A DNA stretch of 64,000 nt, taken from Podarcis erhardii. Lineage: Eukaryota. Within the stretch, counting starts at the first letter, position 1. Every line of letters starts with the position of its first letter. The notes under the pieces were generated by a model. That model was not told where the DNA came from and did no database searches. It was given only the letters and a program-made list of their open reading frames with translations. The position numbers were made by a program, and so were the translations under genes. This document shows positions 1-64,000 of the stretch, piece after piece. Location: the NCBI GenBank assembly GCA_964252035.1, contig OZ176200.1; one strand, given 5' to 3'.

Positions 1-490
1 GTGGCAAAATGTTCATATATTTTCTGCATCTAAGTGTGTTTTTGGCATAGGGTGTAATTCAGTGTAGCACTTAGTGCTATAGGTATGCATGAAATGAGGT
101 CCCCAATCCTCTAGCACAAATTTTAGGGGAAGAGGGAGTCCTGTTGCATGAATGGATGCCATTCTGCACCCACAACTTATTTTTTAAGACCTCTGGGTGG
201 GATTCAACTCTCTTCCACCAATTGCCTCTAGGCTACATCCATATGGAGGAACATGTGAGAAAACAAACCAGGTTTTATTACAAAAGCACACTATTAAATA
301 TAAAAAAACAAGAGACCAACTGGGTCAGGGTCCTAGTCAAAGAAATACTGAAACAAATAATGCATGCAATCCATTACAGTTGATCAGAGGCTCCAGGGGG
401 GATACTATAACTCCTATCAAAAACTGAAAATGCTTCCTGCCTTCTGACCCACAACTTAACCTGCAAAAGTCAAAGCAAAAGAGGTACTAC

Positions 491-496
491 TTTATT
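491..496 (-). terminator. Candidate STK36 polyadenylation signal (AATAAA)
   Basis: TTTATT on + strand, about 490 nt downstream of the STK36 stop codon. Confidence 0.5.
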
Positions 497-981
497 CTGG
501 CCAGCGATGCCACTGTTCTCTTTTCTGCTTTTAAGTAGCGATGCTTGGTGACTTGTGGCTGTCCACTCTTCTTCTTCAAGGGGAAAGGAAGAAATTCTCA
601 GAAAAAAAGAAAAAACAACTTCATGAAAGACCAGTATCCCAAGGCACTTAATGTAGAGTGCACTGAGCTAAGGTTTTTGCTACACATGAGCTACACGTCT
701 TGTTTAGGTAGGAGAACATAGCAGCTTGGCTTTTTCCATGGATGGTTCATAGCAAGAAAATGGTGAATGGATCTGAACAGCGGACTGTGGCACCTCTGTT
801 CAGATGATGTAAAACAGAGTTCTACTTCCAACTACTTCCAACTTCAGCTAGAAAGACTAGCACGCTCTTGACATTTTGGCATATCGAAGGCCACTCCAAG
901 ACAGTAGCTGCAATCATATTTCAGCTCCATGGTTCTCAAAACCTGGTGTTTGGAAGAGCACATTGGAACCCTCTTGAATTC

Positions 982-3900
982 TCAGGCACTGTGTGCAGGC
1001 TGCAGGAGGTGGATCAATTTCTTACAATGCCTTGATGATGAGGGCCGTGGGCTGCTGTAGGCACTAGTCTGAGGTTTGTTACATGAAAGTGCTTCCAACT
1101 TTTCACTTGCTCCGAGTGACACCAGCACCTGGAAAGGAGATTGGAACAGATATATGTTGTGCCCTGGCATAGCCTATTGTGCTAAGCTATGTAGGGCATT
1201 AGCACAATTACTTAGAGAAGGCCTGTGTTTTTAATCCTGCCTCCAACATCACTTCCGCATTATCAGGACACTGTGTTAGGATTTCCATCTTCTGCAAGTA
1301 ATGCACAGCTGATTGAGGAATATGTTATGTTGGGGATGGGACTGAAAACAAGGCCCCCTTTTGAGTAATTATGGTAACTCCCTCAATGTGAATAACACAG
1401 CAATAGGATTCTATAGAGAGCCTCATAACTCCAGTGTATCTTCAACGTCTGGTACTGAGAAAGATGTCATTCTGACAGAGCTGTTCAATACTGGAATGAA
1501 CAGACTCCCATGAGAGGTGTTGGACTCTCCTTCCTTGGAAGTTGTTAAACAGAGGTTGGATGGCCACTTGTCACATATGATCTAGTTGAGATTCCTGCAT
1601 TTTGGGAGTTGGGCTATATGACCCTCAGGAACCCTTCCAACTTTACAATTCTATGATTCTTGGGGAGCACAGTCATGTTTTCATAGAAAGGAGACTAGCA
1701 ACTTAGGGTTGTATTCAGTGTACTGTCAGTGCAAGGCCTTTTGGCTGTGCAAAGTAACTCCCCTTCCTCCCTGCAAACCCTCTAAATCTGTTAAGGGGCT
1801 TCCACAGCCATCCAAAGCAAATTTGGGGAAGGTGTGAGGTGCACAAGAATCAAGGAAAGTTCCATTGCACAAATGCCAATCCTTGCACTAACAGAGCAAG
1901 TGCATTGGATACCACCCTTACACATAAAAAGTGATGATTGTAACTAGGTAAAGGAAGAATGAGATCTACTGTTGGATGACCTAATATAAGCTCAGGGACA
2001 CTTGGAACCAACAGAGAGTTATCATGGAAAAAACATCTATTCCTTGAGAATCCAGTGGTGTGATAGTTTGGAGCTCACTTATGTGCAACTGTTTTTGAAA
2101 GAATGGAACAGGTTGAGTTATATTGATAACTGCTAATTAAGATGACAAAGCAAGTCAGCTATCACACACTGACTGTTTGTAAAGTGCTTCTCTCATAGAA
2201 AGGAAGGGTCAAGAGAATATGGCAGCTAATAGCAGCAATGAACTCTCAAGCCCCCCCCCCCCCCGCCAACAAGAACCTACCAATGTCATTTTCCTTTTTT
2301 GCCCCAATGTACAAACCTCAATTCTTGACCAGCAAGCAAAGTTTCATTATCCTCAACAACCACGGCAGGTAACCTTGCAATAAGGCTTCCGTTATGCATT
2401 GTCAGGAATTAACTGAAGCACAATAAATCTGACTGCTGGTTTATTAGGGCCTGCCCTCAGCTCGCCAAGTCTTTTCCCTCCACAGTTGCTGAACTAATAC
2501 CTGGTGGATCCTGGGCTGCTGGCCAATAGATCGAAGAGCAATGAGTGCTGCCTCTTGCACAGCTGGTTGCGAATCATGACAGGCCACATCCAATAGACGA
2601 CCAGGTACCCTGCTCTGGATCAGCAAATCTTCCAGTTCCACCGACTGGCGGCCCAAGTTGCCCAGTGCTGAAGCCGCATTACAGCGGGTCTTGGCTTGCG
2701 GATCACTCAGGAGCTGAACAACCCAAGGGACTGCTTTGCTGAGGGCTGGAGTAAGAGGGCCAGCCTGGTAGGCTGCATTGCCAACAGCAAAGCTGGCTGA
2801 GCGTCGCACATGTTCGTCCTCATCCGAAAGGCATTCCAGCAGATGTTCCAGCAGCCCAATCTGGTCCTGCAGAACCTGAGGAAACCCCTGTCTGTGGCGC
2901 AGCAAGTTCCCCAAAAGGCTGCAAGTTTTGGCACGAACCGGGCATTCTTGGTGGCACAGCAGGTGGCTCAGTGGTTGGGAAGCAGAGTCTGAACCACATA
3001 GGAGTCTCTGTAGGAAAGGCAAGTGAGCTGGACTGGCCCGAGCTATGTGGGTGAGCAGAGAGAGCAAGTCTGCAGTAAGGGCTACTTGGTCTGATAGCAA
3101 AATGGCAGACAAGAAGGCAACAGCATGCTTTGAGGCAGCCACCCCCACCACCTGCTCAATGACTCCCTCGTCGCTCAGCACCAAGTGGCACAGGAGACTC
3201 AATGGCAACTCTGTCTCTGAGAAGGGAAGGTGGTGAATGCAGGCCTACAAAGAAAGCAAAAGCAGAATAGTGTCTCAAAGTGTGCATACCAGTATGAAGT
3301 TGGCACCAACAAAGTTGTGTTTGTGCAAAGACTTCTGCTTATGCTATGGAACTTACTTTCCTCACCCTAGCCACAAAATCTGTTTGTAGTCTTTCCACAA
3401 ACTGGACAACTTTGTTGGACATAACTCTGAACCTTTATCATTTTAAAAATGTTTCCCATAAAGGGTAAAAATTCCCTTATGTCTTTATGAGACTGGCATT
3501 TCCATCCCTTCCCCAGCCTACAACCCCCTTCAAAAAAGGCATTTGGTGCCTTGTTTTATGAAAAGCAGTTTTTTGAGTGCATCCACATAAGCACAACCAC
3601 CATGAATCAGGATGAAAGGCATTGCTTTGTGTGGAGCAGGGCAACTGGTCTGGCTAAGGCAGAGTCTGCATCTAGTGCTTAGACGACCAACATGAGAAAA
3701 GGTTTACCTGGAGTAACCGTGCAGGGATTTCAGAGTCCCTTAGACCTGTTGTAATAAGCTCTAAAGTTTCAGGGTCCATGTCCAGAGCAAAGGGGAAACA
3801 GAACAGCTGGCAAATTTGGAGCACAACAGCCGATACCAGTTCTGGGTCACCATCCTCTTGCATCTGCCTGGAAGAGGGAAGAAAGCCGTCAAAGTGAGGT

Positions 3901-6900
3901 GTTAACTTCCAGCTGTAAGTATATTTGGGCTGCAATAGTAAGCTCCAGACTCTGGTCTGAAACCCTGGAGAGCCTCTTATCTGTCAAGTGTAGACAATAA
4001 ATGAAAATGAGGTAGACTAATAGTCTAACTTGGTATAAGGCAACATTCTATATTCCATCTGCCCTGCCCTGGCCTTCAGCCATTACATGCTGGTTTTATT
4101 TTTTTATTTTTTAAATAATTTTTATTAATTTTACAACATAAACAAAAAACAAACAAACATAACACGACTTCCCCAAACCTCCCCTTCACTGCATTCTTGT
4201 TTTAAAATTTTTTAGCAATCCTTCATCCCTTTTTATATTTAATTCTCTTTAAAAATTTTTAAGCTTAAGTTTTTACAGCTGTAATTCTTTATATCCAATC
4301 CCTTGACATCTTAACATTCCGAAATTTTACAACAATTTTTAAGATAGATTTTGAATTTTTTCCAGTCTTCTTCCACTGTCTCTCTCCTCTGGTCACGGAT
4401 TCTGCCGGTCATCTCTGCCAGTCCCATAAATTCAGTCACCTTGGTCTGCCATTCTTCCAGAGTAGGTAATTCTTTAGTCTTCCAATACTTTGCCAAAAGA
4501 ATTCTTGCTGCTGTTGTTGCGTACATAAAAAATGTTCTATCTTTCTTTGGAACCATTTGGCCTACCATGCCCAAGAGAAAAGCCTCCGGTTTCTTTACAA
4601 ATGTCCACTTAAGGATTTTCTTAATTTCATTATAGATCATTTCCCAGTAGGCCTTAATCTTCGGGCAGGTCCACCAAAGATGATAAAAAGTTCCTTCGCA
4701 TTCATTACACTTCCAACAGTTGTTATTGGGCAAATGATATATCTTTGCAAGCTTGACTGGGGTCATGTACCACCTATAGATCATTTTCATTATATTCTCT
4801 TTTAAGGCACTACATGCCGTAAATTTAATACCTGTGGTCCATAACTGCTCCCAGTCAGCAAACATAATATCATGACCAATATCTTGTGCCCACTTAATCA
4901 TGGCTGATTTAACCGTTTCATCCTGTGTATTCCATTTTAGCAGCAAATTATACATTCTAGACAAATTCTTAGTATTGGGTTCTAGCAATTCTGTTTCTAA
5001 CTTTGACCTCTCCTTCTGGAATCCTAGTTTCCTGTCCTGCTTAAGGGTCTCATTAATCTGGTAATAATGTAACCAGTCTCGGACTTTAGGTTTCAATTTC
5101 TCAAAGCTCTGTAGTTTCAACTTTTCACCATCATATTCTATAATTTCACAATATTTTGGCCAGTCTGAATCCATGTTCAGTCTTTTTACCGCCTTGGCTT
5201 CCATTGGTGACAACCACCTGGGGGTTTTACTCTCTAACAAATCTTTATATCGGTTCCATACATTATACAGTGCTTTCCTGACAATATGGTTTTTAAAGTT
5301 TCTATGAACCTTTACCTTGTCATACCATAAATATGCATGCCAACCAAAGTTGTTATCATAACCTTCCAGATCCAGAATATCTGTATTCTCAAGAAGTAGC
5401 CATTGTTTCAGCCAGCAAAAAGCTGCTGCTTCATAGTAAAGTCTTAAGTCCGGCAGGGCAAAGCCCCATCTATCCTTTGCATCAGTCAAAATCTTAAATT
5501 TTATTCTGGGTTTTTTGCCCTGCCAGACAAATTTAGATATATCTTTCTGCCACTTCTTGAAACAGTCCATCTTGTCTAAAATTTGCAATGTCTGGAACAA
5601 AAATAACAATCTCGGCAATACATTCATCTTGATAACAGCAATTCGGCCTAACAAGGAAAGTCTCAGCCTAGACCATATATCGAAATCTTTCTTCACTTCC
5701 AACCAACATTTCTCATAATTATCTTTGAATAAGTTCACATTCTTAGATGTTAAATTTACCCCCAGATATTTTACTCTTTTTGCAATTTCCAAACCGGTTT
5801 CTCTTTGGAAACTATCTTTTTCCCCCATCGTTAGATTTTTTTCCAACACCTTTGTCTTATGCTTATTTAATTTGAAACCTGCTACTTGACCAAATATTTC
5901 AATTAATTCCAAAACTCTTTTTGAACTGGCTTCTGGCTGTTGCAATGTCAAAACTAGATCATCTGCAAATGCTCTTAACTTATAATGTTTAGTTCCGACC
6001 TGTATTCCTTTAACCAGCTGGTCCCTTCTAATCATATTCAGGAAAACCTCCAGTACCGATATAAACAATAGGGGGGATATTGGGCATCCCTGTCGTGTCC
6101 CTTTCTCTATTGGAATCTCGTCCATGACCATACCATTTACAATTAGTTTAGCCTTTTGCTCAGAATATATTGCACCTATACCGTTTTCAAAGTTTTTGCC
6201 TACCCCCATCCCTTGGAGATTCCTCTTCATAAAACTCCAGCAAATATTGTCAAAGGCTTTCTCTGCATCCACAAAAATCAACACAGCTTTTCTATTTATG
6301 TCAGTTTCCAGAAGTTCCAAAATGTCTATAATGTTCCTCACATTGTCTGACAATTGTCTACCTGGTAGAAAGCCTGTTTGGTCCCTGTGAATCTCCTCTA
6401 ACAAAACTTTTTAAAATCTTTTTGCTAAAATGTCTGCAAAAATTTTATAATCCACATTCAGAAGTGATATAGGGCGGTAGTTCTTGACTTGATGTTTCTC
6501 AGTTTCTGTCTTCGGTATAAGTGAGATGAATGCTTCCTTCCACGATTCGGGAGCCTTTTTCCCCTCCAAGATTTGGTTGCAAACTTCTTTCAATGGTTGT
6601 ACTAACCATTCCTTCAATGCTTTATAGTATCTCGCAGTTAGTCCATCTGGTCCTGGTGATTTCCCTAGTTGCATATCCTGAATGGCACTCTCTATTTCTT
6701 GATCTGTAATTTTCTCATTCAAACTCCTTCTGTTTTTTTCGGAAATTTTTGGCAGGCCGTATTTTTCAATAAATTCTTCTATCTCTTGTTCATTCTTTGG
6801 CCCTTGTTTATACAGTTTCTTGAAAAAACTTTGAAAACAATTACTTATCTCATTTGGTTTATTAATAAACTTCCCATCTACTTCGAGTGATGTCACCGTA

Positions 6901-9900
6901 CATGCTGGTTTTAAGGGATGTCTTGAACAAAAAGTTAATTGCTCTGAGCCAAATCACTGTTTTTTATAAAAGAAGCATATATGCTCTTTTATAGCTATGT
7001 TACACCAGAGGGACACGGGTGGTGCTGTGGTCTAAACCACTGAGCCTAGGGCTTGCTGATCAGAAGGCCAGTGGTTCGAATCCCCGCAATGAGGTGAGCT
7101 CCCATTGCTCGGTCCCAGCTCCTGCCAACCTAGCAGTTCGAAAGCACATCAAAGTGCAAGTAGATACATAGGTACCACTCCGGCAGGAAGGTAAGCAGTG
7201 TTTCCATGCGCTGCTCTGGTTTTGCCAGAAGCGGCTTAGTCATGCTGGCCACATGACCCAGAAAAACTGTTGGCTCCCTCGGCCACTAAAGTGAGATGAG
7301 CGCCGCAACCCCAGAGTCGTTTGCGACTGAACTTAACTGTCAGGGGTCCTTTAACTTTTTTGTGTTATACCAAAGCAGAAATAGGCTTAATGTGCACACC
7401 TTATTTTGACTGTAATTTTTGGAATTAGGAATCAAATACATTGGCGAAGTTTGGAAAAGGGCAAGGAATAAAGGTTTACATAGGGATGCTGTAATAAGAA
7501 GCTGAAACTGAGGAGAGTTTGGGAGATATGCAGAGCACAACTAGTGCCTCTTTCTAATCTAATCTAATCCAATGGCCTGCTCAATAAAAACCTTTACGGA
7601 CAAGTATAATCCTAAAAACTTCATCTTTAATATAAAAACAAAGGTTGTTAGAAAGCCAGATTCAGCTGCATGTATCTGGAACATTCCTGAGATTGAACAT
7701 AGGGACACAGAAGGTTGCATATCATCCACTTCTGCGTCTTGGGGCAGCTTTCTTGCTGAAAATGGAAGTTGGTAAGAAGGGGAGGAGCTAGACCAAAATC
7801 AGGGTTGGGGGAGACTGTATTGCTGTGCTGTGTTTGGGTAAATGACAAGTATGTTTCTATGCAGCAGCCCCCTGCCCTTGTCCCACTCTAGCAGCATTTA
7901 GTTTACTTCCTTCTATAGCTCAGCCTCGGATTTATCACTCACGTTTGTGCCAAGTAAGTCAGGAAGTCAGGTTCAAGCAGCTTGCTCAGGGTTGCCATCA
8001 TGACCCCATTGGGCTGGCCCAGCTGGAGAAGGCACTGGTGAGGCTCTCGTGTGAAGATGAAGAGGGCTAAGCTCAGGAAGAGCAAGGTTCCTACAGCAGG
8101 GAAAGTACGAGTGAGTACCCCTTAGCCACCTATTCAATGTCCCCTTGCCTTTCCCAATCAGAGAGGTGACTGCCAGAACCAGGCCTGGCACCATGGAAAG
8201 ACTGTGAGCATCCTTATATACAGCCTCACCAAGACGAACCTCCTCAGCTCTGTCTTCTGACATGTAAATAGCAAGAGGAGACGCCCAAGAGGCAATTTGG
8301 GGTGGTTCTTACTAAAGGAAAGCCACTTTGTACCTTGTGGCGAGATGAGGTTCCAGTATGGCTCTGGTGCCTGCTGGCCAGCTCTCGGGGTGTCTCCTTC
8401 CATCACTGGCTCCTGAGAAGTCAAGTGGAGCACCATGGCAAAGCGATGCCACACGATGCCCCAGAGTTCGGTGGTAGCAAACTCCCGCACTACTGCTGCA
8501 TCTCCCTGACAGAAGAGGAACAAGCCCCAAAGCAGTGAGATGGGAGCCTAAACACCCTATTCTGCATTGCAGCTCAGGGATTTGGCTCATCGGAGACACC
8601 TTAATTCCGTGGATGCTCCCTCTGTAGCCTGACAGACCTAAACCCTTTCTGACTGGACCTCTCTTCCCACCTGTATCTAAAAAGCAGGAAGCTGGGCGTC
8701 CACTAAGAGGAATTGCTGCACATAACTCAGCTGATATGCCCAGAAAGGGCAGAGACTTAACTGCCCTCCCCATTTTGCTAGGGAATTTAAGGTCTTCATC
8801 ACCACCAACTGTAACATATATTTTCAAAGATGGAACGGGGCCAGTCCTGCAGAATCCTAAGACTCTGCTTTTATTACATTTTAGCTATCATAATATATTT
8901 TAATTGGGTGGAAGCAAACTTCTAGTCCATAAGAGGGGAAAAACAATGAGGTAATATGCAGGTGGCTATAGGTGAGAATTTGGCTGGAGTTTCTTCACAC
9001 ACACAAATATACATACACAGCAAATTGTATATATAGTGCAATGTCCTCATCAGTATTTTTTAAAACTTTCAAATTCTATAGAAAGAACTGAGCCACCTAG
9101 CCAGAAAATATGCTTGGAAATTATCATATCTGTATAACTATGTTAGCAAACTGAGTTGCTTAGGTCCAGTTCTAGACTGTGCTGTCTTTATCTCAGTGTT
9201 AGCCAACCTGGTGCCCTCCAGATGTTTGGAACTCCACCTCCCATCAGCCCCAGTTAAGTGTAGATTAGAAAATGGTTGGGGTGATGGCAATTGTGGCCCA
9301 AAACATTGAGGATGCCAGGTTGGGGAAGGCTGCTCCGTCCTTTGACCCAAAGTGGCCCTTCCAGTTGTGGATAGGGCAACCTCCAAGGAAGTCCATGAAC
9401 AGACAGGACAGCACCTGGATGAGAGCCAGTTCCCTACTGCCAAGAGCTGAGGGGCTACACATGGCCTTGGCAGAATTAAGCAAGCCATTTCTTACCCTAC
9501 CCCATTCTGCTTCACCTAACAGTAAATACTTTCCCTAATACCTCCTGGATCATTTGTGTACATCCTCTTGAGCAGCCTTTGCCAACTACGTGCCCCCAGA
9601 TGTTAGACCATAACTGTCTGTTGGACCACATGCTGGCTGGGGCTGATGGGAGCTACAATCTAGCAACATCTGGAGGTCACCAGGTTGGCCAATGCTGCTC
9701 TAGAGAATGCAAGGAAGCTGCTTGGTGGGGCATGAAGTCATACCTGGCTTAATAGCTGCAGCATCAAGAGCAAGAGCCCATCATAGAAGCCAGCTCCCAT
9801 GGGAGGTGGCAGGCATAGCTGAAAGACACCAAGAGAAAGGACTAGACCTGAGACAGTGACCTCAAAGTCAACCACTATATGGCATGACAAGCATGACACA

Positions 9901-12900
9901 GCCAGTGCCCTATGTGTCCTGATTTGCCCCTGTCTGTCTGGAGCTGGTTTCTTACCTCCGCAGGTTCTGTGAATACAGTAGCTATAATGGCCATGGCTTC
10001 CTCTTGCCTGATCATCACAGCAGCGCCATTTTGAATGAAGTATGTCAGCAGCAATCCTGCAGCACTCTGCATAAGACAGAGAGACCCCTCTGTGTGCAGG
10101 AATGGCCAGAATGCCTTCTTTACTCGAACTGGATGCAAATCTAGTTATTAGACTCCCCGCAAGAATGGCAATGCTGCTTTCTCCTTCATAGTCTACAGAA
10201 GTCCAACTCCGATACCTCTGGTATGACAGGGTAACAGGCAGACCATTTCTTTGCAGTCCAGAAGTATCTAGTACACATTTGTGGGAACAGTGGGATACCT
10301 CTTTTTCACAGCTTGTGAAGCTCTGTCTACAATACTTCCAACTGTGTGAGGAAAGATAACTGTTTGGTCCTTTCCTTGACCTTAGTGAGAATTCATCACT
10401 CGCCATTGGGTGCATTGTGGAAGAGTTTCTTGTGAGTACAAACCTACAGCTGGGGCTACTGACAATCAGATTACACATATGGGGTAAAAGAATCTATATA
10501 GACAGTTCTAAACTCTACCCCGGAGTAGAGATTACTCACTAGAACAGAGGTAGCTGTTGCATGGTTGAAAAGAGCCACGGCTTCCTTCAGCACTATTTCA
10601 GACCTAAACCACAATCAAAGAAATAGCAGCATTAGAAGGATGAAGCAACGAATGCCAAGGCCCTCATCTTTAAAGCTAGCAATACTTGCCAGACAGTTAA
10701 GTGTGTGCCTGGAAAAGGAACGGCAGCCAAAAACTAAGGCTGGGGCTGCACTGTGGCTCAAAAAATGTGATTATGTCATGTAGCAGATTCAGTGGAATCC
10801 TAAAAACCAGTAATTTCATTTTCTAAACATCAAGAAAACTTCTTGGCAGCATTGTTGCTCACTCCTGGGTAGTTTCTGCTTCAGACTAAGAAACCATCAG
10901 TTCGACACAGCTTACAGTCACCAGAAGTCTAGTCCTTAACACAGATGCCAGCTCTCTCCTTATGTATATTCTGTGTAAATAGCTGGGAGGCTATTGCTAC
11001 TGGGCCCCACTCTGGGCAAGTTGCTCCTGAGTTTAGGGCAGCTACATCAAACATTAAAAGAGTGAAGTGGGAGGGATGTATCTGCTTACAGAGCACAGTG
11101 AAGCACCATTGCACATCTTCCTGCAAAACATTTCTTGGACTGGCACATTTTGCGATGGGGCATATCCCTCAAAACCAGGGTTGTGTTGGACATTTCCGGA
11201 GAACTGCAGATCAGTTTCCCTTTTTTGTCAAGTGCCTCCCCATTTTAGCACTGACTCTCCTTCTTGCCAATCCACTTCTTGTCAATCCACACCACTCGTT
11301 AAGTCTCTGCGAGCCTTTTCCCTTGTTCCCAAGCAGTCAAGGCAAGAATATGAACGGTGCCAAAGCAACAACACTTACTGAGGTGGGAGGATCTGTAGCT
11401 GGAGGAGCAGGAGGGAGAAGAGTCTCAATGAGGCTTCAGCTGCCTGTACTTGTGCCACTTCAGTCAGTGGGACCTTTCAAAGAGACAAGGCTCAGTCCTG
11501 AAACACTGGCTCCACAAACCATCACCTTTCCATCCCATATCCACTCCTAAGAGAAGCTATCCAATGTTCCTCTCACAATGTTTTGCTCTAAAACCATGCT
11601 TATCTCAGTGCCCCTCCCCTGCCCATGCCAATCATGTTGGAACGCCTCTCCTGTTTCCACACCATCCTTTCCCTGATACAGTTTCCAGTTCCTTGCTCAT
11701 TAACTCTCAAACCCCAGCATCTCTGGTTAAAAAAGGATCAGGGAGTAGGTTGACGAGAAAGACCCCCTGATCGAGATCAGGGAAAGACATTTCCAGTCAG
11801 AGTGGACAATATCAGATGGAAAAATAGTTTGACCTGGTAAGAGGCAGCTTCCTTTCTCCCCCACCCCACCTTCTTAGGGCTGAGACTTTGCATGTGCTCA
11901 TGATGAGGCAGTTCTCTTTGCAGTTTCAGAATAAAAAAAAAATACCTTGCCTTGCAGGGCACAAATCAGGGAACTCAGTCTTTCTGGAGTTGCTAAGCGA
12001 TGGCACAGAGTCAGACTGACATGGCAACAGGCATACAGGACCTGGGTGATGGAAATGCAAAGCAAGATCAGACCACCGAGGCATCATCACTTTCTTCCCA
12101 AGTGAGGAGGGAAAAGGGAATGGATTAAGGCATGTTGCCTCCAAGGATAAGATGCCCTGGGCACCAATTCCCCGACTCCCAGAGAAGCAAAAGGAACATG
12201 GGGAGACGCGTTACCTTCAACCCATTGAGAGAAGAGGCAGAGCACTCTATTCCTGAGAGAAGACTTGGCAGCAGATCATTATCTTTCTCAATGAGCTTTT
12301 GGGCTACTTGCTGAGAGATCTGCAATGGAAATCCCTTGCCTTCAGTGCTAACACCATTATCAGTTTCCACCACTTGAGGGAGCTATATAGCCAACCTCTC
12401 AGAAACATAAATGCCAATAAAACTCCCACCTGCTTTTTGGCCTTATGACACGTGCTGTGCCCTCCTGGGATGCCGCAGGATGCAGCTAAGGCTGCAGTAG
12501 AGGCAACTGCCAAGTGTTCACTCCACTCTTGCACTGCCTTTGCTTCTTTGGGGAACACTGGTGGGGGTTGGGGAGCAAACAGAATACACCAAGTAAGGTT
12601 AAATACACCAACTGGAAGTGGAACAGAAATGCCACTTATAGTGACGACATCTATTATTGTCTACTTTTATTTGTCACTTTTTTGCTCAAAGTAGACCCAA
12701 AGCAACTTACAAGAATAATACAAATATTAAAACTAAAACAGAACAAAAACCTAAAAATGCATCCTCCATATAAAAGGGAGGTCTACTACATCCATCCTAC
12801 CTTTAAACCATCAAATTAAGAGTGAAAAGCCTGGGTAAAAGAAACATTTTTGCCTGGTGCATAAAAATAGAGATGACACACTAGGCTTGCCTCTCTGGGC

Positions 12901-15900
12901 AGAGCATTCCATAATTAGGCAGCCACCACTGAAAAGGCCTGTTCTCATAGAATTGTAGAGTTGGAAGGGACCCCAAGGTTCATCTAGTCCAACCCGCTGC
13001 AATACAGGAATATCAACTAAAGCATTCATGACAGATGACCATCCAACCTCTGCTTAAAAACCTCCAAGGAAGGAGAGTCCACAACCTCCCAAGAGAGACC
13101 ACTCCACTGTTGAACAGCTCCTACTGTCAGAAAGTTCTTTCAGATGTTTAGTCTGGAATCAGGAGCCATTTTGCATTATCCCAAAATGCAGTCAGATGGG
13201 CACATTCTCCACAGCATTTGTTACCTTCCTGAGCTGGCTGCTTACAGCTAGCCCCGCGGCAGAGCACATCCAGAAGACGGTGATGCTCCTCAAACAAGCT
13301 GGTGTAAAAGGGAATGGAGATGGATGGGCAGGCACAATCCATGCTCTCACACAAGTGGGTGAAGCACTGTAAGGATAAGAGACAAGGGATGCTGTTGCAG
13401 TGAGGATAGTATAGGTCTGGGAGTTGTGGGGAGCCTAGAGCAAGAGTGGGGAGACTTTTTCAACCTGAGGCCCGCATTCCCTTCTGGGCAACCTTCCGGA
13501 AGCCATATGCTATGCTGTATTTAGCGAAAGACAAAAGAGGGCACAGAAATGAATGTACTACAAATATGTTATATATTTTGGGATGTAGGAACAATGGCTG
13601 CTCCTCATCTTTGAAAATGTCAAACTCTGGGTTGGAACCCATTTCTGTCCCAAGCCTTAAAACACACATGTTCCAGGGGTAGGCAGGGAGAAGTGAACAT
13701 TAAATTGAGAAGAAAACTGAATTAAATTTAATATAGTTTCCCTGAAATTAAATTTAATGAAATTAAATTGAGCATTGAACATTAAAAGGATGCTGAAGGG
13801 AGAGGGAGAGAGACTGAGACAAGATGGAGATGAGTAGACCAGGAGATAGGAGGCTTCAAAGGGACCCTTACCATCAGGCTTTGTTCTCGCAGCCTGTTCT
13901 CTTGGTCTGTGGGCTGAACCAGCAGTGCAGGTAACAGGGCAAGGAAGCGACTGGCAGAACTGTGGAATGCCTGCAAACTAGAGAAGTATCTGTGTTTATA
14001 GGTTTGACATAGAAGCTTAGCCTTGAAACATGGCAGTGAGCTCAACACAGGCACTCAGATTCCCTCTTTCTTTGGCCAGTACTGTATAATTGTGTAATGC
14101 TCAGAACCTGTATGATGGCAGGTAACTAGGGACATTATATGCCATTTCCAGTTCTCAGACTAAATACTGGCACAAGGCATCAGAGTGTGGAATGAAACTG
14201 CTTCTTTTTGGTATTTACTGTATTCATGCACACTGTGCTTTAATTTTGCCTACTCCCATACTGCCGACAACATAGCATAATTCACCTTCATATTTCATCT
14301 GCCATGAAAGTGTCTTACCTTTCCTTCTTTCCACTCTGCTGTCGGTTGAAATCACTGGCAAAGTAGGCTGACAGGACAGTGATTAAGTCTATCAGTAGGG
14401 TGATGTACCAGGGCTGCTGTGGGATAGAGAGAGAGGTATGTGTTCTTGGGGCTGGATTCCAACTGGTTGGGTGCCCCATAGAAAGAACCAGTAATCAAGA
14501 ACTACCAGAATCATCTGCCAAGGTAAGAAGAATGGGAGGAGGAGGAAACTAACAGAGTTCTGAGTAAAGTGGGCTGAATTCTGTGCCAAATTTAACCTTT
14601 GTACAGATGCACAGAATCTGTAGAGGAAAGACTGTTTTCCATTACAGTGTAAACTCCATGCGGCACAAAATTTGGGATCAAAGAATGAGGCTTTTAAATA
14701 ATCTCACCAATAAATGTTTTTAGTTCCCAGAGTTATCCACATATATGTTAAACATGCTGGTATCAGCTGTGGTAAGGTCAGACACCCTGGAGGTTTCAAG
14801 CAATCAGGTGATAAAGTTACTCAGCCAAGCCCTCGGTTCCTAGTCCCTTGTCCGCCATTCATACCTCCTCTTCTTCCGAGCTGCTTATGATTCTTGTCAA
14901 AATATCCCAGATTCTGCAGAACACTCTAACAGTGCTTTTGACCTTGTGCAAGTTAAATACTTTTACATAATGAACCTTCTTTTTTAAAAAAAAAATCCAA
15001 ATACTATATGCTTAGTTTGGATTTTAGTCCAATAAGAAAAAGGTCCAAATAACAGCCTGCTATACACCTAGATGCTTTAACTCTTCAAAATGCAAGTACC
15101 CAACATGGTGTCCTCCAGATAATGTGGTCATCATCCCTGACCATTGACCATGCTGGGAGGGAGGGAGTTGTAGTCCAAAGCATCTGGAGGGCACCACGTT
15201 GGCTACCCCCTGTTTTGGAGAATGCCTCTTCTCTACCTGCTTGATGTTGATACTCTCCAGGATACTTCCCGCTAGCTCCACAAGGAAGTGGGATAATCCT
15301 GTGTCACTGCAGAAGTTGTACAACAGCTCCGTGTCACAGCGGGTACCTAACAAGTTGCCAATAACGTGGAGGGCAGGGCGAAGATGGGAAGCGCCCTCCA
15401 GCATTCCCTCCAGCACCTGTATAAGGAAAAGGGGTAAATGTACATAGGACATACAACTCTTCCCCATACAGGGCAAGAGTCATGGCAGAAACAGAGACCT
15501 TCCCCACACCAATGCCTAAAGTGCTCTAGAAACACCATACAAACTACTGATTCCACAGTCACTCTGTCTTCAACAGCATCACAGCACACTCTTGCCATCC
15601 CAAAATTCACCCATGAGATGTTGCTCCCAACTAAAGAGTTAATGACATGCCCAGCTTCCTTTCTAGGATCCACACATTTTTATAAGACCTCTATACCCTG
15701 TCAGGGACGCGGGTGGCGCTGTGGGTAAAACCTCAGTGCCTAGGACTTGCTGATCGCAAGGTCGGCGGTTTGAATCCCCGCGGTGGGGTGAGCTCCCGTC
15801 GTTTGGTCCCAGCTCCTGCCCACCTAGCAGTTCGAAAGCACCCCTAAGTGCAAGTAGATAAATAGGTACTGCTTTATAGCGGGAAGGTAAATGGCGTTTC

Positions 15901-16269
15901 CGTGTGCGGCACTGGTGCTGGCTCGCCAGATGCCGCTTAGTCACGCTGGCCACGTGACCCGGAAGTGTCTCTGGACAGCGCTGGCTCCCGGCCTCTTGAG
16001 CGAGATGAGCGTGGAACCCTAGAGTCGGACACGACTGGCCCGTACGGGCAGGGGTACCTTTACCTTATACCCTGTCAATTCTTAAGAGTCTCCATCTTTC
16101 CAAGCTGTCCCTAGTCTCTATGTATGTGGCTCATCATGTACTAGCTGAAAGGCCAAAACTACCAAAGGAATTCAACAAGGAAAGAGTGTTTCCACCAGTT
16201 TCTTTCCTCTTCTCTCTGTAGGAAATCTCCCTTAGCTTCTGAAGGACATACCCAGCATACAGCAAACAT

Positions 16270-16314
<45 letters not shown>

Positions 16315-19300
16315 AGCCCTTCCCTACAACTCACCTGCCGACCAGAATCCTTGAGTCGGGCATGGATGCGCTGCACAAAAGCAGGGTCTCCCAGAAGGCT
16401 CAGTGGGGCACTCAGCTGCACATGGGAAGGATCTGTGGCATCTATCAAGTGCTGCCACTCCTCATCGCTATCCAACTCCTAAGAGGCAAGAGTGAGTCAG
16501 TGAGGACCACCACTATCAGAAAGCCAAGAAAGTACTTCCTTGCAGCTATGCAAATGACTGTGGTACCTGGCCATGCACTCACCTCAGTCTCCAGATCCAC
16601 AGTGTCAATGCTGCGTCTGCCTCGTGCTTCTGCTCTGCCACTTTCTGGCCTCAGCTCTGGGAATTCCCGCTCGTAATCCTGTGTGATCCGATTCTCTCTG
16701 TCCATGAAGAAGAGGGATGAGAGGCTGAAGGTGGGCTACACAACAATGAAATGTTCTCACCCCAGCTTTGGTTTTCTCTTGTAAAGGACCCCTGGACAGT
16801 TAAGTCCAGTCAAAGGTGACTATGAAGTGCAGCACTCATCGCGCTTTCAGGCAAAGGGAGCTGGTGTTTGTCCACAGACAGCTTTCCAGGTCATGTGGCC
16901 AGCATGACTAAATCACTTCTGGTGCAACGGGACACCGTGAAGAGTGCCAGAGAGAACAGAAATGCCATTTACCTTCCTACTGCCGTGATACCTATTTATC
17001 TACTCACAATGGTATGCTTTGGAACTTCTAGGTTGGCAGAATCTGGGACATATATATGTCAGCTAATTTAGTTGTTTCCAGTGTTGTCTTGGTCATTTGG
17101 TATTACTTAGAGCAACAGTATCTCTATCTGAAAGTCCTGCAAGCTGGAACTTACGTTTCTATGTATAACTTTGTCCAGAGCTGTTTTGCTAAGCCTATGA
17201 CTTCTACAGCAGTAAAAGATCTGGACCTTACTCTGATTCTGTGTGGTGTCTGGTACTGCCAGCTTTAGATCCACACTTCCCTTGCACGTGTATCATATAC
17301 CACATTCTCAACAAAATAAACGCATTTCAACTCCTTCTTCTCACCGAGGTGTGGGGGAAGATTCCTTTTGCTCCCACTCCATTCCCTTTCCTCCAAGGCT
17401 AGGGTGCCTCTGTTCTCCAGTGCCAGGAGCTGCCCGATTCGCTTCTCTGGGATCTGTCTGAGCAAGGCAGGCATTGCGTGTGTGGCTCTGGACCCCCTTA
17501 GGGGTTTCTTCCTTAAACAAAACCCTGGATTTCCCCATCTCCTGTAAGAAGTCAAGCAACACAGGATGATTCTAATGGACTGCACCCCACCATACCATAT
17601 GTCGCCTTGCCAGCAATGGTTCTACCTGCCTCTCACCTTTCTCCGAGCCTCCTGAGCCATCTTCTGCCGTGCTTTCCTCAAGATCTTTGACTGGCCACTG
17701 TGAGGGGCCAGCGAGTGTGTCTGCTGCTCTTTCAGGGCCTGCAGTTCAGGAGGTAGTTTGCTGGTGAAAGGGTTGGTAATGCCTTGATCCGCTGTGTCAT
17801 CAATCACTGCAAAAGAGAAGGTCCATGTCGGTGACTGGGCTTGCTTGAATTGGGCTCTGTAAGGAAAGGCAGATGCAGGAGCCAGATGGGGGGAAATTGC
17901 AAGTAAGCATGGCAGCTGGTACTCACCAGTGACCCGCCCTGCAATGAAGGGGTGATAGAGTAGCTCTGGCCAGGACAGGCGCTGCCGAGGGTCTTTCATC
18001 AACAGGCCTTGCAAGAAGCTCTACACAGTAATGAGAGATGGTCACTTGCATGTCCTCACACTACTTATAGTCTATAACCCCAGCTGCTAATTTTACAAGG
18101 AAAACCTTGGAGTCAATGAAATTCCTTGGTCGCTGTGGGAAGAGTCTATTCAATCCATGCATAAAAAAAGCACATTTTCCAGAATGTTCCCATTTTTTTT
18201 CATTTTTAAGTTTCTAGCTCTGAAGATTACTGAAAAAAGTCTTGCAAACATGGCTGCATATTCTGCCTTAAGAAAGAAACCTGGTGGCCCCAATACCACC
18301 TAAACATGTTTGCACACAGAACTACATTCTTTTGTACAATGTAGCAATGTGGTGTCCTTCAGACATTGTAGACAACATTACCCTAGCCACTGGCCAAGCT
18401 GGCTGTGGCTGCTGCAGTCAAAATCATTGGGGGGGGGCATCCCTGCCTTAGCAAGTACACTCTTATCCCAGTCTAATCCCCACAGGCAGTGGGGTAGGAT
18501 AAGGATTGGAGAATGCACTTAAAATCTGTATTTCTACCTTTCAGACATACACACCAACAGTGTGAAAGAGGCCAAGTGGCATGAGTGAACAAAATCTAAG
18601 GCGTTCAAGCTTCCAAGGAGAGAACAAACTCAAACCACAGATACATACAGTGTAATGCCAGAGATACAGATAGCTGAATTTGAGTCATGGGAAACCCAAA
18701 AGTATAACCTTCTAGAGCAAAATATATCTCTTATGGCCCTTAGCAGGGCAATCTACCTTACAGGGGTCTTGTGTGTGGATAAAATGAGACTAAAGAAGCA
18801 ATGCATCTAAACCTGCCCTGAGATCATTGGATGGAGTGGGGAAGGCATTTAAGTACAGTTACCTTGAAGTTGGGGCTCATGTTTTTTGGCCACTTGATGG
18901 GGTCCTTGATGATCAAGCTCACCAACTGGAAGATGCTGTTGGTGTAGAAGGGTGGTGTCCCCACACACAGCTCATACAGAATGCATCCCACTGACCAGAG
19001 GTCAGCTGTGTGGTCGTAGGGTTTCTCTTCCACTAGCTCAGGCGCCATATACAGTGGAGTGCCTTTTATAGATGTCAGCACCATGGTGTGAATACTCATT
19101 GCACGGGCAAACCTTCCCAGGAAAGAAAGAAGACAACTGAGACCTTTCAGTAATGAGACCAGAGATTGGTTGGGGAGATCAGTTCTTAACGTACCTACCC
19201 AAAGTCACAGAGCTTGATCACTCCTCCTTTCCCAAGAAGGATGTTTTGGGGTTTCATGTCACGGTGCAAGATTCGGTGGGAATGCAGATAATAGAGTGCT

Positions 19301-21400
19301 GAGACCAACTGAGAGGCAATATCTTGCACCTGAAAGAAAATGACAACCCTGATACTTTGCAAAGCCCATTTAATCCTGTAGATGCTCCACATCTCCAGCA
19401 TAAAACTTTCATTCCTTTTTGTTATCTTTGCCGATGCCCCTCAATTGTGAATCACAAGTCCTTCCCCAACACACAGAAATCTACTTGTATTATCTTAAGA
19501 CAATTAGATCTATTTTTATCCTTGCGGGCAGCAGAGAGCAAGCATTTCCACTCTTCTATGTACCCTTCAGGTATTTGAAGACTGCAATCATGTCCATCTG
19601 CTGCTAGACTTCTCTTCTCCCGATTCAACGCTAGTTCAAAACACATATGTTCACTCAGGCATCACTTGAAGTGTGACTCCAGATATTCTTATTTATTTAG
19701 AATGAGGGCTGTAACTCAGTGGTAGAGCTTTGCATACAGAAGGTCCCAGGTTCAATCCTCAGCATCTCTAGATAGGGCTGGCAATGTCCCTTGTCTAAAA
19801 CACTGGAGAGTCACTGCCAGTCAAAGCAGACATAACTGAGCTAGATGGACTAATGGTTTGACTCAAGGCAGCTTCCTATCTTCTTATTACTAATCATGGT
19901 GAATTTTATACTGAGTTTGTAATGTTTTATGGTTTATTGTGTTTTTATATTGTACCATACACCACTTTTGATGTTCCAGTTTGAGCAATATATAAACTGG
20001 TTAAAAACATTAATAAACAAAAAGACATACAGTACCAACTTCCTTAAACCTTTCCTTGATTTAATCTGTTCTAATATCATCCCTGGTATCAAATTCAGAG
20101 GGATGGGTCTCTAGTTTCTCAAATCATCTTTTTAAAGATTGGGACTGTCTTGTAAGCACCTCAGTCACTATTCCAGGAGATGTAACAGGTTCATGTCAAA
20201 GTACACAGCTGGAGGGTTTATGGCCTAGCAGAGACTGACACCTACCCAGACTCCAGCTACTCTCCCATTCCTGGAGTCATTCATCACACTGAATCCCCAC
20301 TTACTCTTCTGGTCATAGTTACCTGCTCCTCAGGCAAGTTCCCATCATCCTCAAGGATCTGAAAAAGCTCCCCTTCAGCATAATCTGTCACTACTACAAC
20401 CTAAAGGAGATAAACAAGACCAGAATGCCAATGAGAACATTTTCAAAGGTGGGACACTTGTGGGTAGGGAATGACAGTATGACTAAGCTCTCTGTACTGT
20501 TTGAAGCCAACAGGAAACCACCATCAAAAGAAGAGTGTGCAGCAGCTACCAACACATTTTTATTTGATGAAGGTCCCTATGGAGAGCTCCAAACTCTAAG
20601 TGTGTTGGGACATTCTTTGGATAATGTCATTCTGCTGATAGGTCTTGGCAGGCTAATTACCTGATGCAGCCTCAGGAACCAATAGGCTTGATGTGGCAAT
20701 CCACACTTCTACAGACAAGATGTGTAATTTAGATAGCTGTTACCAAAATGGCTAAATTTTAGTTCACTCCTCCTAGGTACTCATTGGGACATCTGGAGAA
20801 CACCATATAACCTAAACTTCATCAAACAAAATGTAGCCGTTTTCAGGCCTTTCTGCTTCTTGGGGGAATTTCCACAGAGCCAGGAAGACACCATTTTCTT
20901 CTTCACCTCCCACACTTAAAAAGGACTCCCAGCAAGTCCTTTACCTCTTTATCAGTCTCAAAACTGTCAAGCATCTGGACAATGTTGGGATGATGAAGCC
21001 CCCTCATGATCTCAATCTCTCGCTGCAAATTCTTCAGCTCTTTCTGTGAGCGACCCACTTTAGGGATAAACTTCAAGGCCACCACCTACCAAGAAATTAT
21101 TATTATATTAAAAGGCTGGAAATGTGTCATACACTACTTTCCCCTCTGTCTGTCCCTGAAAAACTCATTGTGAAACAATGACCACTGCAGGCTCAGGAGC
21201 AGACTTCTTATATAGCAATCTTTGGAAACAAATCTCCCTAAATTAACTCTCTTGCCTGTTGATGAGGTCCATCCCCGTTCCCTTGTGCACTCTGCCCTGT
21301 TCCCTTGTGCTCTTACCTGTGCACTGTATTTGCGACGCCCCTTGTACACTCTTCCAAAAGAGCCTTCGCCAATCATCTCCAAGACATGATACTTCTCCAT
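982..21400 (-). CDS. STK36: Serine/threonine kinase 36 (Fused homologue), 26 coding exons, 1324 aa
   Basis: Exons (transcript order): 21400-21317, 21085-20945, 20400-20323, 19329-19199, 19112-18863, 18020-17927, 17806-17637, 17541-17345, 16697-16583, 16478-16335, 15416-15237, 14416-14319, 13977-13872, 13366-13225, 12557-12430, 12319-12215, 12041-11946, 11473-11379, 10603-10540, 10066-9956, 9818-9744, 8505-8334, 8090-7943, 3867-3708, 3244-2501, 1128-982. All introns are GT-AG, phases are consistent, total 3975 nt. N-terminus [37 protein letters not shown]; intact GxGxx[12 protein letters not shown] and APE motifs; C-terminal ARM/HEAT region ending [15 protein letters not shown], as recalled for human STK36. 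Confidence 0.95.
1471..1660 (+). mobile_element. CR1 LINE 3' end fragment
   Basis: Typical CR1 3'UTR (…ggactctccttccttggaagtt…cccttccaac…) ending in an ATTCTATGATTCT tail. Confidence 0.8.
3952..4056 (+). mobile_element. Squam2-like SINE, 3' half
   Basis: tctgaaaccctggagagc…gtagacaata…ggtataaggcaacattcta matches the 3' half of the copy at 19704-19884. Confidence 0.55.
4099..6898 (-). mobile_element. 5'-truncated L1-clade LINE (ORF2 RT + C-terminal Cys-rich domain), in an STK36 intron
   Basis: ORFs 6896-6411 and 6404-4311 are in the same frame, separated by one TAA. RT motifs [13 protein letters not shown] and FADD; CCHC-like CWKC…HLWWTC. 3'UTR with AATAAA (4121-4126) and A-rich tail. Perfect 15-bp direct repeat tacatgctggtttta at 4084-4098 and 6899-6913. 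Confidence 0.95.
7010..7360 (+). mobile_element. Sauria SINE (Squam1), subfamily distinct from the other two copies
   Basis: gggacacgggtggtgctgtggtctaaacc… tRNA-like head with B box ggttcgaatcc; BovB-related 3' end and cctttaacttt tail; degenerate TSD. Confidence 0.9.
9571..9699. mobile_element. Short palindromic MITE-like repeat (ccagatg…catctgg family)
   Basis: Imperfect inverted termini; related copies at ~9200-9255 (partial), 15100-15202 and 48678-48806. Confidence 0.65.
12645..12945 (-). mobile_element. L2 LINE 3' end fragment
   Basis: aaaagcctgggt…tttttgcctgg…agagcattcca…gccaccactgaaaaggcc plus an AT-rich tail; same family as 38755-39090. Confidence 0.6.
12946..13160 (-). mobile_element. 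CR1 LINE 3' end fragment
   Basis: catagaattgtagagttggaaggg…catccaacctctgcttaaaaacctccaaggaaggagagtccac is the reverse complement of a CR1 3' end. Confidence 0.85.
15100..15202. mobile_element. Short palindromic MITE-like repeat
   Basis: Termini ccaacatggtgtcctccagat / atctggagggcaccacgttgg (19 of 21 complementary). Confidence 0.65.
15704..16065 (+). mobile_element. Sauria SINE (Squam1), full length, young
   Basis: Complete head to tacctttacct tail; perfect 12-bp TSD tataccctgtca at 15692-15703 and 16066-16077; many CpGs retained. Confidence 0.95.
16273..16312. repeat. (GT)n microsatellite
   Basis: About 20 GT units, directly next to the donor of STK36 exon 16478-16335. Confidence 0.95.
19704..19884 (+). 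mobile_element. Squam2-like tRNA-derived SINE
   Basis: gggctgtaactcagtggtagagc…aggtcccaggttcaatcc (A and B boxes) followed by …gagctagatggac…aggcagcttcctat. Confidence 0.8.
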
Positions 21401-22179
21401 GATGGGAATGTGGGGAGGGGTGGGTATTAATCTGAAAGGGCAGAGACAAGAGATTAAGCTAAACACGAACAGTAAATGAAAAATGTAAGCATAATGGCAA
21501 AGCATGTCAATTCACAATACCATTTTGCAAAGTTATTATTATTATTTATTATATTTGTATACCTCCCTTCATCTGAAGATCCCAAGGCTGTTCACAACAG
21601 AAAAATGCAAAATAAGTATACAAATCATGCATGTGTGGTCAAAACCAAGAATCAAAAAGAAAAAAGGGAGCGAAGCAGTCAGAAAAGGTTGGGGAAAGGG
21701 AAATAGACTCTGGCAAAGCCAATATGACATGCATATCAGGCAAACAGCTCCAAACAGGGGTCCCAGATCTCAGAATAGTTGTGCTTTTTGCATCTCCAGG
21801 CAAAATGCATGAGATGCATGACAAGAAAGCTCTCCAACCAAGGAGCTATTGGAGGAGATATCAAGTCCTTGCAATGCTGTAAAACCATTTGCTTAGCCAC
21901 CAATAAAGCATACAAGTTCCAGGACATTAGGATATAACAGAGCCATCCATGACCATCCAAATATTGCAGGGACAGTCTCATAACAAAATTAATTTGAGCA
22001 AGCACCTTCACCGAAAAAGAAGCCAATGCAAGGCATGTTTTTAATGCTTCCCAAGAAAAAAGTTAAGGCACCCCTGGTCCAAAGTGCCCATCAGGAGTCC
22101 ATCAACACACACAGTCTTTTTAGCCATCTTCTTGCCTGCACAACTCTCCGAATCCCTTTTGCTATACTATATAAAGTCC

Positions 22180-22950
22180 TCACCTGGCCACGGCGTCTTG
22201 AGGAGCCTCCTAAGGCGACGATCCTACGCCCACTTACTTAGGAGTAAGCTCCGCAAAAGTGAAATGGAGCAGAGAAATGCCCACAAGGTCGGGCTGTGCG
22301 CTGCAGCCCGACACCGGCTCCTTCGCCTCAGCCTCCTCCTTCCAGGTCAATCCAGAGGAAGGACAGAAGCACCCACGTCCCACCCGCCCCGTCTGACAAA
22401 GCCTTTGCAGCGCTGAGCCCCGGCGGGGGCCGTTGGAACCCGGCGGCTCGAGAGCAGGGCGGGGCGGGGCGGACGGAGGCTGGTTATCAGCGCAGGCCCT
22501 GCGCAACGGCGTCTCCCGGCTGTTGCCTAGCAACCCTCAGCGCCGGAAGAGAACCCGGCAAGCATTCCAAAGCGGTTGAGTTTCCGGGCCTGTCAAGATG
22601 GCGGCGACCGGCGACAGCGAGGAGCAGGAGGAGTTGGCTGCGGATTGGTAAGGGAACGGTTCGGCCTTGTGTGTCCTCCTTTCTCTCTCAGCGGAAGGCA
22701 GATGAGCAAATGCCTGGCGTATCCCCCCCCCTTCCTCCTCTGTTTTCTGTAGCCCAGGCCATCTCTTCACGAAGGAATTTTTTTGTTTCTTCGTCTTGTT
22801 CTTATGTAATGTTCGACATGTACGATGTGGTTCGTCGTCTTCCTGGGTCTCGTCACAACCCCCGCTATTTCTGAGGGTAGGGGGCTGAGAGAGAAAGGCA
22901 GCGCCCAGTAGCCGAACAAGCAGCGATATGAATCTTATATCCAAGCCAAG
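22180..22950. promoter_or_regulatory. CpG island / bidirectional promoter of STK36 and RNF25
   Basis: CpG-dense. Tandem GC boxes at 22457-22472, ETS core CCGGAAG at 22543-22549, YY1 motif CAAGATGGCGGC at 22594-22605. Candidate donors for an STK36 non-coding exon 1 follow 22238 (GTAAGT) or 22184 (GTGAGG); acceptor at 21431. Confidence 0.85.
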
Positions 22951-25900
22951 TGCAAAATCCACTCCCTGGGCCAATCCTGTTCCTCCTCGCCCTTTGGTCT
23001 TCTAGCAGGGTTTTTTTTGTTTTGTTTTCTTTTGTTTTTACAAACTCCTTATGAAAAACCATAGATAGAGAAATAAATGCCTTCTCTTTACCGCACAGTT
23101 ACCTGGCTAGAAGCATATGCCAACTGAGATCTCTTCTCAGTCAGCTGCTGTTATGCCACTGGTTCCTTATGGATATTATGAAAAAATACTCCATGCAACA
23201 ATCTCACTCTCGGTTAGTATTACAGCTGTGTTTCTGCCCTTTGCAGTATGGAGCTGTGTCGTTTTTCAGCCACAGAATCAAAACAGAAAGAAAGTGACAG
23301 CCTTTCTCAAGCATGGTAAACTACCCACTATTGTGGGAATTGTGTGTAAGGTAAAATTCTGAGAAGTAGCCAGAGAGAAATGTTTTTGTGGTTTTCATTA
23401 TCACTGGCAGCAGCAAAGGTCTGCTAGTTTAGACTTTGTGCCCCTTCACAAGTGCCTATCCTCTTAAGTGTTTTAGTGGCATTTTTAAAATTCAGGTTAT
23501 TATGTTGGATTGCCACAAGATGTCAGCATTTACAAATGGGTTACATGACCCCCAAAACTTAAATTAATGTAGGCGTCTAATGTGATGTATGTGTTATTTA
23601 GAATCATAGAATCATAGAGTTGGAAGACACCACAAGGGCCATCGAGTCTAACCCCCTGCCAAGCATTTGTTCTTCTTGAACACTGATTTGCCTGCCATGG
23701 TGATACTCTAAAGCAGTTTTGCCCTGGTGGGCTAGATCTTTATCTCTCCCACCCCAATGGGCCAATTTTGAGAAGTGTGTGGGACCACCTACCTGTCAAT
23801 CATTTGGTGACATATTGATATCAGGTGATTGACAGATGGACTGTTCCAACCTACTGTCATTGTTGGCCCTGGGGGAGAATTGAACTCCCTATGCATTAGC
23901 TCATGCAAGAGTTGTGTGTGTGTGTGTCTCTATGTGTTTCTGTCCTGCTCTGTACATACTGGGAGGTGCCAGTCCAGTTCCAGCAGGAAGAGGCTGGTGT
24001 GCTTGATCTGAGCTGAATTGAACTTCCTGAGCATCAGCTAATGCATAGGAGTTCAATCCTGATTTCTATCTGCCCCACACATAACATCATACATGATGGA
24101 CTGGAGAAACCTGAGGAAATTAGCCTTATGTATCATATTAATATTTTTTTTTCTTACTCAGGGCTCTGCCTTCAGAAGTGGAAGTCTTGGAGTCCATCTA
24201 CTTGGATGAGCTACATGTGTCTAAAGGAAATGGAAGGTAATTGCAACATTGTCAGATCCCTTGCTGGTTCTTGGTTTTATGGTATTGATCACTCCTGTGA
24301 TCTTGCATATGTCATTGTGGAACTTGATTCCTGGTTTAGAAGACTGTACCCTGTTTTTGGATTAGACTACAGTGTCCTGCACAAACTCGGAATGAATTGC
24401 AACCCCTGATTCATGTTTGTTAATTTCCCAAAATATTAGTCATTTCTTTTTTCCCCTCCTTGTGTTTGATACTACCATTCTGAAATAGTTATCTTTGTAA
24501 GAATATGGGGTGGGAAGAATGAAAGGTCTGCATTATGCCTGCTTCAATCTCCTTTCAGCCTGAGAAAGGAAGGAATAACAACCCACCTGCATTATCTCTC
24601 CTGTTCCATCTTCCTTTCATTTGACACCAGACTCTCACTTGAGCCTCTCTTCAACCCTAGGTCTGTGCCGTGGGAAATATCTATCACCCTTCATCCAGCA
24701 ACTGCAGAGGACCAGGAGTCTCAGTATGTCTGCTTAACTTTGGTGCTATCCGTGCCTCTTCAGGTAAAGCCTTGTATGTCCTGAGTGACTATTTTGCTAT
24801 GTAGCACTTTAGCATGGCTGTACCACTCATTTTGACTTGGCTTTGTTTCTTATTAGTATCCAAATGAAGTGCCAAAGATAGCCATCCAGAATCCTCGAGG
24901 GCTGTCAGATGAGCAAATCCAAAAGTAAGTGTATTATGCAAACTCTTTCCAGTTCAGTGCAAGAAGTAAGGTTTTCTTTGTTTCAGTCTGTCACACTTTT
25001 AATGGAAAGTGTGGGGAGGTGGGAGCTTCTTTATATTGTGTTCCACCTGCCCAATGATCTTATGTGGAATATGTATTATGCAGCTGTTCTCTTAATTTAG
25101 AGCTGTGCTATGAAGGCTGTTGCTATGTTACTAACATTGGGAGCATGGGGAATGAGGTTACAAACAAGACTGGAAGTTCTAATCATGTAATCAACATGTT
25201 TGGGTACATATAAATTAATTACGGTGTTTGTGTGTAAAATTGGCATTGGGGGAATACATGTTAAAGGAGATCTTTCCCTTAAAAGTTATTGATAGGTGGA
25301 CAAAATTAAGAGATGAGAGGCAATGCATCTTGGTACATTACTGTATCAGAAATGCAGCGTCTTCATCCAAAACAAAGTCCCAGCTTCTGTTGCTCTTTAC
25401 ACGTGGCTTACTAGAACCTGCTTTCCCTTCCATGCTTTCCCTTCCCCTAGAAGGGCTTCAAGCTGCTTTTTCAATTTCAGTCTGGTACCACTTCCTTCTA
25501 ATTTGTACTGAAGTAGCTACTATGTCAGATGAGATACTGGGTGAGAGACTGGAGCCCATCCTGTATTGCTGTTGAGATTGCTATTGCAAGTGGCTGATTT
25601 AGCCACTCCAGTTCTTGCCATTTCACTTCCCTGGACATCTATTCTAGCCTTTTCCTTACCCTGCCCCTTTTTTGCCTCCATTTTAGGATTTCCCAGACAC
25701 TACAATGTACTGCTGAGGCCCAGCTGGGTACAGCTATGTTATATGAGCTAATAGAGGTAAGAGAACAGAAAGGGGAGGCAGGCTGTCCAGACCTATGGCT
25801 TGGGCTGTTGCGCCTTTATTGTGTGAAATGACAAACTGACCCTCTCTGTCTTCACAGAAGGGAAAGGAAATCCTTACAGACAACAACATCCCTCATGGGC

Positions 25901-28900
25901 AGTGTGTGATTTGCCTGTATGGCTTTCAGGTAAGGGCATGCTGGATTGGCATCTTGTTTTCATTTGTGGTAAGCCATAGGGAATAAAAGCACTAATATAA
26001 GGAGGTGGAAGAATGAGGTGAAGCTGGGACTCACTCAGAAAGGAAGGAAGAGGGAATGGGAACTTGTTGGGATGTCCCTAGATCCCTTCCTTAGTGTTGT
26101 GTTGCATTCTGCTCTGCAAAAGTGTGTGCATGTCTCCCCACAGTGGGAAGGGGAGTAACAGTGGGAATGGGGTGCAAAAAGCCCCTGTTAATGTGATTGT
26201 ATCTGAGCCAGCATCCACATATATTACATATGAATTGAATTGAAATTGGATTGAATGGGAATTATTATTTCAATGTATGCTGAAAACGCACAGTGTAGCT
26301 GATTTGTATTAATAGGAATCTGTGCCTTCCCCTGTGCAGGAAAATGAAGCTTTCACTAAGACGCCATGCTACCACTACTTTCACTCACGTTGCCTTGCCA
26401 GTTATACGGAGCATATGGAGGAAGAGATCCGTGCAGAGAGGAAAGAAAGAGTACAGCCTTTGGCACCTCTGCCCAAAGAGGTAATAGCTCCTTGCATGCA
26501 CCCCACAGCTGCTTCTAGAACTTCACCAACTTTTTCCTCCAGGAATGGCTTCTGAATCTGGATCAACATTTCCAGTTCATTTTGGTTATTAGTTATGGCG
26601 TTGAGAGCTGTGGACAGGAGTTTCCCAGATAAATGTTGAAATGGTTTTCCATGGTTCAGTGCTGTGCATACTTTCGCATTTGCAAGTTATTTTGTCTACA
26701 GAGAACAAAATGTTAAGTGATGTATAAAGTCTGGGAATCTAGTTAAAGACCAGAGGAGATGGTCAACATATCTTCCTTTGCTTCAAATACTAAAGAACTG
26801 GGGTTCTGTAGATAAAAGCAATCTTCGCAGCTGTAATGCAAGTGACCAAAAAGTAAACTCACATTATATCTCATTGAACACCTGTGTTGGTGTGTTTCTT
26901 GGTGGAAAAGATTGTGAATGGACTTCAACATACACAAAAAAGCTTTGCCAAGAAACAAAAGTTATCTTCCTCCACTCCCAAACAATAGAACAGTTCTGAG
27001 GGCAGGCTTGCTAGTGGTGAATCTTCACTCTGAGATAATTTTTGCACTAGCTTTGATGCAAGTTGTGATTGCATTAGGAAGGCCCAGTAGCATCTTATAA
27101 AAGAACGCTTTACTGATGGATTTTTATAGGATGAAGTTAACTAAGTTCCCAGGAGGCTTGGATGATGAGCTCAGAATCCAGGCTGCCCCGTGATCCTTGT
27201 AGTCAAACTGCACAGCACTCTTCTGCCAATAACACTGTTGTTGAGTGCTAGAGCTCCCCAGGATGAGTAGCAGTTTATCAGGAAAATATTACTCTCTTAA
27301 GACACACTGGCGGAGTATGAGAACAGTAGCTGTATATCCCATGACTAGGTCTAACCAAGGCCGAATTTTGTTGTTATTACCTTGTGTACAGGAATTTGAA
27401 GTGCAGTGCCCTGTGTGCAGGGAGCCTCTGGTTTATGATCTTGCAACATTGCAAGCAGCACCACCTCCACAGCAGCCAATGGTAAGGAAACTTTAAAAAC
27501 AGACCTTTCACATGGACTTGCTGCTCTTTAAAAGATGCACCAGGCAGGCAGCCTCTTGCTTCACTAATCTCTCTCACTTATTGGACCTGTTGGGCAACCC
27601 CATTTCTCCAAATGAGGTCTGTTAAGTGTTATTTCCAAATAATCATATACCTGGTGCTCTGTACGTCTGTAGGTGGCTATGAGTTCTAACATTCTTGCCA
27701 ATTTTTACTTCTACACCAGGGAGAGGAAATTATTTTCAGCCAGGGAGCTGTCTTCCTTTCTATTCAACCTTCCAGGGGCCACATAGGAATTTTATTGTTT
27801 GTATAGCAGGCTAGTTTCACACCCCTTCTTCATTTAGGCAAAAAGTATTAAGAGAGTGAAACAACAGATATAGTCAACCCATGTCTTTGCTTCCCCGTTA
27901 CACAATAGGTAGTACATTTAGTTGTGTTTAGAAATACCAGCTTAGGTTCTAACTAAGAATCCTCTGGGAGGAGCATGCTGTGACTGGAGTTTACTAATGA
28001 GATGCTCTTGCCTGTGTAAGGAGGTGGGAGGCTGCATTCCCCCCCCCCAGTCTTTCTCTCTGCCTGCCCCCCGGCAGCCCCTTTGCCCATCAGATCTGGA
28101 GGGTTGAGAGACCCAGAAGGCTCTGTTTGGGCCAGTCATCTAATTACATGCCTCTCTTTCTTCAGGAGGTGTACCAACCTGACACACAGACACTGCAGCA
28201 CAGAGAACAACTGCGCCTGATCTATCAGAAGCAGCAGGAGAAAGGAGGCATCATTGACCCTGAAGCAGAAAGAAATCGCTACTTCATCAGCCTGCAAAAG
28301 GTTAGTGCAGGCAGCAGGAGTACTAAGAGGATAATGGTCATAGGGAAAGAATGAAACAATGGAGGTAGCAATTTTTACTTGCTGAGACATCCTGTCTTGT
28401 AGCACAAGAGAGATCTTTCATATTTGTATCCTACGCAATTCTTTTAAAGTGCTGATGACACTTGTTGCTGGCAAGTTTGCAAGTTACTATAGGTAAAGAT
28501 TTAAGCAGCAAAGGCTGGGGAAGACAGATGGGGCGACATCGATATATTAATTCCTGTGGGATCTTTGCCACTCAGACTGAGAATCAAGCCTGCTGGGTTT
28601 ATGCATTTTCTGCCCTTCATTTTGGTTTCTATCCTTTTTAGCCCCCAGATACCACTGAACATGAACAAGTAGCCATCTCAGAAAATGTTCTGGATACTGA
28701 CAAGGAACTGAGGTCATCAGTAAGCTCAGAACATACCCAAGGAACTGCAGAGGCTGCTGTTCCAGTGAGGAATGAACCTGAAAAACCAGAGAGACCACCT
28801 GTCCCTTTGCATTTCCATAGCAAGAGAGAGAGGACTCGAGAGGAGAAACCATCTATACAAGGCCCTAGCTGGCAGCTGCGCTACAAGTCACTGGAGACAC

Positions 28901-29382
28901 CAGCAGAAACTCATTGTCTTCTCACTGTTGAGGGAAAATCCAGAACCTTCAGTAGAAGACCCAACTGGAGAAAGGAGAGGGGACAGCGAAGCTGTGGGAG
29001 GTACAATCAAGACTTCTCAAAATCTTGCAGCAGAGACCAAGTGTCTTCACTGGTGGAGAAAAAAGAGCTGCGCACCAGAGGAATCTCACCAACCAAAGAG
29101 GGAATGTATTTGAGAGAGGAGAAAAATGTTGTGGGGAAATGGACGCAGGAGCAGAAAAGTCAAGCCCATGACAGTGAGGAAGTAAACTTGGAGGTTAGCC
29201 ACAATGAGCTCAGGGGGTCGGCCAAGTGGCAGGGTCACCGTGGGATGCAGGATTGTAGGCAGTGGGAAAAGACCAAGGGCAGAGAACATGGATCTTATAT
29301 TAAAGTGCCAAGAGGCCGAGGACGCACCACATTGAACTCAAGGAGAGAGCTGCAGAGCCAAGAGACTGAGGATGGCTCCTAG
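22598..29382 (+). CDS. RNF25: E3 ubiquitin ligase RNF25 (RWD + RING-H2), 10 exons, 514 aa
   Basis: Exons 22598-22647, 24162-24236, 24661-24763, 24857-24924, 25687-25756, 25858-25929, 26340-26480, 27392-27481, 28166-28300, 28642-29382. All GT-AG, total 1545 nt. LPSEVEVLESIYLDEL (RWD), CVICLYGF…PCYHYFH..C…CPVCR (RING), C-terminus EDGS*. Confidence 0.93.
23599..23665 (-). mobile_element. CR1 LINE extreme 3' end
   Basis: agaatcatagaatcatagagttggaag…: reverse complement of the (ATTCTATG)n tail. Confidence 0.75.
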
Positions 29383-29585
29383 CAGGCAGGAGTTGAGGGG
29401 CTTTTTCTAGGGATGAACACTGGTGATTTTGTTGTGCTGTCAACCATTGGCCTTGATTGTACGGAAAAGCAGATCTGTCTTGAAATTCTCCTCTCGGCCA
29501 TGGGTGGTTTATGTCTTGCAGAGTAGGGGTATATTGTCCTCAGAGATCAGAATTACTGTCTGTGGACTGTAGTAAATAACTGGAT

Positions 29586-29591
29586 AATAAA
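29586..29591 (+). terminator. Candidate RNF25 polyadenylation signal
   Basis: AATAAA about 200 nt after the stop codon. Confidence 0.4.
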
Positions 29592-32500
29592 TGGTAGCCA
29601 AATGCTATTGCCCATGGGTAAACTGTAGGATCTTACAGTGAATCAGGGCTGTGTAGAGGACTGTTTGAGGCTGAATCACTGAACTAAAAGCCAAGCTTGA
29701 AAAATAACTATTAAGTAACCCTGTTCTAAAATAGGTGCTAAAAATAGAAGGACCATAAGGGAGTACAGGTCTCCTTGTTTACTGTCCAGAACTATGGAGA
29801 GGACTTGCCATTAATAGTGTCACTATCTTTAGACATGCCTTATTGATGTTATTGGCATATGTGAAAAGAGTGGACTTGAATCAGCATTGACTTGGCGGCT
29901 GTTGACCACAGAGGATTCTTTAAGCCCCCCAACTGTGGCCAGACTGAATGTTGGAGTCTCCCACTGCCTCATTGTAATTGGCTAATGTTCAGTAGTGATT
30001 GACCTTGAACTGCAAACATCAAACATGCCTATTCTAAAGGGCCTTTAAATTATAATAAGTCCAACTCCTTACTCACCCAGTAGTTGGATTTGGAGCTAGT
30101 ATTGGCAACAAAGGCTTCAGCTCCAGGTACACCAAGGCTCTTGTCTTTGCCTGTTTTCACAAATGTGATATCCTGCAATGGTTTACTAACTGTAATCCTG
30201 TCTAGAGTTCATGTGACTTATGTTTTGGGTCTTATCATCTTTGATTCGAGCCAAATTTGGTTTTGTTGGGGTGAGAAGTCTCTCATGCTCAACTGGCTTT
30301 CCCCTCCTAACCTTATGGCTTTGTGTATGTGCATTCACCCACACACCATTCAAGAACAGCTCTACTCTCCATTTGGGAGGGTAATACCAATGTACCTACC
30401 TATTTTTAGGCTACACAGTCCCTGTCATCTCCCTCAGCAAAATGCAGCCTTGTCTTCATGGGTATTTCTGCTCAGAGGAGGAATCTGTAGTAATATGGAG
30501 TACATGTGGCCACTATGCAAACATTTTGAACAGACTTTCCTCCACTTGTATTTCTATTTTGTCACATATTTATGGCCTTCCTCCCCCCACAACAAATTTT
30601 ACCCTAGGCTGTGTGAAAGTTCCCAAGCTGCTTAAATTCCTTATATGTCTGCAAAATGTCCCCCTACCCCTCCCCAAGTGAAGCTTTGCCAGACTTCATA
30701 ATTTTCCTTTTCTGCTTAGCCACAGTAACATTGTAGATGTGTGACAACTTTACAGAGCACAGTGGCCAAAATGACCTTACAATAGAAGTGTGACTGATTT
30801 TAAACCAGTTCATTCTAGAGGCTAAAGGATGTCATTACTTATTTGCATGCATGCACATATACCAGTTTGAGCAGTTCTGCCTGTTAAAAGGATTGATGTG
30901 AGATTGATTTACCTCCCTGCACTGTGGTGAGGTGGAATTTGTGGTGATGTGATGCAAAACAGGAGTATTAAAAGCAATTTGAGTAAACCAATCTATGATT
31001 CTCTTTCGTGGATAAAGAACATAGCTGCTGTGCTGCATGTGATGAGACCATTCAACATTAGAAACCATCTAAAAAGAGGCAGGGAGGTAATAACCTATGA
31101 CCCATGTAGTTTAGCTAAAATGAGGAACCTTTTGATTATAAATGACAAACAATCGTGTTCTAATCTGGACATCTTTCTGTTGGATTCACATTTTCTTTTT
31201 CTTTTCTTTTCTTTTGTAAACTATTCTTCTAAGGAGAAAGGCTGCTTCATTTTGCACCACTTGAAACTTCTGAACAATAATGAATGGTAGCCTACATAGA
31301 ATATAAAACATGGGTAACACAGTATCTAGATCCTGATTGGCTTTTCTGGACAAGGTTATAATACTGACATAGGTCCAGGTCCAGGAATACCTAAAAGCTA
31401 TACATCTTAGGGACTTGGGTCATAAAAACTGACCCAAAGGGGCTAATTGGTGAGCAAAGTGCATATAGCTCCTGTAAGTGTGCATGAGTTAAAAAAAAAA
31501 AAAAAAGAAGGTAAGAGCTGGATGACAGGCTACTTTATTAGAGTACACAAACTGTTCATTTGAGCTTGGATGGATTATTTCAGATTACCTGTTAAACTGA
31601 GCAGTCTTCCTGATTTGCTTGAACCAAACGTGCAGATATACAATGTCTGACTCTGCCCTATTGAGCAGCCATCTTGACCTGAAGGGAGGTTATACAATGA
31701 TGAACACTCATCCTGATGTGTGGAGGTTATATATATTTCCATCTATATATATTTCCATCTTTTATACCACACATTTTCATGCAATTCCCAAATTGCAAAG
31801 AGTCTGGTTTTTAAAAGTGGATTTTGTTGCAGCAAAGCACTTATTCCACTTGAATTGTATAGACTTATTTTTCTGATATGCAACTGAATTCCTTCGAAAT
31901 GTGTAATGGGAGGGTGCCATGTGAGAGGTATGGCAGAAGAGAGAGATGAACGTGCTCAAAACTGGAACAGGAGCCAAACATTAGACAAGTAGGAAGGGAT
32001 GAGGCTGGGAAATAAAGGGACAAGAAGAGCAAAGGAGTGAGGGTACCATTTTGTGGGACTGAAGGTGAACAAAATACTGTTTGCCCCATTTGTTCTCTAG
32101 GACTGTTGAGATCCTTAAAAAATATCCATCACTATTAATAAGTGTTTGATTATAGGGCATACACAGCGTACTCATGGAGGAAACAGCTGCTGCTTTTTTT
32201 TTTCATTCTGACATCCTTGGTGAATGGCTGTGCCTTCTTTGAGTAGGTCTCAAGGCTTCTGGATCTGTGCTGTTGATCACATCCTCTGCTTGACACTTTC
32301 CCCTTCTATTGTTTTGCTGTCTCCTGATAGTTCTGCCTTCCTTTTTACCAACTGCTCTCGATCCTTTGAGGACTCTCTCCCTCATTTCATAAACCCACCC
32401 CATTTTCTTCCATCATGTCCACATCCAGCAATTTCTTTTATAAAATCTCTGAAGTGCAGGATCTTTTTCTTCTTGAACCTTCCTAGTCTTTCCCATGCTT

Positions 32501-32872
32501 TCGCCTGTTTGTCTGTGATATATTAGAGTTACTGTCCCACCCTGGGTTAAAACTAATACCTCAAGTATCTTCTCTCTCCACCCCCCCCCCCAATGTATGA
32601 AAGAACAATTCCCCCTTTCCATGTTTTGCTGTTGTAACATTGGCAAGAAGAGCAAGTGCTGTTTCACACCTGGGTGTTGCTATAAATAGAAGTGGAACCA
32701 CCCGCCTCAAGGAGAACACTCAATGGCACTAACAGTACGTCCTAACCCAGCCTGCATGGAGAACCTCATTGTAACCATTAACTCAGATCAAACAGACTTG
32801 GGAATCGTTAGAGATCTGGCAGTGCTGTTTACGGCATACGTAGCTTACTGCGCGCACACACATATATATGTG

Positions 32873-32963
32873 GTTGTTTGTTGTTGTTTAGTTGTTTAGT
32901 AGTGTCTGACTCTTCGTCACCCCATGGACCAGAGCACGCCAGGCACTCCTGTCTTCCACTGCC
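32873..32963 (-). mobile_element. RTE/BovB LINE 3' end
   Basis: Reverse complement reads ggaagacaggagtgcctggcgtgctctggtccatgggg…gaagagtcagacac…(aac)n tail. Confidence 0.8.
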
Positions 32964-33008
32964 TAAACTCGACACAAGTATTTCCAAGGTGGGAAGAATG
33001 AGTGTGTA

Positions 33009-33338
33009 CAGTGGTGCCCCACAAGACGAACGCCTCGCAAGACGGAAAACCCGCTAGACGAAAGGGTTTTCCGTTTTGGAGGCGCTTCGCAAAACGAATT
33101 TCCCTATGGGCTTGCTTCGCAAGACAAAAATGTCTTGCGAGTTCCTGCGGGGTTTTTTTCCCTTCCCCCCCCCTTTTCCTAAGCCCTAAGCCGCTTATCA
33201 GCTGATCCGCTAAAAGCCGCTAAACCGCTAATAGCACTAATCCGCTAAGCTGTCAATGGGCTTGCTTCACAAGACGAAAAAACCGCTATACGAAGAGCGT
33301 CACGGAACGGATTAATTTCGTCTTGCGAGGCACCACTG
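33009..33338. mobile_element. Tc1/mariner-superfamily (Tigger/pogo-like) MITE
   Basis: 22-bp TIRs cagtggtgcc(c/t)c(a/g)caagacgaa (2 mismatches), TA on both flanks, no ORF. Confidence 0.88.
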
Positions 33339-34592
33339 TACATTGATGTTTGGGTGATGGGCACCATTTTGAATGAAAATAGTGAACCAAGACATTATTT
33401 TGGTGTTACTTTGCCCATTTTTGGCACAGGTTCAGTCATCTGTCGAGATCATAACGAAACATTGCACAAGGGTTCCCAAGATGGGGGCAGCAATCTTTGG
33501 CAATGTTTGGATGCTGGATGCCAAGCCTGTGCAGAGCTTGTCTGAGACCCATGGCAGAAGTCCCCTGTTGACTGAGAGGAATGGGGTATTATTGGCATGA
33601 CAGTCCAGCAAACCCCTGCCCCGTCCCCCAGCTGGCTTAGCCCTCTGAGGCCCGGGGCAGGTATGCCTGGCTCCCCCCACTCTACAAAGGCTTCCTGGTC
33701 ACCATCTTGAATCATGATGGCAGACCAAAACATGACTTTGGCATGAATTCACCCAATTTTTGGTGTGACATGTCTAAACTCACAAATTACACTAGCTGTT
33801 TAAAAATAACAACAACAACAGGTTCCTAAAAATTCCCAGGCAGTGCCAGGCACCCCCTGCTAATAAAAGTGGGGGAACCATCTTAGTGATATTTTATATT
33901 AAATCCTGATGGGATTCTGATGCTGATGTACTGGGGATGCTGTGAAAATTATTCCGTGCATGAATGAGGAACACTTACCTGTGATTCCTGCATAGCAGGG
34001 GTGGAATAAATGAGCTTTGGAATCCCTTCCAAGTCTACAATTCTACGATCCCACAATAAACACCCATCTGGAAGCACCCCAAAAGCCCAAGACGTACGAG
34101 AAAACAAATGATTATTTCCCTTTGGCTTTGACACATCAAACAGGGTTTTAAATGCAATAATTCCTACTTGGAAATAATTTATACAGTGGTATAAAGAGGC
34201 ATGACATGGGTCTGGAGATTCTTGCATTTCATTCAATATTGTGAAACAATGTTTTTGTTCAGAAATCACATGAGACGCAACCAGAACTTAGTACTAAAGT
34301 GAGTTACTTAAGCTGCATATATACCTTTAAAGCATATTCTGCTTCTGGGCACTGTCCTTTACTCCTTGCAGAGTTACGATTCCCAGCAACCCTTAAAAAA
34401 CTGCAGTATCTAGAATTCTTTGACGGAAAGAATGTACTTTGAATATAAAAGTGTAGTGGATATACTCCAGTGGGAAGGGAAGGGGAGGAGAGTAGAGTGT
34501 GAAGGGATCGTGGTTTAGCACCAGCAAGCGTAGATTGAAAGGAGTGGATTGAGGCTGTAGGAGAGCAATCAGCTCATAGGCCAAACAAACTA

Positions 34593-34834
34593 CAGTGGTA
34601 CCTCAGGTTAAGTATTTAATTCGTTCCAGAGGTCCATACTTAACCTGAAACTGTTCTTAACCTGAAACACCACTTTAGCTAAGGGAGCCTCCCGCTGCCG
34701 CTGCGCCGCCGGAGCACGATTTCTGTTCTCATCCTGAAGCAAAGTTCTTAACCTGAAGCACTATTTCTGGGTTAGCGGAGTCTGTAACCTGAAGTGTATG
34801 TAACCTGAAGCGTATGTAACCTGAGGTACCATTG
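34593..34834. mobile_element. Tc1/mariner-superfamily MITE
   Basis: TIR cagtggtacctcaggtta / taacctgaggtaccattg; left flank TA; internal taacctgaa repeats. Confidence 0.85.
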
Positions 34835-35861
34835 CAGAAGCTTTATTCTTTCAAATGGTAACTACCTAGACTCAGTACAATCTGTTGGAAGAGACTTTGC
34901 CCAAAAAACACAATGTAGAAGGCTCAGTCTAGTGCTGAATGGGGAGCATTTGCTGGCTAAAGGATGTGGTGGGGAGGTTGCTGTTCTCAGGAAACTATCC
35001 TGACCTTAGTTGACTATCAGGTTATGAGAATCAAGCGATGAAGCATCCCATTTGCCTTTCTGCATCCATCATCCCAGGTTGCTGCAGATCAGATCATCTT
35101 CCACGATGGACCAATAGCAAGTGATGACGAAAACAATAAATGTATCTGCAGCATAGAGCTCCCCGACACTACTTTTCCTTCACATCTGATGGTTATCCTG
35201 GAAAATGCTTATAAGAACCTGAGTACTATTTATGAAGAAGAAGCGAGCAAGGTAAGGGGGCACACTTCGGCACATAGACAGCATGCCAAATATTTATTCC
35301 CTGCCTTGAATCACTAATGCTGTCTAGTTCTGACTGTTTCCAGCAGCTGAACAATATAACACAACACAATCAGTGACTACAGTATCATATGAGCACTGAT
35401 CCAGAGCATATTTTCTACAGTGTTTATATTTGCTTACATGTAAGATTGGCTTGTTAAGAAATTGAACTGCATCCCTCTCATATTATTTCTTACAAGTCTG
35501 GCTGATGAAGAATTGATCAAGATTGGCTGATGAAGCATTGAACGAAACAGATTGGTTATCCGGAAACTCTGTTCTGGAGATATTTGGTGACTTTTGAATT
35601 ATTCTACCGCGACTGGTGAAGAAGATTTAGAGACTTTGGTTGCAATTTCTGATCATTTGTATTAGTCTATAAATAGTGTTTAGTGCCATTGTTATTGGCC
35701 ATCATGCTGTGTTATATTGTTCAGCTTGTCTATATTGCAACACAAGGGTCTGTTTACGGATTACTGTTCCCAGCAGCTGGCAACACTACACAGGGGAATT
35801 GTACTGGGGGGGGGGCGTGTGTGTGTGACAGAATGTGGCTCACAGATCTTTCAAGGCATGT

Positions 35862-35862
<1 letters not shown>

Positions 35863-35892
<30 letters not shown>

Positions 35893-36178
35893 AAGAAGAA
35901 GAAGAAGAAGAAGGGGAAGAAGAAGAGGAGGAGGAGTTTGGATTTGATATCCCGCCTTTCACTCCCTTTAAGGAGTCTCAAAGCGGCTAACATTCTCCTT
36001 TCCCTTCCTCCCCCACAACAAACACTCTGTGAGGTGAGTGGGGCTGAGAGACTTCAAAGAAGTGTGACTGGCCCATAGTCACCCAGCAGCTGCATGTGGA
36101 GGAGCGGAGATGCGAACCCGGTTCCCCAGATTACGAGACTACCGCTCTTAACCACTATACCACACTGGCTCTCTAACC
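35863..36178 (-). mobile_element. Squam3-like tRNA-derived SINE with expanded (TTC)n tail
   Basis: Reverse complement ggttagagagccagtgtggtatagtggttaagagc…; same family as 47045-47287; tail appears as (AAG)n at 35863-35935. Confidence 0.9.
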
Positions 36179-38118
36179 CTTCCTCCAAAGCACTGTTACT
36201 GGATAGCCCTGGTAAAATAGTCCACCACCACCCACTATAAACTAAATTTGTCAGTCACAGAAGTGCTCTGAGTTCTCCCATCTCCACACCCCAATGTTTG
36301 TGAAAGTGCAAAGTTGAAGTCTACTCATTGTCTGGATACACCTTCAAAACTGAGTGATAAAAGAATGGTTGTTCCAGAGAAAAGGACAAGCATGGAAGCA
36401 ACAATTGTAATGAAATGGTTGTTCATGATTTGTGGAAAGATGTTTTCAGTATCCTGCTAAGTGTGTGTCCTGCAAATTTCTCTAGGCTATGAAACTCCAG
36501 ACAGACTTGGTATCATTTAATGGTACCTTGGATAAATTAACCGCAACAGTGTGTCAGGTTGAAATGGAAGGTATCAAGGATGAAGAAACTTATCAAGACC
36601 TCCTAGAAAAAATTAATCATACAAAGCAATGGGCTCGGGATCTGACTACATAATGCTCTAAGTGCAACTGATGCGGGCATTACATCTTTAACCAAACAGG
36701 TAGGTACAAAATGTTTGGGAGCACAGCAGTTTGAATTGTGCTTGCACATTGTACTGAATACACCAAGAGTGGTGCTCCTGTTTGAGAGGATTCAAACCTG
36801 CTTTAGAAAGGGCATTTGGGGGACTGTTTGGGGCTCTTCAAGGAAACTTTTAAAATATTTCTGTGCAATGCTGAGTCCTCCATGGCTAGAGAGCTGCTTC
36901 AGGGAGCAGGAAAACATGGGATGAGAATTTTGCCTATTTTAATGCTTACCACTAGCATAAAGTCTCAAAAGAGCTTATTCCTTCCTTACCTTGTTATTTT
37001 TTTTAAAAAAACAGACACTTTCAACATTCCATGACTCATGGACCTAATTAAGAATGTTGTGAGCAAAGGCAAAAACCTCTGCTCCAAGGCATGTAAGATG
37101 GAGCCAAGCATCATTTTCATCAGGGATTTGGGGACTGGCAGTCCTACTAACTTAGTAGCACTAAGCCCATCCCTGAGCCAAAGGATGCTCTGCCAAGGCT
37201 CTTTGAGCACATGCTGCCACAACCACTATCCTCTTTCCTGGCCTCAAAGGTGATTTCTTAGCAATTGAGGACAGGGATGTGAGGAGGGAGGCTGTGCAGA
37301 ACACAAGTGCCTTCAAGCCTTTTGCAAGTGCTTGCACTGACTTCTTGCAGAAAGCTTAAGCTCACAAAACTGCAATCCTTTGGAATTCAAACAGTGAGAT
37401 ATTCATGCATCCCTAAACGTAATGACTAGATGCACCTAAGTCCTGTTCAAATGTTCTTCAAAAGTGGGTGAGAATAGCACATGGAGGGGAGGGGAGTTGA
37501 GTTGGGGCCATGCACTCACATCTCCATCCACAGCATCCCCACTGCCCCTCCTCTGACATACACACATTGAACGAGGAGGTCTGGAAAGGGGACCTCAGTG
37601 GCTGAGCATATTGTAGATCCTCCCTGCAATTGGAAAACCAGTACTAGCAGGTTTCCTGATCTCAAGGAGGATTCTAAGGGCATTCCCTTAGGCAACATCC
37701 ACACCATACATTTGAAGCACATGGCTTCCCCCAGAGAATCCTAGGAAATGTGTTTTGTGAAAGGTGCTGGGAACTGTAGCTCTGGGAGGTGTAAACTACA
37801 GTTCCCAGGACACTAACTGCCCAATTTCTGGTTGAAGTCAGAACTGGGCCTCTGGTTGATCTCCTTGATGGGCTGAGATATAATGGCTCAGGCAGGCCTT
37901 AAGATATCCTGGACCCAAGTTGTTCAGGGTTTTGAATTTTTCTGAAAACTGCAGGTTCTTTTCACACATAGTACATCTTTATTGTAAGATGCTTAGCTGG
38001 GGGGTAGGATTTGAGAAATAAAGGCATACCCCCTTAGCACTTCTGAGATATTTCCCAGTCATTCAGAAGCCTTGGAGAAGATTCAGCTATTAAGAACAAT
38101 CAGTCAATGTCTCTGGGT

Positions 38119-38240
38119 CATAGAATTATAGAGTTGGAAGGGACCGCAAAAGTCATTTAGTCCAACTTCCTGTAATGCAGGATCTTTTTGCCCAATGTGG
38201 GGCTTGAACTCATGTCCCAGAGATTAAGAGTCTCATGCTC
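38119..38240 (-). mobile_element. tRNA-Lys-derived head fused to a CR1 3' tail (SINE-like chimera, 5'-truncated)
   Basis: Reverse complement of 38190-38240 matches the 3' two-thirds of vertebrate tRNA-Lys(CTT) at about 45/51 (from memory); 38119-38189 is a CR1 3' end. Confidence 0.7.
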
Positions 38241-38274
38241 AATCCATATAATAACAAGAGAGGTAATTGGTTAC

Positions 38275-38277
<3 letters not shown>

Positions 38278-38336
<59 letters not shown>

Positions 38337-38345
38337 TGTTTGTGC
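38278..38345. repeat. Compound (CT)n(GT)n microsatellite
   Basis: Directly visible. Confidence 0.95.
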
Positions 38346-38754
38346 ATGCTTTAGCCTTTCTCATTCAATCACTCATGAAGCTGTCAAACACATCTACTAC
38401 CACAACACACAGGGAGACGCTGCAATAGAAAATTGCTTGGGGCTGTTCAATTAAACATGTGCTAATATGTTTCAGGTCTCCAATGTCTCCAGTATTGTGT
38501 GGGAACTAGAAAAGTTTGACGAGAACAATGTGTTGTTGACACATAGGGAAATAGCCACTCTCAAGAAACAACTGGCCGATTGCGAAGACTGTTACAAATC
38601 CCAATTCTAGCCTCTCTCCCTCTGGAAACGGGACTCCAGAGTTTGGTGAGTCCTACCGTGTGATTGTGGGCTGGAACTTCTCCTTACATTGGTTTGTCTA
38701 TAAGCTACATTATCATCACCATCATTATCATCACCATTATCACCGTCACCAGAA

Positions 38755-39090
38755 TTAATATTTGTTGCTTTTTTCATAAAAGTGACTGAAAGCAGCTTGC
38801 GCTGTAAAAACCACCATTAAAAACAAATATAAGAAAAATAATAACATCACGGCATAAAATGCTCATTGTATATAAAAGAGCAGATCCAAGTCAATCTGCC
38901 CCACTAAAAATGTGAGTGGAAGAAGACACCACAAACATAGTTAAGTACTCTCCCAAATGAAGGGCCAAAAGCCTAGGAGAATAAAAAAAATGTTTTTGCC
39001 TGGGACCTAAAAGCAGATAACGCAACCAGGCATGCCTCCCTGGGGAAAGCACTCTACAAACGGGGAGCCACCACTGAGAAGGCTTGCTTC
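38755..39090 (-). mobile_element. L2 LINE 3' end fragment
   Basis: aaaagcctagg…tgtttttgcctgg…gcactctacaaacggggagccaccactgagaaggc; similar to 12645-12945. Confidence 0.55.
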
Positions 39091-41227
39091 AGTCTGGTCA
39101 CCCCACAAACTTAACCCAGCTTCTTCTCACAACTAGCACATCCTCAGCGAGCTATTTGAGGCACCACCTGACCCAGGAAAATTTTACCGTCGTTTTAGCT
39201 TTGAGCTCTTTCACTAGATCAGTTCTCAGCCTGTACCAGTAGAAATCGGGGTAAAAGGAATTTCCTAATAATTACTGGATTACCTCCCACTTAATAGTTC
39301 TTTATATTATAAAGAGGCCTGCAGAGCCCTTCTGGTGCCACAGGGTCCCCCCGCCATTTGACATTAGACTTGAAAGAAGCATTCTGTTGCACTTACTAAT
39401 AGAATGTAGCATGTGCTTGTGCTTAGTGCTCACAGCAGTTCTCAGGTTTGCAAATGATCCCAAAAGGGATGATGACCACCTGCTTTAGTGAGAATTTTGG
39501 AAGGCAAACATGTAATGAACAGCTGATCAATGACAGTACAGAGGAGGAATTGGGAAGCATTATGCAGAGAAAACACAGCAGGGCAGAGGAGTCTGGGTTG
39601 GGGGCCTGACCCGTTTTCTAAATGCAGTGGGATAAAACTTGGCCGAGCTTTTGAAACAAGCAGAATGCCTAACATGGTCACAGAAAACAAAGATGATTTA
39701 GTTACTTATCTTGTAAAATTTATGCACCTCTTGATTGTTAAAAAATACACACAAAAAAACCTCAGAGCAGTTTGAAGGCGGAGAAAAACTTGTCAAGAGG
39801 AGCCACAAACAAAAGTAATTCCCTTTCTATTGCCTGGCAGGTAACTGCGACAACAAGGTGTTGATAAACATTAGCAAGCCACTTATAGTGAAACTCAACT
39901 GGCGAGGTTTAAGCTACAAATTCGGAGCTTGGGGAAAGGACTTTGCTGTTGGAAACAAGAATCCTGACGCATACTGAGTTGCCCCACTCAACACAGACAA
40001 GCGTTTGTTGGAAGCCTACTGCATCTACAACTCCTATTCCGACCTGCTGCTCTACAAAAACCAAATAGAGAAAAGCCTTTCTCAATTTGTTGGGTTCACC
40101 TGGAACTACACTAACTGTGGGCAGGGAAGCGGAACTATTTTGTACAACAGCAGCTTCTATTACAACTGCTACAACTCCAGGAACCTGTGCAGGTTGGATG
40201 TGGCAACCAGTAAGGTCCACCGCAAGGCCGTTGAAGACGCCGTGTTCAACAACTGGTACGCTTATAGCGGAATCAATTGGCAGGACTTTTGATTTCTCCG
40301 GGGATGAGAATGGACTGTGGCTCATTTACTCCATGGAAAAAAACAAGGGGAAAATAATGATTGGGCAGCTGGATCCCAATACTCTGACAATAGTCAAGTC
40401 ATGGCAAACCTCACTGTACAAGCCTAAGGCAACCGGCACCTTCATGATCTGTGGGGTGATGTATGCCTTGATGCGGGTGACTGAACACAACGAGAAGATC
40501 TTTTACAAATATGACACTAACACAGCCACAGAAGGCTCTATGGACATCATCCTGGAAAAGCTCACAGGCACACCGCAAAGCATAAGCTACAACCCCAATG
40601 ACCACAACCTATACATGTACAATGATGGCTGCCTGGTCAGTTATGATGTGATATTCTGACGCGTAGCCCTGTTCCAAAAGAGGAGTGTGATCAGTGTGAA
40701 AGAGCCAGATACTTTTGCGATGGTCGGTAAAAACCACTTCAGCTCACGAGACTTTGCCATAGCCTGAAAGAGAAACAAGGCCAGGCACGCACAACATTTA
40801 CCTATTGGCAAATACATATTTTAAATGGTAAAAGTCTTGATTGTAAGGCCAGCAGGCAGTTTCTATCTTTAAAGGGTATAATTAAACAAGCCCTTTTCTT
40901 CACAGTGCAGTCAAGTGTCTACCTGTGTGAAGAGAACATGTCACAGGGTTGGCTGCTCTCACCATTGAACCTCCACTGCCTTTCCCTCGCACCAAATGAT
41001 TCTGGCAGTAACAGGATTAGGGCTTTGGTGTGGAATCTGCTATAGATCATGCCACTGAGTAACTAGGAGTTCATAAACAGCAGGCATACACCCTGAAATC
41101 ACCTTGCGTGTGTTGTGTTTGTGTGTGTCTGTCCCCTCCGGCTAGTTATGACACCTTTTGGGCCTCTCCTCAGGTGTTAACATTTGCCATCTGGAGGACA
41201 TAAGTTCCACAACACCTGAGCTTCACA

Positions 41228-41281
41228 TTTATTCATTTTCAAGAGTTGCATTGTAGGAGTTATGTTGGGTTGCTCTTTATT
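41228..41281 (-). terminator. Two candidate BCS1L polyadenylation signals
   Basis: TTTATT at 41276-41281 and 41228-41233 on + strand. Confidence 0.5.
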
Positions 41282-41430
41282 TTCTTTACAAAAAGGTGGC
41301 CTCACTGAGGTGGACATGTGGATAGCATCATCCTCATGATTATCTCATCCCACCTAAACAAATCCATGCATGCAAACAACCCTTTTCCTGGGGAAGCCAT
41401 ATGCAAAGCGGTCTCGGGGTTTGTTCAACA

Positions 41431-44400
41431 TCAGGATATAAGAGCTTGCACGTTCTTAAGGGCTGCGTCCGGATCCGCCTTGTATAGCATGAAGTGGCCT
41501 TGGACTTGCGCGGCACTGATCCGATCAGAGGCAGACACGGCCTGTTTGGCAAACTCCTCAGCCGCAGCTGCTGGCTGGTCTGGGTAGAACCTCTGGAACA
41601 TGCGCCCGAGCTGCCACTCTGAGCAGTACCCCACGTACTGCTTCAGGTCCACCCGGCCGGGCCGAACTAGTGCTGGATCGAGCCTGCAGGGAAAGAGGAG
41701 AAGACAAATGAGGCTCAGCAAATGCTCAGGTGGGAAATATGGTTCTCTATGCTCCTCTCACTTGGGGTATCATCTCCTTGTTCTCTCTCCAACCCCAAGA
41801 AGATACAGGGCTAGGGGAATCTGCTCTCCCCTTTATTTTTTTGAGCTCCTCTCTAAAAGAATATAAAGTAACAGTGCCTTGTAATTTAACTACACCCACG
41901 TCTTGCTGCACTCACCCATCATGCTCCTTTCTCCATACCTGCTAAGTTACCCATCCCCTCCTACAATCTCAGAGGAGCCTGCATGGAACCAGGAACAGTA
42001 AACAAGGACAGAACCAGATCTTCAGCTTCTGTGTTAAATGCTGCAAACCAGCATGACCAAAGGAGGCAGAAGTCCATATGTATATATACCCCAGACCACT
42101 CCCTAGCAAGCATGACCCCAGCATTACCCAAAGCCTTACCCAGCCAGTTTTAACTGGCTGACCCTGTCTGCTGAGCATTTGCTCTTCTACCCTGCACATG
42201 ACTCCTTCAGCACCAGGCTTACATGGCTGGCAGAGTCCTGTGCTTGTGGGAGAGGATGTGTCACAGGTCTTGGAGACTACAAGAGCCCCAAGATAAGATT
42301 CTCTTCCGTCTTCTCCTATAGTATCATCTTCTGGAACAGGAAGTGTATCTTCATTCCTGCTGCCTTCCTCCGTTTTATACTTAAAATAGTTACCAGCTGG
42401 TCCCCAGAAAGGCAGACTTTGCCTCATAAAGACAGCACTTCCAAGGGGTGGGACACAAACTGCCCTCCTCTGTTACACACTGCAATCTCCTTCTTGACTG
42501 AGTTACAAGGAAGCTCATGGAGTTGCCTTGTGTGAGCTAGGGATGGACGGATCAGTTTGTTTGGGGTCCATGTCCAAAGTGTTACAGGTGTTAAGTCTGC
42601 TCTGTTGCTTTTCCACTTTAAGATCTGTATTTTTTTAATTTAAAAAATCCATACAAAAATTCGTATTTAAAAATGCATTTTATTATAAATGCATATTTAA
42701 ATAGTATTTATCACAGGGTATGCATCTCTAAATTCATTTCCTCCTAAAAAAAAAAAAATATTAATGCATTTTGGGAACCAAGGACTGTATTGCAAAATTT
42801 GGAGGAGTGGGGAAGCTGAAGGATAATTGTGAATTCGTTTGGGAGGTACAAATTTGGCTAGCTTGCATGAAAATGCAGACAAAACAAAACTCTCCTCCAC
42901 CCCTAGCTTGTCTTCACCTCAAAAACACCAATGGAGACATCTTAGGCACTGTGTTACTTGAGGAATCCTTGGTCCCACCAAGGGAAGTGAACCCTTTGGA
43001 TTGAAGTGGCCTACCACCAAAGGGACTCCATTTGCAGGCTTCCTCCCAGCCACTGAGCAGTGAAGTAGGCTGATTTGCTGGAATACTGGTCTTCCTGTGT
43101 GTGTGTGTGTGTGTGTGTGTAGCTGTTTCCCTCGCAAAACAACAGTCCTGCTCCTGTCTGCGTTTGGGCTACCGAGGGATTCAAAAACCTGCCTCAGGGG
43201 ATACATAACTTCTCCTCGTGGCATGCTTTGGCACCGAATGTGAGAGGGTTGAGTGGAATGGGTTGGGCGAGGTTATCATGGTGTTAGTGTCCTCACCACA
43301 TGCCGGCTGGTGGTTTCAATGTGTCACCAGTGTGGGACTTCATGTTGTGAGGGGAAGGTGATGAAGGAATTTCTCTATGGGACTGTCAGTTGTTGCTACA
43401 TCGTCTCCTTCCCCTCCCCCTTTCCCCTTCCTACTTCTGTTACAACAGTTTTGATTTAGCTGCTAGAGGAATGTAGAATCCTAAACCACTGTAGACTCCA
43501 GCCTATCAGCCACTACCTTCCTTGGGTGCCATTAAATGATCATTCCCAAGCAAAAGGTTATCTTCAGCAGCTAACAACCTCTCTATCTGCCCCCATTTTC
43601 TGTGCAATGCTTCTGACCTGTCCACATAATTGGTGGTCATGAATACGATCCTTGCTTCGGAGGAAGCCACACCATCCAATGCGTTGAGAAGGCCACTGAA
43701 AGTCAGGCGTCCCATGCCTTGGTATGCGTTGGGGTCTGGAGGGAAACACAGCGGCACAGAGACAGCTCAGAGGGAGACATTATAGGTACAGTTGTGACCA
43801 AGGGCTGCCCAAATTCTGTCTAGGTTTATAGCCTTCCAGGGGAAGGGCAACAATCCCACTGTTGTGGTCTTATGTTACAGTAGTACCAGCTTTATGCTCC
43901 CTGCCTGATGTGCAGTGAAAACAAAACAAATTCCTTCCAGTAGCACCTTAAAGACCAACTAAGTCAGTTCTTGGTATGAGCTTTCGTGTGCATGCACACT
44001 TCTTCAGATACCTATCAGATACCTTCAGATGCTATCTGAAGAAGTGTGCATGCACACGAAAGCTCATACCAAGAACTGACTTAGTTGGTCTTTAAGGTGC
44101 TACTGGAAGGAATTTGTTTTGTTTTGACTATGGCAGACCAACACGGCTACCTATCTGTAACTGATGTGCAGTGGTTTGCGAAATGTTGCTGACACACTGC
44201 TGTCCAAATAGATACATGAAGGGGTCAGAGAAAATCATGCCACCTGGTGGCAAAATGCAAGTCGATAGAAAGCAGGACAATAAACAGTCAGGATCCTATG
44301 TCAAAAGAAGGCTGGCAAAAAGAAGTGCCTCTAGGATCTCTGCTGGCGAATCTCTTCCACAATGCAAAAGATGTAAACCTGTCCCCAAGCGCCTGTCTTG

Positions 44401-47400
44401 TTTCAAGTCTCTCTTTGTATATGGATAACTGATTTGGAATAGGTGTCACATTAAAGCCTGCAGATAATTATTTATCATTATATTTATTCAATCTATTGGT
44501 AGCTTGCTACGTAAAAAGTATCGAAGTAACTCACAAAGTTTTAAAGACATAAAGCAAAAAAACAACAACACTCAATAAGAAGAAGTATCTAAGTAACTCA
44601 CAAAATCTTAAAGACGTAAAGCAAAAAAAAAAAAAAAAATCAATAAGAAGAAAAGAGAGCAATACGTTGCAATTAAAAAGAAACTGTACAAAAATCCAGA
44701 GAACAGACACAGTAAAGCAGCAGGGGGGGAAACTTGGCAACAAAGCATATCATCCAGCAAATCATCACCATCTGTCAAATACCTGAGTTAAGTTTTTAAA
44801 GGTAAAGGTACCCCTGCCTGTACGGGCCAGTCGTGACCGACTCTAGGGTTGCGTGCTCATCTCACTCTATAGGCCGGGAGCCGGCGCCGTCCAAAGACAC
44901 TTCCAGGTCACGTGGCCAGTGTGACGAAGCTGCACTGGCGAGCCAGCACCAGTGCCGCACACGGAAACGCCGTTTACCTTCCCACTATAAAGTGGTACCT
45001 ATTTATCTACTTGCACTTAGGGGTGCTTTCGAACTGCTAGGTGGGCAGGAGCTGGGACCGAACGACGGGAGCTCATTCCGCCGCGGGGATTCGAACCGCC
45101 GACCTTACGATCAGCAAGTCCTAGGCACTGAAGTTTTACCCACAGCGCCACCCGCGTCCCGAGTTAAGTTTTTACCTGGTGCCAAAAGAATTTTAATGAT
45201 GGCCCCAGGAGGACCCCACTGTGAAGAGCATTCCACAAGTGGGGAGCCCTGACTGGAACACCCTCTTCCTTGTCACCACACTCCAGACCTCCCTCAGAGT
45301 GGGCATTAGTAGGAGGATAAAAAATCGAAGGGTCTGGGTAGGTTCATAAGGGAAGACATTTTCCAAAAGACATTGGTGTCCTGAGTCATTGACCCCTCTT
45401 TGTCAGCACCAGGTCACCAACCTGAATCCCATTGCAAAGTGCAGCTTGGAGGAAGGAGCTACTATTCAGCTCTCATTCCCCTCACTCTGAATAAACAATT
45501 AGCTTGGGAAAGTTGCTGCGGTGCAGCACTTAATCAGGATGCCCCCACAGAGTTACAACACAGGGGTGATGAACGCTTGGTCCCAGCTCAGTCAGAGGCA
45601 GCAGAAAAGGGCAGCCTGGAACAAAAGAGTGGGGAGGCGCCATCTGCCTGTCACTCACTTTCGGCAGCAAGATCCCGGCTGACGAAAGCAGCGTCCACGT
45701 CCTCCAGGAGGATGATGCTCTGTTGAGGAGCTACGCTCAGGAGGTGGTTAAGACGATCATCAGAGAGGCTGCGGTCGCTCAGGCTCAGGAGACAGATGCT
45801 GTACTGAAGTTCTCCAGCAAGAGCTGTGCTGTGATAGACAAAGGACAATGTTTCCACTGAAGAAAACTATGACAACACCTTGTGCAAAGGTGTAAGCTGT
45901 AGGGAGTGATTCCTGACCAGGAGCTACACAAGGTGCCCAGGGAGGTACCCTCAGAGACTGTATCCATGGTCAACAACTTTGAGAAAAGGGGGGTTTTGGG
46001 GGGGAAGGAAAGCTGAGGACATGGTACTCACATGAAACTGCTCTTTCCACAACCTGGGGGCCCGTACAGCAGGTATCCTCTCCGATAGGGGATTCCTACA
46101 GACAAAGAGGCTAGTCAAAAGGCAGAAAACTCAGCCTATTCCAACTTCTTATGAAATCTGAGCTACCATCATCACACCCAAGAATAAGAATGAGCTGATC
46201 GATGATTCCTTGAGCTCACCCCATAGTGGCCAATTCCAGCTGCTGATAAAGAAATATATTGCACAGGGCTCTGACAGAGTACCCAATTTCCTGCCACCCT
46301 AAAGGTTTAGGGCACCCTGAACAAAAGCACTACTTTAACCAACTTGGCAAACAGTTGATACAAAATATTGTGGCAAATGCCAGAAACTTAGTGAACGTTT
46401 GGTTTATCAGTACTTGGCTGTGCAGAGACTAGCCAGGACAGTCTCTTTCGTAGAAAGTAAGGGATAGTTCCTAATTCTCAAGGATTGGGACTATGCAGGG
46501 GCTGTTGTAGAGACTGCAATGAGGTAAGAAGAGGCTTCCCGCTGCACTCATAAGGAGAGAGAGGCATCATCACAGTTGGGAGTCCAAAGCAGGAAGAAGG
46601 CGCAGACAGTTTGGAAATGACAGGGATGCAGAAGGCAGCAGAGGTGCCTTTGTGCGCAATAGCAGAGGGCATTGAGAATGATAATCTGGGCTAAATAATG
46701 GGATATGCTGGCTCCGTAAGTGGCACCCCCCCTGCCTTAATTTAGCTCATAAAGGAAAAGCTCAGGTTGTGAGGGTATCTGAATGTCACTCCCTGAAAAG
46801 TAAACTCACCTCGATCAATGTACCACTTGGGGTTACCAGTGAACTCTTTCACATCCTGCACAATTCTCTCGGACACTCCTTTCTCAAGCACTACAGAGGT
46901 GAGCGGACGCCGTCGTCGTGGGAAACCAAATGGCCGCCATTCAGCCCCCATGGCTGTGTACATCACCGTCTTTCCTTCTTGCTGCCTCAGAGCCAATTCT
47001 TTGGCTGCAGAGAAAGGAACAAAGCTGGGGAAAGGGAGCTAACTGGTTAGAGAGCCAGTGTGGTGTAGTGGTTAAGAGTCTCGTAATCTGGGGAACCGGG
47101 TTCGTGTCTCTGCACCTCCACATGCAGCTGCTGGGTGACCTTGGGCCAGTCATACTTCTTTGAAGTCTCTCAGCCCCACTCACCTCACAGAGTGTTTGTT
47201 GTGGGGGAGGAAGGGAAAGGAGAATGTTAGCCACTTTGAGACTCCTTCAGGTAGTGATAAAGCGGGATATCAAATCCAAACTCTTCTAACTGCACATCTG
47301 GATACAGATGGGAAGGTGGTAGAGGGAAATTGCCTGTCTGCTAAATATAACAAAGAAGCAAGGAAGCATCACCAAAGAGAATGTGTCTATTTGGAGGATA

Positions 47401-48483
47401 GCCCCAGCTCTAAGTAGGGGTACTTAAGGAACTGGAGTTCTGTGAACTCTGATGCAGAGTGATATAATTTCTACCTCCTGGAATCAGGTGCAGAACAGAA
47501 CATAACTAGCCATCAGACTTTGGCCTTCTCTAAATTTTGAAATACAGTTTTCAGTTCAAAAAATGCCCAAAGGCATGCAAAATGCATAATTTGGAATAAA
47601 ATACATTTAGAAATCCATACAATGAGCTACAATCATAGTTATTTCATAAAAATATATTTAGGTATGTATTTAAACATGATTTTTTGCATATTTGTTTTTT
47701 AAAAATTGCAGATTAATGCAGAAACAGGATGGAATGGACTTACTAAAGAACACATGTAAAACAAACCTGGGCCCAGAAATAGACTGATCTATTCATCCCT
47801 AGTGCCAACATCATCATTAGATGTATTACCCACCCTTGCCAGCAGGCACCACTACAACCAAGGAGAGCTATTGTACCTTCCTGTAGGATGTTGAAGAAAA
47901 CTTCTCGGTTGCTACCGATTGCTGTGAAGGTGACAGATTCCCAGGGGGTGCCCGTATGCAGGTCAATCATTTGTTTCTCCCGGTTCCGTTCAATGCGGAT
48001 CCACTTCCTTTTATACCTGGAAGCAGAGCAGGGAACATGTGAACAGGAACTGGTGGTGGGGAGACAACTGGATGAGCAAGCGTGCACTATTCATGACCAC
48101 CACTTCCTTATTAGCCTTGCAATACTTCTGCCCATCCCAAAGACGTTCCATGGCCTCACTTACCAAATGAAATGGTTCCCAGGGCTGGGGATAAAGTCAA
48201 ACTTGGTACTGATACGGCCACTCTCATGCTGCAGGTATGAGGTCTCCACGCTCAGGTGCTGGGTGTGCTTTGCATGGTGAGAGATCCAGCTCAGCAGCCA
48301 GTGGTAACTCTTGTCCTTGCTTGGCACCTCTAGGGTGATCATACAATGCCGCCTGAAAGCCACCAAGCCAAGCTGTGCCCCTTTACGGGCCAGGGCCAAG
48401 GCTGTACCTACACCCACCAGGCCAAAGCCTGCTCCGAAGTATGGATTGTCCTTCAGGGCCGAGACAAAGTCAGAAAAGGGCAT
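41431..48483 (-). CDS. BCS1L: Mitochondrial AAA chaperone BCS1, 7 coding exons, 419 aa
   Basis: Exons 48483-48164, 48016-47877, 47004-46810, 46095-46032, 45828-45659, 43735-43618, 41683-41431. All GT-AG, total 1260 nt. [12 protein letters not shown] motif, Walker A GPPGCGKS, Walker B ILLEDVD, RPGR. Confidence 0.96.
42537..42906. mobile_element. Probable old non-autonomous DNA transposon
   Basis: Termini ctagggatgga / tccacccctag (10/11 complementary); AT-rich body resembling 47470-47760 in the opposite orientation. Confidence 0.4.
43973..44012 (-). ncRNA. Minimal type I hammerhead ribozyme motif
   Basis: GGTAT-CTGAAGA-A-GTGTG[CATG]CACAC-GAA-AGCT-C-ATACC: 5-bp stem I, full catalytic core, 5-bp stem II, palindromic stem III. 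Confidence 0.75.
44031..44070 (+). ncRNA. Minimal type I hammerhead ribozyme motif (one stem I mismatch)
   Basis: GCTAT-CTGAAGA-A-GTGTG[CATG]CACAC-GAA-AGCT-C-ATACC. Confidence 0.68.
44516..44650. repeat. Two-copy tandem duplication, period 67 bp
   Basis: aagtatc(g/t)aagtaactcacaaa…aaagac(a/g)taaagcaaaaaa…caataagaag starting at 44516 and 44583. Confidence 0.85.
44799..45160 (-). mobile_element. Sauria SINE (Squam1), full length, young
   Basis: Same subfamily as 15704-16065; perfect 14-bp TSD gagttaagttttta at 44785-44798 and 45161-45174. Confidence 0.95.
47045..47287 (+). mobile_element. Squam3-like tRNA-derived SINE
   Basis: ggttagagagccagtgtggtgtagtggttaagag…ggttcg…; short ctcttct tail; short ctaact(g) TSD. 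Confidence 0.9.
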
Positions 48484-48677
48484 TGTTGTGGGTGGGGAAA
48501 TAACTCCAGTGCTAAAGAGCCATTCCTAGCAGCATTTCTTCTAAACACCACAACAACACATGGAGAGGAAGAGAAAAAAACAACAAATTAATTATGAAGA
48601 TATGGGTGGCAAGTATATTGGTCACCTAACTACTTCTTCCAGAAGACGAGCTTTATTGACAAATTCTCTTTAACCTG

Positions 48678-48806
48678 GGTGTGAGGAACTTTGACCCTCC
48701 AGATGTTGCTGAACTACAACTCCTTCCCTGGCCATTGGCTATGCTTGCCGGGGCTGATGGGAGTTGGAGTTCAGCAACATCTGGAGAGCCAAAGTCTCAC
48801 CACACC
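48678..48806. mobile_element. Short palindromic MITE-like repeat
   Basis: ctccagatgttgctgaactacaactcc…ggagttggagttcagcaacatctggag internal inverted repeat. Confidence 0.65.
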
Positions 48807-49462
48807 TGCTTTAGCCTCTTCCATGCTACCTTATTTTAGCAAAATAAATACCCTGGCAGATCCCTCCCCACTGGAAAACCAGAATACAAGTAATTATGCA
48901 TACATACTCACAAATTCAGCTTCCCTCTCTATAGTAGTTTGAAAGATTGCAAAGCAAGGCTGCCGCCATTTTGGCTTGTGTAAAGAAAAGTGGATATTCC
49001 CTAGCTTGCTTTTGTCGGTGTAATCTGGAAAAATTGATGAAATTGCACTCTGTGCTTGGGCCGTGTCTTCAGCAGCCCATTCCCCATGCTGTTAAGTTAG
49101 CACACCGGCTTCACTGGGTGGCTTAAAATAGTCGAAGGCTAAATGCCTGGAGCGTCACTCATTCATCTTCTCTTTCTCTAATGTGTGTATGTGCAGAGAT
49201 GGGTGTAAAGCCAAGGCTGCAGCAGCATTGGCAGGAGTATGAGGTAGTCACTGAGAAGAGGTTTTGCTCGGTGCAAGGTACCAGCAGAGAAGCTGAAGGT
49301 TACATGCTGTGTGGTTCCCTATAGCATGCTGAGCTCGTTAGGATTCTTGCTCCGTGCTTGCAGTCATGGGATTGTTTTATGTTACATGACAGTGTATGTT
49401 TTCATTCCACAGTGTGGGAAGTGGCGGAGACGGAGCTAGTATGGTAAAGTTTTACTTCTAAT

Positions 49463-49703
49463 TAGTCAAACCTTGGTTGTCGAACATAATCCATTCTGGA
49501 AGACCGTTCAACTTCCGAAATGTTCGATAACTGAGGTGTGGCTTCCGATTGGTTGCAAAAGCTTCTTGCACTCAAGTGGAAGCTGTGTCAGATGTTTGGG
49601 TTCCAAAAAACATTCGAAAACCGGAACATTTACTTTCAGGTTTTCAGCATTTGGAAGCCAAAGCATATGGTAACGGAGGTGTTTGGGAACCAAGATTTGA
49701 CTG
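49463..49703. mobile_element. Tc1/mariner-superfamily MITE
   Basis: TIR (t)agtcaaaccttggtt / aaccaagatttgactg followed by TA. Confidence 0.75.
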
Positions 49704-50399
49704 TATAGTAGAATAGTTCATGATGTACCAGCATCTCTTAAAAGTTTATGTAGCTAGGGTGTTTATGCTTATCTTAAACACAATAAACACTTTATACTTT
49801 GAATTGAACTGAATGGGGAAGGAGTCTTCTTAACCAGGAATTCTATCTGCTTTCTCCACATCATGCATAATTTTATATAACATGTTCCCCTTTACCTGTT
49901 TTTTTCCTGAACTAACGTCCCCACCTCCACCCCCACCATTGTAGCTCTTTATCATAGGGAAGTTGCTCAATTTGGACTGCCCTTTTCTAGCTCAAATGCT
50001 TAGGCATGCCACCACAATCAAATTTTGAAAGGTCACTCAAAAGTAGCTTGTTGTGTGGCCCAGAAAGCTAGAGAAACATAACTCGGCAACTAGTTACTCC
50101 GCCAAATACATGGGGGCCGAATAGTAAATCATTCATGTTTTGCAGCTCATATTCACTTTGAATTTCTTCTGTTTGAGTTAGCGTTTTGTCTGCTCTGTGG
50201 AGCTTGCTGTTTATTTCCAATAGCATTTGTGGAAAGTAGAAACTGAACTGATGCTCTCTGAAAAATTTCATTACTTGTGTGTGTGTTTTTTTGGAAAGTC
50301 AGCCACATCCCAAATGTTGGTTGCTGCTCTGGAAACATCTGCCTACCACGACTAGAGATAGGAAAATTTATAATACTTTTCTCCACACTTTTAAAAGGG

Positions 50400-51500
50400 G
50401 TGCGATGCTGAGGAGGAAACCTCTCTATGGGGTTAAGTCCCATTGAGTCCAATGGAACTGACTTCCGGTTGAAATGATGCAGGGTCTCAGGCTCAATTTC
50501 CTGTCTCGAAAGGAGAATCGTCTGAACCCGCCGCCCTTTTCTCTTGCAGCACTTAATCGCCCCCATAGCATCAAGAAGGTCCTTTCCTTCGTGCCCTCTT
50601 CCACACGCCCGGCATAAAGGAACAACACCCGCAGAGTGGAACACGCTCTCCACGCATTAAAGACCTCACCTCCGGGTAGCGCCTCTCTTTCCTTGCTTTT
50701 CTCTATGGTTCTTTGACCGGAAACAATTCTTTTCTCTACTCTATCGTCCCCCTAGATATAGAGATATGAAAAGAGTTGCAGTAAACTTATACTGTAAATG
50801 TATAAACTTATAAATGTATATTAGCATAAATATCCTTTGATGATGATTCTCTACAAATGCATAATGACAGTCGTTTTGATATCTTCGGGGTGAATCCTCT
50901 ATCTTGCAGTAGGGACAAGATTTCGATCCTAAATCAGAAGTTACGATAAGGGTAGTGTGCAACTCTTACTTTTTTCTATCTCTACGATAACCCCCAGCTT
51001 CAGAAGGCGGAAGTTGGACCGAAGTCGGCATTTCCTGTGCTTATATGTGACAGCAGAGCGGACGCGTTTTCCGGCACTCTATGGTCCCTGAGGGAGCGTT
51101 ACGTGTCTATATATTTCCTTCGCGGTCACGCCAACCCAACCATTTGCCTGCCTGCCTGGGTTCTGGACTTGCGAGGTGAAGATTAACCCCTTTAAAGCGG
51201 TTACGGCAATCCCTGGAAGTCGCTCTGGAAAGCTTCCCTTTATGGTGCCGCCTCTGGTCCTGGAACGTCAGTCAGCAGTTACCATAGAGTTGCGGGGTGG
51301 GAGCGGGCTCTGGGCGGCACAAAGCGGGGAGGGGGGATGAGTCTCGTTCTTCCGGGGGGGGGGGGGGAGAAGTGAAAGGAAGAGCTTTTGTTTTGTTTTA
51401 AGTGGAATGGGGCTGTGGGGCTCCTCGTTGGCCTAGGAAGGCGGTGGACAAGCAAACCAAAGAGGGAAAGGGAAGGAGGTGCCCGGTGGTGAGTTGACTT
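50400..51500. promoter_or_regulatory. CpG island / bidirectional promoter of BCS1L and ZNF142
   Basis: CpG-enriched; lies between divergent genes; ETS cores ACTTCCGG (50461-50468) and ACCGGAAA (50716-50723); G-rich tract at ~51300-51370. Confidence 0.75.
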
Positions 51501-51862
51501 GGGTGGGCCCTCCAAGACTCTCACGGCATAGCTGTCAACTTTTCCCTTTTCTTGCGAGGAATCCTATTCGGAATAAGGGAATTTCCCTTTAAAAAAGAAA
51601 AACGTTGACAGCTATGTCTCACAGGGGTGCAAGGAAGGCAAAAGGTGCTCCCAGAGACTCATTGCCCCCCTAATGCTGTTGTATGTGTGCTTTGTAATGG
51701 GGTTGGGGCGGGCGGGTCATGGCCTGAAAAGGAAGGGGCCCCCACAGGGCTAAGCTGAGCCCTGGAGTTGGTTACTGGCCATTCTGCCTCAGGCATCCTC
51801 GTTCATCCTTTCCCTTAAAATATCCGTATTTTTCTCTCTCTTTCTCTTCCCTTGCACTTCAG

Positions 51863-51950
51863 AGAGCAGTAAAGATGGCCCACGCCTGGCACTGGGAGCC
51901 TGAACGGCTGCAGAAGAAGCCCACCAGGAGGAGGAGAGGAAACCGGGTGT
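51863..51950 (+). other. Candidate ZNF142 5'UTR exon containing an upstream ATG
   Basis: Long pyrimidine tract + CAG acceptor at 51862; GTAAGT donor at 51951. Confidence 0.55.
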
Positions 51951-52084
51951 GTAAGTTCAGCCCCATTGTTTTAAAGCCTGCTTCACCACCCAGTCAGGTG
52001 GCTACATTCCTGCAGGGCTGCTTTACCCCAGCTAGTTGGGATCACTTGCCAGCTGCTATCCAAAAACATGCAGAAGAGGGGATA

Positions 52085-52390
52085 TGGTAAGATGTGTATA
52101 AAACGATGCATGGTGTAGAGAAGGCAAACAGAACCATGTTTTTCTCCTTCTCTCCTAATATTGGAGCCTGGGGTCATCTAACGGAGCTGAAGGATAGGAG
52201 ATTCAGGATATATAGAAGGAAGGACTTCTTTATACAGTGTGTAATTAAGGTATGGAACTCACTGCCACAATATGTAGTGGTAGCCAGTAGCTCGTGTTAC
52301 TTTAAAAAGGGAGCTAGACAAATTCACAGACAATAAGGCTATTAGTGGCTTCTAGGTGTGATGGCTATATTCTGCCTCTAGGTTCAGGGA
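52085..52390 (+). mobile_element. Old CR1 LINE 3' fragment (end of ORF2 + UTR)
   Basis: Translates as GHLTELKDRRFRIYRRKDFFIQCVIKVWNSLPQYVV…, the CR1 ORF2 C-terminal signature. Confidence 0.8.
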
Positions 52391-53718
52391 TATAATGTTT
52401 CTAAATACCGTTTACAGGGGAACAACAGTGGGCGAAAGTTTGGCAGAAGCTGACAGGACTTTTAATTCTAAATGGGCAGTGCCCTTCATTTTTTCTGGAA
52501 GTTTTGTTAATCATAGAAATAACTATATCATCAAGCATACATGGCACTTGCATATCTAGCACGCTGTTACTTATGTTAATTTGGTCTGGAATCTTTCCTC
52601 TAAACATTCTTGGGCATGATTATCTGAAGATGCATGCCAAAATGATTAGGTAACATATTTGTGAGTTTTACTGTGTGCCAGTAGGCAGTTCTGTGTGCTG
52701 TTCTTACAGGAAGCAAATTCAAACCCCCAAAATGTATGTCCCAGTGTGAGTCTGATCCTGGAAATTAGCTTTTCATCCATTTACAACTGCCCATCTCTGA
52801 GCCAGGTTTATCTGGAATGAATGCAGTGGAGTTCAGCTGTATGTGAAACTATTACCAAGGTGTTTAGACTCCAAGATTTGAAGAAAGAAATCTGGAGAGA
52901 GTGTTCCTATTGATTAAAGTACTGGGCTTTACACAGGAAGAATTAACATACCTTTACCAGCTAGAGTGAAAAAGAACAGCTTGGTATTATATATATAATC
53001 TAGTACAGGAAGAAGTCTGCAGGATTGTAGTGTTGGGCTCTGCTGTGTTGCTAAAGCAGAACATTCTGCATATTGGTTCTGGGATGTAATATGTTTTGCA
53101 GTAATGGAGATGCTTTTAACTGAGCTAATAGAAGACAGTAGACTGTGCTGGCCAGTGGAAGTAGACTGGCAAAACCTCTTCAGGCTGTGAGGGTAGGCTG
53201 CAAATAACCCAATAAATTGCTATCTTATCTAATGGTAGAGCAAGCCCCATTATGTTTTGACAGCCTAGATGCAGTGATAAAGACTATCAAAGTGTTTTCA
53301 GCTCTAAATTCTTCAGCAGTTTGCCTTAAGCCTCCATACAGTTGGTTTTAGTCTATTCCAGACTTGATTGTAAAAACCACTGACATAGCTGCATAAACTT
53401 TCATCTTTCCTCTGTGCTTCTCTTCTCCAGGAAAGTAAATCTGTGAATGTCCTGAATTTTCCCATCCTGAACCAAATACTGTCCTGTTGAGCTTTCTGCT
53501 TAAGCAGACATAGTTGCCAACTCCAATAGCTGCCTAATACTAACAAAGCTAACAGTTAATATTGGGCATTACAAAACCACCCCATACTCATTTATTTTGA
53601 AAAACTTAATCCTTGGTTGCTTCTCTTCAGGAAAGCAATGGTACCATTTTCTTGCTATGTTTTTAACAGGAGCTGTACCCCACTTTATGTCATGGTGCAA
53701 GGCTACACTGAGGAGTGA

Positions 53719-56700
53719 ATGACAATGAGCACGGGAGCAGTTACAACGGAACCTGTGGGAGGAGACAAGATGAACGCACTATGCCAGGAGCTCTTGCTAC
53801 CCGGCTCAACAGATGCAGGAAATGAGAACAACCATAGCATCTCCAGTGAGAACTTAGTGGTGGGACAAAGCTTGCTTTTAACAGAGGCTTCTGTGGTAGG
53901 AACAGAAACTGCTGGTGTTGAAATATTTGTAGAAGCCGTGACTAGCAGCATGTCCCTCAGCAATCCTGGCAGCACTACAGGTATGTTGTGCCCTGATGGG
54001 TCTTTGTAACCATGTAAGAATGAACCACTTTGTCACTGTCCTCTTTTAGTGTGAGTGGTTTCTGTCATGTGGCATTTGTATTCTAAAGGAGCATCAGAAA
54101 GAAGCCTTAGGATCTTAGGTCTGGTACAAAAGGCCAAGAGACCTGTGAAAGAGTAGTCTGGCTTTTCTGCACCTGATACTGTATTCTGTAATTGTAAGTT
54201 GCTTTGATACATTTTAAGTAGTCAGCAGCGAATAAATGCAAGAAAAATGAGGGTAAAGTTTGTACATCTGTTATCTGGGAGAAGGGATATCTGCCACATT
54301 CTGTTATCTGCTCTAGGAATTGGAGAGAATGGAGATTGTGTTCTGATTGGGGTTCCTGGGTCCTTGTTATTATCAATTGTCCAGCAAATCACCAAGATAA
54401 GCTATGACTGTGGCTAGATTTGCTTGAGGTACTGTGAGCAGCTGAGATGGAAAAGGTGCAAGGTGTATTTGCCTAATAGGAGGAGGCAGGGATTTATTTT
54501 CACTGTATCTGATGGGATATTGCTGAGCTTGCAATAGGCATGAAGCTTACTGTGGATCTGTTTGCTGCACCTTCATAAGGCTGCTTATGGGAGCTACCCT
54601 TCAATGTCATGGTGATAAATATTGGACTAATGCCATGGAATATAAGGACCAGAGGCCTTACTATGTTCTTTGAGGTCTACAGTTTTGCCTGCAGTGCCTC
54701 TGCCATACTCAGTACAAATGACTGAACTATCTTTAGGACTAAGAAGCTAATGTCTTTATTAGGGCAAAGGGGCTGATACTGTGTGCCTCAACATCATCCT
54801 CTGCCCCCGTCTCTTTTAACAGTGCTGAGGAGCATGAGGGGTATAGAATATGGGAGAGTGCAGTGCGGTGCCTTGGAGGACATCAAGAGCATAGGATTTG
54901 CAGGGTACCATATTTACAGCAAAGTAGGGTAGGATGTTTAATGAAGGAGAAGACACCACTTACAGGGATGTTTAGGTGGTGGCATGTGGGAAGGGGGCTT
55001 AGGTGTTAAGGAGTTGGAAGCTTACAAGGGAGTGATTGGCATCAGTGATCTTGCAAAGGAATTTGAGAGGCAAGATTCATATAGGTGGTACACACTGAGA
55101 CAGGATAGTAAGGGACACGTTTGAAAATTAAGCAGTGGTCCTACCATTGCCCTCCTTCAAATCAAACGTGATATTTTCCTGTGAAAATGTTTGGGTGTGG
55201 TTCTAAACACCTGAAGCATGGAGAGTCCCCCCCCCCTCCGCTCCAACCCATTTGAATTGAATCCTGTGTTCTGATAACAGTTCTTATAGGTGACTCTCCA
55301 CCTATATGCTGATGGCTGTGACAGAGCTTTGGAGAATTCTTGCCTGTAAGCTGACACAGTTTTTAGTAATTTTTGCCTTGGACGAGATTTGAACTGAGGC
55401 ATGAGGTAGGTGTGTGTGGATTTTTTTCTACCTTATTTTCATCTGTTTTTTTAAAATATCTCCTTACAGAGGTCTTGGTTAAAGTTGTGGAGCTCTATTT
55501 CTGCGAACGGTGTGGGCAGAGCTTCTCTGACCCTGGCCTGCTTTCCCAGCATCAGTGCATTGAGCTTCCCAGAGGACAACTTGCAAGCATCCCTCAGCTC
55601 CAAGAGCTACCACTGGGCCTTACAAGCCAGAGCCTGGCTGCCTCTGGAGAGCAGTCGACAGTCTATGAGGCACAAGCGCAGGGCTTGCTGGATAGAAGCA
55701 GGCAGGACCCTGAATTCTGTACCGATCCCCTCTTGTGCCCTGTTTGTCAGGTGGAGTTTGCCTTGCCCACTGAGCTGAAGGAGCATTTCAGGGACCACCA
55801 AAAACCTACGGGTCCCCAAGTGTGCTTTGAAGAAGGCTGTCATTTCAGCTCGGAGGATCGCAAGCAACTCCGGGGGCACCTGCGGCACGTCCACCAGGTG
55901 TGCCCAGTCACCTGCACCTACCGTGGCTGCTCGCTCTTATTCCGAAGCCGAGAGGACATGGACCTTCACCGCAGAAGCCACTTCCCATTTCACTGTAGGC
56001 ACTGTGACTTCATCAGCGGCAACACCAAGCAGTTTGGGCAGCACCGACACAGCCATCTGCAGGAGGCCACACAGCAGGATGTGGAGGCAGCGCTGGAGAC
56101 GGGAGCAGTCGCTGAGAGCACTGAGCACAGCTTCACTGCCATAGTGGGGAAGCGGCTCACCCATCATCTGCTTCTAACATCAGGTACTTGGGGCTGAGGA
56201 AGAGACTAGGGTGGGCAGAAGGGGGAATGCTTGGGAGCGATGCCAGCCACCTACTTCTTAAAAACCCCACTGGATCCTAGGGGTCTCTTAACTCACTTTT
56301 GTGACAGCTTCCACTTCACTTAGAGACAATGCCATAGGCAGAGGTAAAGGGGTGAAGCTCCATTAGTCAGCCGGCTTTGTTTAATGATATTGTTTGTGGA
56401 TGTGGAAAATTATAGCATGAAAAGATGGTGGTAGATTCTGAATGGTGAACCATGGCAGGGAAAGGGATTTGAAATGGTGGGAAAGTTATGGGAATGTAGT
56501 AGCTGAGAGCAGCTCTTCCTTTGAAAATGCCCAAAGTTTAATCCTCCTCTCTGTCAAACCATGAAGGTCTTATTTCCACTTTTTATGTGTCTTAATTTTA
56601 ACCCTCTTTTCTAGTTCCTGTTCTACTTCCCTTTGCCTGGTTCTCAATATGCATTTATTTGCATGTTATCATTTGCTCATCTCAAGCCTTTTCTCTATAA

Positions 56701-59700
56701 AAAAATGGAGTCCCTGGTTTATATTTCATTTTCTTTCCAAGGAAGGGAAGAACCACTAAGCAAGGCTGAGAATTGCTTGGAAGTTCAGAGTGGTTGGGAT
56801 GTGACTGAAATGGAGCCTGGCCTGGGGGCACATGTTGGTAGCAGTCATGTGCCTCCTGAGGACTCAGGACCCAAGGAAGACACAGGGGATGAATTTCAGG
56901 AGGAGGAGGAGGTGGTGGTGGTGGTGGTGGAGAAGGAGAGCTTTGAGAAGAAAGCATCTTCTAAAAGAACAAAGGCTCAGCTGATCAAAGGTAGAGACTT
57001 GCATTAATTTGCGAGCAGTACAGTTTCTGGCATTTCTTAGAAAAGCTTTGCCAAACAGCAAATGCACTGGCATATTACAGCATGCCCTATATTTGAAGAG
57101 GGTCTCCCTGCCTGAACTGGTTGTTTTCTTTCCTGAGTTCAGAGGCAAACTACTTCACACATTAGTTCCCACTTCTGCTTGGAAATCTATTTGTGATGCT
57201 TTCTTTTCTTTGGAATGGGGTGGAGCATTGAATGCAATGGCTATTCTCCAGTGGGTGCTAACTGATTCCCAATTATCCCTAAATCTCCTGAGCTACTAGA
57301 AGCTCTTAAGCATAGGGTGGGGTTTTTAGATAAATTTTATATCTGTAAAAAAACCCCCTCTATTGTTATAGGCCATTGCAATAATTTTTTATTGTAGGGT
57401 AGAGAGAACATGGGAAGAGATTGCAGTTCGGAGCAACTGTTATTGCTAGAGATGAGAGGCAGGCAAAATAGACTTCTGGAGCATGACCAAAGGCCTTTTT
57501 ATTCATTCCTCTGCACTTAAGGCATGCTTCTCTCATTGCAGAAGGTGCGGTTGAGGACTCCAAATACCTGTTCAAGACCCACATGTGTCCGGAGTGCAAG
57601 CGTTGCTTCAAGAAGCGGACTCACCTGGTGGAACACCTTCACCTCCACTTTCCTGACCCCAGGCTGCAGTGCCCAAACTGCCAGAAGTTCTTCACCAGCA
57701 AGAGCAAGCTGAAGATCCACATGATGCGTGAGAACGGGGAGAAGGCCCACCGCTGCCCGCTGTGCCACTACAGCTCTGTAGAGAAGAATGCCCTCAACAG
57801 GCACATGGCCAGCATGCATGAGGACATCTCCAACTTCTACTCGGACGTCTACTCCTGTCCTGTGTGCAAGGAGACGTTCAAGCTTAGCCATGCCCTCAAG
57901 GAGCACCTGAAGACCCACAAGGCAGAGCCCAAGCAGCTGAGCTGCTTCCAGGCCGACTGCAGCTACTGCACCGAGGACCGCAAGGACTTCCTGCGGCATG
58001 TCAGGGAGGCGCACTACATCAAAGCGGTGGAGTGCAAGTACTATGCCTGCTCCCTGCTCTTCCCCACCGCGGAGGTCATGGAAGCGCATCGCAAGACGCA
58101 CTACGCCTTCCACTGCCAGCAGTGCGACTTCATCTGCTCCAACAAGCACGTCTTCCGCAAGCATAAGAAGCAAGGCCACCCGGGGAGCGAGCAGCTCCAG
58201 TGCAGCTTCTGCCCCTTTGCCACATTCAACTCTGTGGAATTCCACGACCACGTGGGCAAGATGCACGCCAGTGAGAAGATCCACAAGTGCACCGAGTGCA
58301 ACTTCGCCACGGCACACAAGAGGGTCCTCATCCGCCACATGCTGCTCCACACAGGCAAGTTTGCTTCTCTGCATGGGGACTCCTAGGGAAGCTCTGGAAC
58401 GTGTCAGCTTAGGTTAGACTTGTTTTTCCTGTACAAAATCCTGGCCTTCTGGGGCCAGGTTCTGCCCCACACCTCTTGTTGAAAGACCTAGATTCTGTAC
58501 TGGAAAGGGATTGAGATTCTTTAGTAAAATTTAGGCATATTTGCCAGAATTTCAGTTCTGGTTATAGAGTTCAACAGTCTTCAGTAGAAAGTTAGATTCC
58601 CTGACTAGACTTTTGTTGGAGTTTGCAATTTTTGGCAGCCCATTCCCTATTTTAGTTGCAATTTCCCACCAGCCTTTCCTTTTCCCAGCTAGCAGCCTTG
58701 GATGCAGCTAGGTGAAGGCGCTTAGAGCACTGTTGCATTTACCTGCCCACCCCAACCTCCCAGCAAGCCCCTCCAGATCAGGAAGGTCTGGCAAGCAAAG
58801 GGCAGAAACGCGGAGAAGGACTTTCCAGTTTGTGGCCCTGCATGGTGAAGGCACTTGCAGTGCCATGGTGATGAAGCGGCCAAGCAGCCCTAGCTTTCCT
58901 CTCCACTTTGGAGTGAGAAAGAGGCAGGGATTGGTGCTTAGCCAATGGGATCATTGACACTCACCTCTACACTTGCACTGTGGGAAGGCATGCTTGTTGC
59001 TTGTTAACGCTTACTTGAGGGCAGTGCCACACATGGTTAAAACCTGGGCGGCATCCATATGCAGTGACAGTAAAGCAATATGCTGTGGGAAGGAAGTGCT
59101 ACCATTTATTTGGGGGTTTTTTGTGGGGCAGGGCAAAGTAGGGCCTCATTTTAAATTGAAAATCTGCTGCCCTCAAGGGGCACTGCAGGCAGGACTGTCA
59201 ATCTACAGCTTCCAGTTTGCTCTGTGACTTTAGGAGAGAAGCCTCACAAATGCCAGCTGTGCGACTTCACTTGCCGAGACGTGAGCTACCTTTCCAAGCA
59301 TATGCTGACCCACTCTGATGACAAGAACTACATGTGCACCGAGTGTGGCTATGTGACAAAGTGGAAGCACTACCTGAATGTTCACATGCGGAAGCACACG
59401 GGAGATCTGAGGTACTGAGAGACCCCCTTCCCCTTCCCCTGGCTTGTTTCCTGTATCAGGAAGTAATCCGTATGCAGAGCTGAGGCTTTTCTCCTTCCAC
59501 CGTCTTGACCCACTCTTGTTTTGTGTGCAACCAGGTATCAGTGTAACCAGTGTTCCTACCGCTGCCACCGGGCCGACCAGCTGAGCAGCCACAAGCTGCG
59601 CCACCAGGGCAAGTCCTTGATCTGCGAGGTGTGTGGCTTTGCTTGCAAGCGCAAGTATGAGCTGCAGAAGCACATGCAGGCGAAACACTCCCAGAACTAC

Positions 59701-62700
59701 CAGTCTCCCATCTTCCAGTGTCAGTACTGCAGCTACCAGACCAAATACAAGCAAGCCCTGCTCAACCACGAGAACTGCAAGCACACCAAGCAGAGGGAGT
59801 TCCGTTGTGCCCTGTGCCCTTACCGCACCTTCAGCAATACCAGCCTTTTCTTCCACAAGCGCAAGGTCCACGGCTATGTGCCCGGTGACAAGGGCTGGCA
59901 GGAGAACTATGCCAGCAAGGAGCTGGAGGTCACCTCGACGGAGGTGCTGCTCAGTTACAACCTGGCCATGACCCTCCATGCTGAGCCCAGCCCCTCCCTT
60001 CCCAGGAGGCATGACAAAACCAAGGCCCTTATTTCAGAGGTCCAGGAGGAGGATGGCCCCCAGGAGACTTTCATCATGTCTCTCTTTGGGAGTGAAGGCA
60101 ATGCTGAGACCGGGAGAGAGGAAGTGGTGGGAGAGCAAGACCATAGTAAGACAGATGCAGCCCCTTCAGAGGAACTCTCAACCAAAGCCTTTCCGAAGGG
60201 CTCAGGGGAATCGGGCAGTATTGGGAAGCCCCTTCCGACTTGCACACTGCATCTGGAGACCCTGTGCAGCTCTGATCCAGAGCAGCTGGTTGAGGAGATG
60301 CCCGCAGCAATGCCAGACAGTGGGGTGGCCCAGAATTGTAAGGAGGTGGAATCGGCCTATGAAGCATTAGGTTCCAAGGACTCCCTCCTCCTGGAGGACA
60401 GCGAATCTGCTCTTGACGACATCCCTGACTTTGAGGAGGAGGCAGAGGTCCATGAGGATAGAGAGATGGAGCTGGAGAAAGGTGCTGGGTCAAGGACTGT
60501 TGAAGAGAACAAAAAAGATGCTCAGCAGGATCTGGGGGACAGAAAGGGTGATGGGCAGGACTCTGAACTTCAGCAGGCACCACCCAGCCCTGAGCAGGGA
60601 TTGGGGTGCAAAGAACCCAGTATACAGGAAGCTTGGCCAAAGGGGTCAAAGCAAGATTCTCTTCGACCTGTTACTGGCCACGAGACTCTCCTTGCCCCAG
60701 AAGATATGCTTCCTCCCTCTGAAGAAGGCTCCGATTCAGAATCTGTGCTGAAAGCTCTAAGGAGGCAGGACAAGGAGCAAGCGGAAACCCTGGTCCTGGA
60801 AGGCAGGGTGCAGATGTTGGTGGTTCAGTCCGAGAGCCGCGTCTTCAAGTGCGAAAAATGCTCTTACATCACCAGGAAGGAGAAATCAATGCTGGTGCAC
60901 TGCAAAGCTGGCTGTCAGGGCAGGAAATGCCCCTTGGTGTGCCAGGAGTGTGGGGCCATTTTCAAGCAGCAGAGAGGCCTGAATACTCACCTCCTTAAGA
61001 AATGTCCGGCCCTCGTGAAGAAGACTGTCGGGAAAGCAGCCTGCTTAGACCAGCCTGTTGCAGTACAGCCCAATGGCAAGAGCCTAGAAATAGCGGAGGC
61101 TAAGAAGAATGGGACAGGAGACCCGGACGAGGAGGTGAGCATGCTTCAAAAGGCTTCCTGGGATGCAGAACCGAGGCCTGTGAATGCTGAGTCTACAGCC
61201 GCTGTCCTTCCCAACACACAGCCCTTGGCCATCAGCTTGCAAGAGAAGCCATCTCAGGGTGTCCCTGAAACCATGGTAGAAGAACAGTTGCCAGGAGCTA
61301 CCGCTGACACAGCTAGCTATCCCTTGGAGAAATACTATGTGGAGCAGAGCAAGTTCCACTGCAAAGCCTGTTCTTTTGCCTGTTCGCGGGTGTCCACCAT
61401 CCGCTCCCACGTAGAGGACGGCTGCCGTGGCTCAGAGCAGTTCTGCTGCCCGTTGTGCTCTAAGCCGTTCCGTTCCAAGAGGGCCGTTAAGATCCACCAG
61501 TTGGAGGGGCACGTTGAAGCTCATCCCACCCGGCTGCTAGAAAGGACCAAGCGCACGGCGGACTCAGAGGGCGGAGATCAGCAAGCAAATGGACAAATCA
61601 TCTGTAAGGAGATGGGTCGGGCCAATGAGCCAGCGGGAGCAAGCTCTCCCCGCCCTGTGGCCACACACAAGAAGCGGCACTTCTCCTGCCCCTCCTGCCC
61701 CTTCACGTGCCACCAGGAGCGTGCCCTGAAGACCCACAAGAAGCGGGGCTGCCTGAAGCTGGGCGAGTTCCGTTGCACGCTGTGCCCCTTCACCTCCAAG
61801 GCTGCGGCAGCTCTCCGACTGCACCGCAAACTCCACTGCAAGTACTATAGCAGCCGGCCGCAGCTGACCTGCCGCCAGTGCGACTTCACCTGTAAGCAGG
61901 TGCGCTGCCTGCGCCAGCACGTGCGCATCAAGCACGAGGGTGAGAAGCCCCACAAGTGCCCTTACTGCGAGTTCAGCACCACCCGGCGCTACCGGCTGGA
62001 TGCGCACCAGTCCTTGCACACGGGCGTGGGCCGCATCGCCTGCCCCACCTGCGGCCAGACTTTTGGCACCAACTCCAAGCTGCGCATCCACCGCCTGCGG
62101 GTCCACGAGAAGAAGCCCACCCACTTCTGCCCGCTCTGCGACTACAGCGGCTACATCCAGAACGACATCACCCGCCACGTCAACAGCTGCCACCAGGGGG
62201 AGCTGAACTTTGCCTGCGCCCACTGCCAAGCCCGCTTCAGCTCGGAGACGGCCCTCAAGCAGCATGCCCTGCGCCAGCACGAGGAGAAGGTCTCCTACGC
62301 TTGCCCTCGCTGCGCCTTCGTCTGCCACAGCGAGGCCACCCTCAAGTGCCATGTCCAGAAGCAGCACCCGCACCTGGAGTGCACCACCTGCAAGGCCACG
62401 CTGGCCACCCGCGAGGAGCTGGAGGAGCACAAGAAGCTGCACTTCAGCCACCACTGCGACATCTGCAGCTACGCGGCCAAGGAGCGGCAGCAGCTGGTGA
62501 GCCACTACTTGGAGGCCCATGAGCCCCCCGCGGCCAGCGAGAGGCCGCTCAGGTGCTCCTTTTGTGACTTCAGCTGCTGCCACCAGCTGGTCCTGGACCA
62601 CCACATGAAGGGCCACGGTGGCACCCGCATCTACAAGTGCTCCGACTGCGAGTACGCCACCAAGAACAAGCAGAAGATCACGTGGCACATCCGCATCCAC

Positions 62701-63603
62701 ACCGGGGAGAAGCCTTACAAGTGCCACCTGTGCCAGTATGCCTGCGCTGATCCTTCGCGCCTCAAGGTGAGAGCCGTCCATGCTCGGGATGATGGTTAAT
62801 AATGATTGCCTTGCCTGATTTGTCCACTCCCTGCCCAATATGTACCTACCTGTTTTCCCTCTTGGAGGGACTTAACTTTAGCTTTATTTGTTCTGGTTTT
62901 AACTTCCTGTTATAAGATTTAATTGTCACCAGTGGAGGCAAAACCTATCCAGTAAGATCGCCTTTCAGTGACAGACTATATGAAACATCTGTTGCTATCT
63001 GGGTTTTTTTCCAGCCCAGCTAGACTGGCTGCTTCCAGTCTGTGATTCTGGTCTCTTCCTCCTCTCTTGAAATCTTACAACTCTCTCTTATGCTTCAGCC
63101 AGTCTTGCCCCTCTCCTGCATGCATTTTGAAAGGTGGAAATGAAAAACAAAATACAAAACACAAAACTAAGGAGTGCCTCAGATGCGGTGTGTTAAGTCT
63201 GGCCTTTGTTACTGTGACTTTTCAGTGCCTTACTGTCCGTAGTATTCCCTCTCTGTCCTCATGGTTGCCTGCTAGGACCACTGATCCACTGGGTGAATTA
63301 TTTTTTTCTTTATTCAGTTTATATCCTGCCCTTCCTCCCAAAGGAGCCCAGGGTACCTGTAAAACATTTGCCTCACTGTTTAGTCTTCCTGGGTTCATAT
63401 AATAATGTTCCAATCAAGTAACTGGATTAAACCACCTGTGAGGTTGGTGTCCCGCATGTGTGACCCCCCTCCCATTTGTCTCCCTCTCTCTGCCCAGTAT
63501 CACATGCGCATACACAAGGAGGAGAGGAAGTACCTTTGCCCGGAATGTGGCTACAAGTGCAAGTGGGTGAATCAACTGAAGTACCACATGACAAAGCATA
63601 CAG
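53719..63603 (+). CDS. ZNF142: C2H2 zinc finger protein 142, 3'-partial (last exon lies beyond the window)
   Basis: Exons 53719-53980 (exon acceptor at 53670), 55470-56183, 56742-56990, 57542-58354, 59234-59411, 59535-62766, 63498-63603; phases consistent. FKTHMCPECKRCFKKRTHLVEHLHLHFPDP and YQCNQCSYRCHRADQLSSHKLRHQGK match human ZNF142 as recalled. Two donors are GC. The start codon and the 56183 donor are less certain. Confidence 0.9.
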
Positions 63604-64000
63604 GCAAGTGCTTCACTGGAATATGGAGGTCTTGGGAACTCAGGAGCTAGAAAGGGCATCCTCTGTCCCTCTTGGGGGATAAAGCCTTGCAGGGCCATGT
63701 GTTTTGTTCACATGATGTGAAGAGCAGAACCTCTTGTAGCCTTCCAAAAGCTGTATGCAGAGACAAACAGTTGGCATGGTCCAGATTTGATAGAGATTTC
63801 TTTCATCACAATTGGACTTATGAGAGTAGGCACGGTGATCTGTAGATTCTTGAAGAAATGTGGCAGCAGTCTGTTCTATGAAGAACTAGACAGAATATTG
63901 TCCCTTGTGAGATGGTGCTGGTCCACCAGTGCATCTATTTTGGGTGGGGATATCAGAGTAAAGAACTGACTGTAGCTTTTGGAAGTGTTGGTACGCATCA

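What the first reader, a model, noticed from the sequence alone, without database searches (positions are those of the whole stretch)
43905..44173. Perfect 93-bp palindrome with a hammerhead ribozyme in each arm, inside a BCS1L intron
Seen: arms 43918-44010 and 44033-44125 are exact reverse complements, and the whole 243-bp insert is flanked by a perfect 13-bp direct repeat. Each arm spells stem I (GGTAT/ATACC), core CTGAAGA+A, stem II GTGTG-CATG-CACAC, GAAA, a 4-nt palindromic stem III (AGCT) and a UC cleavage site (C at 44065 on +, 43978 on -). Known: minimal type I hammerheads with palindromic stem III occur in the terminal repeats of Penelope-like retroelements and need dimeric folding; inverted truncated repeat pairs are a typical Penelope insertion geometry. 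Inference: this is a very young, non-coding, ribozyme-bearing mobile unit, possibly a non-autonomous MITE- or retrozyme-like family. The copy with the intact stem I is in BCS1L sense. In the pre-mRNA it would be locked in a 93-bp dsRNA hairpin with its own antisense arm, which could silence self-cleavage while creating an ADAR/Dicer substrate or a DNA cruciform.
Basis: partly seen in the sequence, partly recalled or inferred. Interest (0 to 1): 0.82.

Follow-up and report, generated by a model that had tools for sequence, protein, structure and literature searches.

The report
Young head-to-head Penelope retroelement insertion
The perfect palindrome with a hammerhead-ribozyme motif in each arm is real. 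It is the ordinary scar of a very short, recently inserted Penelope-like retrotransposon in a lizard BCS1L intron, a known insertion type with no shown effect on the gene.

Summary
Observation confirmed. Arms 43918-44010 and 44033-44125 are exact reverse complements with a 22-nt spacer. The 243-bp insert is flanked by a perfect 13-bp target-site duplication. A related lizard (run X8) carries the precise empty site, so the insertion is young.

Each arm carries a minimal type I hammerhead motif. These are the only two descriptor hits in 64 kb, against 0 in 100 shuffles. The motif shows every sequence feature published for Penelope-like element (PLE) min-HHRs.

The layout is the textbook PLE layout: two severely 5'-truncated copies head to head, with a 35-bp "tail" at one end only. 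The arm ends lie +60 and +95 nt from the ribozyme cut site. The two reverse-transcription start sites of the Anolis Poseidon element lie at about +55 and +89.

The sequence belongs to a very abundant family, with thousands of contigs per run in several species. The scan has noted the same palindromic mini-inserts at other loci of this genome.

The MITE and retrozyme-like readings are not supported. At this locus the RNA should fold into a hairpin of about -189 kcal/mol, so self-cleavage is unlikely. This is a known kind and of low interest.

The parts
43905..43917 (.). Left copy of the 13-bp target-site duplication (CTGATGTGCAGTG)
   Evidence: Exact direct repeat. The X8 contig joins 43904 directly to 44161, which is the empty site with a single copy of the repeat (record 25).
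43918..44010 (-). Inverted, 5'-truncated element copy without tail. Its outer end (43918) lies +60 nt from the ribozyme cut site.
   Evidence: Exact reverse complement of 44033-44125. An X1 contig bridges flank to arm with 0 differences (record 1).
43973..44012 (-). Minimal type I hammerhead motif in BCS1L sense, with 5-bp stem I GGUAU/AUACC. The predicted cut is after C at 43978.
   Evidence: Descriptor hit. Sequence read. Monomer fold.
44011..44032 (.). 22-nt head-to-head junction. It holds a reiterated 10-nt tip motif (TCAGATACCT at 44004-44013 and 44015-44024, which reads AGGTATCTGA on the minus strand).
   Evidence: Direct repeat D4 and sequence. Interpreting it as template slippage or microhomology joining is inference.
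44033..44125 (+). Direct, 5'-truncated element copy (the part shared with the inverted arm)
44031..44070 (+). Minimal type I hammerhead motif antisense to BCS1L. Stem I is weakened (GCUAU, 3 bp plus a mismatch). The predicted cut is after C at 44065.
   Evidence: Descriptor hit only when stem I is allowed at 3 bp. Sequence read.
44126..44160 (+). 35-nt PLE 'tail', AC-rich (CAGACCAACACGGCTACC), present at this end only. The element's 3' end lies +95 nt from the cut site.
   Evidence: No inverted partner. Many family contigs diverge into unrelated flanks at 44162/44163 (table 7). An X1 contig bridges tail to flank with 0 differences (record 8). A one-sided 30-40-bp tail is described for PLEs.
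44161..44173 (.). Right copy of the 13-bp target-site duplication
43736..45658 (-). BCS1L intron that hosts the insertion. Donor GTGAGT is at 45658-45653 and acceptor AG at 43737-43736. The insert edge is about 180 nt upstream of the 3' splice site.
   Evidence: Flanking exons join in frame as ...AAE|[13 protein letters not shown]. Pfam BCS1_N and AAA_lid_BCS1 hit minus-strand exons. The probable RNA run X17 covers the stretch only up to about 43735 (table 2).

Best explanation
This is a dead-on-arrival insertion of a Penelope-like retroelement (PLE). The element's endonuclease made nicks staggered by 13 bp in the BCS1L intron. Both nicked strands then primed reverse transcription on the 3'-terminal part of PLE RNA.

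One cDNA started at the distal internal start site. It gave the copy with the 35-nt tail (44033-44160, plus strand). The other cDNA started at the proximal start site, 35 nt further in. It gave the tail-less copy (44010-43918, minus strand).

Both cDNAs stopped just after copying the hammerhead motif. They were joined head to head through a 22-nt junction with a stuttered 10-nt tip motif. Gap repair produced the 13-bp target-site duplication.

The hammerhead motifs are passengers. They belong to the element's terminal region, where in full-length tandem transcripts they can act as protein-assisted or dimeric ribozymes. At this locus each strand has only one sense motif, stem III cannot form in cis, and the transcript folds into a 93-bp perfect hairpin. 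No self-cleavage is therefore expected.

Shown here: the anatomy, the TSD, the empty site, the family abundance and the motif features. Inferred: dual-strand priming, the two start sites, the joining mechanism and the inactivity.
For: - **Anatomy.** Exact 93-nt arms, a 22-nt spacer, a 13-bp TSD and a 35-nt one-sided extension.
- **Empty site.** In run X8 (organism E) one single-copy-depth contig joins 43904 to 44161, with 7 differences in 445 flanking bases. X1 contigs bridge both insert/flank junctions with 0 differences.
- **Abundant family.** About 7,500-9,900 contigs at 90% identity or more were laid on the arms in each of three DNA runs, and 535 in a probable RNA run. Contigs run into unrelated flanks at the unit's 3' end (44162/63) and at the stem I boundary (44011/12). 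Many other head-to-head junctions appear, such as 44011 joined to 44046-44049.
- **One source for both arms.** Both arms share a minority family variant, G at 44078 and C at 43965, whereas 68-99% of family contig depth has A/T there (table 3).
- **Motif.** It shows every sequence feature listed for metazoan PLE min-HHRs: an extra nt between A9 and 10.1, G10.1-C11.1, a long helix II, a 4-5-bp helix I, and palindromic 15.2-16.2. Opposite-strand pairs 100-700 bp apart were also reported (PMC4209133). There are two descriptor hits in the window against 0 in 100 shuffles.
- **Anolis Poseidon (PAc).** The protein cleaves and extends both DNA strands. Reverse transcription starts at two internal sites about 34 nt apart in an AC-rich region. 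The tail spans about nt 85-119 and the HHR cut is at nt 30, which gives +55 and +89. Unprocessed RNA is the dominant template (PMC11167929). Here the arm ends lie at +60 and +95 and the tail is 35 nt.
- **Same core layout in PAc.** The PAc consensus junction read by eye shows CTGAGGA, one nt, a 6-bp helix II, GAAA, CG, T, C.
Against: - No full-length copy with a reverse transcriptase/GIY-YIG ORF that shares this terminus could be examined. No eukaryotic genome collection is available, and the metagenome, viral and prokaryote scans found nothing relevant. The link to an autonomous PLE therefore rests on architecture and literature, not on sequence homology shown here.
- The terminus has stops in all frames. 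In PAc the ORF starts inside the HHR, so this family may be non-autonomous or a different PLE clade.
- The target site is not AT-rich, unlike the PAc preference.
- The Rfam hammerhead models do not score the motif, and no cleavage data exist.
- Many family copies seem to end exactly at stem I (loose ends at 44011/12). This could also mean a discrete short unit rather than random 5' truncation.
Confidence: 0.8

Rival explanations
1. Same PLE origin, but the palindrome arose from a single priming event followed by a strand switch. This could be snap-back of the nascent cDNA, or L1-style twin priming, rather than independent priming from both nicks.
For: The arms are identical and share a minority variant, as expected if one is copied from the other or from the same RNA molecule. 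The junction holds stuttered 10-nt repeats typical of template switching.
Against: A snap-back copy has no reason to stop exactly 35 nt short of the 3' end. That distance equals the published spacing of the two PLE RT start sites. The PAc protein is shown to extend both strands in vitro.
Confidence: 0.12
2. The palindromic unit, or the 128-nt hammerhead unit, is a non-autonomous mobile family in its own right. It would be a short PLE-dependent SINE-like or retrozyme-like element rather than a random truncation product.
For: Family contigs end at discrete 5' (44011/12) and 3' (44162/63) boundaries in similar numbers. A tandem-type joint (44163 back to 44034) exists. One head-to-head joint (44011 to 44049) has summed depth of about 500-1200 in three species, so that junction is itself multi-copy. 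The terminus is non-coding. A 2026 preprint argues that animal non-LTR retrozymes derive from PLE pLTRs, with reptile consensus lengths of about 176 bp.
Against: This locus is head to head, not tandem, so it cannot give a dimeric ribozyme or a circular RNA. The inverted repeats are not terminal on the right side, so it is not a MITE. The shown joints have many different breakpoints (table 5), as expected from independent truncations. Contigs cannot give copy structure.
Confidence: 0.06
3. Assembly artefact: the inverted arm was created by mis-joining reads of a high-copy repeat.
For: PLE tandem/inverted structures are known to trouble short-read assemblies (PMC8557442). No listed contig spans the whole insert.
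Against: Run X1 holds 0.89 of the sampled 31-mers of the stretch. Single-copy-depth contigs cross both junctions: left flank into the inverted arm's outer end, and tail into right flank (records 1 and 8). Together these require opposite orientations at the two ends. A perfect TSD and a precise empty site in another species fit a real insertion. X1 may be the source sample, so this is not fully independent.
Confidence: 0.02

Closest known systems
Minimal hammerhead ribozymes of metazoan Penelope-like elements (min-HHR; Cervera & de la Pena 2014, PMC4209133)
   Same: CUGANGA and GAAA boxes; U16.1-C17; one unpaired nt between A9 and G10.1; a G10.1-C11.1 pair; a long helix II (5-7 bp); a short open helix I (5 bp); no helix III hairpin but a palindromic AGCU that can pair only between two copies. 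The motifs are mostly found as single or opposite-strand copies in truncated elements.
   Different: The specific sequence family (helix II GUGUG-CAUG-CACAC) was not matched here to any published or library entry. Neither cleavage nor covariation was tested here.
Poseidon_Ac (PAc) of Anolis carolinensis and its in vitro integration properties (Frangieh et al. 2024, PMC11167929)
   Same: The HHR lies a fixed distance upstream of two alternative RT start sites about 34-35 nt apart (PAc +55/+89; here +60/+95). The start region is AC-rich. Both DNA strands are used as primers. Uncleaved RNA serves as template.
   Different: There is no obvious sequence similarity by eye to the PAc consensus. In PAc the ORF starts within the HHR, whereas here all frames are closed. 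The PAc target preference is AT-rich (ATT), and the target here is CTGATGTGCAGTG.
Canonical PLE insertion architecture (Evgen'ev & Arkhipova 2005; Craig et al. 2021, PMC8557442)
   Same: Severe 5' truncation, an adjacent inverted 5'-truncated copy forming inverted repeats, and a 30-40-bp tail at one end only.
   Different: This is a miniature version. Both copies are only 93-128 nt, with no ORF and no pLTR tandem.
L1 twin-priming inversions
   Same: A retroelement insertion with an inverted 5' segment, flanked by a TSD.
   Different: In L1 the inverted and direct parts are mostly consecutive segments of the RNA and end in poly(A). Here the two parts are complete duplicates of the same segment, and their ends differ by the PLE tail.
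Animal non-LTR retrozymes / MITEs
   Same: Short, non-coding, HHR-bearing (retrozymes); inverted repeats and a TSD (MITEs).
   Different: Retrozymes need tandem direct units. MITEs have terminal inverted repeats at both ends and move as DNA. This insert has a one-sided 35-nt non-inverted end and retroelement-type truncation.

Membership tests
PLE-type minimal type I hammerhead (min-HHR) | Catalytic boxes C3-U-G-A-N-G-A9 and G12-A-A14, A15.1, U16.1, H17 | tested here: met
   CTGAAGA ... GAAAGCTC on both strands.
PLE-type minimal type I hammerhead (min-HHR) | Unpaired nucleotide between A9 and 10.1, and a G10.1-C11.1 pair | tested here: met
   A at 44043/44000, then G...C closing helix II. The feature list is from PMC4209133.
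PLE-type minimal type I hammerhead (min-HHR) | Long helix II and short open helix I (4-5 bp) | tested here: met
   Helix II is GUGUG/CACAC, 5 bp, and the 14-nt stretch is fully self-complementary. Helix I is 5 bp on the minus strand and 3 bp plus a mismatch on the plus strand.
PLE-type minimal type I hammerhead (min-HHR) | No helix III hairpin; palindromic 15.2-16.2, so helix III forms only between two copies | tested here: met
   AGCU. A modelled double hammerhead is possible at -17.7 kcal/mol, but an extended duplex dimer is more stable at -37.2.
PLE-type minimal type I hammerhead (min-HHR) | Self-cleavage after H17 (as a dimer or protein-assisted) | not testable with these tools
   This needs in vitro transcription. 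The contigs cannot show RNA ends.
PLE-type minimal type I hammerhead (min-HHR) | Covariation in helices across family members | not testable with these tools
   No family alignment could be obtained. Among contigs at least 90% alike, no variant above 10% lies inside the motif (table 3), which says nothing either way.
Penelope-like element insertion | The family's full-length copies encode a telomerase-like RT plus a GIY-YIG endonuclease | not testable with these tools
   The 243-bp insert has no ORF. No eukaryotic genome collection is on hand, and the scans found nothing relevant. The only RT ORF in the window (4311-6404) lacks a GIY-YIG hit and is unrelated to the insert.
Penelope-like element insertion | 5'-truncated copy with an adjacent inverted 5'-truncated copy | tested here: met
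   described in PMC8557442.
Penelope-like element insertion | 30-40-bp tail at one end, corresponding to two RT start sites | tested here: met
   A 35-nt extension at 44126-44160 at the right end only. Compare.
Penelope-like element insertion | Target-site duplication and a demonstrable empty site | tested here: met
   13-bp TSD and an empty-site contig in X8 (record 25).
MITE | Terminal inverted repeats at both ends directly abutting the TSD | tested here: not met
   On the right side 35 non-inverted bases lie between the arm and the TSD.
Non-LTR retrozyme | Two or more HHR units in tandem direct orientation, allowing dimeric cleavage and a circular RNA | tested here: not met
   The two motifs are on opposite strands.
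miRNA precursor (Rfam MIR1222, MIR2950, mir-466, mir-1 hits) | Score at or above the family's gathering threshold | tested here: not met
   Scores of 68.4 against 90, 59.3 against 76, 40.6 against 85 and 36.7 against 45.6. These are generic long-hairpin matches on both strands, and none passes at gathering.

The most novel reading that the evidence does not exclude
Perfect head-to-head PLE mini-inserts like this one, transcribed inside housekeeping-gene introns, might form a genome-wide set of long perfect dsRNA hairpins. These could feed ADAR editing or small-RNA production against the active PLE family, a built-in self-silencing by-product of the PLE integration mode. Separately, some head-to-head units may themselves be amplified as non-autonomous elements, since one junction type is multi-copy in three species.
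Probability: 0.06. Interest if true: 0.5.

Novelty: new member of a known kind. Interest (0 to 1): 0.15.

Why it matters
By itself it matters little. It is one more copy of a known insertion type in a genome that holds very many.

It has modest value as a clean natural example. The perfect arms, the intact TSD and the empty allele in a relative let the two arm ends be read to the base. They lie 35 nt apart at +60 and +95 from the ribozyme site. That is what the in vitro model of PLE integration predicts: both strands primed, with two internal RT start sites.

A genome-wide tally of such mini-inserts could test that model in vivo. The insert is also a presence/absence marker between closely related lizards.

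Tried and rejected
- **Rfam.** At gathering thresholds over the whole window, and at E<=10 on 43500-44600, there is no hammerhead family. Only sub-threshold miRNA hairpin hits appear, rejected as generic hairpin matches.
- **Loose core-box pattern (CTGANGA...GAAA...TH).** It gave 14 hits against 8.7 expected and is not informative by itself. The hit at 60719-60759 lacks helices. It was replaced by a full descriptor.
- **More copies in the window.** blastn with word size 7 and 3-mismatch pattern searches found none beyond the two arms.
- **Family copies in public collections.** The metagenome scan returned 20 loci, all chance matches in bacterial-looking sequence. The viral contigs and genome-contig scans returned 0. 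No family alignment, covariation test or covariance model was therefore possible.
- **A full-length PLE noted earlier in this genome.** Word searches of earlier findings returned none.
- **MITE, retrozyme and miRNA-precursor readings.** These were considered and rejected (see membership tests).
- **Spliced model.** The BCS1L exons were scanned one by one by reference. I did not build a joined spliced protein.
Full report
**Observation**

The region was read directly and checked with the repeat finder and a script.
- Arms 43918-44010 and 44033-44125 are exact reverse complements, 93 of 93. They reach 97 nt with one mismatch.
- The arms are separated by 22 nt (44011-44032).
- CTGATGTGCAGTG occurs at 43905-43917 and again at 44161-44173, so the insert is 43918-44160 (243 bp).
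- The structure is not symmetric. The plus-strand arm runs on for 35 nt (44126-44160) that have no inverted counterpart.

**The hammerhead motifs**

Each arm reads, in its own sense: stem I, CUGAAGA, one extra A, GUGUG-CAUG-CACAC, GAA, AGCU, C, AUACC.
- On the minus strand stem I is GGUAU/AUACC (5 bp) and C17 is at 43978.
- On the plus strand the 5' strand is GCUAU (3 bp plus a mismatch) and C17 is at 44065.
- A descriptor requiring both boxes, helix II, a palindromic helix III core, U-H and helix I finds only these two sites in the 64-kb window and none in 100 dinucleotide shuffles.
- A loose box-only pattern is not significant: 14 hits against 8.7 expected.
- Rfam's hammerhead models do not score the motif at gathering or at E<=10. 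The only hits are sub-threshold miRNA-hairpin models that match any long hairpin. I read this as expected for a motif without helix III. The original description of these motifs used a structure descriptor and not covariance models.

**Gene context**

Minus-strand ORF pieces carry Pfam BCS1_N (48160-48483 and 46742-46996) and AAA_lid_BCS1 (41431-41721).
- The exon ending at 45659 has donor GTGAGT at 45658-45653. The exon starting at 43735 has acceptor AG at 43737-43736. The two join in frame as ...AAE|[13 protein letters not shown].
- The insert therefore sits in a 1,923-nt BCS1L intron, about 180 nt upstream of the 3' splice site.
- Exons were scanned one by one.

**A real, young insertion of a very abundant family**

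- In run X1, which may be the source sample, single-copy-depth contigs cross left flank into the inverted arm (43700-43940) and tail into right flank (44138-44400) with 0 differences.
- In run X8 (organism E) one 1,208-nt contig joins 43904 directly to 44161. It has 7 differences over 445 flanking bases. This is exactly the empty site with a single copy of the 13-mer.
- The arms attract about 7,500-9,900 contigs at 90% identity or more in each of three DNA runs from different species labels.
- They attract 535 contigs in X17. X17 covers the neighbouring BCS1L exon but not the intron, so it is probably RNA.
- Family contigs run into unrelated sequence at 44162/63, the element's 3' end, and at 44011/12, the stem I boundary.
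- Many other head-to-head joints with different breakpoints are seen, such as 44011 joined to 44046-44049.
- Both arms carry the same minority variant, G at 44078 and C at 43965, where most family depth has A/T. This points to a single source for both arms.

**What it is**

The published description of Penelope-like elements fits point by point.
- Cervera & de la Pena 2014 list the following for metazoan PLE min-HHRs: a nucleotide between 9 and 10.1, a G10.1-C11.1 pair, a long helix II, a 4-5-bp helix I, palindromic 15.2-16.2, presumed action as dimers, low activity in vitro, and mostly single motifs or opposite-strand pairs 100-700 bp apart in truncated elements.
- Craig et al. 2021 describe high 5' truncation, an inverted 5'-truncated copy immediately adjacent, and a 30-40-bp tail often at one end only.
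- Frangieh et al. 2024 show for the Anolis Poseidon element that the protein cuts and extends both DNA strands. Reverse transcription starts at two internal sites in an AC-rich region, and the tail is the sequence between them, about nt 85-119 with the HHR cut at nt 30. HHR mutants do not affect insertion.
- In this locus the tail-less arm ends 60 nt and the tailed arm 95 nt after the cut site, against about 55 and 89 in PAc.
- The tail is 35 nt and contains CAGACCAACACGGCTACC.
- Both arms include the whole ribozyme upstream of the cut, so the template was uncleaved RNA.
- The PAc consensus junction, read by eye, has the same core layout but no evident sequence similarity. Its ORF starts inside the HHR, whereas here all frames are closed.

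**Mechanism proposed (inference)**

Nicks staggered by 13 bp were both used as primers on the same PLE RNA species. One primed at the distal start site and the other at the proximal start site. Both cDNAs ended just beyond stem I. They were joined through a 22-nt junction that contains a stuttered 10-nt tip motif (D4). A single priming event with snap-back or twin priming is the main mechanistic rival. It does not explain why the shorter arm stops exactly one tail length short.

**Activity at this locus**

The insert RNA folds into one hairpin of -187.0 kcal/mol on the plus strand and -189.5 kcal/mol on the minus strand.
- A single motif folds to -10.1 kcal/mol with stems I and II only.
- Two copies modelled as a double hammerhead score -17.7 kcal/mol, while their minimum-energy dimer is an extended duplex at -37.2 kcal/mol.
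- With one sense motif per strand, no tandem partner and a competing perfect hairpin, self-cleavage here is unlikely.
- ADAR, Dicer or cruciform effects are possible in principle but untested. No RNA run covering this intron was available.

**Limits**

No family alignment, covariation test or full-length element could be obtained.
- The metagenome scan gave only chance bacterial matches.
- The viral and prokaryote collections gave nothing.
- The tie to an RT/GIY-YIG-encoding master element is therefore by architecture and literature only.
- A non-autonomous PLE-dependent short family cannot be excluded.

**Earlier scan notes**

Notes on this same lizard genome list many hammerhead/Penelope observations, including the same palindromic mini-insert geometry at other loci. 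At least one follow-up reached the same reading. I used these as leads only.

**Verdict**

The thing is an ordinary, known insertion type, not a new MITE-like or retrozyme-like element.

Noticed in passing
window 44004-44032: The head-to-head junction contains the 10-nt motif TCAGATACCT twice (44004-13, 44015-24), followed by a third partial copy (TCAGATGC). On the minus strand the hammerhead's stem I/core tip AGGTATCTGA is therefore reiterated about 2.8 times. The element's 3' end (CCTATCTGTAA) resembles the same tip (GGTATCTGAAG), which hints at microhomology-guided template switching.
   Followed up: partly
window 44011 joined to 44046-44049 (contigs of runs X1, X4, X8, tables 5 and 5c): One head-to-head junction type has summed contig depth of about 500-1200 in three species, against about 13 for single-copy sequence. 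In it a full inverted arm is joined, via A, AC or ACA, to a direct arm starting inside helix II. That palindromic junction is therefore itself multi-copy. It is either a preferred switch point or an amplified head-to-head unit.
   Followed up: no
window 44163 back to 44034 (run X8, table 5c): A 'goes back' joint shows that tandem head-to-tail copies of the same unit exist elsewhere in that genome. The 3' end is followed after one base by the hammerhead tip.
   Followed up: no
window 4311-6404 (-): A 697-aa open frame with a Pfam RVT_1 reverse transcriptase domain and no GIY-YIG hit, in an AT-rich, strand-skewed stretch (GC 0.36). It is probably a LINE fragment and is unrelated to the insert.
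   Followed up: partly
window 59521-62799 (+) and 55373-56197 (+): Large ZNF142-type C2H2 zinc-finger exon(s) (Pfam zf-C2H2_ZN142, zf-C2H2_ZNF142_18). A HEAT-repeat ORF lies at 2444-3208 (-). The window holds a gene neighbourhood with BCS1L next to ZNF142.
   Followed up: partly
window 40087-40659 (+): A 190-aa ORF lies just downstream of the last BCS1L exon. An earlier first-reader note calls 35078-40659 an OLFM4-like pseudogene between RNF25 and BCS1L. I did not check this.
   Followed up: no
window 43100-43140: A short (CA/TG)n-type microsatellite (translated as HTHTHTH / CVCVCVC in the ORF list) lies in the next BCS1L intron downstream (in gene sense) of the one holding the insert.
   Followed up: no
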